A DNA stretch of 64,000 nt. It comes from Acidimicrobiaceae bacterium (GTDB lineage: Bacteria; Actinomycetota; Acidimicrobiia; Acidimicrobiales; RAAP-2). The stretch is from assembly GCA_003141095.1 (NCBI GenBank), contig PLKM01000010.1, positions 36,693 to 100,692 of the forward strand, given 5' to 3'. Below are positions 1 to 64,000 of the stretch, piece by piece. Numbering within the stretch: the stretch's first letter is position 1; every line of letters begins with the position of its first letter. The notes under the pieces are model-generated. The model searched no databases, was not told the DNA's origin, and worked only from the letters and a program-made list of their open reading frames with translations. The translations under genes were made by a program, and so were the position numbers.

Positions 1-857
1 CGGTCCGCCAGCTCTCGAAAGAGCTTTGCCGCGATGCCGGGACGGTCGGGCACCCCACCGACGGTCACCTTCGCCTCGGACTTATCGTCGGTAACGGCCG
101 TTACGATGGCTTCTTCCATAGTGGGGTCCTCCTCCACAATCCAGGTGCCTGGCTCCCAGGTAAAACTTGATCGAACGTGCAGCGGCACCCCGTGGCGGCG
201 GGCGAACTCCACTGAACGAAGCATCAGGACCCGGCCGCCGGTGGCGGCCATCTCCATCATTTCATCGAAGGAGACCTTCGCCAGGCGCCGGGCTTTCGAA
301 ACGACACGAGGGTCCGCGGAGAACACGCCGGTGACGTCGGTGTAGATCTCACAGACGTCGGCGTGCAGCGCCGCCGCCAAGGCAACCGCCGTGACGTCCG
401 ATCCGCCACGACCGAGCGTGGTGATGTCCCGTTCAGTCGACACACCCTGAAATCCGGCGACGACGGGCACGAGCCCGTCGTCGAGGGCTTCACGGATGCG
501 GTCGGGGTGCATCTCTAGAATCTTTGCGCGGGTGTGGTCGGTGTTGGTGATGATGCCAGCCTGGGACCCCGTGAACGAGGCGGACTCTACGCCGCGCGCC
601 CCGAGCGCCATGGAGACGAGCGCCATGGAGATGCGCTCACCCGCGGTAAGCAGCATGTCAAGCTCGCGGGGGGCCCGCATTGGTGAGACTTCGTCGGCGA
701 GGCGAATCAGGTCGTCGGTGAACTTTCCCATCGCCGACACCACGACGACCACTTCGTTTCCAGCCTCACGGGTGCGCGCGACGTGGTCGGCAACTTCGCC
801 AATTCGCTCAGCGTCACCCACCGACGTCCCACCGAATTTTTGCACAATGAGCGCCAT
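1..857 (-). CDS. ask: Aspartate kinase (3' end runs off the window)
   Basis: Not in the ORF track. The minus strand from ATG at 857 reads [28 protein letters not shown], followed by [23 protein letters not shown] and [13 protein letters not shown]. Confidence 0.93.
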
Positions 858-917
858 GCCCCTAGAGATTAGTTGAGCGCAACAGGGCACTACTTTGCGC
901 CTACTAAAGTCGCACCC

Positions 918-1589
918 ATGGCTACTACCAAACGTGAACGTCAAAAAGCTGCTCGTCGTCAGAAACTTGAGCACATGCAGCGCCAGGCCAAGAAGCGCCA
1001 GAACATCCGGCGCGCCGTCATCGTCGGGATCGTCGCCATAGTGGTTGTCGCCTCGGCGGCCTACTTCTTCTCGGGTAGCTCGGGCACGACGACCACCACG
1101 TCGACCACGACAACGACATCCGCCGCGTCGACGTCGGGAAACACCACTACCACCACCGCCGTGGGCGTCATCAAGCCCGTCGCCGACCCGTCCCCGGCCG
1201 GAAAATTTGGCACGGCACCCACGGTCGTCGTCCCCACCACGCCCGCGCCCACCTCACTCGAGGTCAGCGACCTGATCAAGGGCAGTGGCCCCGCGGCGAA
1301 GGCTGGCGACACGCTGAAGGTTGAGTACGTGCTGGCTACCTACTCAACCCACAAGGTCATTCAATCGTCGTGGACGTCCTCAGCGTTTAGCTTCAAACTG
1401 GACGCGAATCCGGAACAGGTGATTACCGGCTGGGACGAAGGAATGGTCGGAATGCGCGTTGGCGGACGACGTGAATTGATCATTCCACCATCACTCGGTT
1501 ACGGCGACACGTCGCCAGGAACCGGCATTGCGAAGAACGACACCCTGGTCTTCGTTGTCGACCTGCTGAAAATCACGAGCACCTCGTAG
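918..1589 (+). CDS. Membrane-anchored FKBP-type peptidyl-prolyl isomerase
   Basis: Basic N-terminus, TM helix, Thr/Ser linker, then FKBP motifs ([38 protein letters not shown]). ATG 918 preferred over the track start at 873. Confidence 0.9.
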
Positions 1590-1683
1590 TCGGCGATCTT
1601 GGCGGCTCATCGCTCTTCGCGAAGAGCGATGAGCGACGTGCCGTAGGATTACTGGCCGCAGCACAACTACGACCGAGGAAGCC

Positions 1684-2235
1684 ATGAGCGATCTGATCCC
1701 AAACCCCGACGGCACCAGCGAACAGCGCCAGCACTTTGATGCTGCGCCACCCATGATTATTGACACCACGAAGACCTACACCGCCACCATGGTGACGTCC
1801 AAGGGCACGCTCGAAATAGTTCTTGACGCTCTGGGCGCTCCCGTTACGGTGAACAGCTTCGTGTACCTGGCACGCTGGCACTACTACGACGGCATCGTTT
1901 TTCACCGCATCATTCCCGGTTTCGTCCTTCAAGGCGGCGACCCCACTGGGTCGGGCGCGGGTGGTCCGGGATATCGCTTCAATGACGAGCTCCCGAAGCC
2001 CGGTCGCTACGAGCTTGGTTCGCTCGCCATGGCGAACGCCGGACCCAACACCAACGGCTCCCAGTTCTTCGTCATCTCGGGCCCCGACGGCGTGCGTTTG
2101 CCGCCGCTGTACGCGCACTTCGGCAAGGTCGTCAAGGGTCTCGACGTCGTCAGCACCATCAACGACATCGGAACGTCATCGGGCAAGCCGCGCGAAGACG
2201 TGGTCATCGAATCGGTGACGATCACGGAGTCCTAA
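1684..2235 (+). CDS. Cyclophilin-type peptidyl-prolyl isomerase
   Basis: YYDGIVFHRIIPGFVLQGGDPTG and LAMANAGPNTNGSQFF motifs. Confidence 0.95.
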   Translation: MSDLIPNPDGTSEQRQHFDAAPPMIIDTTKTYTATMVTSKGTLEIVLDALGAPVTVNSFVYLARWHYYDGIVFHRIIPGFVLQGGDPTGSGAGGPGYRFNDELPKPGRYELGSLAMANAGPNTNGSQFFVISGPDGVRLPPLYAHFGKVVKGLDVVSTINDIGTSSGKPREDVVIESVTITES

Positions 2236-2858
2236 AGCGCCGCCGCGTCCTGACCACGGGTCACGACGACGTCATCGCCATCAATAACTCGCCACGCCTC
2301 CTTTGCGTAGTGCAGCACACCACGCGGTCCAACGACCACGAGCGAGGTGTCCTTCGCCACGAGTGACCTGGTGCGTGCGAGTTGATCATCGCTACTCGGC
2401 ACGCACAACGCCACCCCCCGACAAAGACCCATCCCGATGGTGGGCGCTCCCCCGCGAGGATCAATCATGACGTCACCGAGCACGGAAACCACCGAACCAA
2501 TGGCCACGAGATTGCTCGCTGAGCCAATGGCGTCGCCCACCGGCGTGTTGCGCCACACCGCGCGAGCGTGAAGGGCTGAACCGTCGCAGAGCACCACGAG
2601 ATCGGCTTCGACTATTCGCGCGGAAAAATACGCTTCTCCCGCTGAAGCACGATCGGTCACCATCAGGGACTCCACTCGCACGTCGAACTCGCTGCACACC
2701 TGGGCCACCGCCACAGACGCCTCAGCGGCGCCGGTGAAAGCGGCCGCCGTCGGCAGGATGACGACATCAACGTCTGGGCCCCGCGCGGCCAACGCGTGGT
2801 CGCCGAACACGGCCCGCAGACCCTCTCGCGAGCCAACGACGAAGAGCGAGCGATTCAC
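2232..2858 (-). CDS. Peptidase S51/cyanophycinase-like protein (class I GATase-like fold), probably degenerate
   Basis: VVILPTAAA, EADLVVLCDGS and MIDPRGGA..GLG segments resemble the family, but the nucleophile motif reads AIGSVVSVLG. Confidence 0.6.
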   Translation of the reverse strand: MNRSLFVVGSREGLRAVFGDHALAARGPDVDVVILPTAAAFTGAAEASVAVAQVCSEFDVRVESLMVTDRASAGEAYFSARIVEADLVVLCDGSALHARAVWRNTPVGDAIGSASNLVAIGSVVSVLGDVMIDPRGGAPTIGMGLCRGVALCVPSSDDQLARTRSLVAKDTSLVVVGPRGVLHYAKEAWRVIDGDDVVVTRGQDAAAL

Positions 2859-2911
2859 TCGTGAAGTATCGCACTTGGGCCGTATCTTTACCGACCAGTA
2901 ATGTTCGCAGG

Positions 2912-3766
2912 ATGACCTTTCAAAAAATTGGCGTTCTTGGTTCGGGAATTATGGGCAGCGGCATCGCTGAAGTGGCGGCCGCGGCCGGAGCGACGGTGAT
3001 AGTGCGCAGTCGTTCCCAGGCAACGGCTGACGCCATGTTGGCTGGACTCGAGAAATCACTCGCCAGGCAGGTCGAGAAGGAGAAGCGGACCCAGGAGGAC
3101 GCCGACGCTCTTCGCCAGCGGGTTTCGGCGACGACGAGCCTCGCCGACCTTCACGACTGCGATCTGGTCATCGAGTCAGTCGTGGAGGACCTCGCCGTAA
3201 AGAAGGCCCTGTTCAACGAGTTGGACCGCGCCGTTCACCACACCGCGATCCTCGCGACGAACACCTCGACGCTGTCAGTGATCGACCTCGCCATGGAGAC
3301 GTCACGCCCGGAGCGGGTCTGTGGCGTGCACTTCTTCAATCCCGCTCCAGCCATGTCCCTCGTCGAGATCGTTCGCCCCCTCTGCGCCAGTGACGAAACC
3401 ATCGACGCGGTGACGGCATTCGCCGAGACCTGCGGCAAGGAACCGGTCGTGGTGAAGGATCAGGCGGGATTCATCGTGAACGCCCTGCTCTTCCCGTACC
3501 TCAACAACGCCATACGCCTGCTCGATCAAAGTGTGGCGACCAAGGAGGGTATCGACACCGCGATGAGGGGGGGCTGTGGCTTCCCAATGGGACCGTTCGC
3601 ACTGCTCGACCTGGTCGGACTCGATACCTCACTCGCCATTCTCGACGCTCTCTACGCCGAGTTCGCGGACCCCAACTTCAACGCGGTGCCGCTGCTGCGC
3701 CGAATGGTGAGCGCCGGCCTGCTCGGGCGCAAGTCGGGCGCCGGCTTCTACGACTACCGTCGCTAA
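2912..3766 (+). CDS. hbd: 3-hydroxybutyryl-CoA dehydrogenase
   Basis: GVLGSGIMGSGIA, ILATNTSTL, GVHFFNPAP, GFPMGPFALLDLVGLD. Confidence 0.92.
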   Translation: MTFQKIGVLGSGIMGSGIAEVAAAAGATVIVRSRSQATADAMLAGLEKSLARQVEKEKRTQEDADALRQRVSATTSLADLHDCDLVIESVVEDLAVKKALFNELDRAVHHTAILATNTSTLSVIDLAMETSRPERVCGVHFFNPAPAMSLVEIVRPLCASDETIDAVTAFAETCGKEPVVVKDQAGFIVNALLFPYLNNAIRLLDQSVATKEGIDTAMRGGCGFPMGPFALLDLVGLDTSLAILDALYAEFADPNFNAVPLLRRMVSAGLLGRKSGAGFYDYRR

Positions 3767-3787
3767 GTAGATCCATGAAGGGAAGCC

Positions 3788-5755
3788 ATGGCTGATCGCA
3801 CCAAGCCCTGGGTGATGAGGACCTACTCGGGTCACTCCACCGCCGTGAAGTCCAATGAGTTGTACCGAAGCAATCTGGCCAAGGGCCAGACCGGTCTGTC
3901 CATCGCCTTCGACCTGCCCACCCAGACCGGCTACGACCCGGACTCCGCCGACGCGGCGGGCGAAGTGGGCAAAGTGGGAGTTCCGGTCGCTCATTTGGGC
4001 CACATGCGTCAGCTCCTCGATGGGATCCCGCTGGATGAGATGAACACGTCGATGACCATCAACGCGACCGCGGCATGGCTGTGGGGTCTCTACTTGGCGC
4101 TCGCCGAAGAACAGGGCGTCGACTTCCGTCAGCTCCAGGGCACCACCCAAAACGACATCGTGAAGGAGTACCTCAGCCGCGGCACCTACATCTACGCGCC
4201 CGAGCCCTCCAAGCGCCTCATCGTCGACATGATCGCCTACAGCATCAACCACGTTCCCAAGTGGAACCCCATCAACGTCTGCAGTTACCACCTCCAAGAG
4301 GCCGGCGCGACACCGGTGCAAGAGATTGCCTACGCCCTGGCGACCGCCATCGACGTGCTCGACGCCGTGCGCGACTCGGGCAAGATCGAGATCAGCCAGA
4401 TGCCCCACGTGGTGGGACGAATCTCATTTTTTGTGAACGGGGGGGTTCGCTTCATCGAAGAGATCGCCAAGATGCGCACCTTCACCGCCATGTGGGACGA
4501 GATCTGTCGCACCCGCTACAGCGTGGATGACCCGTCGCTACGGCGTTTCCGATACGGCGTGCAGGTGAATTCGCTCGGCCTCACCGAACAGCAGCCCGAG
4601 AACAACGTCCAGCGCATCGTGCTCGAGATGCTCGGCGTCTCGCTCTCCGCCGACGCCAGGGCCAGGGCCATCCAGCTGCCGGCGTGGAATGAAGCCCTCG
4701 GGCTGCCCCGCCCCTGGGATCAGCAGTGGAGCCTTCGCATGCAGCAGGTTCTCGCCTTCGAGAGCGACCTCTTGGAGTACCCCGACATTTTCGCGGGCTC
4801 ACAGGTCATGGATGCGAAAGTTCACGAACTCACCGTGGCCGCCCAGAGCGAGCTCGATGAGGTGCTGGGCCTCGGCGGAGCGTTCGCCGCCATCGAGGAG
4901 TTGAAGAGCCGTCTGGTCGCGAGCCAGGCGCAGCGCGTCGCCCGCATCGAGTCGGGCGAGCAGATCGTCGTCGGTGTCAATCGATTCACCGAGACCGCCG
5001 AGTCGCCCCTCACGAGCGGGACATCGCTCGAGGCGATCATGACCGTTGATCCGGCCGTCGAGCGCGAGTTGATCGAGGACGTGCAGGCGTGGCGCAAAGA
5101 ACGCGACGATAACGCCGTGCAGGCTGCCCTGAACGAACTCATTCGCGTAGCGAAGAGCGCCGAGTTGGGCGACAACATCATGGTGCCCACCATCGCCCTC
5201 GCGAAGGCCGGCGGCACGACCGGTGAATGGGCCGGCGCCCTACGAGAGGTTTTCGGCGAGTACCGCGCGCCCACCGGCGTCAGAGGCGGCGTCCACAGTC
5301 GCGGCCAGGCGTTCGCCTCACTCGTCGAACGATCAAAAGCCGTGCGAGCTTCGCGCGGCACGCCGCCCAAGCTGCTCGTCGCCAAACCCGGCCTCGACGG
5401 CCACTCGAACGGGGCCGAGCAGATCGCCGTTGCCGCACGCGACGCCGGTTTCGAGGTCGTCTATCAGGGCATCCGGCTCTCTCCCGAGGAGATCGTCGCC
5501 GCGGCCCGAGACGAGGACGTCGACATTGTCGGCATCTCGATTCTTTCGGGCTCCCACCTCGCGCTCGTGCCGCGGGTCGTCGAGGGACTGCGCGCCGCCG
5601 GGGTCGAAGCCAAGGTTGTTGTCGGCGGAATCGTCCCTGATGAAGATGGCGAAATGCTTCGACGCTTAGGGGTAGCGGCTATTTACACGCCGAAGGATTT
5701 TTCGCTCAGCGCGATCATGGACGATCTTCTGGGTTTCGTCGAAACCGTCAAATAG
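3788..5755 (+). CDS. ecm: Ethylmalonyl-CoA mutase (MeaA/Ecm, B12-dependent)
   Basis: PWVMRTYSGHS, GLSIAFDLPTQTGYDPD and the C-terminal B12-binding KPGLDGHSNG; located next to ccr. Confidence 0.9.
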   Translation: MADRTKPWVMRTYSGHSTAVKSNELYRSNLAKGQTGLSIAFDLPTQTGYDPDSADAAGEVGKVGVPVAHLGHMRQLLDGIPLDEMNTSMTINATAAWLWGLYLALAEEQGVDFRQLQGTTQNDIVKEYLSRGTYIYAPEPSKRLIVDMIAYSINHVPKWNPINVCSYHLQEAGATPVQEIAYALATAIDVLDAVRDSGKIEISQMPHVVGRISFFVNGGVRFIEEIAKMRTFTAMWDEICRTRYSVDDPSLRRFRYGVQVNSLGLTEQQPENNVQRIVLEMLGVSLSADARARAIQLPAWNEALGLPRPWDQQWSLRMQQVLAFESDLLEYPDIFAGSQVMDAKVHELTVAAQSELDEVLGLGGAFAAIEELKSRLVASQAQRVARIESGEQIVVGVNRFTETAESPLTSGTSLEAIMTVDPAVERELIEDVQAWRKERDDNAVQAALNELIRVAKSAELGDNIMVPTIALAKAGGTTGEWAGALREVFGEYRAPTGVRGGVHSRGQAFASLVERSKAVRASRGTPPKLLVAKPGLDGHSNGAEQIAVAARDAGFEVVYQGIRLSPEEIVAAARDEDVDIVGISILSGSHLALVPRVVEGLRAAGVEAKVVVGGIVPDEDGEMLRRLGVAAIYTPKDFSLSAIMDDLLGFVETVK

Positions 5756-5936
5756 GGCGGTGCGGACGCCGCAGGGCGTACGGCCCAGCGTTGAACCATC
5801 GTCCTGAGAATCGCCAACTCGGAACGCTGTCGACGCTGATCGTGGCTGGAACCGTGAGTACCTCTTGCATGGCGGCGACCAGCGCAGCCAACTCGTCATC
5901 GGGTAACTGAGGGCGAGACGCCAGGCCGTAGCTCAC
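5748..5936 (-). CDS. Small acyl-CoA carboxylase epsilon-subunit-like protein
   Basis: 62 aa with DDELAALVAA and a WRFSGR motif; 4-bp overlap downstream of the carboxyltransferase. Confidence 0.65.
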   Translation of the reverse strand: MSYGLASRPQLPDDELAALVAAMQEVLTVPATISVDSVPSWRFSGRWFNAGPYALRRPHRPI

Positions 5937-7489
5937 AGCGGAACGTTCCCGTGCTTGCGCTTGGGCAACTCTTCGCGCTTGCCACGAAGGAGGTCCAACG
6001 ATCGGCTCAAGATTCGACGCGTTTCGGCGGGGTCGATGACGTCATCGATGAAACCCCGCTCGGCGGCGATGTAGGGATTGGCGTAGCGCTCCTCGTAGTC
6101 CTCGGTCAGCTGCTTGCGCGTGGTGTCGGGGTCGTCGGAACTCATCAGGTCGCGGCGGTAGACAATCTCGACGGCGCCCGACGAGCCCATCACCGCGAGT
6201 TCCGCGGTGGGCCACGCGTACGCCAGATCCGCTCCGATTGACTTGGAGTTCATGACCACGTAGGCGCCGCCGTAGGCCTTGCGAGTGATGATGCAGATGC
6301 GCGGGACGGTGGCCTCACAAAACGCGTAGAGCAGCTTGGCGCCGTGGCGGATGATGCCGCCGTACTCTTGGTCCACGCCCGGCATGAAGCCGGGCACATC
6401 GACGAACGTGACGATCGGAACGTTGAAGGCGTCACACGTACGAACGAAACGGGCCGCCTTCTCGCTCGAGTCAATATCCAGGACGCCGGCGAGAACCTGG
6501 GGCTGGTTCGACACGAGACCAATGGTGTGCCCATCAACGCGGGCGAAGCCGCACGTGATCTGTTGGGCGTACGTGGCGTGCACTTCCATGTAGTCGCCAC
6601 CGTCAACCACCGAGGCGATGACCTTCTTCATGTCGTAGGGCTGGTTGGGCGAAGCCGGCAAGAGATCACGCAGGTCCTCACAGAGCCGGTCCGCATCGTC
6701 ACCGATCAAGATCCGCGGCGCCTCTTCCATGTTGTTCGAAGGCAGGAAGGAGAGCAGGTAGCGGACCTCGTCGAGGGCGCTCTTTTCGTCGGGCAGCACG
6801 AAGTGCGCGACCCCGGACTTGGTCGCGTGGGTCAATGCGCCGCCCAGTTCCTCCAAGGTCACGTCCTCACCGGTGACGGTCTTGACGACGTCGGGGCCGG
6901 TGATGAACATGTGGCTGGAGTCCTTCACCATGAAGATGAAGTCCGTCAGTGCGGGTGAGTACACCGCGCCACCGGCGCACGGCCCGAGAATGACCGAAAT
7001 CTGGGGTACCACGCCCGAGGCCTTGGCGTTGCGATGAAAGATCCCGCCGTACGCGTTGAGTCCGGCCACCCCTTCTTGGATTCGGGCGCCCGCCCCGTCG
7101 TTGAGGCCAATGATCGGCAGGCCCATGGTCATGGCGAGGTCCATGATCTTGTGGATCTTCTCACCATGAGTTTCGCCGAGGGCTCCGCCGAAGACGGTGA
7201 AGTCCTGGGAGTAGACGCAGACCTTGCGGCCGTCGATCTTCCCGTATCCGGTGATGACGCCGTCGGTGTAGGGACGCGACTCTTCGAGGCCCATGCCCGA
7301 AGCGACGTGCCGATTCAACATGTCGAGTTCCTGGAACGAGTCCTCATCGAGCAGGTACTCGATGCGCTCACGCGCAGTGAGCCGACCTTTGGCGTGGTGG
7401 CGTTCGATTGCGACTTCGCCACCCGCCATGCGGGCCTCTGCCTTGCGAGCTTCCAACTCGGCCAAACGTTCCACCATTGAATGTTCCAT
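5933..7489 (-). CDS. pccB: Acyl-CoA (propionyl-CoA) carboxylase beta subunit
   Basis: GKIDGRKVCVYSQDFTVFGG, GPCAGGAVYSPALTD, VDVPGFMPG, KRKHGNVPL. Start 7489 or 7498. Confidence 0.93.
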   Translation of the reverse strand: MEHSMVERLAELEARKAEARMAGGEVAIERHHAKGRLTARERIEYLLDEDSFQELDMLNRHVASGMGLEESRPYTDGVITGYGKIDGRKVCVYSQDFTVFGGALGETHGEKIHKIMDLAMTMGLPIIGLNDGAGARIQEGVAGLNAYGGIFHRNAKASGVVPQISVILGPCAGGAVYSPALTDFIFMVKDSSHMFITGPDVVKTVTGEDVTLEELGGALTHATKSGVAHFVLPDEKSALDEVRYLLSFLPSNNMEEAPRILIGDDADRLCEDLRDLLPASPNQPYDMKKVIASVVDGGDYMEVHATYAQQITCGFARVDGHTIGLVSNQPQVLAGVLDIDSSEKAARFVRTCDAFNVPIVTFVDVPGFMPGVDQEYGGIIRHGAKLLYAFCEATVPRICIITRKAYGGAYVVMNSKSIGADLAYAWPTAELAVMGSSGAVEIVYRRDLMSSDDPDTTRKQLTEDYEERYANPYIAAERGFIDDVIDPAETRRILSRSLDLLRGKREELPKRKHGNVPL

Positions 7490-7617
7490 GAGTGACAAGG
7501 CTACCCAGATGCGTTCTCACGTGCTAAACACGAAGCACGCTCAGTCTCAGAGCGAAAAATCAGGTGACGCTTCGAGCCTCCGCCCGTACGTGGGTCACGC
7601 CAAGAACCGCAGGGACT

Positions 7618-8040
7618 TCACGCTCGGCTGGGGTCTTCGACCAGTTCGATCAACGTGCCGAAGGAAGTCTTGGGGTGCACGAAGGCCACGATCGTTCCGC
7701 GCGAACCCGGGCGTGGCGCGTCGTCGATGACTCGACCCCCCGCCGCCTTCACGGCGTCGAGGGCCGCTGCACAGTTCGCGACTCGATACCCGACGTGGTG
7801 CAGACCCTCACCCTTCTTCTCGAGGTACTTCGCCACCGGCGAATCCGCTCGAGTCGGCGTGAGCAGCTGAATGTACGAATCCGCGACCCTCAGCAACGCC
7901 TCGGCGACCCCATCGGACTCAACACTCTCGCGATGCTCGACCGTGGCACCAAAAACCTCTTCGTACCAGGCAATAGCGGCGTCCAGGTCATTGACCGCAA
8001 TGGCCACGTGATCGATTTCGGTGAGTAGAGACTCCATCAC
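7618..8040 (-). CDS. mce: Methylmalonyl/ethylmalonyl-CoA epimerase
   Basis: IDHVAIAV, GEGLHHVGYRV, FVHPK..GTLIELVE. Confidence 0.93.
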   Translation of the reverse strand: MMESLLTEIDHVAIAVNDLDAAIAWYEEVFGATVEHRESVESDGVAEALLRVADSYIQLLTPTRADSPVAKYLEKKGEGLHHVGYRVANCAAALDAVKAAGGRVIDDAPRPGSRGTIVAFVHPKTSFGTLIELVEDPSRA

Positions 8041-9383
8041 TGCTCCTGATCGTGTCGGCGAAAAATGCTCAGACGGTCTTCACCGACACGTGCGCGCAGT
8101 TCCGGATTCGTAATGCCCAAACCCTCCCTTTCGGCCACGCACAACACGCCGATTTTTCCCTCGTGGCGATTCTGATGCACTTCGTAGGCGGCTTCGCCGA
8201 CCTCGTCGAGGGGGAAAACCGCCGAAAGGGGTGGCACGACTTTGCCGTCGATGATGGTCTGGTTCGCCGACCACGCCTCTCGATAGTTCGAGAAGTGCGA
8301 GCCCTTGATGGTCTTGAGCTTCATCCAAAGGTGCCGGTTATCGTATTCGATCATGTACCCGCTGGTCGCGGCGCACGTCACAATCGTGCCGCCCCGCTTG
8401 GCGACGAAGACGCTGGCCCCCATGGTCGAACGCCCCGGGTGCTCGAAGACAATCTCGGGATCATCGCCCACGAGCGCGCGGATGTCCTTGCCCAACCGGC
8501 GCCATTCGGACTCATCCTGGGTGTGGGGATCCTTCCAGAACTGATAGTTCTTCTCCTGGCGGTTGATCACGTACTCGCAGCCCAGCTCTCGAAGGGTGTC
8601 CGCCTTCGGTTCGCTCGACACCACGCCAATGGGGGTGCCCCCCGAGTTGAGGACGTGTTGCACAGCGAACGATCCAATACCCCCCGACGCGCCCCAGATC
8701 AGTACCTTGTCGCCCTGCGTGACGGGCGCCCCGTGTCGCGACACCAGCATTCGATACGCGGTCGAGTTGCAAAGGGCGTTGATCGCCGCTTCTTCCCACG
8801 TGAGGTGCGTTGGTTTGGGCATGAGCTGATTGGCCTTCACGACAGCAACATCGGCGAGGCCCCCGAAGTTCGTCTCGAAGCCCCAGATGCGCTGATTGCT
8901 CGAAAGCATGGAGTCGTCGTGGCCGCTCGGATCTTGGTCGTCAACGTAGTTGCAGTGAACGGCGACTTCGTCGCCGACCTTCCAGTTGCGTACCGCCGAC
9001 CCCGCGCGCAGGATCACGCCCGCGGCATCCGAACCTACGACGTGGTAGTCGAGGGCGTGGCGTCGGCCCCAGAACGACTCCTTGGCGAGGCGATCCAGGA
9101 ATCCGAAGGTGGACAGGGGCTCGAAAATACTCGTCCAGACGGTGTTGAAATTGATCGACGACGCCATGACCGCGACGAACACCTCGTCGGGGGCCAGTTC
9201 GGGCAGTGGCACTTCATCGACGTGGAGGCTCCGGCGAGGGTCCTTGTCCTTGCTCGCCATTCCGTCGAACATGTTCTGCTCATCGCGTCGAACAAACACT
9301 GCGCGGGTGGCGGCGGGCATTGGGATCTCGGCCAGGGTCTCCCCCGTGGCCCCGGCACGAACTGCGTCAAGTATCTCGCTCAT
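8037..9383 (-). CDS. ccr: Crotonyl-CoA carboxylase/reductase
   Basis: VMASSINFNTVW, HVVGSDAAGV, IWGFETNFGG, GSHFSN. ATG 9383 (MSEILDAV) preferred over the track start. Confidence 0.93.
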   Translation of the reverse strand: MSEILDAVRAGATGETLAEIPMPAATRAVFVRRDEQNMFDGMASKDKDPRRSLHVDEVPLPELAPDEVFVAVMASSINFNTVWTSIFEPLSTFGFLDRLAKESFWGRRHALDYHVVGSDAAGVILRAGSAVRNWKVGDEVAVHCNYVDDQDPSGHDDSMLSSNQRIWGFETNFGGLADVAVVKANQLMPKPTHLTWEEAAINALCNSTAYRMLVSRHGAPVTQGDKVLIWGASGGIGSFAVQHVLNSGGTPIGVVSSEPKADTLRELGCEYVINRQEKNYQFWKDPHTQDESEWRRLGKDIRALVGDDPEIVFEHPGRSTMGASVFVAKRGGTIVTCAATSGYMIEYDNRHLWMKLKTIKGSHFSNYREAWSANQTIIDGKVVPPLSAVFPLDEVGEAAYEVHQNRHEGKIGVLCVAEREGLGITNPELRARVGEDRLSIFRRHDQEQ

Positions 9384-9462
9384 CCCGGCGAGGCTAGTTC
9401 GCGCCGCCGCCAATTGGAAGAAGGTCTGCGGATCCGACGTGTCCTTTCCGTAAACTTCGTCG

Positions 9463-10095
9463 ATGTCCCTACTGCACGTCGTGCCGGCATTTGCGATCAC
9501 CGCCCTCGTCCTCGCGATGGTTCCGGGCCAGGGCGTGGCGATGGTGCTTCGCCAGACCATTGTCGGGGGCGCGAGTTGCGCCTACAGGTCGGTAGCGGGG
9601 AACTCGCTGGGACTCATCATCTGGGGCGGCGCCTCGGCGATTGGCCTCAGCCAGGTGTTCGCACACTCCTTACTGGCCTTCAACATTCTCAAGTACGCGG
9701 GCGCCGCCTACCTGAGCTTTCTCGCGGTCCAGACCCTGTTCGAACTTCGCCACGACCACGAAAAGTTCGACCACCGCGGCCGGGCGCACGCGGGACCCTT
9801 GTCGGCCTTTCGCTTGGGTCTCTTCACCAATCTCACGAACGTCAAGGCTGCGGTCTTTGCCGTGGCCTTCATCCCCCAATTCGTCCCTAGAACATTCCCG
9901 CTCCTCACCGGAATCCTGATCTTGGCCGCCGTGCAGGCGGCGGTCTCGACTGGCTGGTACTTCGTTCTCGTCGCCACCATCGACCGGGCGGCGGTCATTT
10001 TGGCCAGGCCCCAGGTGCGACGGTGGCTGACTGGATTTTCTGCCGTGGGCCTTCTCGCCCTGGCGGTCATTCTGCTTTTCACCGCCCCTCGATAG
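9463..10095 (+). CDS. LysE/RhtB family translocator
   Basis: AMVPGQGVAMV, LKYAGAAYL, FRLGLFTNLTNVKAAVF. Confidence 0.9.
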   Translation: MSLLHVVPAFAITALVLAMVPGQGVAMVLRQTIVGGASCAYRSVAGNSLGLIIWGGASAIGLSQVFAHSLLAFNILKYAGAAYLSFLAVQTLFELRHDHEKFDHRGRAHAGPLSAFRLGLFTNLTNVKAAVFAVAFIPQFVPRTFPLLTGILILAAVQAAVSTGWYFVLVATIDRAAVILARPQVRRWLTGFSAVGLLALAVILLFTAPR

Positions 10096-10143
10096 TCGTC
10101 TAACGTTTCAAGAAGTTCCGAGTTGGAGCACAGAGGAGTCACC

Positions 10144-11322
10144 ATGTCACGCAGTGTCATCGTCGCCGGAAGTCGAACCGCTATTGGCAAGCTGTCGGGG
10201 GCCTTTGCCTCCTTGAGCGCGCAAGATCTTGGCGGTGCCGCAATCAGAGGCGTGCTGGAAAGTACCGGACTTGACCCCGCCACCGTTGACGCGGTGCTGA
10301 TGGGCCAGGTGATTCAAGCGGGTCAGGGCCAGATCACGGCACGCCAGGCCGCGGTGAAGGGCGGCGTTCCCATGACCGTGAACGCGACGACCATCAACAA
10401 GGTCTGTCTCTCGGGGCTCCAGACCATTTACCTGGCGGATCTCATGATTCGCGCCGGCGAAGCCGACGTCATCATTGCGGGTGGCATGGAATCGATGACC
10501 AATGCTCCCTACCTCTTGCCCGGTGCGCGCGCGGGCTACCGCATCGGCGATCAGAAGGTCGTCGACTCCATGATGTTCGACGGGCTGACCTGCGCGTTCG
10601 ATCAGTGCGCGATGGGGCTCGCCACCGAGCGCTACAACGCCGGACGCATCACCCGAGCGCGTCAGGATGAGTTCTCCGCCCGCAGCCACCAGCTCGCCGC
10701 CGCGGCAATCGCGTCGGGCAAGTTCGCCGAGGAGATCGTCCCCGTCGCGGTCGCCCAGCGCAAGGGTGACCCGATCATTGTTGGCACCGACGAAGGCGTT
10801 CGCGGCGAAACCACCGCCGAATCGCTCGGACTTCTCCGCGGCGCATTCGAGAAGGACGGTACGATCACCGCCGGAAACGCCTCGCAGATCTCCGACGGTG
10901 GTGCCGCAGTATTGATCATGTCCGAGGAGCGCGCGGCTCAGCTCGGCCTGACGCCAATCGGCGAACTCGTCGGCTACGGACAGGTCGCCGGCCCCGACGC
11001 CTCGCTGCTCAACCAGCCGGCGAACGCGATCACGAAGGCCCTCGCGAAGGCCGGCCTGGATCTGAAGGGCATTGACCTCTTCGAAATCAACGAGGCGTTC
11101 GCGGCGGTGGGGCTTTCCTCGGCCGACGAGCTCGGCATCGACGAGGACAAGATCAACGTCAACGGCGGCGCCATTGCCCTGGGTCACCCCGTGGGCATGT
11201 CGGGCACGCGCCTCGCCATCACCGCCCTCAACGAACTGCGCCGTCGCGGCGGCGGAACCGCAGCGATAGCGCTCTGTGGTGGCGGCGGGCAAGGCGACGC
11301 CGCAATCCTGCGCACGCTCTAG
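10144..11322 (+). CDS. Acetyl-CoA C-acetyltransferase (thiolase)
   Basis: INKVCLSG, FEINEAFA, GGAIALGHPVG, ALCGGGGQG. Confidence 0.95.
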   Translation: MSRSVIVAGSRTAIGKLSGAFASLSAQDLGGAAIRGVLESTGLDPATVDAVLMGQVIQAGQGQITARQAAVKGGVPMTVNATTINKVCLSGLQTIYLADLMIRAGEADVIIAGGMESMTNAPYLLPGARAGYRIGDQKVVDSMMFDGLTCAFDQCAMGLATERYNAGRITRARQDEFSARSHQLAAAAIASGKFAEEIVPVAVAQRKGDPIIVGTDEGVRGETTAESLGLLRGAFEKDGTITAGNASQISDGGAAVLIMSEERAAQLGLTPIGELVGYGQVAGPDASLLNQPANAITKALAKAGLDLKGIDLFEINEAFAAVGLSSADELGIDEDKINVNGGAIALGHPVGMSGTRLAITALNELRRRGGGTAAIALCGGGGQGDAAILRTL

Positions 11323-11834
11323 TCAGGCACGTAACTCGCCACGAGTTCGTAGCGGGCGAGTCCAATCTGCTGATGGTCCGGTAACGCCAGTACGAACGCG
11401 CCGCCGAGCGGGTAGCCCTTCTTGCGCAGCCCCTTCGGCAGATCCGACACGAGGCTGAGCAGCAGTTCGTACACGCTGGGGTTGTGCGCGACTACGAGTA
11501 GCGACGTCGTCACGGGGTCAATCGAGGCGAGGTTGATCAAGAGATCCTCCGCCGTCACCTCGCGACGACCGTTGTAGATCAACTCGCTGAACTCCCTCAC
11601 GCCGGCGAACGGCGTCTCGTCAAAGGCCCGGCGAAACGTCTCTCTCGTTCGTGCCGCGCTACTCACCAGCGCAACCGTCGGTCCGAAGCGACCGAGCTCG
11701 TTCGCGTCAAGGGCCCACCCCCGCAACTGCTTGCACTGCTTTCGGCCGCGTTTACTGAGCTCGCGCTCGAAGTCCGAGCCGCCGTGGGTGGCCGGGGAGG
11801 ATTCGCAGTGGCGAACAATGGTGAGATAACGCAC
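11319..11834 (-). CDS. sixA: SixA-type histidine phosphatase
   Basis: LTIVRHC, DFERELSKRG, VSSAARTRET, VAHNP. Confidence 0.85.
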   Translation of the reverse strand: MRYLTIVRHCESSPATHGGSDFERELSKRGRKQCKQLRGWALDANELGRFGPTVALVSSAARTRETFRRAFDETPFAGVREFSELIYNGRREVTAEDLLINLASIDPVTTSLLVVAHNPSVYELLLSLVSDLPKGLRKKGYPLGGAFVLALPDHQQIGLARYELVASYVPD

Positions 11835-11895
11835 CTTCCCAGTCTGGCCGATAGAAGCGCTCCGTCGATGACCTCGCGTGGTTTAGCGTTGGGGT

Positions 11896-12795
11896 ATGCA
11901 CGCCTCGTTGACATACTTCCAAGCAATCGTGATGGGTTTAGTGCAGGGAATCACGGAACTGTTCCCCGTTTCGAGCCTCGGTCACGGGGTGCTGCTGCCG
12001 GCGCTGCTCGGGTGGCACAACCTCGTCAACAGCCAGTCCACGTCGCAGTCCTTCTTTCTCGTGTTTCTCGTGGGCCTCCACGTGGGCACCGCCATCGGGC
12101 TTATCGTCTACTACCGCAAGACCTGGCTCGCTCTCCTGCGCGGACTGATCGTGCAGCTCTCCGGTGTGCGCGAGAACGGGGTGAGTTCCCTCTGGCAACT
12201 CCGTGATCCCGCCATGGACGAGAACTACCGCCTGCTGTTCGTGCTCGCCCTGGGCAGCGTACCCGTCGGTATCGCCGGTGTCCTGCTCGAGCATCAGCTG
12301 CGCGTCCTTTTCGACAAGCCACTCGCTGCAGCGATCTTCTTGACCATCAACGGCGTGATTCTGCTCGCCGGTGAACGCCTCCTTCGATCGCGCGGGCGCC
12401 ACGCCAAGTACCAGCAGCTCGATTCGATCAGCCCGCTGAGCGCCCTCGCCATTGGCTCATCGCAGATTCTCGCCCTGTTCGCCGGTATTTCGCGCAGTGG
12501 CGTGACCATGGTGTCGGGCCTCGTGGGCGGACTCGACCACGACGAATCGGCAAACTTCGCGTTCCTGCTCGCCACCCCCGTGATCCTCCTGGCTGGTCTC
12601 TACAAACTGCCCCAGTTGATGGGTTCGTTGGGTGACGGCGTGCGGCTGCAGACCCTCGTGGGGGCGCTCTGCGCGATGGTCGCCGCGTACGTGGCCGTGC
12701 GATTCCTCACCAAGTGGTTCACGACCAAGACGCTCGTTCCCTTCGGGATCTACTGCCTCGTGGCGGGTCTGCTCTGCGTTGTTCGCTTCGCCTAA
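11896..12795 (+). CDS. uppP: Undecaprenyl-diphosphate phosphatase
   Basis: QGITELFPVSSLGH, LHVGT, GISRSG. Confidence 0.93.
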   Translation: MHASLTYFQAIVMGLVQGITELFPVSSLGHGVLLPALLGWHNLVNSQSTSQSFFLVFLVGLHVGTAIGLIVYYRKTWLALLRGLIVQLSGVRENGVSSLWQLRDPAMDENYRLLFVLALGSVPVGIAGVLLEHQLRVLFDKPLAAAIFLTINGVILLAGERLLRSRGRHAKYQQLDSISPLSALAIGSSQILALFAGISRSGVTMVSGLVGGLDHDESANFAFLLATPVILLAGLYKLPQLMGSLGDGVRLQTLVGALCAMVAAYVAVRFLTKWFTTKTLVPFGIYCLVAGLLCVVRFA

Positions 12796-13394
12796 TCGGC
12801 GAGAACGCGACGTCCGTCAATTGCTCTGCCGAGCGTCAGGTCGTCGGCGAACTCCAGATCGCCGCCGACCGGCAGACCGCTCGCCGGTTGGGAAATGACG
12901 AGCCCCGGCGCCTGCAGCAGACGACTTAGATACATCGCGGTGGCGTCACCCTCGACGTTCGAATTGAAGCAAAGAATGACTTCCTTGATCGGTCCATTCA
13001 GTCGCCGTACCAATTCTTGAATACGCAGTCGGTCGGGGGTGACTCCTTCGAGAGGATTGAGCACACCGTGCAGGACGTGATACGTCCCGCGAAAAGCGCC
13101 CGAACGCTCCACGGCGACGACATCCGGCGGATTCTCCACGACGCAGATCGTTGTTTGGTCGCGCCGATCGTCGGCGCAGATGGGACACAGCCCGCCGGTC
13201 TCGGCGATATTGCAGCAACGCTCGCAGAAGGAAAGCTTGGTCTTCATCTCCTCGAGCGAATTGGCCAGGCGGGTTACGTCCTCATTCGGCTGACGCATCA
13301 GCCAAAAGGCAATTCGCTGCGCCGACTTCGGACCCACGCCGGGAAATCGACCAAGTTCGTCGACGACCGCCTGCAGCGGTGGCGGGTAACTCAC
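12792..13394 (-). CDS. recR: Recombination mediator RecR
   Basis: PGVGPKSAQRIA, C4 zinc finger, YHVLHG, GGDLEFAD. Confidence 0.97.
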   Translation of the reverse strand: MSYPPPLQAVVDELGRFPGVGPKSAQRIAFWLMRQPNEDVTRLANSLEEMKTKLSFCERCCNIAETGGLCPICADDRRDQTTICVVENPPDVVAVERSGAFRGTYHVLHGVLNPLEGVTPDRLRIQELVRRLNGPIKEVILCFNSNVEGDATAMYLSRLLQAPGLVISQPASGLPVGGDLEFADDLTLGRAIDGRRVLAD

Positions 13395-15082
13395 GAGATC
13401 TCCTCGGCGCCGGGGAACATCTCGGTAATGAGGTGATTCGCCGCCGACTGCACGACAATGGAGCTCTCGTCGGGCGAGTAGTCCTCGTCGACAACACCTT
13501 CCGGCGCCGGTCGGTGCGCGGGACGCTGCGTCGGAGCGGGCGTGGCAGTCAACAGCGCCGGGTCAACTGTCCATTCAACCACGAGCGTGGTCTTGAACTC
13601 ATGGTCCATCGCTCCGCGAAGTCCTTGGGAGATCATCTCGGTGTTCTGTCGCATCTCCTCGCTGGGCAGGGCAATCGTGAGCCGTTGACCGTCGAGGGCG
13701 CGGACTTGGGCGGCCTTCAACAGCAGCTGAGCGGCTCGCGATGTTCTTGGCACGACGCGCTGGAAAAAGCGTTCCCGCACGTCCTCCAGATTGAGTTGGT
13801 CCGGCTGAACGAGTGACGCGGGGGCCGGTTCTTGGGCTACGCGCTTCGAGACCTCCGGTTCGGGCTGGGACGGATCGACGGGAAATGTCTCGTTTGTTGA
13901 ACCAATCGGTCGCAGCACTGGCGCCGGCGGTGCGGGGACCGGCGCGCTGCGCACGACTCCCCTCTCGAGTTTGGTCACCCGTTCATTCAACGCATCGAGC
14001 GAAGCGTCGAGCTCGGGCTTGATGAGTCGGATCAGGGCCACCTCGAGGATGACGATCTTTTCGGGGGCACTCTTCATTTCGCGCATCGAGCGCCCAATGG
14101 TCTCAAGTACCCGCACCGTTCGCGCGAGTCCCAACTTCTCACCCCACGCACTCAGTCGTACGCGATCGGCGTCAACGGCGTCGGCGACCTCGGGTGCCAC
14201 CTGCAGCAAGAAGACCTGTCGCACTTCTCCCGCGAAGTTCTCCGCCAACTGCTCCGCATCCCAACCATCTTGACGAAGCATCGCGAGCGACTTCAATGCT
14301 TCAACCGGATCTTCGTTGACCAGTGCACGAAAGAGCCCGTCGAACTCCGGCTGGGTCTCGGTGATCGAACCCGTCGCGAGCAGTTGGTCCAGGGCGCTCA
14401 ACGCGTCACGGGCCGAGCCGCGTCCGAGCCGGACCGCCGCGTCAATGGTCGCTTCGTCCGCGCCCAGGCCCGCGGCACCCTGCACGTCGTGCAAGAGCGA
14501 ACTCAGGGTGTCGCCCCCGATGAGACGGAATTCCAGGTGCTGCGTACGCGAACGGATCGTGGGCAGCACCTTGTGGGGATCGGTGGTGGCGAGGACGAAC
14601 ACGACGTGCTGGGGTGGCTCTTCGAGCGTCTTGAGCAAGGCCGCCGAGGCGGCCTTCGAGAGCTGGTGGACCTCGTCGAAGATGTACACCTTCCAGCGAC
14701 CGGGCGTGACGTGCCAGGCTCCCGCGGTGATTTCTCGAATGTCGTCGACGCCGTTATTCGATGCGGCGTCGAGCTCGATGACGTCAAGTGAGGATCCCCT
14801 GGTGATCGCCACGCAGCTCGCGCACTCGTTGCACGCGTCGCCATCAACGGGGTGCTCGCAGTTAAGGGCCTTGGCCAGAATTCGAGCCGTCGTGGTTTTG
14901 CCCGTCCCTCGGGGACCCGAAAACAGATAGGCGTGCGAGACCCGATCGTTCCTCACCGCTCCTTGCAGGGCGCGCACGACGTGATCCTGCCCCCGCAGCT
15001 CGCAGAATCGACCGGGGCGGAAACGACGGTAGAGGGAGGTCACTCCGTCGAGCGAAGTGGGGGTTGGAGTCGCATCAGCCAT
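13391..15082 (-). CDS. dnaX: DNA polymerase III gamma/tau
   Basis: LYRRFRP, FSGPRGTGKTT, CNECASC, DAASNNGVDDIR, FDEVHQL. Confidence 0.97.
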   Translation of the reverse strand: MADATPTPTSLDGVTSLYRRFRPGRFCELRGQDHVVRALQGAVRNDRVSHAYLFSGPRGTGKTTTARILAKALNCEHPVDGDACNECASCVAITRGSSLDVIELDAASNNGVDDIREITAGAWHVTPGRWKVYIFDEVHQLSKAASAALLKTLEEPPQHVVFVLATTDPHKVLPTIRSRTQHLEFRLIGGDTLSSLLHDVQGAAGLGADEATIDAAVRLGRGSARDALSALDQLLATGSITETQPEFDGLFRALVNEDPVEALKSLAMLRQDGWDAEQLAENFAGEVRQVFLLQVAPEVADAVDADRVRLSAWGEKLGLARTVRVLETIGRSMREMKSAPEKIVILEVALIRLIKPELDASLDALNERVTKLERGVVRSAPVPAPPAPVLRPIGSTNETFPVDPSQPEPEVSKRVAQEPAPASLVQPDQLNLEDVRERFFQRVVPRTSRAAQLLLKAAQVRALDGQRLTIALPSEEMRQNTEMISQGLRGAMDHEFKTTLVVEWTVDPALLTATPAPTQRPAHRPAPEGVVDEDYSPDESSIVVQSAANHLITEMFPGAEEIS

Positions 15083-15110
15083 GCACGCATGCTAACGGTG
15101 CCCTGTGAGG

Positions 15111-15244
15111 TGCCGAGGTCCAAAGCGATGGTCAGGCGATCCGTGGCACCCGACACAATCCGCTGAGAGCTGCTGGCTTCCACCCCTGACTCGGTTCACG
15201 AACGGTCGTCGCACGGGACCCGACCACCGCTTTGGACCTCGGCA
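15111..15244 (-). ncRNA. ffs: SRP RNA (4.5S-type) with a long closing helix
   Basis: The minus strand carries GAACCGAGTCAGGGGTGGAAGCCAGCAGC, matching the helix-8 TCAGG..GGAA..AGCAGC pattern. It sits in the usual position upstream of dnaX and has complementary ends. Boundaries are approximate. Confidence 0.85.
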
Positions 15245-15249
15245 TCAAA

Positions 15250-15290
15250 AAGGTTACCGGACGGACACCTGGTCCGTCTCGGGTAGCCTT
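15250..15290. promoter_or_regulatory. Imperfect inverted repeat between the divergent ffs and tRNA-Ser genes
   Basis: AAGGTTACC..GGACGGAC / GTCCGTC..GGGTAGCCTT. Each outer arm contains a -10-like hexamer (TAACCT on minus, TAGCCT on plus). Confidence 0.4.
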
Positions 15291-15331
15291 GCAAGCCGGT
15301 ATTCATTTCGCTGAGCGGGCGGCGAAATCCG

Positions 15332-15419
15332 GGAGGAGTGCGAGAGCGGCCGAATCGGCACGATTGGAAATCGTGTGAAGGGAAACCTTCCGTGGGTTCA
15401 AATCCCACCTCCTCCGCCA
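15332..15419 (+). tRNA. tRNA-Ser(GGA)
   Basis: GGAGGAG/CTCCTCC acceptor stem, CACGA-TTGGAAA-TCGTG anticodon arm, long variable arm, GGTTCAAATCC, encoded CCA. Confidence 0.96.
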
Positions 15420-15444
15420 TGGTGAAATTGTCGTGAAGCCAGAA

Positions 15445-15482
15445 GTTAAAGCCTCGTGCCGTAACTGACACGAGGCTTTAAC
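15445..15482 (+). terminator. Hairpin terminator after tRNA-Ser(GGA)
   Basis: Perfect 14-bp stem GTTAAAGCCTCGTG/CACGAGGCTTTAAC with a 10-nt loop. Confidence 0.75.
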
Positions 15483-15608
15483 CTCTCACTTCTACCGTGA
15501 GGCCATGACATCGATTCCCAGACCTGAGCGGTTGACTCACTACCCGGGCCCTGACAACGGTGACCGAGTTCGCTCGTCCTTGATTGGCGGCTTCGAGCGG
15601 CGTCCGGC

Positions 15609-17255
15609 ATGAGTGCACCCGCGACCGTCGAAGAGTTGTTCGCTCTCTACGAAGCGAAAGGGCACCGACGCTACGGCGAACGTGTGTCGGCGCTCGAGCA
15701 CGCCCTGCAGTGCGCGGCCCTCGCTCGCGCGGACGGCGCCACTGACGTGCTGATTGCCGCCGCACTCTTTCACGACGTGGGCTGGCTGGTGGATGGCGGG
15801 TCCGGCGATGAGGATTCCACACCCGCGCTTGATCATGGCCATGCGGCACTCGGCGCTCGCATCCTCTCGCCAATTCTTGGCCCTTCGGTCGCCCAACCTG
15901 TCGCACTGCACGTCACCGCGAAACGCTGGCGATGCACCATTGAGCCGACCTATTACCGCCAGCTTTCGCCCGCGTCCCAGGAGACGTTCAAGGCTCAGGG
16001 CGGGTACTTGAACTCCGACGAGCGCACTCGCTTTGAGTCGCACCCCGGCTTCGAGACCGCCTTGGCGCTGCGTTCGTGGGACGACGCCGGCAAGGCACCA
16101 GGGCTCGATGTCGGCACTTTGCGTGATTACGAGGTCCTCGCGAAAGCGCTGGCAACTGAGACGCCGGGGCCAACCGCGCAACTGCCGTTCCCGCCACTCT
16201 GGCTACGCGACAACTGTCCCTGCCAGAGTTGTCACGATCCGCTGAGCAACCAGAAGCTCTTCCAGGTCACCGATCTGCCCGACGGGCTTTCGGTGGCGGA
16301 CGTCCAAGTGACCGGCGACGAGGTCAGCATGACGTTTCTGCCCGATGGTCACCGCTCGGTGTTCTCGCGCGATTGGCTCTCATCACAGGGGCCGAGCGCG
16401 CGTGACGATGGTCGTACCGAGAAGGACAAGCAACTTTGGCGGGCTCGAGACCTCGAGGAAACCCCCCAGCGTGCCGACTGGTCCTCGTACCGCGACGACG
16501 AACATGAACGCCTTCGCGTTCTTCGCGGGATCGAGCGTGTCGGATTCGCGGTCCTTCGCGCCACGCCGACGGCTGATCGGACAGTGTTGGATATCGCACG
16601 GACCTTCGGGTACGTACGCGAGACAAACTACGGCGAGCTGTTCGATGTACGCGTTGAACCCACTCCGAACAATCTCGCCTTTACCGGAGTCGCAATCTCT
16701 CCCCATACGGACAACCCGTACTGGGATCCGGTGCCGACGATGCAGCTTCTCCACTGCCTGTCGAACGACGTCGACGGTGGTGAGTCGGGTCTCGTTGATG
16801 GCTTTCTGGCGTCCGTGATCCTTCGCGACGAGCACCCGAAATACTTTGACGTTCTCGCCGGCACGCCGGTGACCTTCGCCTGGGCCGACGAGCATAATTC
16901 CCTACGAGCGCGGCGCCCCCTGATCGAACTGGACCCGCTCGGTCGCGTGCGCGGCGTGCGCTTCAACAATCGATCAATGCAAGCATTACAGCTCGACTTC
17001 GACGACACGGTCGAGTACTACGACGCCTACCGATGCTTCGCTCAGATCGTCGCACGACGTGACCTTCTGCTGACCTTTCGCCTCGAGCCGGGCGACTGTC
17101 TGATCTTTGACAACACTCGGCTCCTCCACGCCCGTACGGCGTTCATCGAGTCGAGCACGGGCAAGCGCCATCTGCAGGGCTGCTACACCGATCTGGACGG
17201 GCTGGCGAGCACCATCGCCGTGCTCGAGCGAGCCGGCGGAGTTCGCCATGGCTGA
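15609..17255 (+). CDS. Fusion of a PhnZ/TmpB-like HD diiron oxygenase and a GBBH/TmpA-like Fe(II)/2OG dioxygenase
   Basis: N-terminal ~185 aa: EHALQ, FHD, HVTAKR, QGG, LRSWDD. Then WLRDNCPCQSC (GBBH Zn domain), HTDNPY, DNTRLLHAR and RHLQGCY. Confidence 0.88.
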   Translation: MSAPATVEELFALYEAKGHRRYGERVSALEHALQCAALARADGATDVLIAAALFHDVGWLVDGGSGDEDSTPALDHGHAALGARILSPILGPSVAQPVALHVTAKRWRCTIEPTYYRQLSPASQETFKAQGGYLNSDERTRFESHPGFETALALRSWDDAGKAPGLDVGTLRDYEVLAKALATETPGPTAQLPFPPLWLRDNCPCQSCHDPLSNQKLFQVTDLPDGLSVADVQVTGDEVSMTFLPDGHRSVFSRDWLSSQGPSARDDGRTEKDKQLWRARDLEETPQRADWSSYRDDEHERLRVLRGIERVGFAVLRATPTADRTVLDIARTFGYVRETNYGELFDVRVEPTPNNLAFTGVAISPHTDNPYWDPVPTMQLLHCLSNDVDGGESGLVDGFLASVILRDEHPKYFDVLAGTPVTFAWADEHNSLRARRPLIELDPLGRVRGVRFNNRSMQALQLDFDDTVEYYDAYRCFAQIVARRDLLLTFRLEPGDCLIFDNTRLLHARTAFIESSTGKRHLQGCYTDLDGLASTIAVLERAGGVRHG

Positions 17256-17452
17256 AATGCTTCGAGGGCTCGTCGAAGGTTGGACGAGCCAGGTCACCCG
17301 CTCGGATCATCGGAGGCTTCAATGTCGACGCCCCTGATGCAACCGCCGGGTTTCGTAAGTACCCGTTGCATTAAATTTCCGTGACTTCACCGGCAGAGAC
17401 CTCGTTCCAGTTCCGACACCAGGTTTTCACCTTCCACCCGTACCATGAGGGC

Positions 17453-18211
17453 ATGGTTCCAATCCTCAGCAGCGAGCTGCGCGAGCACTATCGGCATCAC
17501 GGATGGCTGCTGGTCGATGACGCGCTCGAGATCTCGGTGGACGAGTTGCGCGCCGAGGTCGACGAAATCGCGTCATGGGACGAGTCGGGCGAGTGGCTGC
17601 ACCACTTCGAAATGACCGACCGTGGTCGCCAACTCGCTCGAACCGAGAACTTCACGCCGTTCTCCCCCCGCCTGCGCGAACTCCTGGGCGCCGGCACGAT
17701 CAGTCGGATTGCGAGCGAACTGCTCGGCGAAGAGGCGCTGCTCTACAAGGAGAAAATTAACTATAAGTTGGCGGGGGGCGCCGGCTTCTCCCCTCATCAG
17801 GACAAGCCGGCGTACCCGTTCGTGGACGTCGTGCTGAGCGTCATGGTGGCAGTCGACGACGCCACCGTCGAGAACGGGTGCCTCTACGTCGCTTCCGGAT
17901 GGCACCATGATCTCCTCGACCAGGACGAGCGAGGCTGCCTGAGCCCAGCGGTCGTCGAGCACCTGGACTGGCGGCCGGCCCCGTTGCGGGCCGGGCAGAC
18001 CCTGTTCTTTCACGCGCTCACGCCTCACCGCAGCGGACCCAACTCGTCAACTCGTGATCGTCGGGCGCTCTACCCCACGTACAACGGAGTTTCCGAAGGT
18101 GATCTGCGTGATGCGTACTACGCTGCGAAAATCGAGGCGTTCCAACACCCCGACGAGGGCGATCGAGTCCGTTTGTCCCTTATTGGCGATTTTGAAGGGC
18201 GGCCCGCATGA
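17453..18211 (+). CDS. phnY: PhnY-like phytanoyl-CoA dioxygenase family protein (phosphonate C1 hydroxylase)
   Basis: LYKEKINYKLAGGAGFSPHQD and TPHRSGPN..RRALY; overlaps the phnZ start by 4 bp. Start 17453 or 17381. Confidence 0.8.
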   Translation: MVPILSSELREHYRHHGWLLVDDALEISVDELRAEVDEIASWDESGEWLHHFEMTDRGRQLARTENFTPFSPRLRELLGAGTISRIASELLGEEALLYKEKINYKLAGGAGFSPHQDKPAYPFVDVVLSVMVAVDDATVENGCLYVASGWHHDLLDQDERGCLSPAVVEHLDWRPAPLRAGQTLFFHALTPHRSGPNSSTRDRRALYPTYNGVSEGDLRDAYYAAKIEAFQHPDEGDRVRLSLIGDFEGRPA

Positions 18212-18768
18212 ACACTCCGAACACCGTTGAGGATCTCTTCGCCCTCTACGAGTCAAAGGGTGACGAGCACTACGGCGAGTTCATCACCCAGACCGAGCAC
18301 GCCCTACAATGCGCGGCTCTCGCGCGGCGCGACGGCGCCACCGACGCGCTCGTAGTTGCGGCCCTCTTTCACGACGTTGGCCACTTGGTGGCCGACACGC
18401 AAAGCAACGACCGTATCGATCTCGCCGACGAGGACGACGACCATGAGCAGGTCGGCGCTCGAATTCTTTCGCCGATCCTTGGTCCCGCGGTCGCCCAGCC
18501 GGTGGCACTGCACGTCACCGCCAAGCGCTGGCGCTGCACGATCGACCCCACGTACCACGCTCAGTTGTCGCCCACCTCCCAAGCAACGCTGAAGGCCCAG
18601 GGCGGACTGCTGAGCCCCGAGGAGTGCGCCCGCTTCGAGGCTCACCCGGGCTTCGAAAGCGCCTTGGCGCTGCGGTCGTGGGACGACGCGGGAAAGGCCC
18701 CCGGACTCGAGGTCGGCGTACTGCGCGACTACGAGGGCCTGGTCAGGGTGCTGGCCGACGCTCGGTGA
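18208..18768 (+). CDS. phnZ: PhnZ-like HD-domain diiron oxygenase (C-P cleavage)
   Basis: YGE, TQTEHALQ, FHDVGH, DHE, LHVTAKR, QGG, LRSWDD; translationally coupled to phnY. Confidence 0.85.
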   Translation: MNTPNTVEDLFALYESKGDEHYGEFITQTEHALQCAALARRDGATDALVVAALFHDVGHLVADTQSNDRIDLADEDDDHEQVGARILSPILGPAVAQPVALHVTAKRWRCTIDPTYHAQLSPTSQATLKAQGGLLSPEECARFEAHPGFESALALRSWDDAGKAPGLEVGVLRDYEGLVRVLADAR

Positions 18769-19852
18769 CGAGCACGTCGCGCGCGCTAACGAGCACGTCG
18801 ACCCGCTCTCCGATGTCAAAGACTTCGGCGGCGCTACTGCGCACGTCCACCTTCACGGTGACACCACCGACGCCAACCTGCAGTCTCGTCGTCGAGCCGA
18901 AGAAGGACCGGTGGGTGATGACGCCGAGCCCGTTTGGTGCGGCGAGGATCTCGAGGTCCTCGGGACGAAGCAACGCATCGAGAGGTCCGCTCGGCAGCGC
19001 CGAGGTACCTCCTCGGACCTCGACGGTCTGGGCGAACAACTTCACCCGATCCCCGGCCAACTCGACACTCACACGGCTTGAAGCACCCACGAACTCGGCG
19101 ACGAATGCCGTGCTCGGCCGGTCGTAGAGCATCGACGGGCTCGCCACCTGCTCAACGCGTCCCTTAGACATGACGCACACCCGGTCGGCCATCGAGAGCG
19201 CCTCTTCCTGGTCGTGGGTGACGAAGACCGTCGTGATGGCGAGGCGCTGCTGCAGGGCGCGGATCTGATCGCGCAACTCGGCGCGCACCTTCGCGTCGAG
19301 GGCGGACAACGGTTCATCGAGCAGCAGCACACGCGGTTCGATGGCGAGCGCTCGAGCGAGTGCCACACGTTGCTGCTGTCCGCCCGAAAGCTGGTGGGGA
19401 TACTTGCTCAAGTGGTCGCTGAGCCCGACCAGGTCGAGAAGTTCCCCAGCGCGTTGGCGGCGTTGTGAGGAGCGTTGTCCTCTCAGGCGAAGTCCGAACG
19501 CGACGTTATCGCGGGTGGTCATATTGGGGAAAAGGGAGTAGCTCTGAAACACCATTCCCATGTCTCGCTTTTGCGAGGGAGTGTCGCTGAGGTCCTTTCC
19601 ATCGACCAATACACGACCGCTATCCAGGTGCTCGAAGCCCGCCAGCACTCGAAGGGCGGTGGTCTTGCCGCAGCCCGACGGGCCGAGCAGGGCGACGAAC
19701 TCACCCGGCTGGATGTCCAGCGAGAACCCGTCGAGGGCGCGCGTCGTCCCGAACTGGCGCACCAGATGCTCCATGACCACCGGAGCTCCCGACGCGGGCG
19801 GATCAGACGGGTGTGTGGGGACCTCGGCGCGTTGCGTGGCGACTGACATCAT
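18743..19852 (-). CDS. ABC importer ATPase (PotA/PhnT-like, with TOBE domain)
   Basis: GPSGCGKT, LSGGQQQR, LLLDEP. ATG 19852 overlaps the permease stop (ATGA). Confidence 0.92.
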   Translation of the reverse strand: MMSVATQRAEVPTHPSDPPASGAPVVMEHLVRQFGTTRALDGFSLDIQPGEFVALLGPSGCGKTTALRVLAGFEHLDSGRVLVDGKDLSDTPSQKRDMGMVFQSYSLFPNMTTRDNVAFGLRLRGQRSSQRRQRAGELLDLVGLSDHLSKYPHQLSGGQQQRVALARALAIEPRVLLLDEPLSALDAKVRAELRDQIRALQQRLAITTVFVTHDQEEALSMADRVCVMSKGRVEQVASPSMLYDRPSTAFVAEFVGASSRVSVELAGDRVKLFAQTVEVRGGTSALPSGPLDALLRPEDLEILAAPNGLGVITHRSFFGSTTRLQVGVGGVTVKVDVRSSAAEVFDIGERVDVLVSARDVLVTERRPAP

Positions 19853-20700
19853 GACTGCTTCCTCTTCAGGGTTCTTCGGGACTGTGAGCGGTCGAGCGAG
19901 ACTATCAACGTGAGTAGCACCCACGTCGCGATGAGCGACAGCATCGCGACGGCCACCGTCACGTGGCCGTCGTTCTGGGAGGTTGCGACAATCCAGACCG
20001 GTATCGTCTGCCATCCATCGAGGCTCGCCATCGTGTATTCACCGAGCACCAGCGCCAGGGACAGCACCGTTGCGGAGAGCAGCGCGCTGCGCAGATTGGG
20101 AATCACCACGCTCCACAGCGTGCGGAACCAACTCGCTCCGAGCGAGCGGGACGCCTCGACGAGCGTGTGGAGGTCGATGGCGCCGAGACCGGCCGCCAGC
20201 GAGCGGTACACGAAGGGCATCACCAGGATCACGTACACCAGCGAAAGCAGGTAGGGCGACGACTTAAGCCACAACGGTGACGACGGCAGCACGCCCAGGA
20301 TGAGGACGATGGGGGGAATCACGATCGGTAGCAACGTGATCGTCTCAAAGAGCGGCTTCAGCTTCGGCACCTTCAGATGCATGTACACGACCGTGGGCAC
20401 CATGAGTCCCATTGCGACCACCATCGTCACCCCGGCGAGTCGCATCGAAAGCCAGAAGGCCGAACCCAGTCCGGGTTGGCTGGGAATGGACGTGAGCGGC
20501 GAGAAGGAGAAGTGGTTCTGGTCATTTTCCAGCGCGAAGTGCAGCGCCGCGTAGATCGGAGTCAAGAAATAGACGCCCGCTATCAGCAGGACGATCGCGC
20601 GGCCGACGTGGATGCGATGACGCAGACCGTGCCGGGACTCGGGAACAAAGACTTCGGGTACGTCACCCTCGATGATCACCCCGGGCGTCACCGTAACCAT
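19849..20700 (-). CDS. ABC importer permease
   Basis: Multiple TM helices and the EAA loop LVEASRSLGAS. Confidence 0.9.
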   Translation of the reverse strand: MVTVTPGVIIEGDVPEVFVPESRHGLRHRIHVGRAIVLLIAGVYFLTPIYAALHFALENDQNHFSFSPLTSIPSQPGLGSAFWLSMRLAGVTMVVAMGLMVPTVVYMHLKVPKLKPLFETITLLPIVIPPIVLILGVLPSSPLWLKSSPYLLSLVYVILVMPFVYRSLAAGLGAIDLHTLVEASRSLGASWFRTLWSVVIPNLRSALLSATVLSLALVLGEYTMASLDGWQTIPVWIVATSQNDGHVTVAVAMLSLIATWVLLTLIVSLDRSQSRRTLKRKQS

Positions 20701-21626
20701 CGCGAGGCCCTTCGTTGTAGGAAGAAATAGCCGACCATGGAGATGAGCATCATGACGATCATGATGAAGCCGAGCGCGTAGCCAATGTTCGTCTCATTGG
20801 CAAGCACGTTGCCGTTCAGGACCGCGCCGATCTGAATGGGCGTCAGGGCAATCGTGCCACCCGTCAGCGCTTCAGCCGTGGCGTACGCCGAGAGGCCGCT
20901 GCCGAAGAGCAGCAGGGTGCTGCCGAGCACCGACGGCATGAGAACAGGTAGGCCCACGTACCTCCAGTACTTCCAGCTCGAAGCCCCCAGGTTCTGCGCG
21001 GCCTCTCGCCACGACTCCTTGAGTCCGCCAATTGCTGGCGTGATGATGAGCACCATGAGCGGAATCTGGAAGTAAAAATAGACGAGCTCCACGCCCGTGA
21101 TTCGGTACAGGTCGAAGCCGTGATTCCACGGATTCAACCCGAAATGGGACAGGAACGAGGTGGCGAGGCCGGTGTAACCAACGGTGGCGATAAAGATGAA
21201 TGCCAAGTTGACTCCGCCGAAATTGGCGAAGACGCCCGACGCGGTCGCCACCAGCCGACGCAATAACGCGAATTTGGACGTGGCCACGACGTACGCGAGC
21301 AAAGTGCCGAAGATCGCCGGCACTATGGCCGTTACCGCCGCCAACTTGAGGCTGGACTCAAAACCCAAAAGATACTGACCGCCACTCGTGATGGCCTTGA
21401 TGTTCTGCAAGGAAAGGTGACCTTGATTGTTTCGAAAGGCCAGATTCACGATCACGATCGTGGGGACACCGAGACCGACCAGGACGTACGCGAAGAAGGG
21501 AACGAGGGGCAGCGACGTGCGCAGCGACCGCCACGCCCTGCGTGAGGAACGGGCTGCGCCCTCCCCACCGACGCCAGAGGGGGAACTGCTGGCGTCGGTG
21601 GGGAGGGTGTGGGGTTGGGTGGTCAC
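20688..21626 (-). CDS. ABC importer permease
   Basis: Multiple TM helices and the EAA loop WREAAQNLGAS. Confidence 0.9.
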   Translation of the reverse strand: MTTQPHTLPTDASSSPSGVGGEGAARSSRRAWRSLRTSLPLVPFFAYVLVGLGVPTIVIVNLAFRNNQGHLSLQNIKAITSGGQYLLGFESSLKLAAVTAIVPAIFGTLLAYVVATSKFALLRRLVATASGVFANFGGVNLAFIFIATVGYTGLATSFLSHFGLNPWNHGFDLYRITGVELVYFYFQIPLMVLIITPAIGGLKESWREAAQNLGASSWKYWRYVGLPVLMPSVLGSTLLLFGSGLSAYATAEALTGGTIALTPIQIGAVLNGNVLANETNIGYALGFIMIVMMLISMVGYFFLQRRASRWLR

Positions 21627-21655
21627 ACGCAGCTCGTCATTCTTGCTAGACGCGC

Positions 21656-22780
21656 TCAGCCAACGGCCGAGGCCCAGTTGGCGTCGACGTAGTTCTCAGC
21701 GGTGGTGAGTTGCGCCAACGTCGGGTACTGGATGGTGCCGGCGGGAGCCGGTGGCAACTTCGCGTACGCCGCCGCGTTGACGGTGCCGTTCTTCACGAGA
21801 GTCGCCAACTCGGCTGGTCGAGTCGAGCCTTCGAGCCACAAGTTCTGTCCCTCGGTCGAGTAGAGGAACTCTTCCCAGAGACGAGCCGCCGCCGGGTCCG
21901 CCGCGTACTTGCTGATGGCTTGGGAGTAGTAGGCCGCGTAGCTGGCGTCAGAGGGGATCGCTATCTTCCACGTGGGAATGACTGACGCGAGCTCACTCGC
22001 CTGCAGGTAGTCCCACCAGACGATGATCGGCGTCGCACCGGACTCGGCGGTCGAAGGACCACTGGCGCCCGGGACGAAGTTACCTTCGGCGTTGAGCTTC
22101 TGGAAGAACGTAACCCCTGGTGCAATGTTACCGAGCGAGCCACCGTTCGCGAGTGCGGCTGCGTAAACAGCCGAGAACGCCGCCGAGGCTTGGGTGGGGT
22201 CGTTGTTGATGCCGACCTCGTTCTTGTACTCGGGCTTGAGCAAGTCGGCGAACGAGGTGGGGCACGTCGTGACAACCTTGGAGTTGCAACCAATGGCGAC
22301 GTAGCCGCCGTAATCGTCAAACCAGTAGCCCTTGGCGTTCTTCAGGCCGGTAGGAATCGCACTCCACGTAGCCACCTTGTAGGGGGCCAACAGGTTCGTG
22401 TTGTCCACCGCGAAGCTCGTACCGACGTCGAGCACGTCCGGTGCGTCCGCACGGCCCTTGTCCTGCTCGACTGCCGTGATCTCGTTCGCGCTCGAGCCTT
22501 CAGGATTCTCGGAGTTGATCTTGATGCCGTACTTCTTCGAGAAGTCCTTGATAATGGTGCCGTAGTTCGCCCAGTTCGAAGGAAGGGTAATCACATTGAG
22601 GTGACCCTCTTTCTTGGCCGCCTTGATCAGTGCACTCATGCCGCCGCACGCCGCGGCCGACGTCGCGGTGTTGCAGCTGGACGTTGCTGCCGACGCTGAA
22701 CTACCCGCGAGCGAGATGCTCACGAGCGTGGTGCTCAGCAAACCAGCGGCCACTGACACTTTCAGTTTGTTTACCAACAC
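21656..22780 (-). CDS. ABC substrate-binding protein (PotD/AfuA-like fold; substrate inferred to be an aminophosphonate)
   Basis: Signal peptide, LPSNWANYG, PDVLDVG, DDYGGYVAIG, WWDY; in an operon with the phosphonatase-like gene. Confidence 0.8.
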   Translation of the reverse strand: MLVNKLKVSVAAGLLSTTLVSISLAGSSASAATSSCNTATSAAACGGMSALIKAAKKEGHLNVITLPSNWANYGTIIKDFSKKYGIKINSENPEGSSANEITAVEQDKGRADAPDVLDVGTSFAVDNTNLLAPYKVATWSAIPTGLKNAKGYWFDDYGGYVAIGCNSKVVTTCPTSFADLLKPEYKNEVGINNDPTQASAAFSAVYAAALANGGSLGNIAPGVTFFQKLNAEGNFVPGASGPSTAESGATPIIVWWDYLQASELASVIPTWKIAIPSDASYAAYYSQAISKYAADPAAARLWEEFLYSTEGQNLWLEGSTRPAELATLVKNGTVNAAAYAKLPPAPAGTIQYPTLAQLTTAENYVDANWASAVG

Positions 22781-22911
22781 GTGTACTGCCTCCTAAAAGT
22801 GAACACACCACGTTGGTGGTTCGACCGAGACAGTACGAGTGGCGGGTAAGCGCCCCGTGACGCCACCACGCAAACTGTGTGACAATTCAATGGATTTTCG
22901 GCGCACAATGT

Positions 22912-23592
22912 TCACACTGAGGAATCCTCGGGTTCCTCCAACACCGCCAGCAACTCCGCGACCGAGTCCAAGACCTCGTCCGCGCCATTCGCACGAAGAC
23001 GCTCCTCGTCGTCGTTGCCCGACAACACCCCCACGAGCAGTCCCGCACCAGCCCGCTCGCCCGCCTGCATGTCCGACGCGGTATCTCCCACCACCACTAA
23101 TGAATCCATAGAATGAACCGCCAGTCGAAGCGCGCACCAAAGCAACATGTCCGGAGCCGGCCGCCCGCGACCGGCGTCAGCGGGAGAGACCCGCAAGTCA
23201 AAGAGGTCGGACCAACCAAGTTCTTCGATGAGCACTTCGCGCGTCAACGGTGAAAAGCCGGTCGTCAGGGCAACTTTGAGGCCCTGGGATCGCAGTTCCT
23301 CGACGACGGCTCGCGCACCAGGAATCCCTCGAACACCAAAGTCTCGGGCCGTATCGACGAAATGAAGTTCAAACGACTCATTGGCCGCGCTCGCCCGATC
23401 GCCAAAGAGAGCGGTGAAGACCTCTATCTTCGACTGGCCCATCGTTTCGACCACGTACGCTTCCGCGTCGACGGCTTCCTGTCCCGAAACGCCCAGTTCG
23501 TCAATGGTGCGCCGAAAGCTTTCGAGCACGAGGCCGCTATCGATCATCGTCGTACCGGCCATGTCGAAACAGACCAACTCGAATTTGTTCAC
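22912..23592 (-). CDS. PhnX-like HAD hydrolase (TIGR03351-type phosphonatase-like)
   Basis: FDMAGTT, TMGQSK (retains a Lys), ALTTGF, GRPAPDM, VGDTASD. Confidence 0.82.
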   Translation of the reverse strand: MNKFELVCFDMAGTTMIDSGLVLESFRRTIDELGVSGQEAVDAEAYVVETMGQSKIEVFTALFGDRASAANESFELHFVDTARDFGVRGIPGARAVVEELRSQGLKVALTTGFSPLTREVLIEELGWSDLFDLRVSPADAGRGRPAPDMLLWCALRLAVHSMDSLVVVGDTASDMQAGERAGAGLLVGVLSGNDDEERLRANGADEVLDSVAELLAVLEEPEDSSV

Positions 23593-24722
23593 TGGAAACT
23601 CTCCTCTGCTATCGCTGGCGCCAAGGTCATCCCTCTTCCGCCAGCTCCGGTAACTGCAACGACCCCCCTCGCGACTTCCTTACGGAAATAGACCTCGTCG
23701 CCCAGGGGACTGGTGAGTTGGTGATAGGTGCCGCTCCAGCGACGCTCGACGCGAGGCATCCGGCTTCCAATCAGGGCCCGGGCCGCCTCCATGATGATCT
23801 CCATCGGCCGGTCGGACGTCGAAAACAGGCCGGGCTCGTCGGGTTCGTGGGTGTCGCCAATGGTGAGTCCGCCGTGCAGCCGTTGCTGGCAAAGCAACTG
23901 GATGGCGTAGGTCGCGGCCTCGGGGTTTTGCGGCACCAGCCCGCTCGAAAACTCGTGGAAACCTGGGTAGTAGCGAAGGGAGTCACCGTTGGCGAGCGAT
24001 GTCGTCAGCACGCGTCCGAGCGGCTCGGTCTCCGCCATCTGCAAACGGACTGTCCGCAACGGCTCGCTCTCGAAGAGTTCCGCCGCGAAGCCGCTGAGGC
24101 TCGCCCCAAGACAGAGATAGACACGGTCACCTCGATGATGCACACCCTGGTGATCGGTGACCTCGTAGTCGCCTATCCCCACGAGCTCACGCGCCGGCAG
24201 ATAGTCGTAGCGGCCGGTCGACTGCATGGCGGCGCGCAGCACTGCGAGGGCCTTGCGCGATTCAACCGCAGCGTCACGCTTGCAGAAGAGCCCGCCCAGG
24301 AATTCACCGGCCAGGGCCGGATTCTTTCGCCGGACCTCATCGGCACTCAAGATCTCGAAGCCGCGTTCGTCGGCGTCGCCTCGTTGCATCACGCGCTCGA
24401 GGACCGCCAACTCGTCGAACCTGTTTACGAGCGTGAGCGAGCCGTTCTCGCGAAAACCGATTCCCGGATTCTTGTGAGCGATGCAGCCCCACAGTTCACG
24501 AGCTCGCAGGGCGAGCTCGAGCTCACGCCCCGGCGCCCGCCCACTGACCCAGACGAGGCCGAAGTTTCGAACGCTCGCGCCCTGGGGGGCAAGGTCGCGC
24601 TCCAGGTGAACAACCTGCGCGCCGCGCCGCAGCGCTAGATACGAGTGCACCGTGCCGAAGATTCCGCCGCCAACGACAACGACCCGCTGGCCCGCCAATG
24701 AACTGTCACGCTGTTCGCACAT
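23589..24722 (-). CDS. FAD-dependent oxidoreductase, TIGR03364-type (phosphonate-associated)
   Basis: VVVVGGGIFG, GASVRNFGLVWVSG, IGDTHE, GAGGRGMTL; 4-bp overlap with the HAD gene. Confidence 0.82.
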   Translation of the reverse strand: MCEQRDSSLAGQRVVVVGGGIFGTVHSYLALRRGAQVVHLERDLAPQGASVRNFGLVWVSGRAPGRELELALRARELWGCIAHKNPGIGFRENGSLTLVNRFDELAVLERVMQRGDADERGFEILSADEVRRKNPALAGEFLGGLFCKRDAAVESRKALAVLRAAMQSTGRYDYLPARELVGIGDYEVTDHQGVHHRGDRVYLCLGASLSGFAAELFESEPLRTVRLQMAETEPLGRVLTTSLANGDSLRYYPGFHEFSSGLVPQNPEAATYAIQLLCQQRLHGGLTIGDTHEPDEPGLFSTSDRPMEIIMEAARALIGSRMPRVERRWSGTYHQLTSPLGDEVYFRKEVARGVVAVTGAGGRGMTLAPAIAEESFQ

Positions 24723-24827
24723 AACTCGCGAACATAGAACCGACAACTTTCACGACGGTGACGACTGCGTGTCAATCCCTCGAACTGTCGAAACCGTTAT
24801 GGCGGTCCTGCGGGTCGCTCAACGTGC

Positions 24828-25289
24828 TCACGGTCGACGCACCGCAAAGAACTCGCGCAGCAACGCTTGGGACTCTTCTCGCAAGACGTCGTACGCGAGG
24901 TCCGCTTCGTGGAGCAATCGCGGATCAGAAAGGACGTTGTACCGCGAACCAACTGCGCCGGCCTTCTCGTCCATCGCACCAATGACCACGCGAGCGACGC
25001 GGGCGTTCAAGAGCGCCCCCGCGCACATCACGCACGGCTCCAACGTCACGTACGCGGTCACGTCATCCATGCGCCAGCCATCACGACGAGTCGCCGCGTC
25101 ACGCAACGCAATGATTTCGGCGTGCGCGGTGGGGTCCTGATCGACCTCTCGTCGATTCTCGCCGACGCCAATCACTTCTCCGTCAACAACGAGGACGCAG
25201 CCCACGGGGACGTCGTCGTGCAGCGACGCCGCACGCGCCGCGGCGAGGGCCCCCGTCATGAATTCAGTGTCGCGCGAATCGATCGCCAT
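24828..25289 (-). CDS. tadA: tRNA adenosine(34) deaminase
   Basis: DVPVGCV, DPTAHAEI, TLEPCVMC, FFAVRR. Confidence 0.93.
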   Translation of the reverse strand: MAIDSRDTEFMTGALAAARAASLHDDVPVGCVLVVDGEVIGVGENRREVDQDPTAHAEIIALRDAATRRDGWRMDDVTAYVTLEPCVMCAGALLNARVARVVIGAMDEKAGAVGSRYNVLSDPRLLHEADLAYDVLREESQALLREFFAVRRP

Positions 25290-25412
25290 ATGGTTGGTTC
25301 CTTCTTTATCGTGCTCAAGGAGGTAGTACGACGAGCCATCGTTGAAAAGTACACCGTTGCCGAGGGCCCACGGCCAAAAAGCGCTCTACGGGTGCGTTGT
25401 AGACTTCAAGAC

Positions 25413-25500
25413 GGAGGGGTGCGAGAGCGGCCGAATCGGGCAGTCTCGAAAACTGCTGTGTCTACGGGCACCGTGGGTTCAAATCCCACCTCCTCCGCCA
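25413..25500 (+). tRNA. tRNA-Ser(CGA)
   Basis: GCAGT-CTCGAAA-ACTGC anticodon arm, variable arm, GGTTCAAATCC, encoded CCA. Confidence 0.96.
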
Positions 25501-25503
25501 GCG

Positions 25504-25533
25504 AGAGACGGGTGACGTGAGTCACCCGTCTCT
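25504..25533 (+). terminator. Hairpin terminator after tRNA-Ser(CGA)
   Basis: 13-bp stem AGAGACGGGTGAC/GTCACCCGTCTCT with a 4-nt loop, followed by a T-rich tract. Confidence 0.8.
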
Positions 25534-25612
25534 TCGTCTTTGTGACAACGCCACGCAGTGGAACTACGATGGAAGTGTCCGACGCCTGTTGGGCTTCTTC
25601 TAGGAGATCACT

Positions 25613-26950
25613 ATGGTTTCGTCAATCGAGTCCTCAGTAGGTACCGAGCGCAAGGTCGTCACAGAGCTGCCTGGCCCCAAGTCACGGGCCCTTCACGAAC
25701 GTCGTAAGGCCGTCGTGAGCGCCGGGCTCACCAACGGCTTTCCCATCTACATCGAGCGCGCCGACGGCGCCATCCTGCTCGACGTCGACGGGAACCAGAT
25801 TCTCGACCTGGGCTCGGGTATCGCGGTCACGACAATCGGCCATGCCGTTCCCGAACTCGTCGACGCCGTCAGCGCCCAGGTAGCGGCCTTTACGCACACA
25901 TGCTTCATGGTGACCCCCTACGAGAGCTACGTCGAGGTGTGCGAGGAGCTGGCCGCCTTGACGCCCGGCAGCCACGCGAAGACCTCGGCCCTCTTCAACT
26001 CGGGCTCGGAAGCAGTCGAGAACGCGGTGAAGATCGCGCGACTCGCCACCGGGCGTCAGGCCATTGTCGTGTTCGAACACGCTTACCACGGCCGCACCAA
26101 CTTGACCATGGCGCTCACGGCGAAGAACATGCCCTACAAGGACCGTTTCGGCCCCTTCGCGCCCGAGATCTATCGCGTGCCGATGAGCTATCCCTTCCTC
26201 GACGGCTTGAGCGGCGCCGAGGCGGCCGCGCGGGCTATCAAGACCATTGAGGTTCAGGTCGGCGCCCACAACGTCGCCGCCCTCCTCATCGAGCCCATTC
26301 AGGGTGAGGGCGGCTTCATCGTCCCCGCCGACGGCTTCTTGCCAGCCCTCTCCGAGTGGACCACCAAGAACGGCGTGGTGTTCATCGCCGACGAGATTCA
26401 AAGCGGATTCTGTCGCACCGGCGACTGGTTCGCCGTCGATCACGAGGGCGTGATACCCGACATTGTGACGACCGCCAAGGGCCTCGCCGGCGGCATGCCG
26501 CTCGCCGCCGTTACTGGGCGCGCCGAGCTGATGAACCAAGTCCACGAGGGCGGCCTGGGTGGCACGTACGGTGGGAATCCGGTCGCCGCCGCCGCGGCGC
26601 TCGCCACGATAAAGACCCTGCGCGATCGAAACCTCGTGAGCCGCGCTCGCGAGCTCGAGAAGATCATGCTGGACAGCCTCCGCTCGCTCCAGCAAGACGT
26701 CGCCATTATTGGCGAGGTTCGTGGGCGTGGCGCGATGATCGCCATTGAACTGGTGCAACCAGGGACCAAGAACCCGAACGCGACGGCGGCGAAGGCCGTC
26801 GTGAATTACTGCAACCAGAACGGCGTCATTGCCCTGGCCTGCGGAACGAGCGGGAACGTCATACGCCTGCTGCCCCCGCTGGTGATCACTGACGAGCAGT
26901 TGGCCGATGGACTCAACGTCCTCGCGGCCGCCGTACGCGCCGCCGGTTAA
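25613..26950 (+). CDS. gabT: 4-aminobutyrate aminotransferase
   Basis: FTHTCFMVTPYE, NSGSEAVENAVK, YHGRT, FIADEIQSG, TTAKG, GGTYGGNP. Confidence 0.92.
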   Translation: MVSSIESSVGTERKVVTELPGPKSRALHERRKAVVSAGLTNGFPIYIERADGAILLDVDGNQILDLGSGIAVTTIGHAVPELVDAVSAQVAAFTHTCFMVTPYESYVEVCEELAALTPGSHAKTSALFNSGSEAVENAVKIARLATGRQAIVVFEHAYHGRTNLTMALTAKNMPYKDRFGPFAPEIYRVPMSYPFLDGLSGAEAAARAIKTIEVQVGAHNVAALLIEPIQGEGGFIVPADGFLPALSEWTTKNGVVFIADEIQSGFCRTGDWFAVDHEGVIPDIVTTAKGLAGGMPLAAVTGRAELMNQVHEGGLGGTYGGNPVAAAAALATIKTLRDRNLVSRARELEKIMLDSLRSLQQDVAIIGEVRGRGAMIAIELVQPGTKNPNATAAKAVVNYCNQNGVIALACGTSGNVIRLLPPLVITDEQLADGLNVLAAAVRAAG

Positions 26951-28104
26951 GGAAGACAACCTTGCGTTGACACTGACCCGGTGTCGGGCGTCTTGGCGAT
27001 GTCGCTTTCTACGACGCCGTCGGAAATTGCGTAGGCCGTGCTCGCCTGGCTCAGTGACTTTGACTCGATGACGCCCGCCACGAGTGATCCGATCAGCACC
27101 GGGCTTCCGGAGTTGCCGGGCTGCACGTTCACCTCAACGGCCAACACCGTCTTCGACAGGAGATTCTTATCGTATATGTCACGACCTTGTCCGGAGAGTT
27201 CGCCCTCGATGGCGCCGGGCGCTCCGGTTCGCGTCGCGTTCAGGGGAAAACCAACTACTCGCACCGGCGTGCCCGCCGAGGGCGTGCCTCCGAGGAAGCG
27301 TAACGACGACTCGTCCAGTGACGGAACCCTAAGAACCGCAATATCGTTGTCCGGGTCAAAGAGGGCAACCTGGGCGGGCGCGCCGTCGAGCGTAATTCGC
27401 GTTTCGCCCGCCACCACGTGAGCATTCGTGATCGCCAGGTGCGCCGAGATAAAGAATGCGGTGCCCTCACTCTGTGTGGTGCACGATCCGCTCGCGAGAA
27501 CCTTCACGACGTCGCTCGGACTAGCGAGCGACGTGACGAGAGGGCCCAACGCCTTCGGATTCACCTACGGCGCCGGAAGCGTTGGCGCGATCACCGTTGC
27601 GAACACGCTCGGGAGGTCTGCATTTCGAAAGAGCGTCTGCACTTTGGCCTCAATTGAGGGCACCGGAGGCATCACCCTATCCATGGCGGACAGAATGCTC
27701 GACCGCTGAATGCCGCTCGCTACCGAGCCCCAGGTGGTCGAGCCCAGGAGACCGGCCACCAACCAGCAGCCAACCAGGGCCCCCGCCACGCCAATGGCGA
27801 CTCCCGCGACGCGATCTACAAGTCCCAATTTCAACGCTCGTAACGATTTTGCGGCAACGGACCCGATCGCTCGGCCGACTTGACCTCCGATAAGGGCGAC
27901 GACCACGACGATTCCGAGCGCCAGTTCCGGGCGCCAAGCCGCGTGCGTCATGTCCGACGACACCGAGGGGGCTATCAGCGTGCCGGCGATGAAACCGACG
28001 CCGAGTCCCACCAACCTCGCCAACTGGCGCAGTCCTCCCTCGGCGTGGCCCCGAAACCCAGCCAGAACCACGACCGCCACAACGACGAGATCAACCCAAC
28101 TCAC
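26947..28104 (-). pseudogene. marP: MarP-like membrane serine protease (CvpA-like TM domain + trypsin domain) split by one in-frame TAG at 27565-27567
   Basis: ORFs 27565-28104 and 26947-27564 are in the same frame (…PTLPAP-TAG-VNPKAL…). Triad motifs TNAHVV, DNDIAVL and GNSGSP are intact. Confidence 0.75.
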
Positions 28105-28209
28105 GAACCAAGGGTAGGCGGTGACCGGAAATGGAGTGCTCCTCGGACTCTGTTGATGTCGATAGCATCAACAGAGCACTCTGCGTCAAACGAAAGACGG
28201 TACGACTTC

Positions 28210-29247
28210 ATGAGCCGAGCACCCGCCAGCGTGCGCACATCATGGCGCGCGATTGCCGTGGTGGGCGCCGCAGCCCTCTTGCTCGCCGGTTGCAACAGCG
28301 CCGTCGCGGTGGCCCCGGTGACGGGTTTACCCTCCATCGGGATTTCAGTTCCTCTCCACACGGTGGCCTGCACGACAACGGGCTCGTGCGTTGCGATCGG
28401 CACGACGGGCGCGAACCTGACCCCCTCCGCCGTTGGCGAGTATCGCGAAAATAACGGGACCTGGTCGTCCCTCGTCGTTCCGAGTGCGCCATCGTCGGTG
28501 ATCACCTCCGCGTCGTGCTGGAGCACCGGCTGCCTTATCGGTGGCGTTCAACCCGGTGGGAACCTGCTCTGGGGCTACAACGCCTCATCGCAATCGGTGA
28601 ACGTGCTGCAGGCACCAGCCGGCGGCGAGGGTGTTCGAGCGCTCAGTTGCTTTGGGCTGGCCACCTGCGCGGCGGTCGTCAGCGCCGGCATCAACGAGAG
28701 TTCGCAACTCTCCTACACCGCCAATGGCGGCGCCACGTGGTCAACCACCGTCCCGCTCACCTGGTCGTTGGGCGCAACAGTCATCGACCTGGCGTGCACC
28801 GACCCGCTCAACTGCATGGCCACGGCAGTTTCATCGTCCGATACCCTTGACGTCGAGGTGACGCACGACGCCGGTTTGACGTGGTCCGCCAGAACGACGC
28901 CAGCGTCCTGGCAAGCCCTCTCGTCACTCACGTGCGACTCTCTTCACTGTGTTGGCCTCGCCACGACGTCGGATAGCTCCCTTGTCGTTCTCACGAGCAC
29001 CTTTGGCCGCGTGTGGAAGACCATGAGGCTTTCAGCGAACGCCAGCGCCCTCGCCTGCTCGACCTATCGTCACTGCGTGATCGATGGTACGCGATCGAGC
29101 GGTGATCCGTGGCTCGCGACCCTCGACAACAAGAAGCTGCGCGTCGCTTCACTGAAGTACGTTCCCTCGGCGCTCGTCGACGTGGCGTGTGGCGTCAAGG
29201 TCTGTGCGGCGATTGGCGTGAGCACCGTGCTCGCGCTGCGCCCCTAA
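28210..29247 (+). CDS. Lipoprotein with repeated Cys pairs (probable beta-propeller), function unknown
   Basis: Lipobox LLLAGC; seven C-x3-5-C units; T.NGG.TW and THDAGLTW Asp-box-like motifs. ATG 28210 preferred. Confidence 0.7.
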   Translation: MSRAPASVRTSWRAIAVVGAAALLLAGCNSAVAVAPVTGLPSIGISVPLHTVACTTTGSCVAIGTTGANLTPSAVGEYRENNGTWSSLVVPSAPSSVITSASCWSTGCLIGGVQPGGNLLWGYNASSQSVNVLQAPAGGEGVRALSCFGLATCAAVVSAGINESSQLSYTANGGATWSTTVPLTWSLGATVIDLACTDPLNCMATAVSSSDTLDVEVTHDAGLTWSARTTPASWQALSSLTCDSLHCVGLATTSDSSLVVLTSTFGRVWKTMRLSANASALACSTYRHCVIDGTRSSGDPWLATLDNKKLRVASLKYVPSALVDVACGVKVCAAIGVSTVLALRP

Positions 29248-30986
29248 CCTCGCAACGCCGCGGCCAACAGGCCGGGAATCTTTGACCACGAAGGCTTCAC
29301 CTCAAAGGCGAGGAGTTTGCGCATGACGACGCCGGCGTTGTTGTTGGTGGCAAACCACGCGGGCGCCGGCTTCGCCACAAATGGACCGCGCACCACCGAC
29401 TTCTGCGGTCGTGCGAAAAGGAACGCATTACCCACAAAGCCGCTGCCCGATTGAATGTCGGTAATGGGGTGGCCCGGAAACGCGCCCCAGGCGGTGGTGG
29501 AGAAGGCGAAGCTCATGGCGTGCCAAAGATTCAGTCCGATTGATCCGTATCGAAGGTCGGCAATGGCCTGCTCGAGCGCCGGGCCGCACTCGGCGTCCTT
29601 CATGGTGCGCGGGTCCGCGATCAACGTCATGGAGAGCGTTCCCCAGACCACGTCATTGCAGAAGTCGGTGGCCTTGCGAATAAAGTCGCTCGTCGAATCC
29701 CCCTCGAGTGCCGTTTCGCTGGTCAGAGCGCAAAATGCCTCGACGTTGAGGCAGATGTCGTTGACGTCGGACGCATCGACATCTCGAATGAGCGTCCACG
29801 GCATCGTGCCATTGCTGACGTCACCAATTTGGTGAGCGTCGGGGTGCACCGCGAGGAAGGAGTCCCTGCGGGCCTCGGCTCCGGGGTAGTAGGCCCTGCG
29901 CGTCGGCAGGCCCGCCAAGACCCCCTCGAGGGCTGCGAAGAACCCTTCTCGCTGCGCCCAGTCCTTGTGGGTGATGATGACGCGCGGCGTCAGGCAGTTG
30001 AAGCCCGCGTTGTTCGTCATCATCGTCGCCACGTGCTTTGCCTGGTACTCGATCTCGTTTTGCGACCACTCGCCAGGAACTATCACCACCGGCGAGACGT
30101 TGCCCAACTCGCAACTCACCGGCTTCGTCACCAGCGGCTCGTTGCTGGCCTTGCGCCGCTCGCCTTCGGGCCCGACACCAAAGACAATGGCGTCGTGGGT
30201 CTTGTCCGAGCCCGTCACGTGAATGTCGGTGATTGCTTCGTGCTGCGTGAGGTACGACCCGACCTGAGCGCCGCCCGTCACGATGCGCAGAAACCCTTCG
30301 TCAATCAGCGCCGACATTGCCCGCTCCCAGTACGGAACGAGGTAGTCGTTCACCGGATTCGCCTTGAGGATGACGACTTTTCCTTCGCCGAAGAGCTTGC
30401 TGAGTACGTCGCGGGGGCCGAGTGACGCGACGTTGCCTGCTCCTAGAACGAGCGAGACGCCCGCGTGCGAGGCCGGTGCCTGGTACACCTCAGCCTGGGT
30501 GGCCTTCACCTCGGTCTCGCTCAGCCCGGGCTCCATCCATACCTCGCCCGTCATACCGGCGTAGAGAATCTTGTCGAACGTATTGACGGGAAGAACTTGG
30601 ATCGCAATGCGGTTACCGGGCTTGTGACGGACGGGACCCGGGTACTGGGGACGTCCCGTCGTGGCGATGTCAATCATCGCTTTGCGCAGGGCCTGGGCCA
30701 TTCGCACGAACGTACCAATTCCGCCGAAGAGCTCCTCTCCACCCGTTGGGCCGTTCGGGTCGTATCCCTTGGCTTCGCACGCCGCGTTATTCCATTCCTC
30801 GGAAACCTCGAACGTGTCGTTCACGATCCTCTCGAGCAATCGAGCGCGTTCGCTCGCCGGCGTGGAGGCCCACGCGCCGGCTCGGGCGCTCACGTCGCCA
30901 ATCGCCCGATCGAGTACGGCCTTGTCAATTGCGACGTGATCCTGTGTTCCCGAGGTCGGAGCTGCGGCTCCTCGTACCTGACTCAT
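29244..30986 (-). CDS. Aldehyde dehydrogenase family protein
   Basis: LGAGNV, LKANPVN, HVTGS, CELGNVSP, NNAGFNC. ATG 30986 preferred over the long track ORF. Confidence 0.85.
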   Translation of the reverse strand: MSQVRGAAAPTSGTQDHVAIDKAVLDRAIGDVSARAGAWASTPASERARLLERIVNDTFEVSEEWNNAACEAKGYDPNGPTGGEELFGGIGTFVRMAQALRKAMIDIATTGRPQYPGPVRHKPGNRIAIQVLPVNTFDKILYAGMTGEVWMEPGLSETEVKATQAEVYQAPASHAGVSLVLGAGNVASLGPRDVLSKLFGEGKVVILKANPVNDYLVPYWERAMSALIDEGFLRIVTGGAQVGSYLTQHEAITDIHVTGSDKTHDAIVFGVGPEGERRKASNEPLVTKPVSCELGNVSPVVIVPGEWSQNEIEYQAKHVATMMTNNAGFNCLTPRVIITHKDWAQREGFFAALEGVLAGLPTRRAYYPGAEARRDSFLAVHPDAHQIGDVSNGTMPWTLIRDVDASDVNDICLNVEAFCALTSETALEGDSTSDFIRKATDFCNDVVWGTLSMTLIADPRTMKDAECGPALEQAIADLRYGSIGLNLWHAMSFAFSTTAWGAFPGHPITDIQSGSGFVGNAFLFARPQKSVVRGPFVAKPAPAWFATNNNAGVVMRKLLAFEVKPSWSKIPGLLAAALRG

Positions 30987-31022
30987 AAGCCTTCCCTCCC
31001 ATTCGTATGGGAGACTAGTGCG

Positions 31023-31649
31023 GTGAGTGTCTCGTCGCCCAGCTCCGTCCCGCCCGGCTGGTATCCCGATCCAAGCGGCCTTCGCCAGTGGCGGGTCTGG
31101 ACCGGTAGTTCGTGGTCGGAGTTGACCCGCGCCTACGGCGACCCGGTGAGTGCCGTGCCCCTGGTCGAGTCGCTTTCCCTGATAAATGCCCTTCATCGAC
31201 TGGTCCGCTACGGAATTGTCGCCCTCTTTTCGGGCCTTGGCCTCGTCGTGGGGGCCCTCGCGCACTGGCCCGGCACCCACCAACCCACACCCCTTTGGTT
31301 CGCCGCAACAGCCTCCGATGCCGGCATCGCGCTGCTGGTCATCGGCTCGGTGCTCTTCGCGTTGGCCCTGCGCGAACTCGAGGGTCGCTGGACGGTTTTC
31401 GCCTTCGTCCCGGGCGTGAACGCGTTGGTCGTCGCGGCGCTCGTAACCCACCGACTTGGTAGAAAATCGCCGGTGATTCGCGTTATCACCGAGGGTGTGC
31501 TGGTAGCGCTCTTCATCGCCAACGCCCACAGCCAACCATGGCTCTGCGTCGCGCTGCTCATCGTCGCGCTGGACCAGATGCAGTGGACACTGGCGCTGGT
31601 TGACCAACTTTCCGGACCCGCGACGATTCCGACACCTACCGCCTCGTAG
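31023..31649 (+). CDS. DUF2510-domain membrane protein
   Basis: PPGWYPDPSGLRQWRVWTG followed by TM helices; GTG 31023 is preceded by GGGAGA. Confidence 0.75.
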   Translation: MSVSSPSSVPPGWYPDPSGLRQWRVWTGSSWSELTRAYGDPVSAVPLVESLSLINALHRLVRYGIVALFSGLGLVVGALAHWPGTHQPTPLWFAATASDAGIALLVIGSVLFALALRELEGRWTVFAFVPGVNALVVAALVTHRLGRKSPVIRVITEGVLVALFIANAHSQPWLCVALLIVALDQMQWTLALVDQLSGPATIPTPTAS

Positions 31650-31699
31650 GATTGCTCCGGTGGGGCGCACCAGCCCTGTCCTTGAGCAGAAAGTCAACA

Positions 31700-32266
31700 G
31701 TGGCGTACGAAGAGTGGGGACCGTTGGCCGGCCTTGTTGGAACGTGGGAATCCGGTTGGACTGGCCTTGACGTCGCGTTCCACAATGACAAGGGCAAGAT
31801 CGCCGAAACCCCCTATCGCGAAACGACAACCTTCAAGCCCTTCGGTCCGGTCGATAACGGTGCCCAGTCCCTTTACGGTCTCGACTACCGCACGGCGGCG
31901 TGGAAGGAGGGCGAGGAGAATCCTTTTCACACCGAGGTCGGCTACTGGATGTGGGACGGGAACAACAATCAGGTGATGCGCTGCTTCCTGATTCCTCGCG
32001 CCTCCGCCTTGATCGCTGGCGCCACCGTCGAGCCCAATGCCACTTCTTTCAAGTTGGCGTCCGTCCTCGGTTCGAACACCTACGGGATCTTGTCCAACAA
32101 GTACCTGGACGAAATTGCGAAAACCACGCGCTTTGACGTCACGGTCACCATTCACGCCAACACGTTCTCGTACGACGAGACCACCGTGGTCGAGCATCAG
32201 AAGCACCCGACCATCATCATGCACACCGATCGAAACACGCTGACGCGCGTGAGCCAGGAGGCCTAG
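31700..32266 (+). CDS. Nitrobindin/THAP4-like heme-binding beta-barrel protein
   Basis: WGPLAGLVGTW, YGLDYRT, FHTEVGYW, HTDRNTL. Confidence 0.8.
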   Translation: MAYEEWGPLAGLVGTWESGWTGLDVAFHNDKGKIAETPYRETTTFKPFGPVDNGAQSLYGLDYRTAAWKEGEENPFHTEVGYWMWDGNNNQVMRCFLIPRASALIAGATVEPNATSFKLASVLGSNTYGILSNKYLDEIAKTTRFDVTVTIHANTFSYDETTVVEHQKHPTIIMHTDRNTLTRVSQEA

Positions 32267-32271
32267 GCACC

Positions 32272-33489
32272 GTGTACGACTGGTCAGAAGAGCATCAAGC
32301 CATCATCGCCGTCGTTCGTCGATTTGTCGACGAGGAGATCCGCCCCCATCTGGACGACCTGGAACACAATGGTGTGCCGCCCTACGAGATATTGCGAAAG
32401 ATGTACGACGTCTTCGGGCTGAAGGAGATGGCCCAGGAGAACTTCAAACGCCAACTCGACAAGAAGATCTCTGGTGAAGAGCCGTCGCGCGCCTCGCGAG
32501 GCGGCTCAGACCCCGGAGCCCAGCTGATTTCAACCATCGAACTCTGTCGGGTGAGCCCAGGTCTCGTCACATCACTCGGTGTCTCGACGGGGCTCGCCGC
32601 GGGCACCATAAACAAGTTGGGCACTCCCGCTCAGATGGAGCGATGGGCGCTCGACCTGATGACGCTCGACAAGATTGGCGCGTGGGCGATCACCGAGCCC
32701 GACTCCGGATCAGACGCCCTGGGTGGAATGCGCACGAGCGCGAAGCGCGACGGCGACGAGTACGTCATCAACGGTCAAAAGACTTGGATCACCAACGGGC
32801 CCTACGCCGACACAATTGTTCTTTACGCCAAGCTCGATGACGGGAGCGGCGAAGACATGCGCAACCGCAAGGTCTTGACCTTTGTGTTGGACAAGGGGAT
32901 GCCGGGGCTCGAGCAGGCCAAGCCCATGCGCAAGATGGGCCAACACGGATCACCCACCGGCGAGGTCTTCCTCAGCGATGTGCGCGCGGGCAAGGACCGC
33001 CTGCTCGGTGAGAGCGAAGAGCCCAAGGGTGGCGGCCGACAGAGCGCCAAGGACAATTTCGTCGCCGAGCGGGCCGGCGTCGCCGCTATGTCCCTCGGCA
33101 TCATCGAGGAGTGCGTCAAGCTATCGATTGACTACGCCAAGCACCGCAAACTCTGGGGCACACCAATTGGTGATTTCCAGCTCATTCAGCTGAAGCTTGC
33201 CCAGATGGAAGTGGCGAGGATCAACGTTCGAAACATGGTGTTCGCTCACATAGAACGCTCCTCGCAGGGAGCGGTGCCAACCCTCGCCGAGGCGTCGGCC
33301 ATGAAGCTGTACGCCGCGCAGGCCGCGTGCCAGGTGGCCGACGACGCCATACAGATTTTTGGCGGCAATGGTTATATCGCCGAGTACCGCGTAGAGCAAC
33401 TGAGCCGCGACGCTCGGGTGCTTCGCATCTACGCCGGCACCGACGAGATGCAAGTCGTCGCCATCGCGAAAGACCTCATTCGCTCGTAG
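32272..33489 (+). CDS. Acyl-CoA dehydrogenase
   Basis: AITEPDSGSDA, INGQKTWITNG, IQIFGGNGY, IYAGTDE. Confidence 0.93.
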   Translation: MYDWSEEHQAIIAVVRRFVDEEIRPHLDDLEHNGVPPYEILRKMYDVFGLKEMAQENFKRQLDKKISGEEPSRASRGGSDPGAQLISTIELCRVSPGLVTSLGVSTGLAAGTINKLGTPAQMERWALDLMTLDKIGAWAITEPDSGSDALGGMRTSAKRDGDEYVINGQKTWITNGPYADTIVLYAKLDDGSGEDMRNRKVLTFVLDKGMPGLEQAKPMRKMGQHGSPTGEVFLSDVRAGKDRLLGESEEPKGGGRQSAKDNFVAERAGVAAMSLGIIEECVKLSIDYAKHRKLWGTPIGDFQLIQLKLAQMEVARINVRNMVFAHIERSSQGAVPTLAEASAMKLYAAQAACQVADDAIQIFGGNGYIAEYRVEQLSRDARVLRIYAGTDEMQVVAIAKDLIRS

Positions 33490-33773
33490 CGGCCTCAGTG
33501 CTCGTCACCAGGCAACGGCGAGGCCCATCGATCAAACCCACCCAGCTCTTGTAGACATTGCTGGCGTTCAGAGCCGTCTCCGACGCCAGCAGGAGATGCT
33601 CCGCGAACTCGACGTTGGTGCATATCAGTTCTCCAAGCGCAACAACGTCGTTGTAAATAGTGAAGATAATTGCCTTGGTGTTCGTTGGTTCACGAAGTAT
33701 CCGACGCTCGACCCATGGCGTCGCGCTAATCCTTAGCGCCGACGCGAAGACGAGGGAAAGCACCCTCCACGAA

Positions 33774-33965
33774 TCAACTCTTTCTGGGCCGAACTACCAA
33801 GTACCAAAATAAGAACAGTGCCACGACGGGAACCGCCACCACCACCACCCGAGCGGCCGGCAACACCGCGCCGCGGTGCGGGTCGAACGTAGTGGTGGTC
33901 GTGGATGACGCCATAAGTATCTCGTGAACAATGTGCATCATGCTCTTCTCTTCGTTTGCATTCAA
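33774..33965 (-). CDS. Small single-TM hypothetical protein
   Basis: Thr run, one hydrophobic helix and a basic C-terminus; no family recognised. Confidence 0.4.
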   Translation of the reverse strand: MNANEEKSMMHIVHEILMASSTTTTTFDPHRGAVLPAARVVVVAVPVVALFLFWYLVVRPRKS

Positions 33966-34050
33966 ACCATCGTGTCCCGGTCGAGCTGCGGGCTAAGACG
34001 ACTCCTCAGGCACCGTCTGGAGAACTCCCAGCACCGATATACAATTTAGT

Positions 34051-35291
34051 GTGCCGCACTCGTTACGACCGCGGAGCGTACGAGCTCTTTCGAATGACCG
34101 GGCAATTCACGAAGCCGGAATTGAAGAGTTGCTGCGGGTGGGCGTTGACCACGTGTCGCTGCGCGACGTGAGCGCGCGAGCCGGTCTCACCCACGGGGCG
34201 GCCTATGCGCGTTACGAGGACGCGAACGAGCTGCTCGTCGACCTCTGGATCTCGGAACTGCAAAACCGGGCAATCAGACTATTTACGCTCTGTCTGAAGC
34301 TTGTGCGGCACCGGGCGAACGAAGTCTCGATGAACTCTTCGATTTGATTCGTAACACCACCCACGCGGACATTGCCAGTGTTCATGTTCTGCTCACCGCT
34401 CGAAGGATCCCGGTGCTTCTTGAAGAGGTCGAGCCCTTCATTGATCAATACCTGAAGCGCCAGGAATGTTCATCCCCAGTGGCGAGCAGCGCCGTCACCC
34501 GGGCGATCTGCGTCTACGGAATCATGGTGGCCCAGATCATTTATAGCTATCACAACGATCGACCGGACGACTATCTCGACACGCTGAGGGCGCGATTGCT
34601 TGCGACCCTGCTTGCGGAGCCCTCCGAAGTGGTGAGCGTTGGCGCGGTTACGCCCACGGTGCCATTTCTGGACAACGAGCGCGTTGATTTGCAGACAAGA
34701 CTTGCCCTCGCCACGTATCAGGTTGTTGGCAAGAGTGGCTACACCCACGCAACGTTGTCGCGAATTGCCCGTCGGGCCGAGTGCTCTACGGGCGCCATCT
34801 ATGGCCTCTACAGTTCGAAGGAACGACTGGTCGCTGATTCGTATCACCTCGCTATCCAGCGTCGCTGGTCGCAACCCACGAACTTCACGGGCATTCTCGA
34901 CGAAGGTGCTCTGACGCAGTTGCTCTTCGAGACTGGTCACCCGATGAATGCGACGTGGTGCAACTATCTCTTGGAGTTCAGTCTCGCCACCGCCTTCAAT
35001 CCCGTGCTTCTTGAGACGATCTCATATCACACGAGCGGCGTGTCAAAGATGATTCCGCTGCTTCAAGGGCTCACGGACGACGAAAGATTGGTGCTGAGCG
35101 ATGTAGTGACCATGATCAGTCTGCTGACCCATGGGTTGTCGTACGTGTCGGCCGTGTGCGGATCCTTGGAGTGCTCGAACTTCGATCAATTCGCTGAGCC
35201 CCTTCGAACCGCCTTCCTCAGCAACGTCGGGGCGACGTGGGACAGATTGTGCGAACAAATTAACCTGTTCGCCGAGCAACTAAACACGTAG
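34051..35291 (+). pseudogene. Tandem double-TetR regulator with a frameshift near 34288-34295
   Basis: HTH1 (SLRDVSARAGLTHGAAYARY) lies in ORF 34051. After RLFTL the protein-like sequence continues in the frame of ORF 34344 (SEACAAPGERSLDELFDLIRN), which carries HTH2 (TLSRIARRAECSTGAIYGLY). TACAAT sits 5 nt before the GTG. Confidence 0.7.
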
Positions 35292-35339
35292 CGCCTAGGG
35301 GTTTGCTTCCCCTCATCACCGAGCTACTTTTCGGGCCGC

Positions 35340-36536
35340 TTAGTTCTTCATCAAGTCAGGCGACGTTTCCATACCCTTACGCCACACGGATCGGGCAATA
35401 ATCTTTGTCACGTCGGCCCGGTCACGGTAACGAACGGCAATGTCGCGCGACTCTTCGAGCAGGCCTTCCGAGAGTTTGGTCGGATTGAGACCAAGCGCCA
35501 GGAAGTGGTTACGACTCACATTGAGTTCGTTCTCCTTGGCCTCGCGACGCGGATTGGGCAACATGGCAATCTCAGCACCCGTCAACTTCGAAATCAGTTC
35601 AGCGAGCTCGAGCACACGGTGAGTCTCGGTGACCTGATTGAACACCATGGGCTTGTCCCCCCGCTCGGGTGGGTTCTCGAGGGCAATCTGAATGCAGCGC
35701 ACGGTGTCGCGGATGTGGATGAACGCCCGGGTTTGACCACCGGTGCCGTGCACCGTCAGCGGGTGGCCAATCGCGGCCTGCATCAAGAAGCGGTTAAGGA
35801 CGGTGCCGTAGTCGCCGTCATAATCGAATCGGTTGATAAGGCGCTCGTCCAGGGCCGTCTGGGGGGTTTGCGTGCCCCACACGATGCCCTGGTGCAGGTC
35901 AGTAATACGCAACTGATCGTTCGCGCAGTAGAAGGCGAACAACAGCTGGTCAAGGGTCTTCGTAAGGTGGTACACCGAACCGGGGTTGGCGGGGTGCAAG
36001 ATCTCGCGGTCGATGTCACCGTCAGGAGTTGGGACCTTGACCGTGAGATAACCCTCGGGAATTGGAGCAGTGCCCGACCAACCGTAGCCGTAGACGCCCA
36101 TCGTGCCGAGGTGAACGAGCGCGATGTCGAGACCAGTCGAAACAATTGCCGTAAGCACGTTGTGCGTGCCTCGAACGTTGTTGTCAACGGTGTAGCGCTT
36201 GGCGATGCTGCTGCGCATTGAGTACGGTGCGGCTCGCTGCTCTCCGAAGTGCACAATCGCGTCGGGTCGCTCAGTCACGAGCAGGGACTCAAACCGGTCG
36301 TACTCTTCGGCGAGGTCTAGGTGGACGTAACCGATTTCCCTTCCGGTCAACTCTTTCCACACCCGAATCCGCTCGCCAATAGGGCGGATCGGCGTCAATG
36401 AATCGACCTCGAGCTCAAGGTCGATCTCGCGGCGGCTCAAGTTGTCGACAATCGTCACGTCGTGACCGATGTCTGACAGGTGAAGCGACGTGGGCCAGCC
36501 ACAGAATCCGTCACCGCCAAGAACAAGAACCTTCAT
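35340..36536 (-). CDS. sqdB: UDP-sulfoquinovose synthase
   Basis: MKVLVLGGDGFCGWPT, EQRAAPYSM, HLGTMGVYG, YHLTK, TDLHQGIVWG, YGTVLNRF. Confidence 0.93.
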   Translation of the reverse strand: MKVLVLGGDGFCGWPTSLHLSDIGHDVTIVDNLSRREIDLELEVDSLTPIRPIGERIRVWKELTGREIGYVHLDLAEEYDRFESLLVTERPDAIVHFGEQRAAPYSMRSSIAKRYTVDNNVRGTHNVLTAIVSTGLDIALVHLGTMGVYGYGWSGTAPIPEGYLTVKVPTPDGDIDREILHPANPGSVYHLTKTLDQLLFAFYCANDQLRITDLHQGIVWGTQTPQTALDERLINRFDYDGDYGTVLNRFLMQAAIGHPLTVHGTGGQTRAFIHIRDTVRCIQIALENPPERGDKPMVFNQVTETHRVLELAELISKLTGAEIAMLPNPRREAKENELNVSRNHFLALGLNPTKLSEGLLEESRDIAVRYRDRADVTKIIARSVWRKGMETSPDLMKN

Positions 36537-36894
36537 CTGAACTCCAATCGATGCCGTCTCGACGGCTTTGACAAACGGCGAAGCCAAAGATTTGGCTTCG
36601 CGACCATGCAATCTTACCAGCCCCCTGACGAAACCCCATTTCCGAGGCTGGTAGTTCACTGTGAAATATTGTGAACTCCTTTAACTCGATCGGGTGAGCA
36701 CCATTCGTCGACGGGCCGAAGCGGCCGCGCGGCATCGTTCGCTGTTCACGCTTCTGCCTGGTTCACGAACGTCTCATAATCACAGAGATGAACTTTTCGT
36801 GACGGGCCAAGGCCTGATCGTAGAGTCTTTCCGGTGTAGGGTGAGAAAAATTGCATTCCTAGAGAATGTCCAGACTGTCATCAAGGGGCTGCCC

Positions 36895-37344
36895 ATGAGT
36901 TTCGTTGAATCAGTGAGGACATGCCTCAAGAAATACGCGACCTTTTCGGGTGCAGCTACCAGGCCCGAGTATTGGTGGTTCGTTCTCTTCAGTGCATTGG
37001 GGGGGCTGGTGCTGGCCCTTGCTCGCGTGCCCGCGCTCCGAGTCCTCTGGTTTCTCGTGCTTTTCATTCCGGAACTGGCCGTTGCGGTGAGGCGCCACCA
37101 CGACGCCGGCCGCTCCGGCTGGTGGATTTTCGCGAGCATCATCTGGCCTTGGGAGGTGGTGCTTCTCTGTTACCCGAGCAAATTGACTGGCAACAAGTAC
37201 GTCGAGGATCGAAGCGCGCAGTTATCGGTTACCGAAGCAGATCTCACTTCGTCGTCCCTGCCGTGTCCCTCGTGCGGCAAGCTCCGCCTACCGGGGCAGA
37301 ACTACTGCATGGGGTGCGGCGCGCATTTCTCGGACAACCAGTAA
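36895..37344 (+). CDS. DUF805 membrane protein with a C-terminal zinc ribbon
   Basis: YATFSGAATRPEYWWF, AVAVRRHHDAGRSGWW, CPSCG..NYCMGCG. Confidence 0.85.
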   Translation: MSFVESVRTCLKKYATFSGAATRPEYWWFVLFSALGGLVLALARVPALRVLWFLVLFIPELAVAVRRHHDAGRSGWWIFASIIWPWEVVLLCYPSKLTGNKYVEDRSAQLSVTEADLTSSSLPCPSCGKLRLPGQNYCMGCGAHFSDNQ

Positions 37345-37413
37345 GCGAGGAAGCGGGTGCTTCCCCGCCCACTCAAACGTCCACTCGTCGATCATTCTCG
37401 TTGATGCGCCCGA

Positions 37414-38493
37414 TCACGTCATCGGTGCTCCGACGGCGTAATCGGAGTTCACGGCGTCCATCACGGCGTCCACCGCCTTCGGCGTGTCGGTGACCACACC
37501 GAGCTCGCGGTTGTACGAGAGCGAGGATGTGGAGAAATTCTCGCTGCCGATGAATACGGTTCCGCCACTCACCTCGCAGTCGACGCAGATGGCCTTGGCG
37601 TGGATGTAGAGCTGCGAGGAGTTGAGAACGTGCACGTGTACTCCTGCGCCCTCCAGTTGGACGAGCGCCGCCTTCCATGACGAGTCGTACGTCATGACGA
37701 CCTTGACCGAGACGCCTCGTCTCGCCGCGGCGACGAGTGCCTGTTCTATCGATGGCGAATCCATCTCTTCGTTTTCGACCAGCAGGGTCCGACGGGCCGA
37801 TGCAATCAAGTCAACGAGCGTCGACGTCGATCCCGGGCTCCACACCAATCCGCCCGAACTGCGAGGTGGTGTTCCCTCTCGCGCGAAATCATCGCTGAAA
37901 GTCGACTCGATCGCACGGACGTCGCTGGGAAGCCTGTCCTCAACCCAGAAATCTCTCGTCGACGAATAATCCGAAGAATCGAGATTCCCGGTGCCGATGA
38001 AGGCCGAGCTCTTGTCGATGACGAGATACTTGGCGTGAAAAATCTGACTGGACGGCGCCCATTCGACGTGCACCGAACTGGCGCGCAGCAGGGCGACTGC
38101 CGGCGCGTTGTCGCTGGTGCCGTAGTACGCGGCGTCCAGCAGAACCCGGACAGTCACCCCCGAGTGCGCCTTGGCGATGAGCTCATGCTCCATGGAGCTA
38201 TCAGAGAGTTCGTACATTGACATATCGATACTGTGGCGTGCATGTTGAATGGCGTTCGCTAAGAACCCGTAGCCCATCTGGGGTTCAGTCCAGACATTCG
38301 AGACCACCGATCGGTGCGAGCTGGTTGCGGCTGCATCGCCACCGAGTGGAGCAATCGACACTAGAGCCAGCGCGAGGACACCCACCGCAACACCGAGAGA
38401 CGAAACGACACCGAACCTCTTGAATTCCTTGGTCCTCTCGCCCTTAATCGGCGAGAGCGCTGCAACCTTCATGGGGCGAATCCTAGGACTCAC
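37414..38493 (-). CDS. Secreted phospholipase D-superfamily protein (two HKD motifs)
   Basis: Signal/TM segment; HAKYLVID, HAKAICVD, IGSENFS. Start 38493 or 38472. Confidence 0.88.
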   Translation of the reverse strand: MSPRIRPMKVAALSPIKGERTKEFKRFGVVSSLGVAVGVLALALVSIAPLGGDAAATSSHRSVVSNVWTEPQMGYGFLANAIQHARHSIDMSMYELSDSSMEHELIAKAHSGVTVRVLLDAAYYGTSDNAPAVALLRASSVHVEWAPSSQIFHAKYLVIDKSSAFIGTGNLDSSDYSSTRDFWVEDRLPSDVRAIESTFSDDFAREGTPPRSSGGLVWSPGSTSTLVDLIASARRTLLVENEEMDSPSIEQALVAAARRGVSVKVVMTYDSSWKAALVQLEGAGVHVHVLNSSQLYIHAKAICVDCEVSGGTVFIGSENFSTSSLSYNRELGVVTDTPKAVDAVMDAVNSDYAVGAPMT

Positions 38494-38695
38494 GTGTCAC
38501 AGGCTGAGTTGACGCGAGCGAGTGGCTGACCTGGTCGGCCTCTTCCCACTCCGGGCGCCTTCATCTCGACGATCATGGGTTCGCGGTCGGGCGATGAGAC
38601 CCCATGACGCCAACTGACCAGGCCCGAGCACTGTCCTATCGTGAGGAGATGATCGACAATCCGAAGACCCGTCCTCCCGCGGGTGTTCGCCACCA

Positions 38696-39859
38696 ATGAG
38701 ATATCCGCGAAGGATCACTCGTGGCCGCGGCTTCCGCACAGCGATCGCCACCGCTGCCGTTGTCGCGATGGTCGGTGTCGCATCGAGGGACGCCCCGGCT
38801 GCCTCCGGTACGACCAGTGAGGGCGGGCTCCACATATATTCAATCAACGGTCGCCATTACGGCGTGCTCACAGCGATCCACGTCCTCGCCTTCAGCGGAA
38901 CTCAGTACTCGGTCAATATTGACCTCGCCAAACACGCCATCGACGGGGGTGAGCAGACCCCGAGCTCTATGTGCCAGACCACGGCTGGCTGCGTGGCGGC
39001 TGTCAACGGTGACTTCTTTGATCTGACGCACCCGGGTGTACCCGACCCGGGCGACGAGGTGGGCGGAATCATTCAAGACTGCGTCCTCCTTCATACCCCA
39101 GAGATCGCGCATCAGCAGGCCGATCTCCAAGAGCAGTCAGTCAGCGCGGGCCTCAACTGGAGTAGCACCGTCGACGTCAACGGCACCAGCGTACCGATCA
39201 CCGCCATTAACCAGGAACTGCCGATGTCGTACGTCAAGGTCAATCTCCCGTTGACCGGAACCCTGCTCTTCACTCCACCGTACGCCCTTCTAATCCCGTC
39301 CGCGACGGGGCGGGTCACGTATGAGTTCGCTCAAGTTGATGGCTCCACCAGTCCAACCACCATCAACACGACGGCTGAACTCCAACTCGTGGCGCAGACG
39401 GCAACAGCGGTGAAGGTCACCGCCGGTGAGGTCGACATCTCCGCGCCCACGGGGACGGCGCTCGCATCCTTGGAGGTCGGCAACACGGTAACGATGACAA
39501 CAACCTCAACCGCCGGGTGCGACAACATCGGAGCGCACCCGATCCTCCTCAATCACGGCGTGGTTGAGCCAATAGATCGTGCGGATACCTACATGATCAG
39601 GCCGTATGCGCGCACGGTCATTGGATGGACGGCATCGGGTGAGACGGTCGTCATGACTGTCAATGGCACGGACGGCGTGTCGGGCGCCACGGCGTACCAA
39701 CTAAGCAGGCTGCTGCAGTTCCTCCACGTGGTGACCGCCGTCGACCTTGATGGAGGTAATTCCACGACTCTCTATGCCAAGGGGCGCGTTCTGAATATCC
39801 CCTCACGTGGGACCGAGCGGCCGGTTTCGACAGGTCTGCTCGTCGTCCGGAGCCCGTAG
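38696..39859 (+). CDS. Secreted phosphodiester glycosidase family (NAGPA-like) protein
   Basis: Signal peptide; AVNGDFF, PYARTVIG, VDLDGGNST. Confidence 0.8.
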   Translation: MRYPRRITRGRGFRTAIATAAVVAMVGVASRDAPAASGTTSEGGLHIYSINGRHYGVLTAIHVLAFSGTQYSVNIDLAKHAIDGGEQTPSSMCQTTAGCVAAVNGDFFDLTHPGVPDPGDEVGGIIQDCVLLHTPEIAHQQADLQEQSVSAGLNWSSTVDVNGTSVPITAINQELPMSYVKVNLPLTGTLLFTPPYALLIPSATGRVTYEFAQVDGSTSPTTINTTAELQLVAQTATAVKVTAGEVDISAPTGTALASLEVGNTVTMTTTSTAGCDNIGAHPILLNHGVVEPIDRADTYMIRPYARTVIGWTASGETVVMTVNGTDGVSGATAYQLSRLLQFLHVVTAVDLDGGNSTTLYAKGRVLNIPSRGTERPVSTGLLVVRSP

Positions 39860-40226
39860 AGGCCGCCGGGCGACCCCCTCGACGATCCACGTCGTGCCCT
39901 CGACAACGGCCGTGGCTGTCGTCGCCCCCGCGATGGTCCGTCAGCTGAGCTCCACCGTGATGGTCCTACCCACGATGACACGCTGATGCGACCGCATCGC
40001 CACGGATCACTTATTGAGTCGGTCACGGATTCAGGGGTTGTTCTCTGAGGGAGAAACCAGAGGATGTCGGTGCAATCCTTTGCCGATGCCCTTCTGTCAT
40101 CGAAAGCAAATCGGCTAAGGCCTACCCTCAGAAGGGACTGATCTAGACAGCCGCGGAGATTCATTCGGATGAGCGTCAGCCCAAGCGACAGCGAGTTAGG
40201 ACCTGAGTACCTGGCCCGAAGATGAA

Positions 40227-40303
40227 TGGTGCGGCTGGAGGGATTCGAACCCCCGACCCTCGGTTCCGAAGACCGATGCTCTAATCCGCTGAGCTACAGC
40301 CGC
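40227..40303 (-). tRNA. tRNA-Arg(TCG): identical to the tRNA-Arg(ACG) at 45989-46065 except at position 34
   Basis: 77 nt with encoded CCA; anticodon arm TCGGT-CTTCGGA-ACCGA; all stems pair. Confidence 0.88.
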
Positions 40304-40594
40304 AGTTGCAAAACTTGTTTAGTCCTTGACGCCAGTTCGTTCACGCCAAAGCCTGCAAGGAAATGGTAGTACCAATGCGGCGACGCTGGGATTACGTGGG
40401 CTAGCCCTCACCCCTATCCTTTGGTGCAACGAAAGCTGGGGCCGCAACGACCCGAGCCACGAGCGCCCAGGGTTCGTGAGGCATCAACCGACTTCGTCTC
40501 CGAATCTGGACAATGCTTCGTTCCGGCAGTCCAAACCCCGCGAACGGCCGACGCGCCGGTAGTCTCTTGCTATCTCGACGGAGGAGGATTCTCG

Positions 40595-41074
40595 ATGGCA
40601 GAGTTGATTGGCGCGAGCACGTGGGAAGAGGAACTGTACGCGCACCTCACGTCACACGAAGTCACCGAGGGTGAAATACTGATCGAATACCGCGACGTCG
40701 CCGCGACGTCGCCGTCGAGCGCCTTTCGCTATCTAAGCGCCCTCATCCTTGAAGACGAGATCCGCCACCATCGGGTGTTCAGGGATCTGGCGTCAGCTCT
40801 GAAGAACGACGTGGAACTCGATCCCGAGGCACCCGCCGTACCCCACATCGGCAACTGGGGAGACGACGCGGCTACGGTCGTGCGCCTCACTGAGACCCTC
40901 CTCGAACGCGAGCGTGCCGACGCCAAGGAACTTCGCCATCTGGCTTCCGAGCTGAAGAGCCTCAAGCAGGAAACCCTGTGGCAGTTGTTGATCAAGTTGA
41001 TGGAGATGGACACGGCCAAACACATCGAAATTCTGAGGTTCGTGAAACGCAGCGCAACGAAATCGATGACGTAG
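40595..41074 (+). CDS. Ferritin-like/rubrerythrin-fold protein
   Basis: GGAGGAGG RBS; EDEIRHH and MDTAKH ExxH/DxxxH helices. Confidence 0.7.
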   Translation: MAELIGASTWEEELYAHLTSHEVTEGEILIEYRDVAATSPSSAFRYLSALILEDEIRHHRVFRDLASALKNDVELDPEAPAVPHIGNWGDDAATVVRLTETLLERERADAKELRHLASELKSLKQETLWQLLIKLMEMDTAKHIEILRFVKRSATKSMT

Positions 41075-41126
41075 GGTCCTTCGCGCAAGGTTGACGTTCC
41101 TAGTTGCCCTCACTGCATCTGGTGAA

Positions 41127-41203
41127 TGGTGCGGTTGGAGGGATTCGAACCACCGACCCTCGGTCCCGTAGACCGATGCACTAGCCCGCTGAGCTACAGC
41201 CAC
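41127..41203 (-). pseudogene. Degenerate full-length tRNA-Arg(ACG) copy
   Basis: Seven substitutions relative to 45989-46065, producing mismatches in the acceptor, D and T stems. Confidence 0.8.
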
Positions 41204-41542
41204 ACTCGGAGCAACATCGCGATGTTTAGCCTCAAATTCTTGAACCGCAGAACCTGAGACGAAGTTGTAGTGCCGCGACGCCAGCGCGCGAGACGTCGAT
41301 CGGTACGACGCCGGCGAGCGACCAGACGGCGACGCAGCGACGCTTTAGCCCGCGTCAGCATCGGACTCGTCGATGCCTGGATTCCTCTGATTGAAATCGT
41401 TCGGTTGCCCAAAGTAGTCTCGCCGCGTCCTCAGCGCTGGGGCCATTTCCGCACACTTCCTCGTTGACGCGGCGCCAGCGAGTCAATGTCGCCCCTCGGT
41501 GCATAGAGAAGTAATGTCGGCCCAGTGGAGAGTCTCGTAACG

Positions 41543-41695
41543 GTGAAGGCCAACAATGACTTTTACGACGACGTCCACTACCGACGACAGGGCCGTCCCG
41601 AGAGCACCTTGTGCGGGATGAAGACCGCTAGCTCACCGGCCTCGGGCGAGGCCACGTGCCTTCGTTGTCGCCAATTTGCCGCCGGGAACCTCTAG
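41543..41695 (+). CDS. 50-aa putative zinc-finger microprotein (below the ORF-track cutoff)
   Basis: GGAGAG RBS; reads VKANNDFYDDVHYRRQGRPESTLCGMKTASSPASGEATCLRCRQFAAGNL, with an H..LCG..CxxC pattern. Confidence 0.5.
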   Translation: MKANNDFYDDVHYRRQGRPESTLCGMKTASSPASGEATCLRCRQFAAGNL

Positions 41696-41879
41696 GTGAG
41701 ATCAGCCGTCGGCTCCATCAACGAATGAGATTGAGCGCATTACCGGGCTCGACGGCGGTTCGACCGCCGTGTGAAGGACAAGCGGCTCAAATCAGAAGGT
41801 ACCGGGCCCTCGTAGAACAGGACCAAACACTGCACGCTCTCCTGATTGCACATCGTCAACTTTTCTCGGACGGGCTTCG

Positions 41880-42977
41880 GTGAACCTCCCACGTGAGAAA
41901 TCGCCACGATACGCCTGGCTCGACCTTTTGCGCGCCATGGCGGTGCTCGTCGTCATGTGGGATCACTTCGTAGGGGAATACCTTGGCAACACAGGCCAGA
42001 CCTGGCTACCGGACCGAGTAGTGAACGCGGCTATCTTCCAGCCGCTCCACATCACGCAGTTCGGCGGATTCTTCGGGGTCTGTCTCTTCTTCCTGATCAG
42101 TGGCTACATCATCACCCGCGTCTCAACGAACGAAACTGCTTCGAAGTTCGCAATTCGCCGGGTACTTCGAATCTTCCCACCTTTGGCCGCGGCGGTGGCC
42201 CTCGTCATAGTGGGCGGCAAGATGGGGCTCTCGCTCTACGCTGTGGCCGCCGGCGCCACGTGGAAAGAGGCGCTCACCAACGTCACGCTGGTGAACTATT
42301 TCATGACTCCCCAGGTGATATTTGTGGGTGTGGGGTGGACGCTCGTGATCGAGGTCATCTTCTACAGTGAGTCGCTACTTCTTAATCCGCTCATCCATCG
42401 TCGACGGCTCATCCGATATTTCCCGCTTTGCGTGACCGCACTGAGTCTGTTCTTCATCCTGAGCTCACGTGACTGGACGAGTGGCTACTTCTTGTTCACC
42501 GTGTCCTCTATATACGTGCCAATCTTGGCGATTGGAAGTTCATTCTTTCTCCTCGAGAAGCGGATCATCAATCCGTGGATGTTCCTAGGGCTTCTCGCGG
42601 TCGGCTGCGGTGTCTTTCTCTACGGAACTCACAACTTCTATCCCCAGTTCATGAGCACCGCCAACTCCTACCCGATCTCGGCATTTCTTGCGATTGTGAT
42701 GTTCGCGGGCGCATGGCTCCTCCGCGGCGTGATCCCCACCTTCCGAGTCGTGAGGGCCGTAGCCCTCACGAGCTACTCCATTTACCTGTTCCACGGCGTC
42801 GTGGGTTTGCAGCTCATCGAGTACTTTGACCGTTCATTGGGCTACACGCTGTCGCTCGCAATTGGACTACTGGCCACTGCGGTAGCGGTAGGGGCCAGCT
42901 ATTTCATGATCGAACGTCCGAGCCAAAGGCTCGCGCGTCGGCTTACGACTCGAGAAAAGGCCCTCGAGGCGGCGTAG
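41880..42977 (+). CDS. Acyltransferase-3 (OafA-like) membrane O-acyltransferase
   Basis: LDLLRAMAVLVVMWDH, FFLISGYII, RRVLRIFP, WTLVIEVIFY, SYSIYLFH. Confidence 0.9.
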   Translation: MNLPREKSPRYAWLDLLRAMAVLVVMWDHFVGEYLGNTGQTWLPDRVVNAAIFQPLHITQFGGFFGVCLFFLISGYIITRVSTNETASKFAIRRVLRIFPPLAAAVALVIVGGKMGLSLYAVAAGATWKEALTNVTLVNYFMTPQVIFVGVGWTLVIEVIFYSESLLLNPLIHRRRLIRYFPLCVTALSLFFILSSRDWTSGYFLFTVSSIYVPILAIGSSFFLLEKRIINPWMFLGLLAVGCGVFLYGTHNFYPQFMSTANSYPISAFLAIVMFAGAWLLRGVIPTFRVVRAVALTSYSIYLFHGVVGLQLIEYFDRSLGYTLSLAIGLLATAVAVGASYFMIERPSQRLARRLTTREKALEAA

Positions 42978-43110
42978 AGACTCCGGACTTGACGCCACCA
43001 GCCCAAAGGCGGAGTGGCACTTTTAGGTGTCGAACAGGCGCTCGTGGCGTTGGCGAGCATCCGTCCGTCGAAAAGCACTGCCGATGCAGACCCAAACGAC
43101 TACCTGGACA

Positions 43111-43124
43111 TGCTTCTCTTGGTG
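43111..43124. repeat. Left target-site duplication (14 bp)
   Basis: TGCTTCTCTTGGTG, 13/14 identical to 45980-45993. Confidence 0.85.
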
Positions 43125-43156
43125 GGGATAGGTGACAAGGACAGCCGAAACGTCCG
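43125..43156 (+). repeat. Left terminal inverted repeat
   Basis: GGGATAGGTGACAAGGACAGCCGAAACGTCCG; 27/32 match to the reverse complement of 45948-45979. Confidence 0.85.
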
Positions 43157-43463
43157 GTAGTCACCCCTGTTTTCGAATACCCGCGCTTGTTCAAGTGATG
43201 GCGTTCCTGCATCTCAACACGTGGTGCGCAAGATCCCAGCCTCAACCCCCGAGCAAATCGGCGCCTTCCTTAGTTGTTCACAATCAATACCGTTACGTGC
43301 AACCCGCCATATGCTCCAATACCCGAGTCTGATGCAACCGGCGACACAGGAAATCACCCCGAAATTGTTACCCGCCCTTAATTGCCTTCACGCGGAGTCC
43401 TTAGAGGGCGCGGCAAGTATGGGTCATGCGTGGAGATGTTCTCCGCGCGAAGGAGGGACCACC

Positions 43464-43745
43464 ATGTACCGGACCACCGCCAATCGACTTCGCCGCATCG
43501 CCGTTGCGTCTGCCCTTACGATCGGCGCCAGCGGAGGAGCGCTCGCCGGGACCCTGACCGTCCTCGGCACGGGAACCAACGGCCCCGTGAGCGCCGCAGC
43601 CATTTCTCACACAACATCGAGCTCGTCCAAGGCGTCGCACACTGTGGTTGCGGCGGCGGTGCCGGTAGCGGTGAGCCAAGCGACAGCAACGTCGGCCACT
43701 ACCAGTCCGTCAGGGACCGCGTCGACGAAAACGCTTGACTCGTAG
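43464..43745 (+). CDS. Small secreted Ser/Thr/Ala-rich protein (element cargo)
   Basis: AGGAGGG RBS; RRIAVASALTIGASGGALA signal-like segment; low-complexity remainder. Confidence 0.6.
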   Translation: MYRTTANRLRRIAVASALTIGASGGALAGTLTVLGTGTNGPVSAAAISHTTSSSSKASHTVVAAAVPVAVSQATATSATTSPSGTASTKTLDS

Positions 43746-44063
43746 CACTCGACCTGAACCGTACGTAAGTCCAGGGTCATCAATTGCGTGGTGACCGAGG
43801 TGGACGACAATCTTCGGATTCTACGCGGCTCGTGCATTGGTCGGAAGGGCGAGCGTCGTTTGGGGCCAGCACGATTCGGCGTCTTCGTCTTGGACTGCTT
43901 TGAGTCTGAAATGCAATCGTTCGTCGAGGCCCGAGTCGCTACTTTAATCTGGTTGTGCTCTTCCGCTCATCGACGTCCTTGTAGATTGTCAGGGTGTGGT
44001 CGAGGTCGTTGACCGACGACTCGACCGTGTATGCCATCGTGGCAAAGTTGATTACGTTCGCCT

Positions 44064-44933
44064 TTACGGCACACGAATCGAGAGTGCGCCGGACGCGGTG
44101 ACCGATCGACCCTCGGCATCCACTCCCATAGCCGACACGGTGACACTCGCACTTCCTGCGCTCGCCCCTGTCAAGGTGTAGTCCAGCACCGTTGAAGCAC
44201 CCTTTGCGAGCTTGAATCCCGATGCGCTCGACGCAGGACCAGCAGTCAACGACGCCGACGAGATCGTCACAGCCGATGGAACAATCGAGTAGATCGGACC
44301 TGCAACCGCGGTCAACTTGACTGAGATCGTCGCTGTCGCACCGACGGCCAAGCTCCCCGAGGTGGCGCTTGAGGTGACCGACATCTGCAGTCGTCCGCCC
44401 TTCTTCAAGCGTATGCCCGAGTTGAAAATGAGGTAGATGGTCGGCGAATCGTTGTTCTGGCGGACATAGACGGGCACCCACATCTTCGTCCCCCGAGGGA
44501 CGATGACCCAGCATTTCGACACGTTCGTCTTGCAGCCCGAGACGACCTTCACCCCGCCGCCCACGAACCAGTCCAGGTGGTTGTACACGCAGCCAGCATC
44601 GCCACAGGCGACCGGCTTGGTCGACTGGAGCGGCGCGGGGCCCTTTAGTTTGAACTTGTCCTTCTTGTTCGCGACCGTGAGCGGAACGACGGTGCCGCCA
44701 CCCGGGATGATGTAGCCCTCGCAGTCGCCGTAGCCCGACCCGGTGTAGTAGCAGGTCGGAATCGGCGGGGGCTTCGTGGTGCCCTTAGCTTCGGCCACTC
44801 CGGAGCTCACAAGTCCCGAGACGACCACGACCGCCGCCATGACCAGCGCCGCCAACCCGCGGCGATTCCCTGACGCGCCGAGGCTGCGCTGAGCGGATAT
44901 CGACTGCTTCCCGTTCACAACTGAATACGTCAT
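44064..44933 (-). CDS. Secreted Cys-containing protein with a C-terminal Ig-like/DUF11-like domain (element cargo)
   Basis: Signal peptide ending AEA; six Cys in the N-terminal domain; beta-rich C-terminal part (ATATISVKLT, TVLDYTLT). Confidence 0.6.
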   Translation of the reverse strand: MTYSVVNGKQSISAQRSLGASGNRRGLAALVMAAVVVVSGLVSSGVAEAKGTTKPPPIPTCYYTGSGYGDCEGYIIPGGGTVVPLTVANKKDKFKLKGPAPLQSTKPVACGDAGCVYNHLDWFVGGGVKVVSGCKTNVSKCWVIVPRGTKMWVPVYVRQNNDSPTIYLIFNSGIRLKKGGRLQMSVTSSATSGSLAVGATATISVKLTAVAGPIYSIVPSAVTISSASLTAGPASSASGFKLAKGASTVLDYTLTGASAGSASVTVSAMGVDAEGRSVTASGALSIRVP

Positions 44934-45290
44934 CTGCTTGTTCCCTTCATCGTCACGGCGAGAACTCAGCGGCATCGGGAAACTGATTCGAATCAGACCC
45001 CAATGTCAAAAACAACATGCCCGTGACGGACTCATCGCCGCTAGAGTCGAAAGCCCTTTCAGCAGCATTCGACGCCCAGCAGAGTCGCTGCGAGCCGCCG
45101 TTCGAGGGAACCTTCAGCACCAAGTCACCGGGTGCTGTGCCTCCGATTCATACCAGACCGCTTGTTTACCATCTCCGGATTGCCGTTGGCAGCGGGCCCT
45201 TTCGTGCGAACGCCGATCTCAACCGGAGCGGTCCGGACGACGGATACTTTCGCAGCCGTTGCCTCGGACCTCTCATGTACACGCTTAACT

Positions 45291-45938
45291 TCAACACCAT
45301 CCAGGGTGACGCTTCGAACTTTCCTTGAGCCAATCGATCGCTCGCCGTTCACTGACTCCTGCAGCTTTGGCCACCGCTTTCGTACTTAGTTCTCGAAGAT
45401 TGGGTAGTACGAATCTCTTTAACTCGTCGTCATCGCTGTAGATCGTCAGGCGCTGGTCGAGTTTGTTCACCGATACCTCACCGGACGAGCGCTCCTCCAG
45501 TCGGTTCGCCTCCTTGCCGATGAGCACAATCTTTCCCGCTGTAATTGGTCGACGATGTAACAGTCGGATCGTCTGACGGTCACAGACCATTCCATCGGGG
45601 CCCAATACCTTGGACTCCGGATGGGATTCGTACCTGTTCACGACGTCGAGGAAGGTTTCCACGCGAGCGGCACCTGGGCGACTGACGCTCGTTGATAGTT
45701 CGTAGTGACCAGCACCAGGATTGTGCACGTCGATCTACTTCAAGGTTTCCCACGTGTGAGCATTCGTCTCGTAGGGGGCGACGAAGCGAAACGGCGAACC
45801 GATCTTGATTCCGTCGGGTGGCTTCGCACCGACTGCCGATGGCGCGAAATTGAAGGGCTTCACCCGTTTGTCAGACGGCACGTCACCATTGAGATGACGA
45901 AAAGCGCGTCGGACCGGCCCCTGCCGGCGCAATTGCAA
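45291..45938 (-). pseudogene. C-terminal remnant of a casposon-type family B DNA polymerase, 5'-truncated, with an in-frame TAG at 45735-45737
   Basis: Two same-frame ORFs read VKPFNF, FVAPYE, LK*ID (expected W), YESHPESKVLGPDG..CDRQT..LLHRR and LIGKEANRLEE, then an HTH. This matches my recollection of bacterial casposon PolB tails; not verified by search. Confidence 0.7.
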
Positions 45939-45947
45939 ATGCTTTCG

Positions 45948-45979
45948 CGGACGTTTCAGACGTCCCTATCACCTATCCC
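45948..45979 (-). repeat. Right terminal inverted repeat
   Basis: The minus strand reads GGGATAGGTGATAGGGACGTCTGAAACGTCCG. Confidence 0.85.
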
Positions 45980-45993
45980 TGTTTCTCTTGGTG
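45980..45993. repeat. Right target-site duplication (14 bp), overlapping the tRNA 3' CACCA
   Basis: TGTTTCTCTTGGTG; 45989-45993 are the last five tRNA nucleotides. Confidence 0.85.
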
Positions 45994-46065
45994 CGGCTGG
46001 AGGGATTCGAACCCCCGACCCTCGGTTCCGTAGACCGATGCTCTAATCCGCTGAGCTACAGCCGC
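45989..46065 (-). tRNA. tRNA-Arg(ACG)
   Basis: GCGGCTG acceptor stem, TCGGT-CTACGGA-ACCGA anticodon arm, GGTTCGAATCC, encoded CCA. Confidence 0.97.
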
Positions 46066-46136
46066 ATTGTTACTGGACGTCCATCGTAGCCGACCCGTGT
46101 TCACAGCCACGAGGCCGCCCTAAGTACCATGCAGAT

Positions 46137-47324
46137 ATGGCCCGATCCTTCATCGACGACCTTCCCTTGCTCCTCGACTTGATTAACGACCCAATGGTTG
46201 ATATTCGCCACGACCTTCACGCCCACCCCGAGCTCGCTTTCGAAGAACGCCGCACGACCCAGGTGGTGCGCGATCGTTTGATCGCCCTCGGCTGGGAACT
46301 CGGCGCGTGTCCGACCGAGACCGGCGCGGTCGCGGTGCTCAGGGGCGCGAAGCCCGGCAAGCGCGTAATGATTCGAGCCGACATCGACGGACTTCCCGTC
46401 ATGGAGGAGAGTCCGCTCTCCTTCGCGTCACTCAACGATGGGGTCATGCACGCGTGCGGCCACGACGTGCACACCGCGGCGCTGCTCGGGGTGGCCGATC
46501 TGCTCGCTCGACGACGCGAGGACCTCGCCGGCGAGTACACCCTGCTTTTCCAACCCGCCGAAGAGGGTCTCGGCGGGGCGCGAGCGATGATTGCCGGGGG
46601 TGTGCTGCACGACCACCCCGTTGACGTCGTCATCGGCGCTCACGTCACCTCGCTCGCCCCGGTCGGCTTCGTCGCCACTCGACCGGGAATCCTGATGAGC
46701 GAGGCGCGGGCCCTCACCGTGCAGATCAGGGGCAAGGGCGGACACGGTGCCATGGCCACCGTCGAGGGCAACGTGGTGCTCGCGGTGAGTCACCTCGCGC
46801 CCCGACTCGGTGAGGTCGTCGCCGGACTCAACTACGAAGGGACGGACTGCGCGTGCTCCGCGGGTGTCATTCACGCCGGCACCGCCAACAACGTGGTTCC
46901 GCGTCACGCGCGGCTTCGCGGCACTCTGCGTACGTTCACTCCCGAGCAGCAGCGTGAGGCGCTCCGTCGACTTGAGGCGCTGCTCGACGAGGTGGCGTCG
47001 ACGTTCGCCGTGGAATGCTCGCTCGAGTTCGGCGAAAATACCCCGGCGGTGCACAACAACCCCGAGATCGCGAAGCGCATTTTCGCGAGTGCGGCCCAAG
47101 TAGTGGGGCCCGCCAATGTCATGGAGTTTCCGCCGGCCTCACCGAGCGACGACATCTCCGAATTCTTGAACCGAATTCCTGGTTGCTACATGTTCATCGG
47201 CGGCGCCATGCCCGACGGTTCGAGCGGCATGCACCACAGTCCCGACTTCAGCGTCGACGACGCCGCGTGCCGCGCCGTCGCCGGCGTGCTCGCCGCGAGC
47301 GCAGTCGACCTCGCTCAGCCGTAG
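46137..47324 (+). CDS. M20 family amidohydrolase
   Basis: LHAHPELAFEE, RADIDGLP, MHACGHD, FQPAEE, HHSPDF. Confidence 0.92.
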   Translation: MARSFIDDLPLLLDLINDPMVDIRHDLHAHPELAFEERRTTQVVRDRLIALGWELGACPTETGAVAVLRGAKPGKRVMIRADIDGLPVMEESPLSFASLNDGVMHACGHDVHTAALLGVADLLARRREDLAGEYTLLFQPAEEGLGGARAMIAGGVLHDHPVDVVIGAHVTSLAPVGFVATRPGILMSEARALTVQIRGKGGHGAMATVEGNVVLAVSHLAPRLGEVVAGLNYEGTDCACSAGVIHAGTANNVVPRHARLRGTLRTFTPEQQREALRRLEALLDEVASTFAVECSLEFGENTPAVHNNPEIAKRIFASAAQVVGPANVMEFPPASPSDDISEFLNRIPGCYMFIGGAMPDGSSGMHHSPDFSVDDAACRAVAGVLAASAVDLAQP

Positions 47325-48076
47325 AAGAGTTTCGCCGCGCCGTGCAGCGGCGCCTGATTCCCGTCAATCTCCACGCGACACGAAAGCGCTGCGAAGATGC
47401 CGGGCGCCACGCGGCGCGCATTACCGCCGGCCAGATGGACCGTCGAGGCGCCGAACTCGTCGGAGAAGTTCTTCACCGCCTTCACCAATTCGTGCGACCA
47501 CTTGAGCCCATTCAACGAGCGGGCGTGCTCGCCCACCAGCTGGTCGTAGGTCAGACCTGCTTCAACGACCTCCGCACCCACATCGCGAACCTTTCGAAGC
47601 TCTCCGTCCACGCTTAACGCCAGCCCTAAGCCGGTACCCAACGTGAGCACGAGTTCGACGCCCTTGCCGCTGCAACAGCCGAGGGCCGCCATCTTGGCAT
47701 CGTTGACAACACGTACGTCTCGATGCGTCGCCGCACAGAGCACGTCTTGAAGGGCGAACCCACGCCACTCGCCGTCGAGACCGGGGTCCCTTTCGGTGGT
47801 GACGCCGCCCGGTCGCGAGAGGTTGCCCGGTCGAATGACGTGGCCGTTGTCGAACTCACCGGGAAAGCCAATGCCCACCAACTTGGCATCGCTTCGAGCT
47901 ATCCGCTCACTGAGAAGTTCCACGAGCCGTGCTGGCGTGCACGGGTATGGGGTGGGCTTACGCCGAATTGACTCGAGCAGCTCACCTTGGTAGTCAACGT
48001 GGCAGAACTTGATATTGGTCGCCCCGATGTCAATCGCCAGAATCCGCCCAAACTTCGAATCCTCTACGCGCGTCAT
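47315..48076 (-). CDS. ROK family sugar kinase (polyphosphate glucokinase-like)
   Basis: IDIGATNIK, VNDA, LTLGTGLG, GGNA. Confidence 0.8.
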   Translation of the reverse strand: MTRVEDSKFGRILAIDIGATNIKFCHVDYQGELLESIRRKPTPYPCTPARLVELLSERIARSDAKLVGIGFPGEFDNGHVIRPGNLSRPGGVTTERDPGLDGEWRGFALQDVLCAATHRDVRVVNDAKMAALGCCSGKGVELVLTLGTGLGLALSVDGELRKVRDVGAEVVEAGLTYDQLVGEHARSLNGLKWSHELVKAVKNFSDEFGASTVHLAGGNARRVAPGIFAALSCRVEIDGNQAPLHGAAKLFYG

Positions 48077-48095
48077 TGACAAATGGTAGTAAGCG

Positions 48096-49244
48096 TCAGA
48101 GCGCTCCCCGGTCACGCAGACGTCGTTGGCGCCACCACGGCCTCAACCTCACCACAAAAACCGGTCTCCTTCCGGCCACGACCAACGCGGTGCCAGTGGC
48201 GCGCTCTCGAATCGATTCGACCTTGGATCCCTGCTTGAAGTCACTCAGTTCGGGGAGGTATTTCGAGACGGTCGGATCAGCCAATCCGCCTAAGACCACT
48301 CTGGTCGTGTGATTGTTCACAATCGTGGCGGCTCGTGGCCCCCACCTCGCCGCCAGTTGGGCGAAGTCCTGGACCACCGTGATCAACGTCACGTCAAGGC
48401 CGCTCACGGTCGCGGCGAGTTGATCGAGCTCTTCCAGTGACGCCACCGTCGCTGCTTCGTCCAAGACCATGAGCAGGGGACGCTGGCGACCTTGATCAAC
48501 CAGTAGATGCTGTTCCTCGAGGACCATTCGAAGCGCTCCGCGAAAGAGCGATTCGTAGTGCTCTTGCTCACCGCGCGGACTGCACAGGTACATGGTGTTG
48601 GAACCGGCGACGACGCTGCGCACTCGAGCGAGGGGCTGGCGAAAACGCCAAGGCAGCATCATTGTCTCAGCGGTGGTGAGAACCCCGTCGAGTGTCTTGG
48701 CGTCGTGTTCGAGAAAGGTGCGCAGCACGCCGGCGGCGTCGCTGGAGGGGCCATCGTGCAGCCACTTCTCAAAACTTCGCCGTTCAACGGTCATCGCCAC
48801 GTCGAAAATGTCGGCGGAGTGATCGAGGGCCAGCATCAAGAGCGCCGCCACCAGTTTGGCCGCGAGCGTGTTCCAGAAGTCGTTGTCGCCCCGGCTCGAC
48901 GAACCCGAGGTGAAGTCGCGTGCGACGCGAAGTGCGTGACGAAGCGAGGAGACCCCCTCCAAGGGATTCCACGTCAAGCCGTGGTCGAGCCCGGGCTGGA
49001 GGACTTGGACTTCGCCCAATGAAGAGCGCCACTTCTCCGTGGCACGCACGACGTCGCTCTTCACGCTCGTCACCACCGCCGCCCCGGTCCAATTGAGGAG
49101 CGAGGGCACCACGAGTGATGACGTCTTGCCGGCTTGGGTCGGACCAACGATCAGCAGCGAGTTCTTGGGCTCGAGCTGAATGCGCCGTCCGTACGCGACG
49201 TTGTGCCAGGAACGCCGCCCTAGGTAGGGCCGGTCGCTACTCAC
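48096..49244 (-). CDS. VirD4/TraG-like coupling ATPase, lacking an N-terminal TM anchor
   Basis: VGPTQAGKT, VTSVKSD, WNPL, VLDEAA, VVQDFAQL..RWG. GTG 49244 overlaps the upstream stop. Confidence 0.8.
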   Translation of the reverse strand: MSSDRPYLGRRSWHNVAYGRRIQLEPKNSLLIVGPTQAGKTSSLVVPSLLNWTGAAVVTSVKSDVVRATEKWRSSLGEVQVLQPGLDHGLTWNPLEGVSSLRHALRVARDFTSGSSSRGDNDFWNTLAAKLVAALLMLALDHSADIFDVAMTVERRSFEKWLHDGPSSDAAGVLRTFLEHDAKTLDGVLTTAETMMLPWRFRQPLARVRSVVAGSNTMYLCSPRGEQEHYESLFRGALRMVLEEQHLLVDQGRQRPLLMVLDEAATVASLEELDQLAATVSGLDVTLITVVQDFAQLAARWGPRAATIVNNHTTRVVLGGLADPTVSKYLPELSDFKQGSKVESIRERATGTALVVAGRRPVFVVRLRPWWRQRRLRDRGAL

Positions 49245-50415
49245 GGGCCTCGACGCGCATGGCGCCGTCGGTGTCAACGAAGGCCAGATCACGATCATCG
49301 GGCTTGAAGCGAACGATTGAGCGGTGCGATCCGTATCGAACGAGGGCCACCCCTTTGGGAAGGGCCGTCAGGTACTGCTCCTCGCGAGCATGCAGTGCGA
49401 GGGCCACGCCCATTTCGTGGGCCTCATCGGGGGGTTGGCGAAAGAGCCAGGCCGTCTCGCACTCGCGCAGCAGCCCCTGGGCTCGTTCTCGTTGCGCGCT
49501 CCCCGCGTTGCCCGCAGCGGCGACATCGGTCCATCGGTGCAGAACGAGAACGTGGCTAAGCCCCCGGGACCTGGCGAGCTTCCACGAACCTTGCAGCCAG
49601 CGCAGGGCGTGGCTGTCCGAGAGCAGCGCCCACGCTTCGTCGAGCACGAGATAACCCAGTCCTCCTTCACCCGCCGCAACCTGTTGCGCGGCCCCCACCG
49701 CGCTCAGGGCGGCAATCGACAATGAATCCGATGACCACTGGGCCGACAGGTCGAGCACAACGAGGTCCCCGCGAAACTCCATCGGCGCACCATCTCCGTC
49801 GAAGAGCCCCGCCAGGTCACCGTGGACAAATCGGTGCAGCGTCATCGCGAGACCGCGCTCCTCGGAGAGTTCCGCGTTCGCGATGGCGGGACGAAGTTCC
49901 TCGTAGAGCGCGCGCAGCAGGCGGGTCGGACGAGGTGTCGCCAGGCGCTGGAACGCCTCGTCAATCGCGTAGTGCTGCTCGCCCGACAGCGTCGATCCCT
50001 GGGCGGTTGCGACGAGGGCTCGTACCATGTCCCGGCTCTCCTTTTCGTCGCTCGGGAACGGATTGCACCAGCCATCTCTTCCCAACGCCACTGGATTCAC
50101 GCCGTACGACCTCGCGAGCGCGCCGTACTCGCCCTTGGGGTCGATGACGACAACGCGGCGCCCCCGAGCCAACGCCCGATCCAGCAGCATTTTCACAACG
50201 GTGCTCTTGCCCGCCCCAATCGACCCGGCCACGATCATGTTGGGGTTCGACACCAGCCCCGCCTCGTATCCGTCAAAAGGGTCGAAGACGAAGTCAACAC
50301 CGCGCAGCGAGCGACCGAGCGAGCGACCCCGAAGACCCGAACCCGCGTCGTGGGCCGGCAGTCGAAGGCTGCTCAGGTCGCTGGTCGTCGCCCAGTGGGT
50401 CCATGGTCGCGTCAC
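49237..50415 (-). CDS. Short actinobacterial VirB4-like ATPase
   Basis: FDPF..Y..GLVSNPNM, GSIGAGKS, IDPKGEY, LDEAW, KLARSRG. Confidence 0.85.
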   Translation of the reverse strand: MTRPWTHWATTSDLSSLRLPAHDAGSGLRGRSLGRSLRGVDFVFDPFDGYEAGLVSNPNMIVAGSIGAGKSTVVKMLLDRALARGRRVVVIDPKGEYGALARSYGVNPVALGRDGWCNPFPSDEKESRDMVRALVATAQGSTLSGEQHYAIDEAFQRLATPRPTRLLRALYEELRPAIANAELSEERGLAMTLHRFVHGDLAGLFDGDGAPMEFRGDLVVLDLSAQWSSDSLSIAALSAVGAAQQVAAGEGGLGYLVLDEAWALLSDSHALRWLQGSWKLARSRGLSHVLVLHRWTDVAAAGNAGSAQRERAQGLLRECETAWLFRQPPDEAHEMGVALALHAREEQYLTALPKGVALVRYGSHRSIVRFKPDDRDLAFVDTDGAMRVEARE

Positions 50416-51482
50416 CAGCCCGGACCGCCCGGAAGCTGAAAGCAGAACCAGGGCAACTGGCGACCAGCCCCCCGTTCAACCCGTATTCCCGACTGCTCGG
50501 CGGCTCGAACCACCTGCTTGGTGCTCACCCGCAACTCGTCCAGCGACCCGGCCCGCACCGTCACGAAGACCCCGATGCGTAGCAGGGCCTTACCGCTCGC
50601 CACCAGCTCCTCGCGCTGTCCGACCCGCTCGATCGAGAGCGCGGATCGAGCAGAACGGCGAAAACCCGCCGCTCGCGACACCGCGCCGTCGCTGCCCAAC
50701 CGGTGTACCGCCCGCGCCGCCATGCGCTGCGCCTTGGCTCCTTCAACAACATCGAAGTGCAGTGCGGTGGCGACCCCTGGGGAGTTCTGCTGCAGTTGCT
50801 CCAAGAGCGCGCGACCGCTCGTCACCGCGGTGAAATCTCGGACACGCAGTACTCGAACGAGCCCGCGACGCGTACGCACGTAGCTCCACCGCTCCAGCAG
50901 GCCCAAGCGGCCAGAACTGTCGTCGAAGCCCACCACATCTCGAACCAATTGATCGTTCGCCTTCCAACCCTCGCACGCCGAGGCGCTACTCGCGAGAGTC
51001 ATGAGTGTTCGAACTCCCTCGCTCGCGCCACTCACGTGCACAGAGACATGGCTCGATTCCGCCCGCATCGACAGTCCGTTGGCGAGCTCGCACAGTCTCT
51101 CCGCGTTGACGAAATCGGCCCCCGAAAGATCAAGACGCCCCCGATGTTCCAGTTCGTAGCCTCGTATCACGACGCTGCCCCGAGCGCGCAGATCCCATCC
51201 GATGTCGCTGGGCTCCATCGCGACCACGTGCCAGCGAGGTCGAAGCAGATACTCCACAACGACGCTGAGCAACTCCCCGTTCGTAAGGCCATCGCGCGCC
51301 GGCACCGCGCAGCCGAGGAGCGCCACGCCGACCACCAGCTCGATGGTGAGGCTCTGCGCCCTCACCATCCAGTCGCCGACCAGACCCAGTCCGAGGACGA
51401 TCAGCACCGCCTGATGACGACGGATGCCGATCCAGCGATCATGAGCGTCGGACTCGCCAAGCGCCACGTGGTCACTCGTCAA
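50412..51482 (-). CDS. SCO6880/PrgI-like T4SS membrane component
   Basis: Two N-terminal TM helices; C-terminal GRQ..WF..LPGG pattern; located between the VirB6-like and VirB4-like genes. Start TTG 51482 or ATG 51557. Confidence 0.65.
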   Translation of the reverse strand: MTSDHVALGESDAHDRWIGIRRHQAVLIVLGLGLVGDWMVRAQSLTIELVVGVALLGCAVPARDGLTNGELLSVVVEYLLRPRWHVVAMEPSDIGWDLRARGSVVIRGYELEHRGRLDLSGADFVNAERLCELANGLSMRAESSHVSVHVSGASEGVRTLMTLASSASACEGWKANDQLVRDVVGFDDSSGRLGLLERWSYVRTRRGLVRVLRVRDFTAVTSGRALLEQLQQNSPGVATALHFDVVEGAKAQRMAARAVHRLGSDGAVSRAAGFRRSARSALSIERVGQREELVASGKALLRIGVFVTVRAGSLDELRVSTKQVVRAAEQSGIRVERGAGRQLPWFCFQLPGGPGW

Positions 51483-52584
51483 AGTGCCACCCAACAACGG
51501 GTCCCATGTCGTCCGTGCGATAGGCCACGTGACCCCCTCGCGGCGTGGGCTCGCCAATCGGCGGTGGCATCTTCTCCCCGGTCATAGGGGGGAACTCAAA
51601 GTCGGGTCCGGCCTCCCACATTCCGAGGCCCAGATCGTCCGGGCGAGGGGTTGGCCCCGGTATTGGCGCGTCGGGCAGGAGCGAACGAGCCGCCGCCCCC
51701 ACGGGCGACGACGGCACGTTCGCAACGCCGCGCGTAAAACGCTGGCGAAGACCGTCGAGGTTGTGCAGCGCAGACTGTTCCACAAACGGAATGAGGCGAA
51801 GCAAGATGAATGGCGAACACGTGGCCAGCAGCATGGTCACCGCACCGGTAATTATCTGGGTGGCAGAAGACCCCTGGAGCTCATCAAGACCGAGCGACAG
51901 CGCTACGACGATCAAGAACTTGCTCGAGGCCACGGCGAGGAAGGTTTCGGCGAGACGCCAACCGACACGGCGCAGGGCCGGGAACGTGCAGAGGGGAACG
52001 ATCACGGGAACGAGCACCAGCAGCAGTGTCATCACCACGGAGCGCACGATCATCTCGCACCACAGCAGCCACGTGCCAACCACCACTCCCATTGCGAGCA
52101 AGAAGAGTCCAAAACCCGGCGTAGAGGCTTCCAGGTTTGTGAAGGCCGACACGATGGTGGCTTCGTGTTGCACCACGGCGCTCGCGGCGGTGCTCGAGAG
52201 TTCATTCACCGCCTGAAGCACCAGCGTGGTCATGGGGCGGGCGAGAATGATTCCCAATACGCAGGCCGGAGCCACTCCGAAGTACGTCCGCCACAGTGAC
52301 GCGCTATCGCCGTGCCGCAGAGCCTGCAGGGTGGAGACCAGGAGTCCGATCATCATCAGGATCGGCGACAGAACCAGCAATACGTTGAACTCCTGCGTGG
52401 CGGAACTCACCACAGTGATGGGCTCGCTCGCCGACGTCAACACCGCTCCCGCCGCGTTCAAGAGCCATTGCACGCTGCTCAGTACCCAACTGGTGAGGGC
52501 GCCGAAGAGATCGCCGAGGGTGGCCTTGGCGATAGACGTGGTGACGCACTTGGCCGGCGAAAAGATGCAGAGCAAATGGCTCAT
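51472..52584 (-). CDS. VirB6/TrbL-like polytopic membrane protein
   Basis: About six TM helices, WLLWCEMIVRS, SPFILLRLIPF and a Pro-rich tail; TGATG overlap with the upstream gene. Confidence 0.75.
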   Translation of the reverse strand: MSHLLCIFSPAKCVTTSIAKATLGDLFGALTSWVLSSVQWLLNAAGAVLTSASEPITVVSSATQEFNVLLVLSPILMMIGLLVSTLQALRHGDSASLWRTYFGVAPACVLGIILARPMTTLVLQAVNELSSTAASAVVQHEATIVSAFTNLEASTPGFGLFLLAMGVVVGTWLLWCEMIVRSVVMTLLLVLVPVIVPLCTFPALRRVGWRLAETFLAVASSKFLIVVALSLGLDELQGSSATQIITGAVTMLLATCSPFILLRLIPFVEQSALHNLDGLRQRFTRGVANVPSSPVGAAARSLLPDAPIPGPTPRPDDLGLGMWEAGPDFEFPPMTGEKMPPPIGEPTPRGGHVAYRTDDMGPVVGWHFDE

Positions 52585-52868
52585 CAGTGAACGCTGAGCC
52601 CGGCGTTGAAGAAGAAGTTAATCAAACTAGGCGCCGCACCGATCAGCACCGCCGCCACCAGCGAGGTCCCCACCGCCCGGCGTCCAGAGGCTGATTGATG
52701 CATATTTTGCGTATGACTTCCCACCGCCCAGAGCGCGGCGCCAATAAGGAGGGCTATCAGCGCGCCGATAAGGGCCCACGCGGCAATTCCGTCAGCTATT
52801 TGCTGCAATGCGGCGCTTCCGGGCAACGCGGTCGTCGAGGGGGTGAGGGTTACGCCTGCGAACAACAT
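52584..52868 (-). CDS. DUF6112 / VirB2-like pilin-type small membrane protein
   Basis: TPSTTALPGSAALQQIADG, WAVGSH..GRRAV..AAVLIGAAP..INFF. Confidence 0.75.
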   Translation of the reverse strand: MLFAGVTLTPSTTALPGSAALQQIADGIAAWALIGALIALLIGAALWAVGSHTQNMHQSASGRRAVGTSLVAAVLIGAAPSLINFFFNAGLSVH

Positions 52869-52946
52869 GGTGGACTCGCTTTCCGTTGTGGAATGCCCAA
52901 TGGTCGCTGTCACGTGCGTTCTGCGTTCTTCTGCGAGACTGGAATC

Positions 52947-54245
52947 GTGCTTATCGCTACAACCCCCAATGTGGTTTCTCACTGGCCCGACGTGTCGCTC
53001 TATCTCGCGGCATTTGGCGTTCTGGTTTTCGGCATCCTCATTGGCGTTCTCGCGAACCGCCGTCGAGGTCATCGGGCGATTGCCCAGCGGCTGACCGCCC
53101 TCGGTGGCCGCCTCGGCGTTGAACCCCACGACGACAACGGAAAGGTTGAAACTGCCCTGAGCTATCTCGAGGAGGCGACGGGTGCCGCAACGACCGCGGT
53201 CTCCGAGTCAAGTGCCGAGTCGATACGACTGCGCCGATCGCTCGACGCCATCCCCCTCGGCCTCGTTCTCTGCGATGAGTCCGGCGGGGTTATTTTTCGC
53301 AACACCCAGGCGGAGGCTCTTATGGCCAGTCGCTACGGCGACGCCATCGCCGCTCAAGCCGTGACCGATGTGTTGGCTGAAGGTTGGTCGAACGGCGTCG
53401 CCGAGCGCACGATCGACATCTACGGTCCGCCGCGTCGAACCCTGACAATTCGCGCGTCGGTGATTGACGACGGTCGCCGGCCCCTCGGGGTGATCGCCAT
53501 CATTGAAGACGTGTCGGAACGTCGTCGTCTCGAGGACATTCGCCGCGACTTCATTGCCAACGTCTCACACGAACTGAAGACCCCGATGGGTGCTCTGGGC
53601 CTGCTCGCGGAGACCCTGCAGTTCGAGCGTGACCCGGCGGTCGCCAACCGTCTCGCCGAGCGCATCAACTCCGAGGCCTTTCGCGTCAATCGAATCATTG
53701 AGGACCTTCTCGACTTGTCGCGAATCGAGGGTGAGGGCTCCCCAACGCGCGAGCCAATGCCCGTCTCACTCATCGTCGCCGACGCCATCGAGCGGATCCG
53801 CACCTCCGCCGAGCAGCACGAGGTGAAACTCCACTTCATGGAACCTGAGGCGAACTATGTGATCGTCGGAGACCGTCGCCAACTGATTTCTGCGGTCCAT
53901 GCGTTGCTCGAGAATGCGGTCGTGTACTCGCCAAGAGGTGGCGAGGTCACCATTTCAATCAATCGCGACGAGGCGACGACCAACGGGGACGGGGACGTCG
54001 TCGGACCCTTGGTTCATATCGCGATCAAAGACCAGGGTGTCGGAATACCCGCGAAGGACCTCGAAAGGATCTTTGAGCGTTTCTACCGCGTTGATCCGGG
54101 CCGCGCTCGCGAGACCGGAGGGACCGGCCTCGGCCTCAGCATTGTCCGTCACGTCGCCCAGAACCACGGCGGCACCGTCGTCGTTGAATCTCGCGAGGGC
54201 GAAGGATCAACATTCACCCTCGAACTTCCGATGAACCACAAATGA
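52947..54245 (+). CDS. senX3: Sensor histidine kinase, SenX3-like
   Basis: RRDFIANVSHELKTP, NAVVYS, DQGVGIP, IFERFYRVD, GTGLGLSIV; upstream of regX3. Start uncertain. Confidence 0.85.
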   Translation: MLIATTPNVVSHWPDVSLYLAAFGVLVFGILIGVLANRRRGHRAIAQRLTALGGRLGVEPHDDNGKVETALSYLEEATGAATTAVSESSAESIRLRRSLDAIPLGLVLCDESGGVIFRNTQAEALMASRYGDAIAAQAVTDVLAEGWSNGVAERTIDIYGPPRRTLTIRASVIDDGRRPLGVIAIIEDVSERRRLEDIRRDFIANVSHELKTPMGALGLLAETLQFERDPAVANRLAERINSEAFRVNRIIEDLLDLSRIEGEGSPTREPMPVSLIVADAIERIRTSAEQHEVKLHFMEPEANYVIVGDRRQLISAVHALLENAVVYSPRGGEVTISINRDEATTNGDGDVVGPLVHIAIKDQGVGIPAKDLERIFERFYRVDPGRARETGGTGLGLSIVRHVAQNHGGTVVVESREGEGSTFTLELPMNHK

Positions 54246-54964
54246 GCAAGAAATCCAACACCGAGGGCCGGATTCGCATCCTCGTCGTTGAAGACGAAGA
54301 GTCGTTCGTCGACGCTCTCACCATCGGACTCAATCGCGAGGGCTTCGATGTGACGATTGCTCGTGACGGCCAGGAAGCGCTCACCCTCTTCGGCCGCGAC
54401 ACCTTCGAACTCATTCTCCTCGACCTGATGTTGCCCAAGTTGTCCGGCTTGGACGTCTGTCGATCAATTCGCTCCATCAGTGATGTTCCCATCATCATCG
54501 TCAGCGCCAAGGGCGAGGAAGTCGACATGGTCTTGATGCTCGAGATCGGCGCAGACGACTACGTCACCAAGCCGTATCGCCTGCGCGAACTCGTGGCTCG
54601 AATACGCGCTGTGCTCCGTCGCCGAGAGGTTCACGATCACGTCGAGGTGAGCGAGGAGCAGATCGAACAGGGTTCCGTTCGTCTGGACATTGACGCCCGG
54701 CGCTGCTTCGTGCGCGGCGAAGAGGTGAAGCTTCGCAAGAAGGAGTTCGCGCTACTGCGCCTCCTGTTGGAAAACCCCGGTCGTGTCCTCACTCGCGAGG
54801 TACTCATCGACCGGGTGTGGGGCAACGACTACGTTGGCGACACCAAGACCCTCGATGTTCACATAAAACGGCTGCGAAGCCTCATCGAGGACGAGCCCAA
54901 GTCGCCCAAGCACATCACCACGGTGCGGGGCGTTGGTTACCGTTTCGAACTTACGAAGCCTTAG
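54242..54964 (+). CDS. regX3: Response regulator, RegX3-like
   Basis: LVVEDEES, GADDYVTKPY, DRVWGNDYVGDTKTLDVHIKRLR, TVRGVGY. Confidence 0.9.
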   Translation: MSKKSNTEGRIRILVVEDEESFVDALTIGLNREGFDVTIARDGQEALTLFGRDTFELILLDLMLPKLSGLDVCRSIRSISDVPIIIVSAKGEEVDMVLMLEIGADDYVTKPYRLRELVARIRAVLRRREVHDHVEVSEEQIEQGSVRLDIDARRCFVRGEEVKLRKKEFALLRLLLENPGRVLTREVLIDRVWGNDYVGDTKTLDVHIKRLRSLIEDEPKSPKHITTVRGVGYRFELTKP

Positions 54965-56258
54965 CTTCGATCCTCGTCTGGCCGCCCATGTACGGCGCCA
55001 ACACCTGGGGCAACTGAATTGAACCGTCGCCTTGACGGTAGGTTTCGACGAGCGCGGCCCAGATTCGAGCCCACGCCAGGGCTGAACCGTTGACGGTGTG
55101 GACGAACGCCGTCGTTCCGTCGCTCGTGCGGTAACGCACATTGGCGCGTCGAGCCTGAAAATCGCGGAACCAACTCACTGACGACACCTCCAGCCAGCGG
55201 TCCACGCCAGGGCTGAAGACCTCGAGGTCCATGGTTCGCGCCGCCGACGTACCCAGGTCTCCCGTGCAGAGATCAAGCAGTCGATAGGTGAGCCCGAGCG
55301 ACTGCAGAAGACCCTCGGCCCGGGCCAGGATATCGGCGTGGGCGGCTTCGGACTGGTCGGGGGTGCAGTACGCGAATAGTTCAACCTTGTCGAACTCGTG
55401 CACCCGAAGGAGCCCGCGCGTGTCCTTGCCCGCGGCCCCGGCCTCACGACGAAAGCACGCCGTCTGCGCGGTCAAACGAATGGGGAGCCGGGACTCGTCG
55501 AGGATCTCTCCTCGGTGCATGGAGGTGAGGGGCACTTCGGCGGTAGGTATTGCCCACAGCCCATCTCGCTCGATCGCGTACATGTCGTCGGCTGACTTCG
55601 GCAGGTGTCCCGTTGACATCATTGTCTCGGTCAAGGCAAAACTCGGAGGACGAATCTCCTCGTAGTCGCCCATGTGACTATCGAGGGCGAAGTAACCCAA
55701 AGAGCGCAGGAGCCGAGCCCCGGCGCCGCGATAGAGGGGGAACATCGAGCCAGCCAGTTTTGCTCCGGCCTCCATGTCGAGGATTCCGAGCTCCGCACCG
55801 ATATCCCAGTGAGCCACGCGCTGGTGGTCGGCGTACGTCGGAAAGGGAATACCCTCGTCCATGCCGACCCACCAGCGGCGCACCTCGACGTTGTCTCCCT
55901 CGTCGACACCGTCAGGCGCCTCGGGCGAGGGGAGGTTGGGGATCATCAGGAGCTGCTCGCGAAGAACCGAAGCGACGGCGTCCGTCGCTTGGGTGGCCAC
56001 GCGCTCGTGGTCTCCGAGTTCACGGCTTTTCGTGGCCAACCCGTCGGCGCCAGTCACATCCTTGTTTCGACGGGCTTCGCCCACCTGTCGAGAAAGCTCC
56101 TTCACCTCGGCGCGAAGCCCCTCCGCCTCTTGGAGCAGGCGGCGGTGCTCGACATCGAGCTCTAGAATCTCGTCCATCGTCGCTGACGAAACCCCCCGGC
56201 GGGCCAAGGCAGCCTTGACGAATTCTGGTTCCCGACGGAGCTGAACAAGATCGATCAT
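54951..56258 (-). CDS. serS: Seryl-tRNA synthetase
   Basis: IPTAEVP, CFRREAG, RGLLRVHEFDKVE, EVSSVS, HTVNGS. Confidence 0.97.
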   Translation of the reverse strand: MIDLVQLRREPEFVKAALARRGVSSATMDEILELDVEHRRLLQEAEGLRAEVKELSRQVGEARRNKDVTGADGLATKSRELGDHERVATQATDAVASVLREQLLMIPNLPSPEAPDGVDEGDNVEVRRWWVGMDEGIPFPTYADHQRVAHWDIGAELGILDMEAGAKLAGSMFPLYRGAGARLLRSLGYFALDSHMGDYEEIRPPSFALTETMMSTGHLPKSADDMYAIERDGLWAIPTAEVPLTSMHRGEILDESRLPIRLTAQTACFRREAGAAGKDTRGLLRVHEFDKVELFAYCTPDQSEAAHADILARAEGLLQSLGLTYRLLDLCTGDLGTSAARTMDLEVFSPGVDRWLEVSSVSWFRDFQARRANVRYRTSDGTTAFVHTVNGSALAWARIWAALVETYRQGDGSIQLPQVLAPYMGGQTRIEAKAS

Positions 56259-56318
56259 GCCCGCAAGCCTACCGAGGTGGGCTCAACGACCACGTGGAAC
56301 CGTCTAGGTTCAGATGTC

Positions 56319-57230
56319 GTGAGTAACGCTATCGAGGTCAAGAACCTGAGAGTCACCTTTGGCGATCTGCACGCCGTTGACGACGTCTCGCTTCACGTCG
56401 CGTACGGGGAGGTTGCGAGCTTGCTCGGCCCCAACGGGGCGGGCAAGACCTCTGTAGTCGAGACGCTGCTGGGTTTTCGCCCTCCGACCAGTGGCACCGT
56501 CCGTCTCCACGGACTTGATCCGATGCGCGACCACGCCGAAGTGGTCGCGCGCACCGGGGCCCTGCTGCAGCGCGGCGGCGTGTGGTTCCCCATGACCCCC
56601 GCCCAGGTACTCGAACTCACCGCGACTTACTACCAAGCACCCCGCAGCGCCTCTGAACTTCTGTCGCTGCTCGACCTCGATCGGTGCGCGCGTACCCCGT
56701 GGCGACGGCTGAGCGGTGGCGAGCAACAGCGCACGCTGCTGGCCCTCGCCCTCCTCGGTCGACCGCGAGTGTTGGTGCTTGACGAACCAACCACGGCGGT
56801 TGACCCCGAAGGTCGCCAGGTAATTCGCGAAATAGTTCGCTCCGAACGCGATCGCGGGTGTGCGCTGCTCATCACCACGCACGAACTCGACGAGGCGGAG
56901 CGACTCGCTGACTATCTCGTCATCATGAACCGAGGCCACGTCGTTGCCCAAGGAACTCTCGACGAACTCGCCGGCAGCCCCGAGATGATCATCGAGCTCT
57001 CTGGTGCAATCAACCCCACGGAGCTCGCGGAGGTTTTGGACTGCGTGGTTGTTCTCGACGGCCCGCTTCGTGTTCGATGTGCCGTGGGCTCGACCCCCGA
57101 ACGAATCACCGCAGTGACCACCTACCTCACGAGTGTGCAGGTAACGATGGTGTCACTGCGCACCCGCGCGTCGCTCGAGGAGCGCTACCTCGAGTTGATT
57201 GCCGACGAGCGAAGCGGGTTGCGTCAATGA
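56319..57230 (+). CDS. ABC-2 exporter ATPase
   Basis: GPNGAGKT, LSGGEQQR, VLDEPT, TTH. Confidence 0.9.
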   Translation: MSNAIEVKNLRVTFGDLHAVDDVSLHVAYGEVASLLGPNGAGKTSVVETLLGFRPPTSGTVRLHGLDPMRDHAEVVARTGALLQRGGVWFPMTPAQVLELTATYYQAPRSASELLSLLDLDRCARTPWRRLSGGEQQRTLLALALLGRPRVLVLDEPTTAVDPEGRQVIREIVRSERDRGCALLITTHELDEAERLADYLVIMNRGHVVAQGTLDELAGSPEMIIELSGAINPTELAEVLDCVVVLDGPLRVRCAVGSTPERITAVTTYLTSVQVTMVSLRTRASLEERYLELIADERSGLRQ

Positions 57231-57958
57231 GGGCATGGTGGGCACAAACGCGCGCCGAAGTGCGCATGAACGTTCGACGTGGCGAGACACTGCTCCTGAC
57301 CATCGGCATTCCCGTGCTGCTCCTGGTGTTCTTCTCGTTGGCTCACGTCACCACGTCACCCACGCCACACCGGATCAACTTCATAGCTCCAGGGATATTG
57401 GCACTCTGCGTACTGTCGACGTCGCTCGTGGCGCTTTCAATTTCCACCGGATTCGAACGTTCGTTCGGTGTTCTTCGCCGTCTGCACGTCACGCCCCTCG
57501 GCCAACGCCGCCTCATCGGCGCGAAAATCGCCGGCGTTCTCGTCACCGAGGCCCTCCAGGTGGTCATTTTGTCGCTCGTGGCGCTCGCGCTGAAATGGCA
57601 CCCGCGTGGCGGGGTGAGCGGCGCCCTCGAAGTGTTGGCCCTACTGATCCTGGGTTCGGCCGGATGCGCCGGGATTGGCCTGCTGCTCGCGGGAAGGCTG
57701 CGAGCCGAGGTCAACCTCGCCGCAAGCAACGGGCTCTACCTGATTCTGCTGCTGCTCTCCGGCATCGTGGTGCCCGTCACCTCACTGCCCGCCTTCGTGC
57801 AAAGAATCGTCGTCGGCCTGCCCTCTGGTGCACTCGCCGACGGCCTTCACCGCGTTCTGGGCCAGGGCCTGGGACCTTCGAAAGCTGATTGGCTATCACT
57901 CGCCATCTGGGCGGTACTCGCCCCACTGCTCGCGGCGCGCACTTTCCGCTTTGACTAG
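57227..57958 (+). CDS. ABC-2 exporter permease
   Basis: RRGETLLLTIGIPV, ISTGFER..GVLRRL..TPL; ATGA overlap. Confidence 0.88.
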   Translation: MRAWWAQTRAEVRMNVRRGETLLLTIGIPVLLLVFFSLAHVTTSPTPHRINFIAPGILALCVLSTSLVALSISTGFERSFGVLRRLHVTPLGQRRLIGAKIAGVLVTEALQVVILSLVALALKWHPRGGVSGALEVLALLILGSAGCAGIGLLLAGRLRAEVNLAASNGLYLILLLLSGIVVPVTSLPAFVQRIVVGLPSGALADGLHRVLGQGLGPSKADWLSLAIWAVLAPLLAARTFRFD

Positions 57959-58545
57959 TCGGTTTCGCCCAGGGCGATGATGCCCTTCGACAGCTGACCC
58001 GCCGGAATCGCCCCGAAATAGACCTGCTTTACGACACCATGGGCGTTGACGAACACCGTTTCGGGTAACTGGCCAAACTTGAAGATTCCCGCCGTGACGT
58101 CGTCATAGGGATCAAAGGCGACTGGGAACGTCACGTGATCTTTTCGGATGAATGTTTGGGCCGCCGACCGCACGTCGCCGGCGTCGATGCCCATCACAAT
58201 GACGTTGCCTTCGTTGTGCGACGAGACCCATTTCGCGACCTTGGGCATCTCGCCCCGGCACGGAGCGCACCAACTGGCGAAGAAGATGAGCACGCCCGGA
58301 TGGCCGCTGGCCCACGGAGCCTTGTCGGTGCCACTGACGAGCCCGCTCAAGGAATAGCTCGCCACCTTCTTGCCCACGAGCGCCGACGTGGGCAGTCCGT
58401 TGTTCGACTTCACCGATCCGCCGGTCAGGATCGACATCACCACGATGAGCGCCACCGCCGCCACGGTGCCGATGCCGAGTGACACGAACATCATTGGCGA
58501 GGGGTGACCCCGCTGCGGCTTAGTGATTTCGGACAAGAACGTCAA
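57955..58545 (-). CDS. Membrane-anchored TlpA/ResA thioredoxin
   Basis: TM helix, FFASWCAPC, PETVF. Confidence 0.88.
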   Translation of the reverse strand: MTFLSEITKPQRGHPSPMMFVSLGIGTVAAVALIVVMSILTGGSVKSNNGLPTSALVGKKVASYSLSGLVSGTDKAPWASGHPGVLIFFASWCAPCRGEMPKVAKWVSSHNEGNVIVMGIDAGDVRSAAQTFIRKDHVTFPVAFDPYDDVTAGIFKFGQLPETVFVNAHGVVKQVYFGAIPAGQLSKGIIALGETD

Positions 58546-59434
58546 CCGCCATCAACACGAAGAGCGCCGTCAGGTAGGTGATGGAGAAGTGGAAGAGACG
58601 CATCGCCTCTCCAACGTCGGCCTTACCCTCGTACGCGTGTCGATAGAGGCGAAACGCGTAGAACGTGAACAGCGCGCCAAGTACCGTGGCCGAAACCGCG
58701 TAGACCCAACCGAGGTGCGCGACCGGCCCAATCAGCATCGTCAGCGCCCACATGAGAATCGAGTACACCAAGATCTCAAGCGTCGTACGTTCCAACGACG
58801 CCACGACCGGCATCATTGGAACGTGGGCGGCTTCGTAGTCGTCGCGGTAACGAACGGCGAGCGCCCAAAAGTGCGGCGGCGTCCAGATAAAGATCACCAG
58901 GAACAGCAGCACCGGCGTCCACGTCAACGAGTTCGTCACTGCGGACCAGCCAATGAGTACCGGCACCGCTCCCGCCGCGCCACCGATGACAATATTCTGC
59001 TTGCTGCGCCTTTTGAGCCACACCGTGTAGACAACAACGTAGAACGCCGTCGCGGACATGGCGAGCCACGCCGACAACTGATTCACCCAGATCGCGAGCA
59101 CCGCGAACGCGATGATCTCCAGCGCGAAGGCGAAAATGGTCGCCGCACGCGGAGTCATGACACCGGTCACCAGCGGACGCTTCTTCGTGCGCTCCATGAT
59201 GGCGTCGATATCCCGGTCGATCACCATGTTGAAAGTGTTCGCTCCGCCGGCGGCGAGGGTGCCGCCAATCAGCGTTGCCACGATCAGCCAGAGTCCCGGT
59301 ATCCCGTTGGCGGCGACCACCATGGTCGGAATCGTCGTGACGAGCAACAACTCGATAATGCGAGGCTTGGTCAGAGCCAGGTAGCCCCTCAAGACTTCCG
59401 CGGTCGAGCGCGGGGTATGGGCCGTAATTGTCAC
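58520..59434 (-). CDS. ctaB: Heme o synthase (protoheme IX farnesyltransferase)
   Basis: LTKPRII, DRDIDAIMERT..RP, NIVIGGAAGA, WTPPHFWAL. Confidence 0.96.
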   Translation of the reverse strand: MTITAHTPRSTAEVLRGYLALTKPRIIELLLVTTIPTMVVAANGIPGLWLIVATLIGGTLAAGGANTFNMVIDRDIDAIMERTKKRPLVTGVMTPRAATIFAFALEIIAFAVLAIWVNQLSAWLAMSATAFYVVVYTVWLKRRSKQNIVIGGAAGAVPVLIGWSAVTNSLTWTPVLLFLVIFIWTPPHFWALAVRYRDDYEAAHVPMMPVVASLERTTLEILVYSILMWALTMLIGPVAHLGWVYAVSATVLGALFTFYAFRLYRHAYEGKADVGEAMRLFHFSITYLTALFVLMAVDVLVRNH

Positions 59435-59476
59435 AGTGGTTATTCTACGAGGCGAAGGATTACCTAGGCTACGGAA

Positions 59477-60409
59477 GTGACTTCCCCAAAGCGCCGTACG
59501 ATATCGGGTCCAGTGTTTCGTTGGTTTGCCTTCGCCTCTTTCCTTTCAATGATCGTCATTGTCCTCTCCGGTGCCGCCGTTCGACTCACCGGATCAGGCC
59601 TCGGATGCCCCGACTGGCCAACATGCTTTCACGACCAAATATCCGGTTCATTGAGTATTCACCCACTGATCGAGTACACCAACCGGATGGTCACCGTCAC
59701 GCTGGTGATCTTGACGGGCGTCACCTTTATCGCTGCGCTTATGCGCAGCCCTCGCCGTCGTGACCTCGTAGTCCTTTCAGCGTCGCTCATCGCCGGCGTC
59801 GTCGCTGACGCGGTGCTCGGAGCGTTCGTGGTCTACAGCAAGCTGAACCCGTGGCTGGTTTCACTCCATATGCTGCTCTCGCTCACGATGGTGGTGCTGA
59901 GCGCTGTCCTCTATCACCGCTCCAAGTACCTCTACGGACCCGGCGCGCGCGCTGACGTGCGCGATCCGCACTTTCGCTCGGTCGCTCGGCTCCTATGGGT
60001 TCCCTTCGTGGTCCTTCTCATCACGGGAACCATGACGACGGGTTCGGGCCCGCACGCCGGCTCATCGCAGGGCCAACTGACCGCGCGACGGCTTCCCTTC
60101 GCCTTCTCGTCGGCCGCGTGGGTGCATTCGCTCGCCGCGATGCTCTTCGTCGGGCTCGTCGTCGGACTGCTGCTCTCGATCTGGAAGACGGGAGCGCCCC
60201 AGCCCCTCCAGCTCGGCGTTCGTCGACTCGTCGTGATAGCCCTGCTCCAGGGCGCCATCGGAGCCACCCAGTACCTCACTCACGTGCCGGCGGTTCTCGT
60301 CGAACTCCACATCGCTGGAGCGGTATCACTGGCAATCGGCATGACGCAGTTCACTCTTCGTCAAACCGCGCACGACCGGGAACCCGGTACCAAAAGGGGC
60401 CAGCCCTAA
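59477..60409 (+). CDS. ctaA: COX15/CtaA heme A synthase
   Basis: VRLTGSGLGCPDWPTC, IEYTNR, SLH, TGSGPHAG, WVH, ELH. Confidence 0.9.
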   Translation: MTSPKRRTISGPVFRWFAFASFLSMIVIVLSGAAVRLTGSGLGCPDWPTCFHDQISGSLSIHPLIEYTNRMVTVTLVILTGVTFIAALMRSPRRRDLVVLSASLIAGVVADAVLGAFVVYSKLNPWLVSLHMLLSLTMVVLSAVLYHRSKYLYGPGARADVRDPHFRSVARLLWVPFVVLLITGTMTTGSGPHAGSSQGQLTARRLPFAFSSAAWVHSLAAMLFVGLVVGLLLSIWKTGAPQPLQLGVRRLVVIALLQGAIGATQYLTHVPAVLVELHIAGAVSLAIGMTQFTLRQTAHDREPGTKRGQP

Positions 60410-60421
60410 AAAAGTGAGCCA

Positions 60422-60437
60422 AGGGTCTTAAGACCCT
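60422..60437. promoter_or_regulatory. Perfect 16-bp palindrome, candidate operator
   Basis: AGGGTCTTAAGACCCT with no loop, 56 bp upstream of the cytochrome b operon. Confidence 0.45.
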
Positions 60438-60493
60438 ACGTACTGACACGCATCAAGTGACATACTGAAACCAACGAGGGGGGTGGACAGAGC

Positions 60494-60676
60494 ATGGCAT
60501 TTCTATTGTCATTTGCGGCACTAGTTCCGCTTAACAATTTAGGGCACTATGTCCAGTGGCATTTCCTGGAGATCAGTGTTGCCAACCTAATGGTCATCGT
60601 GCTGATGATAATTACGTTCGTGGTGGCGCTGCTAGCGCCATTTCCCGGTCGGCGCCGTAGGAAGGAAAATCGATGA
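60494..60676 (+). CDS. Small single-TM protein leading the cytochrome b operon
   Basis: GAGGGGGG RBS-like tract; YVQWHFLEISVANL then a TM helix and basic tail; ATGA overlap. Confidence 0.7.
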   Translation: MAFLLSFAALVPLNNLGHYVQWHFLEISVANLMVIVLMIITFVVALLAPFPGRRRRKENR

Positions 60677-61305
60677 GTACCTCTGAGATCGATCGTCAGT
60701 GGACGACCAGGCTTCGACGGCGCGTCGAGGGCAAACTGCCGCCGGAGAAGTTGCTCCCCGACACCCAGCCCACCTACGTCTCTTCGTGGATCTACGTCTT
60801 CGGCATCGCCACCATGTGTTCGCTCGGTGTCGTCATTGGCACCGGGTGCATCCTCGCGCTGCGCGGACCGCAGTGGTGGCACGGCTCGGACTACGGCCAC
60901 TTCATCAACTCGATGCACCTCTGGTCAGTGGAGATCTTCTTCTTCTGCATGGTGATTCACCTTTGGGGCAAGTTCGCAATGGCGGCCTGGCGTGGCGGAC
61001 GTGCACTCACGTGGATGACCGGCGTCGTGACGTTCCTCGTGTCCATTGGTGCGGGCTTTACGGGCTACGTCAGCCAGAGCAACTTCGACTCGCAGTGGAT
61101 TTCCACTCAAGCGAAGGACGGGATCAACTCCACTGGCGCGGGCGCCTACTTCAACGTGTTGAACATGGGTCAGATGCTGATGTGGCACATCGTTCTACTG
61201 CCGCTTGGGGCCATTGTCCTCACCGGCATGCACGTGCTGATGGTTCGCATCAAGGGCGTAGTTCCACCCTTTGAAGAGGAAGCGGAAACGGAGGTGGCGC
61301 AATGA
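60673..61305 (+). CDS. Cytochrome b6-like N-terminal domain protein (di-heme, 4 TM)
   Basis: H-x13-H (MHLWSVEIFFFCMVIH) and H-x14-H (WHIVLLPLGAIVLTGMH); WMTGV, FTGY. Confidence 0.88.
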   Translation: MSTSEIDRQWTTRLRRRVEGKLPPEKLLPDTQPTYVSSWIYVFGIATMCSLGVVIGTGCILALRGPQWWHGSDYGHFINSMHLWSVEIFFFCMVIHLWGKFAMAAWRGGRALTWMTGVVTFLVSIGAGFTGYVSQSNFDSQWISTQAKDGINSTGAGAYFNVLNMGQMLMWHIVLLPLGAIVLTGMHVLMVRIKGVVPPFEEEAETEVAQ

Positions 61306-62258
61306 GGAAGAAATCATTCCGTCCCGACGTTGATGCTCCCGCGTGGAAGGGCGGCTACAGCCCCTACGACATCATCAAGGAGGGCACCATCGCCCTCGTG
61401 GTGATTCTGGTGCTCACGCTGATCATGGCCGTCGTCTTTGGATCACCCGACGAGAAGGCCATCACCGTCAAGACCTGGTCGAACGCCGACCCTATCGACT
61501 TCGCGACGACGGCCCTGAGCGAACTCAACGGAACGTCGGTCAGCGCCGCCTACGGCGCGCCCTACAACAATACCCCCGGCGCGAGCCAGACCATGGGGCC
61601 ATTGAAGCTGGAGCAGTGGGTGGGGGTTCGCATACCGATCAACTCGGCCAAGGACTTTGTGATCAGCCCGTTGAAGTCACTGCCGGACCAGCCCGTACTT
61701 GACCAGCAGTTGAAGACCTGGTCCGCGGCTTCCACGGCGACGAAGAACACGTGGCTCAAGAGCTACGCCAAGGCCTCGACGAACATGAAGATTGTGAAGG
61801 GACAGGTGGTCATAAACGCCACCAATGCCGGTCCCGTCCCGGTCATGATCAATGACTTGACGCAGATGGCCCGATCGGGCGCTTTGGACCAGGCCCTGGT
61901 GACGGGACACGGGTTCTATACGACCGACTACACCAAGCCGCTGCTGTTCTTGGCCGATAGTCAGTACTTGGGCGACCTCGCCCAAAAGCAGCACCTGACT
62001 GGCGAGCAGTGGGGCATGATGAATGAAACGGGGAGTTACCCCGGACAGGCGTGGCTATGGCTCTACACGTTCTGGTACCAGATTCCCCCGTTCAACTCGA
62101 GCTCCAGTGGCGACGCATTGGTCTTCGCCACGATGGGGGTGCTGTCCCTCTTGCTTCTCTTCGTACCCTTTATCCCGGGTCTTCGCTCGGTACCGCGCAA
62201 GCTCAAGATTTATCGCCTTATCTGGCGAGAGCACTACCGGGAGATCGAGAAGGTCTAA
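61302..62258 (+). CDS. Subunit IV (PetD/QcrC)-like membrane protein with a large extracytoplasmic insert and no CxxCH
   Basis: YDIIKE + TM helix, ~190-aa soluble region, PGQAWLWLYTFWYQ, TM helix with LLFVPFI. Confidence 0.6.
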   Translation: MRKKSFRPDVDAPAWKGGYSPYDIIKEGTIALVVILVLTLIMAVVFGSPDEKAITVKTWSNADPIDFATTALSELNGTSVSAAYGAPYNNTPGASQTMGPLKLEQWVGVRIPINSAKDFVISPLKSLPDQPVLDQQLKTWSAASTATKNTWLKSYAKASTNMKIVKGQVVINATNAGPVPVMINDLTQMARSGALDQALVTGHGFYTTDYTKPLLFLADSQYLGDLAQKQHLTGEQWGMMNETGSYPGQAWLWLYTFWYQIPPFNSSSSGDALVFATMGVLSLLLLFVPFIPGLRSVPRKLKIYRLIWREHYREIEKV

Positions 62259-62266
62259 GTGGTCCG

Positions 62267-62312
62267 CGACCCATTCCACGGGAACCTCGTACGGTTCGCG
62301 TGGAATGGGTCG
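62267..62312 (+). terminator. Terminator of the cytochrome b operon
   Basis: 14-bp outer stem CGACCCATTCCACG/CGTGGAATGGGTCG followed by TTTT. Confidence 0.8.
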
Positions 62313-62490
62313 TTTTCCTTCCTCGCCCCTCGCATTTCACGGCCCGTCTCGTCATTCGTGCTGGACCAGGGCGCCGCAAGTTGTGGTACTTCTCGCTTCA
62401 ACTGCGATCGAGTGCGTCGTCGACGCTTTTGAGAACAAGAGTTGACGACGCCGGCGATGGTTGCCACGAAGGACTCGCGCTGCGGATCCC

Positions 62491-63078
62491 TCAGTCGTTC
62501 TCCACCGTGTAGTCCCAGTCAGCCACGACGTGCCTATGATCGGGAGCCCATTGCATCATCCCCTCGCCCACCAACTCGTAGGCCCGGAGTCGGAACGTGA
62601 GGGTCTCTCCTCGATGAAGCAGCCGCGGCAACGAGTGCTCGCCCGGGACGAGTCCCATCAAGAAGACGGCACCGAGGTGGTCAACAGAGTGGAAGTCGGC
62701 GATCGACACGGGAACGTCGGTGCTGGCGTCCCTCATCGTCACGGTCCACGTACACGTCGTCGCGTTGGGCTGATCGGGTAGTCCCTCGCCTGGTACCACT
62801 GGACCACTGACGGTGACGCGCAGGTGAAACGCCTTGGTATCGACCTCGACGGGTAGTCCCTCGATCTGGAGCGCCGGCTTGGTCATCGTTCCGACCAACA
62901 CCTGGTCAACGTCGGGGTTGAGTGTCTTCTTCGGGAGAAAGGAGGGGTACGTGGTCGCGGTGCCGCAGCCGGCGAGCGCAACGGCGCACAACAGTGCGAC
63001 GACGACGCGCGTGAGGCCGGACCCGAAGGCCCCGCCCCACGCGCGAGAAAAAACGCGAGGTTTCATTGTCTCGGCCAT
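62491..63078 (-). CDS. Lipoprotein of unknown function
   Basis: Lipobox ALAGC; beta-rich domain. Confidence 0.7.
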   Translation of the reverse strand: MAETMKPRVFSRAWGGAFGSGLTRVVVALLCAVALAGCGTATTYPSFLPKKTLNPDVDQVLVGTMTKPALQIEGLPVEVDTKAFHLRVTVSGPVVPGEGLPDQPNATTCTWTVTMRDASTDVPVSIADFHSVDHLGAVFLMGLVPGEHSLPRLLHRGETLTFRLRAYELVGEGMMQWAPDHRHVVADWDYTVEND

Positions 63079-63090
63079 CGTCGTGCGGCG

Positions 63091-64000
63091 CTAACCGTTG
63101 GCGCCCCTTGCTCCATTCGCGCCAGGCTTGCCGGGGGTACCGTTGGCGCCGTTACCGCCTGGAGCACCCGGCCTCGAGCGAACGCCATTGCCACCGTTGC
63201 CACCGTTGCCCCACGTCCCGTCGCACGGAGGAGTGTCGTTGGGCAACGTTGAAGTCCCGCTCGCCGTCAGCCAGATCCCGCTGCCCCACTCCTCGGGAGG
63301 ACACGCACCGTTCCCGCCGTTGCCACCGTTGCCACCAGAGCCAGCGAACGACGTGCCGGCGCCGCCAGCGCCGCCGTTACCGCCGTTGGTTCCGCAACCC
63401 GGCGCTCCGCCCGTGCCGCCGGTACCGCTGTATCGTCCCCGGTCATTCTGTCCGTTCACGCCCGTCCTGCCGAGCTTGACGAAGTTAGGACAGTACAGAG
63501 TGGACGTGCCCGTGCCGCTCACGGCCCCGTAACCCGGAGGCGTCGTCAGGGTCGTGAATGATTGCGCAGTGAAGACGTCGGGTCCGAACGAGGCCAGGCC
63601 AGTCTGCGCCGCGTAACCCAAGTGATCTTTTCCGTCCAGGCCACCACAGACCGATCCTGCGACCATCGGGGTGTCAGCGTTCGAGGGTTCGGTGCAGGAC
63701 TGTCCCGTGAGCAGGAGATCCTCCAGTGTGCGCAGCGTGCTGTAGTGGTTGTAGTACGTACTCGAGACGGTGCCCGGCTTGATCAGTGGGCTGATCAACA
63801 CGGTTCCGGTATCGCCGCCACCGGGGGTGAAGTCCGTCGGGTCGTACAGTGGGTCAACGGTGACGCAGCCCGAGGTGGTCGCGGCTTCGCTGCCGCTCGC
63901 GCAGGCGGAGGTGCCGACGGTGGACGTGGCCCCCTCGGCGCTCAACGTGACGTTGCCGACGAAACCGGCCGACAACGTCACCGGCTGGCCGGCGTCATTG
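63091..64000 (-). CDS. Phosphoesterase-family protein (5' end outside the window) with a PGRS-like Gly-rich C-terminal tail
   Basis: GGGDTGTVLISPLIKPGTVSSTYYNHYSTLRTLED, then GGNGG/GGAGG/GANG repeats. The frame is open to the window edge. Confidence 0.7.
   Translation of the reverse strand, partial: NDAGQPVTLSAGFVGNVTLSAEGATSTVGTSACASGSEAATTSGCVTVDPLYDPTDFTPGGGDTGTVLISPLIKPGTVSSTYYNHYSTLRTLEDLLLTGQSCTEPSNADTPMVAGSVCGGLDGKDHLGYAAQTGLASFGPDVFTAQSFTTLTTPPGYGAVSGTGTSTLYCPNFVKLGRTGVNGQNDRGRYSGTGGTGGAPGCGTNGGNGGAGGAGTSFAGSGGNGGNGGNGACPPEEWGSGIWLTASGTSTLPNDTPPCDGTWGNGGNGGNGVRSRPGAPGGNGANGTPGKPGANGARGANG

What the first reader, a model, noticed from the sequence alone, without database searches (positions are those of the whole stretch)
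15609..24722. Three-route phosphonate catabolism cluster in convergent arms
Seen: the plus arm holds an HD-TauD fusion, PhnY and PhnZ; the minus arm holds a TIGR03364-type FAD enzyme, a PhnX-like HAD and an ABC importer; the arms overlap by 26 bp at their 3' ends. Known: PhnY/PhnZ and TmpA/TmpB are oxidative C-P cleavage pairs (for 2-aminoethylphosphonate and its N-trimethyl form), and PhnX hydrolyses phosphonoacetaldehyde. Inference: one importer feeds parallel routes covering AEP across N-methylation states, with the FAD enzyme replacing the absent PhnW. No regulator is encoded in the cluster.
Basis: partly seen in the sequence, partly recalled or inferred. Interest (0 to 1): 0.7.

Follow-up and report, generated by a model that had tools for sequence, protein, structure and literature searches.

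The report
Phosphate-starvation island for degrading aminophosphonates
An uncultured peat actinobacterium carries a 9.3-kb accessory gene island that joins three known ways of breaking the carbon-phosphorus bond of aminoethylphosphonates with one importer. All four of its operons carry the same promoter motif as the phosphate transporter gene pstS, so the parts are known but the assembly and one fused enzyme are unusual.

Summary
Window 15609-24746 holds, on the plus strand, an HD-TmpA fusion, a PhnY-like dioxygenase and a PhnZ-like HD oxygenase. On the minus strand it holds a TIGR03364/PbfD-type flavoenzyme, a PhnX-like HAD hydrolase and a four-gene ABC importer. The two arms overlap by 26 bp.

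Published specificities of PbfD, PhnY/PhnZ and TmpA/TmpB make coverage of AEP across N-methylation states coherent. No enzyme or binding-protein specificity is shown here.

PhnW is missing only from the cluster. A bona fide orphan phnW lies on another contig.

New findings:
- The cluster fills a hypervariable gap between tRNA-Ser(GGA) and tadA/tRNA-Ser(CGA). That gap is empty or differently filled in 40 congeners. The importer-PhnX-like-PbfD-PhnZ core recurs there; the fusion does not.
- A strict direct-repeat-plus-TANNNT promoter motif occurs five times in the 2.5-Mb genome: once at pstS and once before each of the four cluster operons. It recurs before phosphonate genes in related MAGs (22 observed, 0.9 expected). 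This explains why the cluster has no regulator of its own.
- The fusion has the reverse domain order to the common Streptomyces-type fusions. Its HD domain belongs to a clade where the family's fifth conserved His is Trp.

Verdict: a new variant of known kinds, of moderate interest.

The parts
15332..15419 (+). tRNA-Ser(GGA), left boundary of the variable interval. The SRP RNA at 15127-15225 (-) and dnaX/recR lie further left.
   Evidence: Homology to 40 congeners stops at the tRNA 3' end.
15467..15498 (+). Promoter P1 before the fusion gene: phased repeat units GACAC / TTAAC, 4 nt, then TACCGT. It overlaps the right arm of a 24-nt hairpin (15435-15492).
   Evidence: The only genome hit to the strict motif that was not used to define it. 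The same motif lies before the fusion genes in L004 and L005. Hairpin: (I2).
15609..17255 (+). HD(Trp-type)-TmpA fusion, 548 aa. An N-terminal di-iron HD domain is joined to a C-terminal Zn-knuckle plus 2-oxoglutarate/Fe(II) trimethyl-AEP hydroxylase domain.
17415..17446 (+). Promoter P2 before the phnY-like gene: units GACAC / TTCAC, 4 nt, then TACCAT. It lies 6 nt before ATG 17453, so the mRNA is probably leaderless.
   Evidence: The equivalent site lies before phnY in G007.
17453..18211 (+). PhnY*-like PhyH-family 2-oxoglutarate dioxygenase (ORF from 17381). HxD...H triad at H139, D141 and H216.
18208..18768 (+). PhnZ-like HD di-iron oxygenase (His-type, HDVGH). Its start overlaps the phnY-like stop by 4 bp.
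18743..18768 (.). 26-bp overlap of the convergent 3' ends of the phnZ-like and ATPase genes. No terminator was predicted here.
18743..19852 (-). ABC transporter ATPase (ORF extends to 20014). Its best model is PhnT2 at 393 bits, below the cut-off of 458.
19849..21626 (-). Two ABC permease genes (19849-20700 and 20688-21626).
21656..22780 (-). Secreted substrate-binding protein of family SBP_bac_6 (PF13343), the family that also holds PhnS and AepX.
   Evidence: Family statement from PMC8316502.
22830..22861 (-). Promoter P3 before the importer genes: phased units (four in all, reaching about 22883), 4 nt, then TACTGT. A roughly 49-nt leader with AGGAGG follows.
   Evidence: Conserved in six genomes..
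22912..23592 (-). PhnX-like HAD hydrolase (TIGR03351). It carries DMAGT, the cap lysine K55 in MGQSK, GRGRPAPDM and GDTASDM.
23589..24722 (-). PbfD-type (TIGR03364) FAD amine oxidase (ORF extends to 24746).
24731..24773 (-). Promoter P4 before pbfD: three phased units GACAC / GTCAC / GAAAG, 4 nt, then TATGTT. It lies 8 nt before ATG 24722, so the mRNA is probably leaderless.
   Evidence: Conserved in six genomes..
24828..25500 (.). Right boundary: tadA (24828-25289, -) and tRNA-Ser(CGA) (25413-25500, +).

Best explanation
This is an accessory phosphorus-scavenging island, probably switched on by phosphate starvation, in an uncultured Acidimicrobiaceae bacterium. It consists of four transcription units. 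Each starts with the same promoter architecture as pstS: 11-nt-phased GWCAC / TTAC repeat units, 4 nt, then TANNNT.

Inferred mechanism:
1. The SBP_bac_6-type ABC importer takes up 2-aminoethylphosphonate-type compounds.
2. PbfD oxidatively deaminates N-methyl-AEP and AEP to phosphonoacetaldehyde. The PhnX-like HAD enzyme hydrolyses that to acetaldehyde and phosphate. An unlinked PhnW can also feed this step from AEP.
3. The PhnY-like dioxygenase hydroxylates C1 of AEP, and the His-type PhnZ-like oxygenase cleaves the product to glycine and phosphate. The same PhnZ-like enzyme can also take imported 1-hydroxy-AEP. That would explain why it sits beside the importer in congeners that have no hydroxylase.
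4. The TmpA domain hydroxylates trimethyl-AEP, and the fused Trp-type HD domain cleaves the product to glycine betaine and phosphate.

Shown here: gene content, catalytic motifs, conservation of the core module, the variable-locus context and the shared promoter motif. Inferred: every substrate assignment, the identity of the regulator (a PhoP-type response regulator), and that one importer serves all branches.
For: -
- The TmpA domain passes its equivalog cut-off (419.5 against 400) and matches L. caerulea TmpA (6NPB) at 282.7 bits over residues 191-541, about half of the aligned positions identical by eye.
- The TmpA domain keeps the Fe triad H366/D368/H507. It also keeps the phosphonate-binding N355 and N454-R455, which correspond to TmpA N187 and N287-R288. 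Human BBOX has Ala where TmpA has that Arg (alignments; PMC9296572).
- PbfD specificity and the PbfD-PhnX route without PhnW are published (PMC10590968).
- The module PhnZ -> <- ATPase-permease-permease-SBP-HAD-FAD beside tadA recurs in G051, G006, G056, G020 and G007. The convergent overlap is conserved.
- The strict promoter motif gives five hits in the genome against 1.75 in shuffles: pstSCA plus the four cluster operons. One of the four was not used to define the pattern.
- A slightly loosened form gives 22 hits against 0.9 +/- 0.8 expected in 520 kb of loci from other MAGs. Nearly all lie directly before HD, TmpA, PhnY, SBP or FAD genes.
- No C-P lyase gene phnJ and no PEP mutase were found in the assembly. 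The island would therefore be the organism's phosphonate catabolism, not biosynthesis.
Against: - No biochemical or expression data exist.
- The PhnY-like, PhnZ-like, PhnX-like, ATPase and SBP proteins all score below the curated cut-offs of their nearest equivalog models.
- The fused HD domain has Trp in place of PhnZ H62, the residue reported to bind the substrate's 1-hydroxyl. Its activity is therefore uncertain.
- The fusion occurs in other MAGs without this importer.
- An SBP of this class has not been shown to bind a quaternary ammonium phosphonate.
- The promoter pattern was written after seeing four of the five genomic sites. The bare two-unit repeat is at chance frequency genome-wide: 12 observed against about 11.5 expected from base composition (count; expectation is my own calculation).
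- The regulator was not identified.
Confidence: 0.6

Rival explanations
1. The PhnY-like/PhnZ-like pair is a methylphosphonate or hydroxymethylphosphonate system of the Gimesia maris / Prochlorococcus type, not an AEP system. The island would then cover methylphosphonate plus N-methylated AEPs.
For: The best curated model for the dioxygenase is the G. maris methylphosphonate hydroxylase (NF052437, 237.9 bits). For the HD protein, after the general TIGR03276 model, it is the hydroxymethylphosphonate dioxygenase (NF052439, 171.5 bits against 143 for TmpB).
Against: - Both scores are far below the cut-offs (500 and 300).
- The HD protein keeps the Tyr...Gly-Glu loop whose Glu recognises the substrate amine in PhnZ and TmpB (PMC8177086).
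- Its neighbours are all AEP-type, and there is no PhnD-type binding protein.
- JGI names three of the 120 listed homologues (60-71% identity to the query) 2-aminoethylphosphonate dioxygenase.
Confidence: 0.2
2. The Trp-type HD domain of the fusion is not a competent C-P oxygenase and serves a structural, chaperoning or altered-chemistry role. The single His-type PhnZ-like enzyme cleaves the hydroxylated products of both PhnY-like and TmpA. That gives two hydroxylases feeding one cleaving enzyme.
For: - W59 replaces the family's fifth conserved His (PhnZ H62) in all fused and stand-alone members of the clade.
- The residue after the third His ligand is Ala in 11 of the 13 aligned Trp-type HD sequences, where His-type PhnZ-like proteins, PhnZ and TmpB have Glu (one congener has Asp).
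- A His-type paralogue, 70% identical, lies 1 kb downstream.
Against: - All six metal ligands and the AKR / QGG / WDD motifs are invariant across the diverged Trp-type clade, which argues for a working active site.
- In L004-L006 the fusion has no His-type HD within 10 kb.
- Stand-alone Trp-type HD genes carry the same phosphate-type promoter.
Confidence: 0.2
3. The FAD enzyme and PhnX-like hydrolase act on 1-hydroxy-2-aminoethylphosphonate, via hydroxyphosphonoacetaldehyde to glycolaldehyde, as the TIGRFAMs authors first proposed. They would not act on AEP or N-methyl-AEP.
For: The hydrolase matches TIGR03351 (PhnX-like, 205 bits), not true PhnX TIGR01422 (84 bits). The original family description raised this possibility (quoted in PMC10590968).
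Against: TIGR03364-family PbfD enzymes were shown to oxidise N-methyl-AEP and AEP to phosphonoacetaldehyde (PMC10590968). The PhnZ-like enzyme conserved beside them already provides a route for 1-hydroxy-AEP.
Confidence: 0.1
4. The island serves nitrogen or carbon acquisition and is induced by substrate independently of phosphate, like AepXVW in marine bacteria. The shared motif would then be a general promoter feature and not a phosphate-starvation box.
For: Phosphate-insensitive AEP catabolism is widespread (PMC8316502). The regulator was not identified here.
Against: The only other genomic copy of the strict motif is at pstSCA. No LysR-type substrate sensor lies in or beside the island.
Confidence: 0.1

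Closest known systems
TmpA/TmpB of Leisingera caerulea (trimethyl-AEP to glycine betaine plus phosphate; PDB 6NPA-6NPD)
   Same: The TmpA domain matches at 282.7 bits (about half of the aligned positions identical by eye), passes the NCBIfam equivalog cut-off, and keeps the Fe triad and the N...N-R phosphonate-binding residues. The HD partner keeps the six metal ligands and the Tyr...Glu loop.
   Different: - The two enzymes are fused, with HD first.
- The HD domain has Trp in place of the fifth conserved His and a Tyr-Glu loop one residue shorter.
- The TmpA part keeps the BBOX-like CxCxxC zinc motif that L. caerulea TmpA lacks.
TmpA-HD fusions of Streptomyces, Kitasatospora and Herbidospora (annotated by NCBI, uncharacterised) and the fungal PhnY-PhnZ fusion PhoF
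   Same: A hydroxylase and a C-P-cleaving HD oxygenase lie in one polypeptide.
   Different: The actinomycete fusions have the opposite order (TmpA N-terminal, HD C-terminal). They have canonical HDxGH and YLGE motifs, and their HD domains are a distant outgroup in the tree. The Acidimicrobiaceae fusion is therefore an independent event. PhoF joins a PhnY-type hydroxylase, not a TmpA-type one.
PbfD2-PhnX pathway of Mariniblastus fucicola (Zangelmi et al. 2023, PMC10590968)
   Same: A TIGR03364-type FAD oxidase sits next to a phosphonoacetaldehyde-hydrolase-type HAD enzyme with no phnW in the cluster.
   Different: Here the hydrolase is the TIGR03351 PhnX-like branch. The pair is joined to an importer and two oxidative modules, and the genome holds an unlinked phnW.
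Achromobacter phosphonatase clusters with HpnW (TIGR03364), PhnX and a PhnHD oxygenase (PMC11203657)
   Same: The same trio is present: a FAD oxidase, a phosphonatase and a TIGR03276-type HD oxygenase without a partner hydroxylase. This matches the core module of the congeners.
   Different: Those clusters carry a LysR regulator and true PhnX. They have no TmpA or PhnY-like hydroxylase.
PhnY*/PhnZ (HF130 metagenome clone) and G. maris PhnY*/PhnZ1
   Same: A PhyH-type 2-oxoglutarate dioxygenase is followed by an overlapping HD di-iron oxygenase gene. The fifth His and the Tyr...Glu loop are present.
   Different: The pair scores below every curated cut-off. The loop is one residue shorter, and the substrate is not assigned.
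Actinobacterial PHO boxes (PhoP of Streptomyces, PhoR of Corynebacterium; from my own knowledge)
   Same: Direct repeats with an 11-nt period and a (G)TTCAC-like core overlap the -35 region, and they occur before pstS.
   Different: The core here is GWCAC / TTAC, at a fixed distance of 4 nt from TANNNT. It has not, to my knowledge, been described for Acidimicrobiia, and the binding protein is not identified.

Membership tests
TmpA (2-trimethylaminoethylphosphonate dioxygenase, NF049936) | Score above the curated equivalog cut-off | tested here: met
   419.5 bits against a cut-off of 400, residues 189-541. The gamma-butyrobetaine dioxygenase model scores 352.6, below its cut-off of 414.75.
TmpA (2-trimethylaminoethylphosphonate dioxygenase, NF049936) | HxD...H iron triad, a 2-oxoglutarate Arg, and phosphonate-binding Asn plus Asn-Arg (TmpA N187, N287, R288) | tested here: met
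   H366, D368, H507, R520, N355 and N454-R455, read from the alignment to 6NPB. Residue roles are from PMC9296572.
TmpA (2-trimethylaminoethylphosphonate dioxygenase, NF049936) | Hydroxylates trimethyl-AEP at C1 | not testable with these tools
   This needs an enzyme assay.
PhnZ/TmpB-type HD di-iron oxygenases (TIGR03276) | H...HD...H...H...D metal ligands | tested here: met
   Both HD domains and all 27 aligned relatives keep the ligands.
PhnZ/TmpB-type HD di-iron oxygenases (TIGR03276) | Fifth conserved His (PhnZ H62), which binds the substrate's 1-hydroxyl | tested here: not met
   This verdict is for the fused domain, where the position is W59 (HDVGW) in the window and in every member of its clade. 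The stand-alone PhnZ-like protein does meet the feature (H59, HDVGH).
PhnZ/TmpB-type HD di-iron oxygenases (TIGR03276) | Score above the curated cut-off (214.6 bits) | tested here: not met
   The stand-alone protein scores 202.2 and the fused domain 178.2. Both are close below the cut-off. The TmpB and PhnZ1 equivalog models are far below theirs.
PhnZ/TmpB-type HD di-iron oxygenases (TIGR03276) | Tyr-x-x-Glu induced-fit loop | tested here: inconclusive
   Tyr and Glu are present in both domains, but the loop is one residue shorter (Y-G-E against YIGE or YLGE).
PhnY* (AEP or methylphosphonate hydroxylase, PhyH family) | PhyH fold with an HxD...H triad, encoded directly before a PhnZ-type gene | tested here: met
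   PF05721 at 87.5 bits; H139, D141, H216; 4-bp overlap with the phnZ-like gene.
PhnY* (AEP or methylphosphonate hydroxylase, PhyH family) | Equivalog-level match that fixes the substrate | tested here: not met
   The only curated model hit is NF052437 (methylphosphonate hydroxylase), at 237.9 bits against a cut-off of 500.
PbfD (TIGR03364 FAD amine oxidase) | Score above the curated cut-off and adjacency to a phosphonatase-type HAD gene | tested here: met
   288.1 bits against 285.1, with a 4-bp overlap with the HAD gene. The pairing is conserved in six congeners.
PhnX (phosphonoacetaldehyde hydrolase, TIGR01422) / PhnX-like (TIGR03351) | DxAGT nucleophile motif, Schiff-base Lys in the cap, Arg in GRPxP, and GDTxSDM | tested here: met
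   D10 in DMAGT, K55 in MGQSK, GRGRPAPDM and GDTASDM. Equating K55 with B. cereus K53 rests on motif likeness and my own recall, because the cap region did not align.
PhnX (phosphonoacetaldehyde hydrolase, TIGR01422) / PhnX-like (TIGR03351) | Score above the curated cut-off | tested here: not met
   TIGR03351 scores 205 against 218.9. TIGR01422 scores 84.1 against 220.
PhnSTUV / AepXVW aminoethylphosphonate ABC importers | Binding protein of the PF13343 family beside AEP catabolic genes | tested here: met
   SBP_bac_6 at 80.1 bits. The linkage is conserved in five congeners.
PhnSTUV / AepXVW aminoethylphosphonate ABC importers | Equivalog-level match to PhnS/PhnT, or a demonstrated ligand | tested here: not met
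   PhnS scores 51.7 bits against 395, and PhnT2 392.8 against 457.7. The best solved structure is 5T1P, whose ligand is unknown to me. No AepX sequence was available for comparison.
Pho regulon promoter (PHO box) | Phased direct repeats shared with pstS and conserved before orthologous genes | tested here: met
Pho regulon promoter (PHO box) | Bound by PhoP and induced by phosphate limitation | not testable with these tools

The most novel reading that the evidence does not exclude
The Trp-type HD proteins (HDVGW, with His-Glu changed to His-Ala after the third ligand) are a functionally distinct clade of C-P-cleaving di-iron oxygenases, widespread in Acidimicrobiia and probably controlled by phosphate starvation. 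On this reading the clade arose in partnership with TmpA. The indole replaces the hydroxyl-binding His to accommodate a quaternary ammonium substrate. The stand-alone members next to a PEMT-type methyltransferase and a membrane hydroxylase would act on an N-methylated phosphonate head group not yet described. The island in this window would then be the first locus in which this enzyme type, a classical PhnY/PhnZ pair and the PbfD-PhnX route are placed under one phosphate-starvation signal.
Probability: 0.3. Interest if true: 0.6.

Novelty: new variant of a known kind. Interest (0 to 1): 0.5.

Why it matters
Aminophosphonates are a significant organic phosphorus pool. How uncultured soil and peat Actinomycetota use them is poorly known, because most work is on marine Proteobacteria.

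This locus suggests that one small-genome peat bacterium stacks the three published AEP-family cleavage chemistries behind one signal. That would let it use AEP whatever its N-methylation state.

The comparison across 40 congeners shows how such capacity is assembled piece by piece in a tRNA-flanked variable site. It gives a testable promoter motif for finding the phosphate-starvation regulon in a class with no genetic system.

The reverse-order fusion with a conserved His-to-Trp change is a concrete target for enzymology of HD-domain oxygenases.

Tried and rejected
- **Recent local duplication of phnZ.** The two HD domains are 77-78% identical in DNA. I rejected duplication because the fused domain groups with other Trp-type HD proteins (support 100/98), as a sister clade to the island's His-type proteins.
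- **Conservation of the whole cluster.** It is not conserved. No other fusion was found in the 24 same-genus genomes searched with the fusion protein or at this locus in the 19 congener intervals examined, and L004-L006 have the fusion without the other genes.
- **Integrase or att repeats at the island ends.** None were found. The only long flanking repeats are the shared ends of the two tRNA-Ser genes (D8 and D10).
- **The bare two-unit repeat as a genomic signal.** It is at chance level: 12 observed against about 11.5 that I calculated from base composition. Only the full geometry with TANNNT is specific. Looser patterns hit unrelated genes such as a nucleobase permease and a TetR regulator, which I treat as chance.
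- **phoU next to the window.** It is not beside a two-component system, so the regulator was not located.
- **Sigma-70-type promoter and terminator scans.** They gave nothing useful in the island.
- **Solved structures for the SBP and the FAD enzyme.** They gave no ligand information.
- **The primary TmpA/TmpB paper.** It is not held.
- **Structure prediction.** I did not run it, because the tool returns no coordinates with which to measure the position of W59.

Full report
**What is there**

The region holds nine genes in two convergent arms.

Plus arm:
- 15609-17255 encodes a 548-aa protein. Residues 6-178 match the phosphonate-type HD oxygenase family (TIGR03276, 178 bits). Residues 189-541 match the TmpA equivalog model above its cut-off (NF049936, 419.5 against 400) and match L. 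caerulea TmpA at 282.7 bits, with about half of the aligned positions identical by eye.
- A PhyH-family dioxygenase follows (ORF 17381-18211). Gene callers start it at 17453.
- A 186-aa HD protein (18208-18768) comes next, overlapping the previous gene by 4 bp.

Minus arm, read from its start:
- A TIGR03364 FAD oxidoreductase (23589-24746; 288.1 bits against 285.1).
- A TIGR03351 PhnX-like HAD hydrolase (22912-23592), overlapping the FAD gene by 4 bp.
- An SBP_bac_6 binding protein (21656-22780).
- Two permeases.
- An ATPase ending at 18743.

The ATPase and HD genes overlap tail to tail by 26 bp.

**Catalytic equipment**

- TmpA domain: it keeps the iron triad (H366, D368, H507) and R520. It also keeps the phosphonate-binding Asn and Asn-Arg (N355, N454-R455). 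These correspond to TmpA N187 and N287-R288, where human BBOX has Ala in place of the Arg (residue roles from PMC9296572).
- HAD enzyme: it has the phosphonatase signatures DMAGT, a cap lysine in MGQSK, GRGRPAPDM and GDTASDM.
- PhnY-like protein: it has an HxD...H triad.
- Both HD domains: they keep the six ligands of the di-iron site and the Tyr...Gly-Glu loop, which is one residue shorter than in PhnZ and TmpB.

**The fusion is unusual**

Hydroxylase-HD fusions are common in Streptomyces, Kitasatospora and relatives. NCBI already names them TmpA or phosphonate HD oxygenase. Those have TmpA first and HD last, with canonical HDxGH and YLGE motifs: 91 of the 98 listed hits longer than 480 aa (YLGE seen in the five examined).

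The window's protein and five other cluster representatives, all apparently Acidimicrobiaceae-type by their 70-75% identity, have HD first. They read HDVGW.

By the alignment to PDB 4MLM, the Trp (W59) replaces PhnZ H62. H62 is the family's "fifth histidine". I recall it was reported to bind the substrate's 1-hydroxyl (van Staalduinen et al. 2014), and it is cited as a family hallmark in PMC11203657.

A tree of 27 HD domains puts all Trp-type sequences, fused and stand-alone, in one clade (support 100/98). That clade is sister to the His-type PhnZ-like proteins of this genus. The Streptomyces C-terminal HD domains are a distant outgroup.

So the fusion is an independent event, and the 77-78% DNA identity between the two HD regions of the window reflects sister clades, not a recent duplication. 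All Trp-type members keep every metal ligand. This argues for a working but altered active site.

**Genomic setting**

Relatives fetched by the fusion are Acidimicrobiaceae MAGs from palsa and fen samples. The assembly is 2.5 Mb in 84 contigs and 93% complete.

The cluster exactly fills the space between tRNA-Ser(GGA) at 15332-15419 and tadA at 24828-25289. The SRP RNA, dnaX and recR precede the first tRNA. tRNA-Ser(CGA) and an aminotransferase follow tadA.

These flanks are present in all 40 congeners searched, and homology stops at the 3' end of the first tRNA. The space between the flanks ranges from about 0.6 to 33 kb.

| Content of the interval | Genomes |
|---|---|
| No phosphonate genes | G049, G055, G005, G010, G008 |
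| PhnZ -> <- ATPase-permease-permease-SBP-HAD-FAD beside tadA | G051, G006, G056, G020 (frameshifted), G007 |
| The same module plus PhnY-like | G007 |
| Fragments of the module | G043, G047, G024 |
| Module plus PhnY-like plus HD-TmpA fusion | the window's genome only |

The tail-to-tail overlap is conserved at 26 or 47 bp. The island is therefore a modular accessory trait, and the window shows its fullest version.

**PhnW**

G000:C37:5021-6322 is a clear PhnW (NF010006, 542.6 bits against 296) in an unrelated neighbourhood.

In the genus only this genome and G007 have it, while 13 of 41 have the PhnX-like gene. In most congeners the FAD enzyme must therefore supply the aldehyde on its own. 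This matches the published PbfD2-PhnX route (PMC10590968). In this genome PhnW and PbfD can both feed the hydrolase.

No phnJ and no PEP mutase were found.

**Regulation**

There is no regulator gene. Aligning the regions before the FAD gene and before the SBP gene from six genomes exposed conserved repeat units with an 11-nt period. They are followed after 4 nt by a conserved TANNNT and, for the FAD gene, by a conserved start codon 8-9 nt later. The same geometry lies about 115 nt before pstS, which heads a pstSCA operon.

The pattern was written as G[TA]CAC, 6 nt, a TTAC-like core, 10 nt, then TANNNT. It occurs five times in the 2.5-Mb assembly, against 1.75 in shuffles:
- pstS;
- window 24731-24762 (before pbfD);
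- window 22830-22861 (before the SBP gene);
- window 17415-17446 (before the phnY-like gene);
- window 15467-15498 (before the fusion gene). This last site had not been used to write the pattern.

A form loosened at one position gives 22 hits in 520 kb of loci from other genomes, against 0.9 +/- 0.8 expected. Nearly all sit just before HD, TmpA, PhnY-like, SBP or FAD genes.

The core resembles the (G)TTCAC units of actinobacterial PHO boxes (from my own knowledge). I therefore read the island as four phosphate-starvation operons.

**How it most likely works**

The importer brings in AEP-type compounds. Three branches then release phosphate:
- PbfD and the PhnX-like hydrolase take N-methyl-AEP and AEP, with PhnW helping for AEP.
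- PhnY-like and PhnZ-like take AEP. PhnZ-like probably also takes free 1-hydroxy-AEP, which would explain its presence without any hydroxylase in several congeners.
- The fusion takes trimethyl-AEP.

Weak points:
- The PhnY/PhnZ-like pair is not assigned to a substrate by any curated model.
- The Trp-type HD domain lacks a residue thought important for catalysis.
- The binding protein's ligand range is unknown.

**Verdict**

Every part belongs to a known family. New are the assembly in one variable locus, the common promoter, and the reverse-order Trp-type fusion. I class it as a new variant of a known kind, with interest 0.5.

Noticed in passing
L008-L016 (for example L011:7602-10573): Stand-alone Trp-type HD genes (about 200 aa, HDVGW) sit in a conserved neighbourhood in many Acidimicrobiia MAGs: typA, an ECF sigma and anti-sigma pair, a FA_hydroxylase-family protein, a PEMT-type methyltransferase, then the HD gene, with a convergent MFS_3 transporter and a GH1 glucosidase. 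Each HD gene has the phosphate-type promoter motif directly before it. No partner hydroxylase of the TmpA or PhnY type is nearby.
   Followed up: partly
G000:C37:5021-6322 (L061): Orphan phnW lies between an ECF sigma gene, unknown ORFs, a MarR gene and an MFS efflux gene. Weak in-phase repeat units (GTCAC / GTCGC / CTCTT, 4 nt, TAGCAT) lie before a likely start at about 6151. The match fails the strict motif.
   Followed up: partly
L040:7791-8321, L046:2893-3423, L049:5591-6481: In congeners that have PhnZ-like but no hydroxylase, the gene directly before phnZ is an ORF with no Pfam match in G006 (176 aa) and G056 (296 aa). G047 has a 176-aa ORF of the same size in the same position, which I did not scan. 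In G051 it is a 3-hydroxyisobutyrate-dehydrogenase-like gene (L036:3910-4791).
   Followed up: partly
window 24828-25289 and L051, L054, L055: tadA has opposite orientation in different congeners. It is co-directional with the FAD gene wherever the island is present, and inverted in G049, G055 and G008, which lack phosphonate genes at this locus.
   Followed up: no
window 15435-15492: A 24-nt inverted repeat (88% complementary, 10-nt loop) lies right after tRNA-Ser(GGA). Its right arm contains the repeat units of promoter P1. It could be a tRNA terminator, an operator or a remnant of an integration site.
   Followed up: no
L039 (G020:C1:1322000-1339500): In the single-contig genome G020, the ATPase, HAD and FAD genes of the module are split into several frames. 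This could be pseudogenisation or long-read indel errors.
   Followed up: no
window 15609-17255, residues 199-210: The TmpA domain keeps the BBOX-type CxCxxC zinc motif (as do the Streptomyces-type fusions). The crystallised L. caerulea TmpA has no cysteines at these positions.
   Followed up: no
window 40227-46065: Three tRNA-Arg genes (TCG, ACG, ACG) lie on the minus strand within 6 kb.
   Followed up: no

What the first reader, a model, noticed from the sequence alone, without database searches (positions are those of the whole stretch)
40227..40303. tRNA-Arg(UCG) arising from a single anticodon substitution in a tRNA-Arg(ACG) duplicate
Seen: 76/77 identity with 45989-46065, the only difference being A34 to T; all stems are intact and a TAAACA hexamer lies just upstream. 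Known: most bacteria read CGU/CGC/CGA with TadA-edited ICG, which decodes CGA poorly, and tRNA-Arg(UCG) is patchily distributed. tadA is present in this window, and CGA is not rare here (4 of 27 Arg codons in regX3 by hand count). Inference: a new TadA-independent isoacceptor for CGA, caught early in its evolution.
Basis: partly seen in the sequence, partly recalled or inferred. Interest (0 to 1): 0.7.

Follow-up and report, generated by a model that had tools for sequence, protein, structure and literature searches.

The report
Old tRNA-Arg(UCG) paralog, not newborn
This is a real arginine tRNA gene that differs from its neighbour only at the wobble base, but about a third of the species in this Acidimicrobiales genus carry the same extra tRNA, so it is old and is an ordinary case of a known way tRNA sets evolve.

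Summary
Window 40227-40303 (-) is an intact tRNA-Arg(UCG), 76/77 identical to tRNA-Arg(ACG) at 45989-46065; the only difference is A34T. Three independent public assemblies carry the same T, so it is not an assembly error.

The "caught early" reading fails. The same ACG-like UCG gene was found in 48 of 151 congeneric species searched. It lies in the same variable interval, and in at least six other species searched it sits beside the same conserved ORF, whose DNA is only 72-82% identical to G000's. G000's closest relatives on an rpoB tree all have it, with one to three extra differences. The zero-difference allele recurs in four other, scattered species, so G000's perfect identity is probably derived.

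Most UCG carriers (40 of 48) also keep a canonical tRNA-Arg(CCG). UCG is therefore an auxiliary third CGN decoder alongside TadA-edited ICG.

The interval is a hotspot for pSAM2-like integrative elements, whose att repeat starts in the anticodon loop. In one relative such an element visibly replaced the 3' half of the UCG gene.

This scan found ACG/UCG duplicates before on other DNA (e1-5208532, e1-765608).

The parts
40227..40303 (-). tRNA-Arg(UCG), 77 nt with encoded CCA. It is an auxiliary CGN isoacceptor, the positional ortholog of the genus-wide UCG gene.
   Evidence: ARAGORN. Rfam 71.8 bits. 76/77 identity to the ACG gene. Identical in three independent assemblies. Orthologs lie beside the same ORF in G051, G066, G098, G044, G076 and G105.
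45989..46065 (-). tRNA-Arg(ACG), the TadA substrate and parental-type paralog. It is invariant across nearly all genus members read and syntenic with the right-hand flank.
   Evidence: The right flank from 46137 onward is conserved in G020, G003, G010, G024 and G006.
41127..41203 (-). Degenerate full-length tRNA-Arg(ACG) copy (ACG'), a likely pseudogene. It has 7 substitutions, including mismatches in the acceptor, D and T stems. Its 3' half is orthologous to the anticodon-loop-to-3'-end fragment found at this position in G066 and G098.
   Evidence: ARAGORN. Rfam only 40 bits. Alignment. Homology to G066/G098 stops at 41171, the anticodon loop. Identical in three other assemblies.
40595..41074 (+). 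Conserved 159-aa ORF of unknown function, divergently oriented from the UCG gene. It serves as the synteny marker for the orthologous UCG locus.
   Evidence: ATG with a GGAGGAGGA ribosome-binding site. No Pfam or NCBIfam hit. 72-82% DNA identity next to UCG in G051, G066, G098, G076, G044 and G105, and next to a decayed tRNA in G007. The exact protein is indexed in 142 blocks of public assemblies.
40363..40368 (-). -10-like hexamer TACCAT (TANNNT type), about 60 nt upstream of the mature 5' end. It is the only upstream element conserved among orthologous UCG loci and is a candidate promoter, by inference only.
   Evidence: Alignment of the upstream regions of 7 orthologous loci gives TACCAT, TACTAT or TACGAT in register. 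The sigma-70 consensus scan found nothing.
24840..25268 (-). tadA, the tRNA adenosine(34) deaminase. The ACG tRNA is therefore expected to be read as ICG.
   Evidence: PF14437, E 9.9e-36. NF008113 TadA, E 1e-43, 149 bits for the matched stretch.

Best explanation
The gene at 40227-40303 is a functional auxiliary tRNA-Arg(UCG). It belongs to an old paralog lineage that arose from the tRNA-Arg(ACG) gene of this Acidimicrobiales genus by duplication and an A34-to-T change, at or before the base of the genus's main clade. Many species have inherited it since, and many have lost it.

ArgRS should charge it because the Arg identity elements are unchanged (A20, C35, G36, A73; established knowledge, read from the sequence). 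It should pair with CGA by Watson-Crick geometry and with CGG by wobble. It therefore works beside TadA-made ICG and, in most species, beside a canonical CCG tRNA.

Its near-identity to the ACG gene reflects strong constraint on a tRNA body serving the same synthetase. It also reflects repeated resetting of the few free positions to the ACG state. That resetting could come from gene conversion, whole-gene exchange or replacement of the 3' half at integrative-element att sites.

Shown: the gene is present, intact, orthologous, old and polyphyletic in its alleles, and one relative shows a 3'-half replacement by an element.

Inferred: expression, charging, decoding, and which process produced G000's zero-difference allele.
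For: 1. The gene is intact. Searches, with an Rfam score above that of the ACG gene.
2. The sequence is real. Three independent assemblies carry the identical gene.
3. It is spread across the genus. The UCG anticodon arm occurs in 48/151 species, and in 29/82 high-quality genomes. 46 alleles were read.
4. G000's copy is an ortholog. G051 aligns contiguously to window 40209-41086 at 82%. G098 has DUF805 gene, UCG, the ORF, a tRNA fragment, then the 41510 region. G066 lacks only the DUF805 end, which lies outside the stretch fetched. G076, G044 and G105 match at 72-74%. The ACG gene and the epimerase gene bound the interval across the genus.
5. The rpoB tree of 81 species puts G000 sister to G066+G098 (support 100), then G044 (99). 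All are UCG+, with alleles a20+t46, t46 and del20+t46+a58. UCG is present from the basal G104 onward.
6. The alleles are polyphyletic. The zero-difference allele also occurs in G060, G062, G095 and G068, which are scattered. Position 46 needs 7 changes for 7 g-bearing taxa. Position 20 needs 11 changes. The paired c28/g44 sites need 4 each.
7. It derives from the genus's own ACG gene. Alleles are 94-99% identical to that ACG, against 79% to the UCG of another genus and about 72% to the canonical CCG. Elsewhere in the order the arm pattern matched 4 of 200 genomes, and only one of those matches is a tRNA-Arg(UCG).
8. It is auxiliary, not a replacement. 40 of 48 UCG+ genomes also hold the canonical CCG gene.
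9. Element-mediated remodelling is seen directly. In G020 a tyrosine integrase abuts the UCG gene, and a pSAM2 RepSA gene lies at the far end next to a 3' fragment that starts in the anticodon loop. The displaced fragment keeps a58, as in sister species G106 and G073. The rebuilt gene has g58.
10. Demand and promoter. CGA is 19.8% of Arg codons while other NNA codons are rare. CGA share in rpoB is 10.2% in UCG+ species against 4.3% in UCG- species. A conserved -10-like hexamer lies upstream in 7 orthologous loci.
11. Literature. Wald & Margalit 2014 (PMC4041420) report ACG+CCG+UCG sets in 26/319 bacteria, and two gains of UCG from ACG by anticodon mutation.
Against:
- The sigma-70 scan found no promoter or terminator.
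- The link between UCG presence and CGA use is weak. Independent pairs gave 3.6 in the same direction and 0 opposite, median p 0.125. With cruder ORF sets the CGA share is 17.3% against 15.5%, so UCG-lacking relatives use CGA almost as much.
- G000 differs from sister G098's allele at one site only. A single point mutation, rather than conversion, could explain G000's perfect identity.
- Closeness to the ACG gene does not predict homogenisation. G007 and G050 have the two genes about 0.5 kb apart, yet carry the most divergent allele.
- UCG absences in MAGs are partly assembly gaps, so gain and loss counts are inflated.
- G000's assembly lacks the CCG and CCU tRNA genes. I read this as incompleteness (93% complete), but it is not proven.
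Confidence: 0.8

Rival explanations
1. One reading: a recent duplication of the ACG gene in G000's own lineage, followed by a fresh A34T mutation. This would be a nascent isoacceptor seen before any other divergence.
For: The two genes are 76/77 identical. A second, decaying ACG copy at 41127 shows that full-length copies do arise in this interval.
Against: The flanks of the UCG and ACG genes are unrelated. The UCG gene sits at the conserved UCG locus beside the same ORF as in at least six other species searched, with 72-82% flank identity. All close relatives on the rpoB tree already carry UCG. The same zero-difference allele occurs in four distant species. A re-creation at the very same site would need the same A-to-T change again.
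Confidence: 0.05
2. Element-driven allele. G000's zero-difference UCG gene was produced or reset by site-specific recombination at an integrative-element att site. The identity block of that site runs from the anticodon loop to the 3' end, so an element supplied an ACG-like 3' half, or even the anticodon itself.
For: 3' fragments in nine relatives begin exactly at the anticodon loop. They come in both ACG and UCG versions. G020 shows an integrase/RepSA element that replaced the 3' half and changed position 58. Alleles combine 5' states and 3' states freely.
Against: The window holds no integrase and no tRNA fragment next to G000's UCG gene. G000's 5' half also matches the ACG gene, which a 3'-half swap does not explain. 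The c28:g44 pair is never seen split across alleles. Precise excision would restore the original half.
Confidence: 0.15
3. Non-functional copy. The UCG gene is a silent duplicate or att-site relic, like the neighbouring ACG' copy, and is not used in translation.
For: There is no expression evidence. No consensus promoter or terminator was found. The neighbourhood is littered with tRNA relics.
Against: Relics in this region decay fast. ACG' has 7 changes with 3 stem mismatches. The G007 copy has a TGG anticodon and a broken T loop. The fragments carry several changes each. By contrast, 46 UCG alleles across the genus keep every stem. Their only paired change is compensatory (c28:g44), and they vary otherwise only at D-loop 20a, variable-loop 45 and T-loop 57, with one lone exception: position 27 in G003. 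A -10-like hexamer is conserved upstream.
Confidence: 0.05
4. Assembly or consensus error. The true base at window 40269 is the complement of A34, and the two ACG copies were mis-polished.
For: This MAG has at least one local error, a frame break in rpoB.
Against: Three independent assemblies from different archives carry the same T. Orthologs in 47 other species have UCG.
Confidence: 0.01

Closest known systems
Gain of an auxiliary tRNA by gene duplication plus anticodon mutation (Wald & Margalit 2014, NAR, PMC4041420), including two reported A34C35G36-Arg to T34C35G36-Arg cases
   Same: A paralog of tRNA-Arg(ACG) differs essentially at the wobble base. The new tRNA is added to the existing set rather than replacing a member. 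ACG+CCG+UCG sets were seen in 26 of 319 bacteria.
   Different: Here the event is old and genus-wide, not recent, and the flanks no longer show the duplication. The paper associates UCG with low GC content, whereas this genome is 62% GC. The alleles show reticulate, repeated return to the ACG state.
tRNA-Arg(UCG) gain in Mollicutes after loss of tadA and tRNA-Arg(CCG) (Yokobori et al. 2013, NAR, PMC3711424)
   Same: A U34 Arg tRNA, possibly derived from a duplicated ACG gene, eases reading of CGA and CGG.
   Different: In Mollicutes the gain follows loss of tadA and CCG, and can end with UCG as the sole CGN decoder. Here tadA is intact, and most carriers keep the ACG and canonical CCG genes.
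pSAM2-type actinomycete integrative and conjugative elements that insert in tRNA genes, with an identity segment running from the anticodon loop to the 3' end (the pSAM2/tRNA-Pro detail is from my own knowledge and was not checked in a paper here)
   Same: Relatives carry 3' tRNA-Arg fragments that start in the anticodon loop. G020 has a tyrosine integrase next to the UCG gene and a RepSA gene at the other end.
   Different: This describes the neighbourhood, not the G000 gene itself. No integrase, RepSA or fragment adjoins the UCG gene in the window.
Earlier findings of this scan: tandem tRNA-Arg ACG/UCG in pelagic Methylophilaceae (e1-5208532), and a low-GC bacterium with rpsT plus tRNA-Arg duplicates (e1-765608)
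   Same: An ACG/UCG pair differs at the wobble base. In both cases the follow-up judged it old or older than assumed, and unsurprising.
   Different: They come from different phyla. Those notes were not checked here. They do not report att-site remodelling or an allele series.

Membership tests
Bacterial tRNA-Arg (Rfam RF00005 tRNA; ArgRS substrate) | Cloverleaf that scores above the tRNA model threshold | tested here: met
   Rfam 71.8 bits against a gathering score of 29. ARAGORN calls a 77-nt tRNA-Arg.
Bacterial tRNA-Arg (Rfam RF00005 tRNA; ArgRS substrate) | Arg identity elements A20, C35, G36 and discriminator A73 (E. coli rules, established knowledge) | tested here: met
   Read from the sequence. 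The D loop reads GGA, giving A20. The anticodon is U-C-G. An A precedes the CCA. All are identical to the ACG paralog.
Bacterial tRNA-Arg (Rfam RF00005 tRNA; ArgRS substrate) | Transcribed, processed and aminoacylated with arginine | not testable with these tools
Auxiliary tRNA gained by duplication plus anticodon mutation (Wald & Margalit scenario iii) | The paralog in the same genome is more similar than any same-anticodon tRNA of other lineages, and differs at the anticodon | tested here: met
   98.7% identity to the genome's own ACG gene, against 79% to the UCG tRNA of another genus of the order.
Auxiliary tRNA gained by duplication plus anticodon mutation (Wald & Margalit scenario iii) | Added to the pre-existing decoders rather than replacing them | tested here: met
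   40 of 48 UCG+ genomes also have the canonical CCG gene, and the ACG gene was found in every carrier in which it was looked for. In G000 itself the CCG gene is not assembled.
Auxiliary tRNA gained by duplication plus anticodon mutation (Wald & Margalit scenario iii) | Recent event, with shared flanking sequence between the two copies | tested here: not met
   The flanks of the UCG and ACG genes do not align. The gene is orthologous across species whose neighbouring ORF is 72-82% identical.
tRNA-borne att site of a tyrosine-integrase element (AICE or genomic island) | Integrase gene next to the tRNA, and a direct repeat of the tRNA 3' part at the far end | tested here: not met
   Not met for the G000 UCG gene: no integrase among the neighbouring ORFs and no further fragment in the window. 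Met in relative G020.
TadA-independent sole CGN decoder (Mollicutes type) | tadA lost or degenerate, and the ACG/CCG genes lost | tested here: not met
   tadA is present, and the ACG gene is present.

The most novel reading that the evidence does not exclude
In this genus the tRNA-Arg ACG/UCG pair is remodelled by its own parasites. Integrative elements have att identity blocks that begin inside the anticodon loop and exist in both ACG and UCG versions. They repeatedly overwrite the 3' half of the tRNA genes, and possibly the wobble base. This would spread or reset isoacceptor alleles across species and explain the polyphyletic zero-difference UCG alleles, G000's included.
Probability: 0.15. 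Interest if true: 0.6.

Novelty: new member of a known kind. Interest (0 to 1): 0.3.

Why it matters
The case is a caution. Near-identity between two tRNA isoacceptor genes is not a clock. A paralog that differs only at the wobble base can be as old as a genus, because the tRNA body is tightly constrained and the few free sites can be reset.

For this uncultured Acidimicrobiales lineage it documents a three-decoder CGN set (ICG, UCG and usually CCG) in a 62% GC genome with unusually high CGA use.

The side observations are modestly useful for work on tRNA gene-set evolution. One is that integrative elements swap tRNA 3' halves. The other is that a small-genome clade replaced its canonical CCG tRNA with an ACG-like one.

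Tried and rejected
I substituted three independent public assemblies.
- "UCG replaces a missing CCG tRNA". G000's assembly lacks CCG and CCU, but the idea is rejected as a general explanation. 40 of 48 UCG carriers keep the canonical CCG gene, and 42 of 151 genomes searched lack it, which points to MAG gaps.
- An exact-match scan of all genome contigs with the 26-nt UCG anticodon arm. This shows only that the arm is widely conserved, and it did not help with origin or taxon.
- Consensus promoter and terminator scan. Nothing was found.
- Codon-usage association. rpoB suggests more CGA in UCG carriers, but the independent-pairs test is not significant, and cruder ORF sets show almost no difference. 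I do not claim co-evolution.
- Proximity-driven gene conversion. Rejected as a simple rule, because the most divergent alleles sit about 0.5 kb from the ACG gene.
- Pfam and NCBIfam scans of the neighbouring small ORFs gave no function.
- I did not re-examine the casposon remnant that another note reports at 43111-45993.

Full report
**What is in the window.** ARAGORN finds five tRNA genes in the window. Three are co-oriented tRNA-Arg genes on the minus strand: UCG at 40227-40303, ACG at 41127-41203 and ACG at 45989-46065. The first and third are 76/77 identical and differ only at the first anticodon base; their flanks do not align. Rfam scores them at 71.8 and 69.0 bits. The middle copy scores 40 bits. 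It has seven substitutions, three of which break pairs in the acceptor, D and T stems. tadA is at 24840-25268.

**The genome.** The window lies in a 2.51-Mb, 62% GC, 84-contig MAG that is 93% complete. Close protein relatives are labelled Acidimicrobiales bacterium. ARAGORN on the whole assembly gives ACG x2, UCG x1 and UCU x1 for arginine. It finds no CCG or CCU gene. The "GCG" and "ATC" calls are 89-96-nt false positives.

Instead I looked up the exact product of the neighbouring ORF (40595-41071). It is indexed in 142 blocks of public assemblies. The three contigs returned come from ENA, JGI and NCBI. They differ from the window at a few SNPs and an indel, and carry an identical UCG gene and an identical degenerate ACG copy. 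Together with the orthologs described below, this excludes an assembly error. The MAG is not error-free, however: its rpoB has a frame break.

**Distribution across the genus.**
- A DNA search of 40 relatives gave no second 100% match, but gave 94-97% matches that ARAGORN reads as tRNA-Arg(UCG) in G003, G007, G009, G012, G013 and G020.
- A pattern search for the UCG anticodon arm in 151 species of the genus found it in 48, and in 29 of 82 high-quality genomes.
- Elsewhere in the order the arm pattern matched 4 of 200 genomes, and only one of those hits is a tRNA-Arg(UCG). That tRNA has a different body, 79% identical.
- The genus also has a canonical, unrelated tRNA-Arg(CCG) and a CCU tRNA. 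The canonical CCG arm is present in 109/151 genomes, including 40 of the 48 UCG carriers.
- UCG is therefore an extra decoder, not a CCG substitute. The missing CCG and CCU genes in G000 are best read as assembly gaps.

**Orthology.** The ACG gene is invariant in nearly all species read, and its right flank is syntenic across the genus. An epimerase gene (35340-36659) anchors the left side. Everything in between is variable. G000's UCG gene lies in this interval next to a conserved 159-aa ORF.
- G051 aligns contiguously across tRNA, spacer and ORF at 82%.
- G098 shows DUF805 gene, UCG, the ORF, a tRNA 3' fragment, then the 41510 region. G066 shows the same order from UCG onward (the DUF805 end lies outside the stretch fetched).
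- G076, G044 and G105 have the ORF at 72-74% identity.
- G007 has, at this position, a decayed Arg-like tRNA with a TGG anticodon and a broken T loop. A second, intact UCG gene sits 0.45 kb from its ACG gene.

**Phylogeny.** I fetched rpoB from 80 genus members, stitched G000's broken copy and built a codon-alignment tree. G000 is sister to G066+G098 (support 100), then G044 (99). All four carry UCG. UCG carriers appear from the basal G104 onward. They are missing from the deep small-genome lineages. The trait needs at least 10-12 changes on the tree, though some of these are MAG gaps.

**Alleles.** I read 46 UCG alleles. In my 77-nt numbering, which runs one ahead of standard numbering after the D loop, they differ from the ACG gene only at:
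- position 20 (t, a or deleted);
- position 27 (one species, G003);
- the pair 28:44 (t:a or c:g);
- position 46 (g or t);
- position 58 (g or a).

The c:g pair is a compensatory change; apart from the single position-27 change in G003, the other sites are D-loop, variable-loop and T-loop positions. That is the signature of purifying selection on a working tRNA.

G000's sisters carry t46 (G098), a20+t46 (G066) and del20+t46+a58 (G044). t46 is the majority state, found in 37 of the 46 alleles. G000's zero-difference allele is therefore most simply derived. The same zero-difference allele occurs in G060, G062, G095 and G068, which are scattered on the tree. On the tree, position 46 needs 7 changes for 7 g-bearing taxa. 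Position 20 needs 11. The 28 and 44 sites need 4 each.

That much homoplasy in a 77-nt gene points to repeated conversion towards the ACG sequence, allele exchange, or both. For G000 alone, which is one step from G098, a single point mutation cannot be excluded.

**Mobile elements.** Nine relatives carry tRNA-Arg 3' fragments that begin exactly at the anticodon loop. Some have ACG and some have UCG. In G020 the stretch between the intact UCG gene and its UCG-type fragment opens with a tyrosine integrase and ends with a pSAM2-type RepSA gene. This is an actinomycete integrative element sitting in the UCG gene.

The displaced fragment keeps a58, the state of G020's sister species G106 and G073. 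The rebuilt gene has g58. This is a direct example of an element replacing the 3' half of the tRNA and changing its allele. In the window itself no integrase or extra fragment adjoins the UCG gene. For G000 this therefore remains a possible mechanism, not a demonstrated one. I did not re-test it.

**Function.** By established rules ArgRS reads A20, C35 and G36, all of which are unchanged. A U34 tRNA pairs with CGA by Watson-Crick geometry, while I34:A is a weak pair.
- G000 uses CGA for 19.8% of Arg codons, although other A-ending codons are rare: CTA 2%, ACA 6%, GCA 8%.
- In rpoB, CGA is 10.2% of Arg codons in UCG carriers against 4.3% in non-carriers.
- The phylogenetically independent comparison is not significant. 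Broader, cruder ORF sets give 17.3% against 15.5%.
- UCG is thus plausibly helpful for CGA, perhaps in highly expressed genes, but relatives manage similar CGA use without it.
- A TANNNT-type hexamer about 60 nt upstream is the only conserved upstream element in seven orthologous loci. The sigma-70 scan found nothing.

**Comparison with what is known.** Wald & Margalit (PMC4041420) describe auxiliary tRNAs gained by duplication plus anticodon mutation. They include two ACG-to-UCG arginine cases, and they found ACG+CCG+UCG sets in 26 of 319 bacteria. Yokobori et al. (PMC3711424) propose the same origin for the UCG tRNA of Mollicutes, in a setting where tadA is lost. This scan already met ACG/UCG wobble-only pairs in Methylophilaceae and in a low-GC bacterium, and judged both old and unsurprising.

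**Verdict.** The present case is a further member of this known kind. The origin from the ACG gene is supported, but the event is old, not nascent. The parts that go beyond the known picture are the allele reticulation and the att-site remodelling. Both are shown in relatives rather than in the gene under review.

Noticed in passing
window 41127-41203 (-): A third full-length tRNA-Arg(ACG) copy with 7 substitutions and three stem mismatches (Rfam 40 bits). At the same position G066 and G098 have only the anticodon-loop-to-3'-end fragment. It is unclear why G000 holds a full-length copy here.
   Followed up: partly
G021, G022, G055, G100 (loci L084-L087): A small-genome clade (1.4-1.6 Mb) lacks the genus's canonical tRNA-Arg(CCG). 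Instead it carries a CCG tRNA 86% identical to the ACG gene that shares del20, c28:g44 and t46 with UCG alleles. The ACG/UCG-type paralog appears to have taken over CGG decoding there.
   Followed up: partly
L038:7790-7866 (G007): At the ancestral UCG position, next to the conserved ORF, G007 has an Arg-derived tRNA-like gene with anticodon TGG and an 8-nt T loop. This is probably a decayed former UCG gene. A second, intact UCG gene sits 0.45 kb from the ACG gene.
   Followed up: partly
L034:3628-15456 (G020): An approximately 11.8-kb pSAM2-like integrative element sits in tRNA-Arg(UCG). It carries a tyrosine integrase, a BNR-repeat protein, a 1966-aa RHS/RCC1-repeat protein and RepSA.
   Followed up: partly
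G000 contig C29:18436-22100, upstream of the window: rpoB is split into two frames in this assembly, with about 25 residues unaccounted for at the junction. This is most likely a local assembly error in an essential gene.
   Followed up: partly
whole assembly G000: No tRNA-Arg(CCG) or tRNA-Arg(CCU) gene is assembled, although most congeners have both. A 28-nt piece resembling the 3' end of the canonical CCG tRNA lies at C4:7654-7681, 1.8 kb from tRNA-Arg(UCU).
   Followed up: partly
whole assembly G000 (1498 long ORFs): CGA is the second most used Arg codon at 19.8%, above CGG at 15.7%, in a 62% GC genome where other NNA codons are 2-16% of their families. Similar CGA levels appear in congeners that lack UCG.
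   Followed up: partly
window 40595-41074 (+): A conserved 159-aa ORF with a strong ribosome-binding site has no Pfam or NCBIfam match. It contains an EDEIRHH motif that recalls ferritin-like proteins. It is found in 142 blocks of public assemblies.
   Followed up: no
L054, about 1400-1470 (G066): The spacer upstream of G066's UCG gene holds a tandem (GGAACAA)n repeat, which is absent from G000 and G098.
   Followed up: no
window 37414-40164: G000 has about 2.8 kb between the DUF805 gene and the UCG gene, holding a PLD-like gene, a NAGPA phosphodiester glycosidase gene and a 130-aa ORF. In G098 the tRNA directly follows the DUF805 gene. No att repeat marks this insertion.
   Followed up: no

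What the first reader, a model, noticed from the sequence alone, without database searches (positions are those of the whole stretch)
43111..45993. Non-autonomous mini-casposon at the 3' end of tRNA-Arg(ACG): 32-bp TIRs, 14-bp TSD, PolB remnant, no cas1
Seen: inverted repeats at 43125-43156 and 45948-45979 (27/32 identical, both starting GGGATAGGTGA). Seen: a 14-bp direct repeat abutting both (TGCTTCTCTTGGTG / TGTTTCTCTTGGTG), made of the last 5 nt of the tRNA plus 9 nt of flank. Seen: a decayed PolB C-terminus starting about 10 bp inside the right TIR. Known: characterised archaeal casposases (Aciduliprofundum boonei, Methanosarcina mazei) integrate TIR-bounded PolB elements into tRNA genes with ~14-15-bp duplications. 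Inference: an internally deleted bacterial casposon reduced to 2,855 bp that kept both ends and carries unrelated cargo, i.e. a MITE-like derivative mobilisable in trans by a Cas1 casposase. It would also define a tRNA-Arg target for actinobacterial casposons. None of this is visible in the ORF track.
Basis: partly seen in the sequence, partly recalled or inferred. Interest (0 to 1): 0.9.

Follow-up and report, generated by a model that had tools for sequence, protein, structure and literature searches.

The report
Gutted casposon beside a tRNA-Arg gene
This 2.9-kb insert at the end of a tRNA-Arg gene is the stripped-down remains of a casposon, a transposon moved by a Cas1 enzyme related to the CRISPR machinery: it keeps both ends, its insertion footprint, a stub of its DNA polymerase gene and one intact cargo gene, but can no longer move by itself.

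Summary
The element has 32-nt inverted ends (27/32), a 14-bp target duplication (13/14) and tRNA-Arg(ACG) next to it. It also holds a 215-codon open frame with one TAG.

That frame matches only the C-terminal about 200 residues of a family of about 1,000-aa family B polymerases. In 70 of 80 loci these polymerases lie next to a Cas1 gene. Full-length Cas1+PolB elements from related Acidimicrobiales carry the same end motif (GGGATAGGTGA..AAACGTCC) and make 14-bp duplications.

Four related metagenome contigs show the exact empty site: acyltransferase, one 14-mer, tRNA-Arg, M20 peptidase.

So this is a casposon derivative without Cas1 or a working polymerase. The 93%-complete genome has no Cas1 and no second copy.

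Its cargo is a 303-aa secreted protein. This gene recurs in at least four other contexts in relatives, and three of these carry casposon ends or a polymerase stub. Its synonymous divergence (0.19-0.27) is far below that of the host genes (0.8-2.0). Each copy has different deletion junctions. Independent decay of once-complete elements is therefore somewhat more likely than copying of one mini element in trans, which remains possible.

The scan has noted similar gutted casposons on other DNA before.

The parts
43111..43124 (.). Left copy of the 14-bp target-site duplication (TGCTTCTCTTGGTG)
   Evidence: Relatives L098-L101 have a single 14-mer (TGTTTGCCTTGGTG) at this junction.
43125..43156 (+). 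Left terminal inverted repeat (GGGATAGGTGACAAGGACAGCCGAAACGTCCG)
   Evidence: The same motif bounds full-length Cas1+PolB elements. L102 carries the same GACAAGG variant.
43465..43745 (+). Small ORF (93 aa from the ATG; 174 aa from the GTG at 43221) with a hydrophobic N-terminus and an Ala/Ser/Thr-rich tail. Unknown cargo, or not a gene.
   Evidence: No Pfam or NCBIfam hit. No tblastn hit in any fetched locus.
43939..44040 (-). Second, shorter fragment of the polymerase C-terminal tail ('tail B': ..ESSVNDLDHTLTIYKDVDE..)
   Evidence: The copy in L098 is longer: 61 aa align with the tail of the main remnant.
44064..44975 (-). Intact cargo gene for a 303-aa predicted secreted protein (here 'sec303'). 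It has a Cys-rich N-terminal part and a repeat-like C-terminal part, and belongs to no known family.
   Evidence: There are 26 homologues in 5.8 billion proteins. dN/dS is 0.30-0.42 against its relatives.
45291..45938 (-). Remnant of the casposon family B polymerase gene (equivalent to residues about 774-972 of a 995-aa relative), with one in-frame TAG at 45735-45737
   Evidence: It is 60% identical to P0002 over residues 774-972.
45948..45979 (-). Right terminal inverted repeat (GGGATAGGTGATAGGGACGTCTGAAACGTCCG)
   Evidence: Identical over 33 nt to element ends in L115 and L128, and 34/35 identical to L098/L137.
45980..45993 (.). Right copy of the 14-bp target-site duplication (TGTTTCTCTTGGTG). 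Its last 5 nt are the CACCA end of the tRNA.
45989..46065 (-). tRNA-Arg(ACG), the integration target. It is left intact, and the element starts 9 nt past its CCA end.
   Evidence: The same 9-nt spacing occurs in L103 and L137.

Best explanation
The stretch 43125-45979 is a casposon derivative. A Cas1-type integrase (casposase) joined the two GGGATAGGTGA ends of a casposon to staggered cuts 14 bp apart, 9 nt past the CCA end of tRNA-Arg(ACG). Gap repair duplicated the 14-mer and left the tRNA intact.

The element belongs to a large bacterial lineage whose complete members carry, in order: end, HNH, Cas1, HTH genes, PolB, cargo, end. Here one block is missing, from just inside the right end to about polymerase codon 770. 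By analogy with the 18.1-kb relative L009 this block is roughly 10 kb and holds HNH, Cas1 and three quarters of the polymerase. What remains is both ends, the polymerase C-terminal stub, a cargo gene for a 303-aa secreted protein that still evolves under constraint, a second small polymerase-tail fragment and a small ORF.

The element is non-autonomous. In this genome it is stranded, because there is no Cas1.

Shown: the ends, the duplication, the empty site, the polymerase origin of the stub, and the link of that polymerase family and of these ends to Cas1. Inferred: the chemistry of integration (from the characterised archaeal casposases) and the timing of the deletion.

My odds: casposon origin about 0.95. 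The deletion happened after insertion (decay in place of a once-complete, sec303-carrying casposon) about 0.6. It moved as an already deleted element using a casposase supplied in trans about 0.3-0.35.
For: Ends and footprint:
- TIRs 27/32 and TSD 13/14 at the tRNA 3' end.
- The motif occurs twice in the window against 0 in shuffles.

Empty site:
- L098-L101, from four samples, read acyltransferase, one 14-mer, tRNA-Arg(ACG), M20.
- The two flank alignments overlap by 17 nt.

Polymerase stub:
- A phmmer search of 1.8 billion proteins gave 1,347 hits. The full-length ones are about 1,000 aa and match at their C-terminus.
- They carry DTET, FNLPFD, YxxxD, SMYPT, KxxxNAxxYG and DTDS motifs.
- An AlphaFold model of the L009 protein (pLDDT 86.9) matches Pol alpha, phi29, 9N, KOD and Pol II at E about 1e-13 to 1e-11.

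Link to Cas1:
- 70 of 80 loci with this polymerase have a Cas1 homologue 2-5 kb upstream.
- PF01867 E-values are 3.7e-41, 6e-39 and 6.5e-40 for L009, L010 and L015.
- L009 Cas1 matches the M. mazei casposase chain 6opm_A at 2.8e-20.

Same ends on complete elements:
- L009 spans 1747..19884 and carries HNH, Cas1, PolB and a methylase/Res cargo. Its duplication reads as 15 bp (GCTCTTGCAGCAGTC; 14 bp plus one possibly chance base).
- L010, L011, L013, L019, L020 and L052 carry the same ends. L013, L019, L020 and L052 have clear 14-bp duplications.

Decay in place:
- Related copies of the sec303 module have different junctions: window stub from residue about 774; G007 type 783-966 plus an inverted 665-695 piece; L098 and L225 types no stub.
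- The stub against the G007-type stub has dS 0.69 and dN/dS 0.25, so the two polymerases diverged as working genes.
- The genome has one copy, no other ends and no Cas1.
Against: - No complete casposon carrying sec303 was seen. None of the 80 polymerase loci has it, and every TIR-linked sec303 copy found lacks Cas1 and a full polymerase. Decay in place would therefore have had to happen repeatedly and quickly.
- sec303 copies are much closer to each other (dS 0.19-0.27) than the host genes are (M20 0.8-1.4, ROK 1.1-2.0). The module spread recently, possibly already inside small elements.
- The genome is a 93%-complete draft in 84 contigs, so a Cas1 could have been missed.
- The dS values rest on 174-395 codons and a simple Nei-Gojobori count.
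Confidence: 0.6

Rival explanations
1. A true non-autonomous 'mini-casposon'. The element was already deleted when it inserted here. It was mobilised by a casposase supplied in trans by a full-length casposon of the same end family that has since been lost or was never assembled. In this reading the sec303 gene spreads among related Acidimicrobiales on such small elements.
For: - Both ends keep the family-conserved blocks (positions 1-11 and AAACGTCC). The left-end variants also occur in other members.
- sec303 dS of 0.19-0.27 against host dS of 0.8-2.0 shows recent horizontal spread.
- All TIR-linked copies found are small and lack Cas1. L225-L227 hold a unit of about 1.29 kb (TIR-like sequence, sec303, TIR) at the same tRNA-Arg in the opposite orientation. 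L098, L101 and L137 have an end 34/35 identical to the window's right end, at another site with a TTTGGTG flank.
- Artificial mini-casposons consisting of TIRs plus cargo integrate in vitro (PMC5137440) and move in vivo using the chromosomal Cas1 (PMC10359463).
Against: - No two copies share the same internal junctions.
- The genome has a single copy, no Cas1 and no further ends.
- The stub of the window and that of the G007 type diverged under purifying selection, which fits separate working parents.
- The L225 ends are decayed and no duplication can be recognised there.
Confidence: 0.32
2. A tRNA-targeted genomic island inserted by a tyrosine or serine recombinase. In this reading the 14-mer is the att core and the inverted repeats are recombinase binding sites.
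For: It lies at the 3' end of a tRNA gene and has a short direct repeat that includes the tRNA end. The region between the three tRNA-Arg genes is a variable hotspot in relatives.
Against: - There is no integrase gene in or beside the element.
- The inverted repeats abut the direct repeat exactly. They are the ends of Cas1+PolB elements at many sites that are not tRNA genes, always with 14-bp duplications of unrelated sequence.
Confidence: 0.02
3. A MITE or deleted insertion sequence of a DDE-transposase family whose ends only happen to resemble casposon ends.
For: TIRs and a TSD are generic transposon marks. A weak HTH_Tnp_ISL3 hit (E 0.043, below threshold) falls in the stub's C-terminal helices.
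Against: - The stub is the C-terminus of a polymerase, not of a transposase.
- A 14-bp duplication is unusually long for IS families.
- The motif co-occurs with Cas1 and PolB.
- Published casposon ends are similar: MetMaz-C1 GGGATATAGGTAAC..AAAAACGC with a 14-bp TSD, and NitAL212-C1 GGGGTATGTTAAC..AAACGCC with a 14-bp DR.
Confidence: 0.02

Closest known systems
Family 3 (bacterial) casposons, e.g. NitAL212-C1 of Nitrosomonas sp. AL212 (Krupovic et al. 2014, PMC4046053; 2016, PMC4779613)
   Same: - Bacterial host.
- Full-length relatives carry Cas1 with a C-terminal HTH, PolB and HNH.
- 14-bp duplication.
- End architecture GGGNTANGTNA ... AAACGYC. The NitAL212-C1 TIR is GGGGTATGTTAACTTCTCCCAAACGCC with a 14-bp DR.
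   Different: - The 2016 survey states that all bacterial casposons are in intergenic regions. This element, and several with the same ends, sit 9 nt past a tRNA gene.
- This copy has no Cas1 and only a polymerase stub.
- Clade membership by Cas1 or PolB phylogeny was not tested here.
Family 2 archaeal casposons at tRNA genes: AciBoo-C1 (tRNA-Pro) and Methanosarcina mazei MetMaz-C1 (tRNA-Leu-like sites)
   Same: - Insertion just past the 3' end of a tRNA gene. The duplication overlaps the last few tRNA bases and leaves the tRNA intact (PMC4046053).
- 14-15-bp TSD.
- The MetMaz-C1 end GGGATATAGGTAAC..AAAAACGC resembles GGGATAGGTGATAG..GAAACGTCC.
   Different: - Archaeal hosts.
- Polymerases recognised by standard profiles, whereas Pfam misses this family in 5 of 6 members tested.
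- Those elements are autonomous.
Engineered mini-casposons (TIR-marker-TIR) used with the A. boonei and M. mazei casposases (PMC5137440, PMC10359463)
   Same: Only the ends and cargo are present, with no Cas1 and no polymerase. In those experiments the ends, with the casposase supplied in trans, were enough for integration.
   Different: Those are laboratory constructs with proven movement. This is a natural element with no demonstrated movement as a mini element and no casposase in its genome.
Deteriorating second casposon beside MetPsy-C1 in Methanolobus psychrophilus (Krupovic 2014)
   Same: A casposon in the process of decay.
   Different: That remnant has lost recognisable TIRs. This one keeps both ends and the duplication but has lost the genes.

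Membership tests
Casposon (Cas1-solo + PolB self-synthesizing transposon) | Cas1-family integrase gene inside the element | tested here: not met
   No Cas1 among the ORFs of 43125-45979. PF01867 has no match in the whole 93%-complete assembly. Full-length relatives with the same ends do have it.
Casposon (Cas1-solo + PolB self-synthesizing transposon) | Family B DNA polymerase gene | tested here: not met
   Only the C-terminal 215 codons remain, with one TAG. The parent family is a family B polymerase by motifs and by fold.
Casposon (Cas1-solo + PolB self-synthesizing transposon) | Terminal inverted repeats shared with Cas1-encoding elements | tested here: met
Casposon (Cas1-solo + PolB self-synthesizing transposon) | Target-site duplication of 14-15 bp, with an empty site holding one copy | tested here: met
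   The 14-mer is present twice and once in L098-L101.
Casposon (Cas1-solo + PolB self-synthesizing transposon) | No tyrosine/serine recombinase or DDE transposase | tested here: met
Family 3 (bacterial) casposons | Cas1 falls in the family 3 clade | not tested
   No reference family 3 Cas1 sequences were available for a tree. The only support is resemblance of the ends and TSD to NitAL212-C1 and the presence of HNH in L009.
Family 3 (bacterial) casposons | Intergenic target, as reported for all known members (PMC4779613) | tested here: not met
   The target overlaps the last 5 nt of tRNA-Arg(ACG). Other members of this end family also abut tRNA genes.
Non-autonomous transposon mobilised in trans (MITE-like) | Several copies with the same internal structure at different sites | tested here: not met
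   One copy in the genome. Related copies in other genomes have different junctions.
Non-autonomous transposon mobilised in trans (MITE-like) | Cognate transposase elsewhere in the same genome | tested here: not met
   No Cas1 in the assembly, which is 93% complete.
Non-autonomous transposon mobilised in trans (MITE-like) | Both ends intact at the positions the transposase needs | tested here: inconclusive
   The family-conserved blocks are intact in both ends. Which bases the casposase needs is unknown for this lineage.
tRNA-targeted integrase island | Integrase gene and an att core without abutting inverted ends | tested here: not met

The most novel reading that the evidence does not exclude
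A natural, cargo-carrying mini-casposon. In this reading small TIR-bounded units carry the secreted-protein gene sec303 but no Cas1 or polymerase. They are moved in trans by casposases of resident full-length casposons and have spread horizontally among peat-bog Acidimicrobiales. They land 9 nt past tRNA-Arg genes in either orientation. This would be the first natural counterpart of the laboratory mini-casposons, and a bacterial casposon lineage with tRNA targeting.
Probability: 0.3. Interest if true: 0.7.

Novelty: new variant of a known kind. Interest (0 to 1): 0.55.

Why it matters
Casposons are the presumed ancestors of the CRISPR adaptation module. In the papers I could search, bacterial casposons are a handful of elements said to sit only in intergenic DNA, and natural non-autonomous derivatives are not described.

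This locus is a clean case: both ends, an exact duplication and an exact empty site, in a bacterial casposon lineage that targets the 3' end of tRNA genes as archaeal family 2 does. It has been reduced to ends plus cargo.

Together with its relatives it gives defined substrates (a 32-nt end and a tRNA-Arg target with 9-nt spacing) for testing a bacterial casposase. It also shows how casposon cargo outlives the mobility genes. If mobilisation in trans were shown, it would be the natural analogue of the engineered mini-casposons.

Tried and rejected
- Pfam and NCBIfam on the stub found nothing significant.
- Sequence searches of the full-length polymerase family against the PDB found nothing, either as a single sequence or as a profile. 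The polymerase assignment therefore rests on motifs, one weak DNA_pol_B_2 hit and the fold search.
- Relatives L088-L096 did not give an empty site, because the DNA past the tRNA differs in each. The empty site came from L098-L101.
- ARAGORN found tRNA genes next to only 5 of 84 metagenomic ends. An Rfam scan of 12 of those loci, 11 of them without such a call, found no RNA gene at the ends. tRNA targeting is therefore not general for the motif.
- I first took the L098 TIR for the left end of a complete second mini element. No matching right end exists there.
- I considered that L228 is an independent context. It shares its upstream flank with L225.
I therefore could not locate the G007 copy in its genome, could not look for read-level polymorphism of the occupied and empty site, and could not scan the whole assembly with my own scripts.
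Full report
**1. What is in the sequence**

The two arms at 43125-43156 and 45948-45979 are inverted repeats, 27 of 32 identical. Both begin GGGATAGGTGA and end AAACGTCCG. Immediately outside them lie TGCTTCTCTTGGTG (43111-43124) and TGTTTCTCTTGGTG (45980-45993).

ARAGORN places tRNA-Arg(ACG) at 45989-46065 on the minus strand. The right 14-mer is therefore the CACCA end of the tRNA plus 9 nt of flank, and the element begins 9 nt past the CCA.

The degenerate end motif GGGATAGGTGANAN(10)AAACGTCC occurs only at these two places in the 64-kb window. It occurred in none of 100 shuffles. The element is 2,855 bp long with 59% G+C, against 62% for the window.

**2. The polymerase stub**

The minus-strand frame 45291-45938 is open apart from one TAG at 45735-45737. 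Pfam and NCBIfam do not recognise it.

A search of 1.84 billion representative proteins gave 1,347 hits. The full-length ones are about 1,000 aa and match at their C-terminus. The best full-length hit, P0002 (995 aa), is 60% identical over residues 774-972.

These proteins carry the exonuclease and polymerase motifs of family B enzymes: DTETT, FNLPFD, YIDYxxxD, SMYPT, KxxxNAxxYG, DTDS and KRY. Pfam sees this in only one of six (DNA_pol_B_2, 1.4e-6). Sequence searches of the PDB see nothing.

An AlphaFold model of the L009 member (30-sequence alignment, pLDDT 86.9, pTM 0.85) matches only family B polymerases at the top of a Foldseek search. The matches include Pol alpha, phi29, 9N, KOD and E. 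coli Pol II, at E about 1e-13 to 1e-11. The stub is the family-specific C-terminal region of that enzyme.

**3. The polymerase family and the ends belong to casposons**

A scan of species-representative genomes found at least 542 loci encoding this polymerase. They come from Acidimicrobiia, Actinomycetes, Acidobacteriota, Eremiobacterota, Chloroflexota and Gemmatimonadota.

In 70 of the 80 loci kept, a Cas1 homologue lies 2-5 kb upstream on the other strand. Eight of the ten without one are short or cut contigs. Three were checked with Pfam: PF01867 at 6.5e-40, 3.7e-41 and 6e-39. The L009 protein matches the Methanosarcina mazei casposase chain 6opm_A at 2.8e-20.

L009, an Acidimicrobiaceae MAG, holds a complete 18.1-kb element at 1747..19884. 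It carries HNH, Cas1, HTH genes, a 1,012-aa PolB and a methylase/Res cargo. It is bounded by GGGATAGGTGATAGGGGCCGC..AAACGTCC ends and a direct repeat GCTCTTGCAGCAGTC.

The same ends occur in L010, in L011 (beside tRNA-Arg CCG), and in L013, L019, L020 and L052. The last four have clear 14-bp duplications of unrelated sequence. In the 80 that were returned as loci I found 84 such ends.

Published casposon ends look alike. MetMaz-C1 has GGGATATAGGTAAC..AAAAACGC with a 14-bp TSD. NitAL212-C1 has GGGGTATGTTAAC..AAACGCC with a 14-bp DR.

**4. The empty site**

Close homologues of the neighbouring M20 peptidase led to contigs from related populations.

In L098-L101 (M20 88% identical, four samples) the 365-aa acyltransferase gene is followed by a single 14-mer and then the tRNA...CCAAACGACTGCCTGGGCG TGTTTGCCTTGGTG CGGCTGGAGG... 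Window 40540-43127 and window 45980-50000 align to these contigs continuously, and the two alignments overlap by 17 nt. That is the unoccupied target.

Another assembly with an identical M20 gene (L097) has the occupied right junction, with one base changed in the repeat.

**5. What was lost and what was kept**

Complete relatives read end, HNH, ..., Cas1, ..., PolB, cargo, end. Here the right end is followed after 33 nt by polymerase codon about 766. One block of roughly 10 kb by analogy with L009 is missing.

Downstream of the stub come:
- a 315-nt spacer;
- an intact gene for a 303-aa predicted secreted protein (sec303), which belongs to no known family and has only 26 homologues in 5.8 billion proteins;
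- a second short fragment of the polymerase tail;
- a small ORF and the left end.

The assembly (2.5 Mb, 84 contigs, 93% complete) has no Cas1, no other copy of the stub and no other end.

**6. History of the cargo module**

sec303 with its tail fragment recurs in relatives in other settings.

1. L098, L101 and L137. The module lies about 3.9 kb upstream of the empty site, next to a single end that is 34/35 identical to the window's right end. The flank there is CCCTCAGTTTGGTG. There is no main stub.
2. L225-L227. The module lies beside the same tRNA-Arg/M20 but in the opposite orientation. It sits between a decayed end next to the tRNA and a decayed end-like sequence, a unit of about 1.29 kb.
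3. The same-genus genome G007 and L221-L224. The module lies at a locus not present in the window. It has polymerase residues 783-966 plus an inverted piece 665-695 and no ends.
4. L229. A 77% identical, longer paralogue without ends.

| Comparison | dS | dN/dS |
|---|---|---|
| sec303, among the first three settings and the window | 0.17-0.27 | 0.30-0.51 |
| sec303, window against the L229 paralogue | 0.47 | 0.38 |
| M20 peptidase (host gene) | 0.8-1.4 | not computed |
| ROK (host gene) | 1.1-2.0 | not computed |
| Polymerase stub, window against G007 type | 0.69 | 0.25 |

The module has therefore spread between lineages well after they split. The two stubs look like descendants of separately working polymerases.

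**7. Reading**

The casposon origin is secure. The open question is when the genes were lost.

Different junctions in every copy, a G007 copy that retains a polymerase piece absent here, and the selection signature of the stubs all favour independent decay of once-complete, sec303-carrying casposons.

Against that, no complete sec303-carrying casposon turned up. Every end-linked copy is small. Mini-casposons made only of ends and cargo do move in trans, in vitro and in vivo (PMC5137440, PMC10359463). The opposite orientation in L225 fits either a second insertion or inversion between the ends, which was seen with artificial elements.

I put decay in place at about 0.6 and movement as a mini element at about 0.3.

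**8. Compared with what is known**

Krupovic et al. described bacterial (family 3) casposons from a few genomes. In 2016 they stated that all of them lie in intergenic regions and that tRNA targets are confined to archaeal family 2.

This lineage is bacterial and resembles NitAL212-C1 in its ends and TSD. Yet here, and in L011, L103, L118, L137, L138, L150 and L166, it abuts tRNA genes, five of them tRNA-Arg. I found no paper describing natural non-autonomous casposons.

Notes from this scan, which are unchecked AI notes, report the same kind of bacterial lineage landing 9 nt past tmRNA or tRNA genes. They also report several gutted casposons in other genomes. Within this scan the kind is therefore not new. 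I confirmed the 9-nt spacing in three cases.

**9. Limits**

No read-level test of mobility was possible, the G007 copy could not be placed in its genome, and I could not make my own whole-genome scan.

Family 3 membership was not tested by phylogeny. The substitution rates are simple Nei-Gojobori counts on short genes.

Noticed in passing
window 40227-40303, 41127-41203, 45989-46065: Three co-oriented tRNA-Arg genes partition a variable region. The UCG copy differs from the 45989 ACG copy only at the anticodon base. In relatives the DNA between and beyond these tRNAs differs from lineage to lineage, so this is an insertion hotspot.
   Followed up: partly
L008-L087 (genome-contig loci): A very large bacterial casposon clade. 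At least 542 species-representative genomes encode this roughly 1,000-aa polymerase, which Pfam mostly misses. Cas1 lies beside it in 70 of 80 loci. The clade spans Acidobacteriota, Actinomycetota, Eremiobacterota, Chloroflexota and Gemmatimonadota.
   Followed up: partly
L108, L109, L111, L112, L119, L122, L131, L136, L140, L144, L156, L157, L164, L173, L175 (outer flank of the TIR): About fifteen metagenomic casposon ends share a conserved outer flank of about 45 nt (..TCTCCACCGGACCAGCCGCGCTTCCGACCCCCACCTCCACAGG) in front of different genes. ARAGORN calls no tRNA or tmRNA at any of these ends. Rfam, run on six of these loci, found no RNA gene there. This is an unidentified conserved target.
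   Followed up: partly
L134:251-332; L104:6183-8083; L011:5419-5446: Tandem and solo ends. L134 has two same-direction ends 81 bp apart with a tRNA 3' fragment between them. L104 has an inward-facing diverged end, a 14-nt spacer and the next element's end. L011 has the 14-mer TGCCGAGGGCACAC twice in tandem before the end. These are arrays of the kind reported for M. mazei.
   Followed up: no
window 40540-43127 versus L098:5232-7860: The accessory block left of the target (DUF gene, tRNA-Arg, acyltransferase) is much closer between the two lineages (acyltransferase dS 0.27) than the core genes to the right (M20 dS 0.82, ROK 1.09). The block itself has been exchanged.
   Followed up: no
L098:1948-2540: Between the solo end and the polymerase tail there is a decayed frame resembling, from my memory, the N-terminus of restriction-type (Mrr/Res-like) enzymes (..KGKQFEHIRKWFPMNDPACLLQLRKVWLWD..). 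It would be a relic of defence cargo. It was not searched.
   Followed up: no
L221:3977-5296: In one G007-type contig a group II intron reverse transcriptase (RVT_1, GIIM) follows sec303 directly, where another contig of the same type has TetR genes.
   Followed up: no
window 48096-52868 and relatives L088-L101: The conserved right flank (ROK kinase, then VirD4-like, VirB4-like, two unknown genes and DUF6112) is syntenic in all relatives fetched. This T4SS-like operon is therefore core to the group, not part of the island.
   Followed up: no
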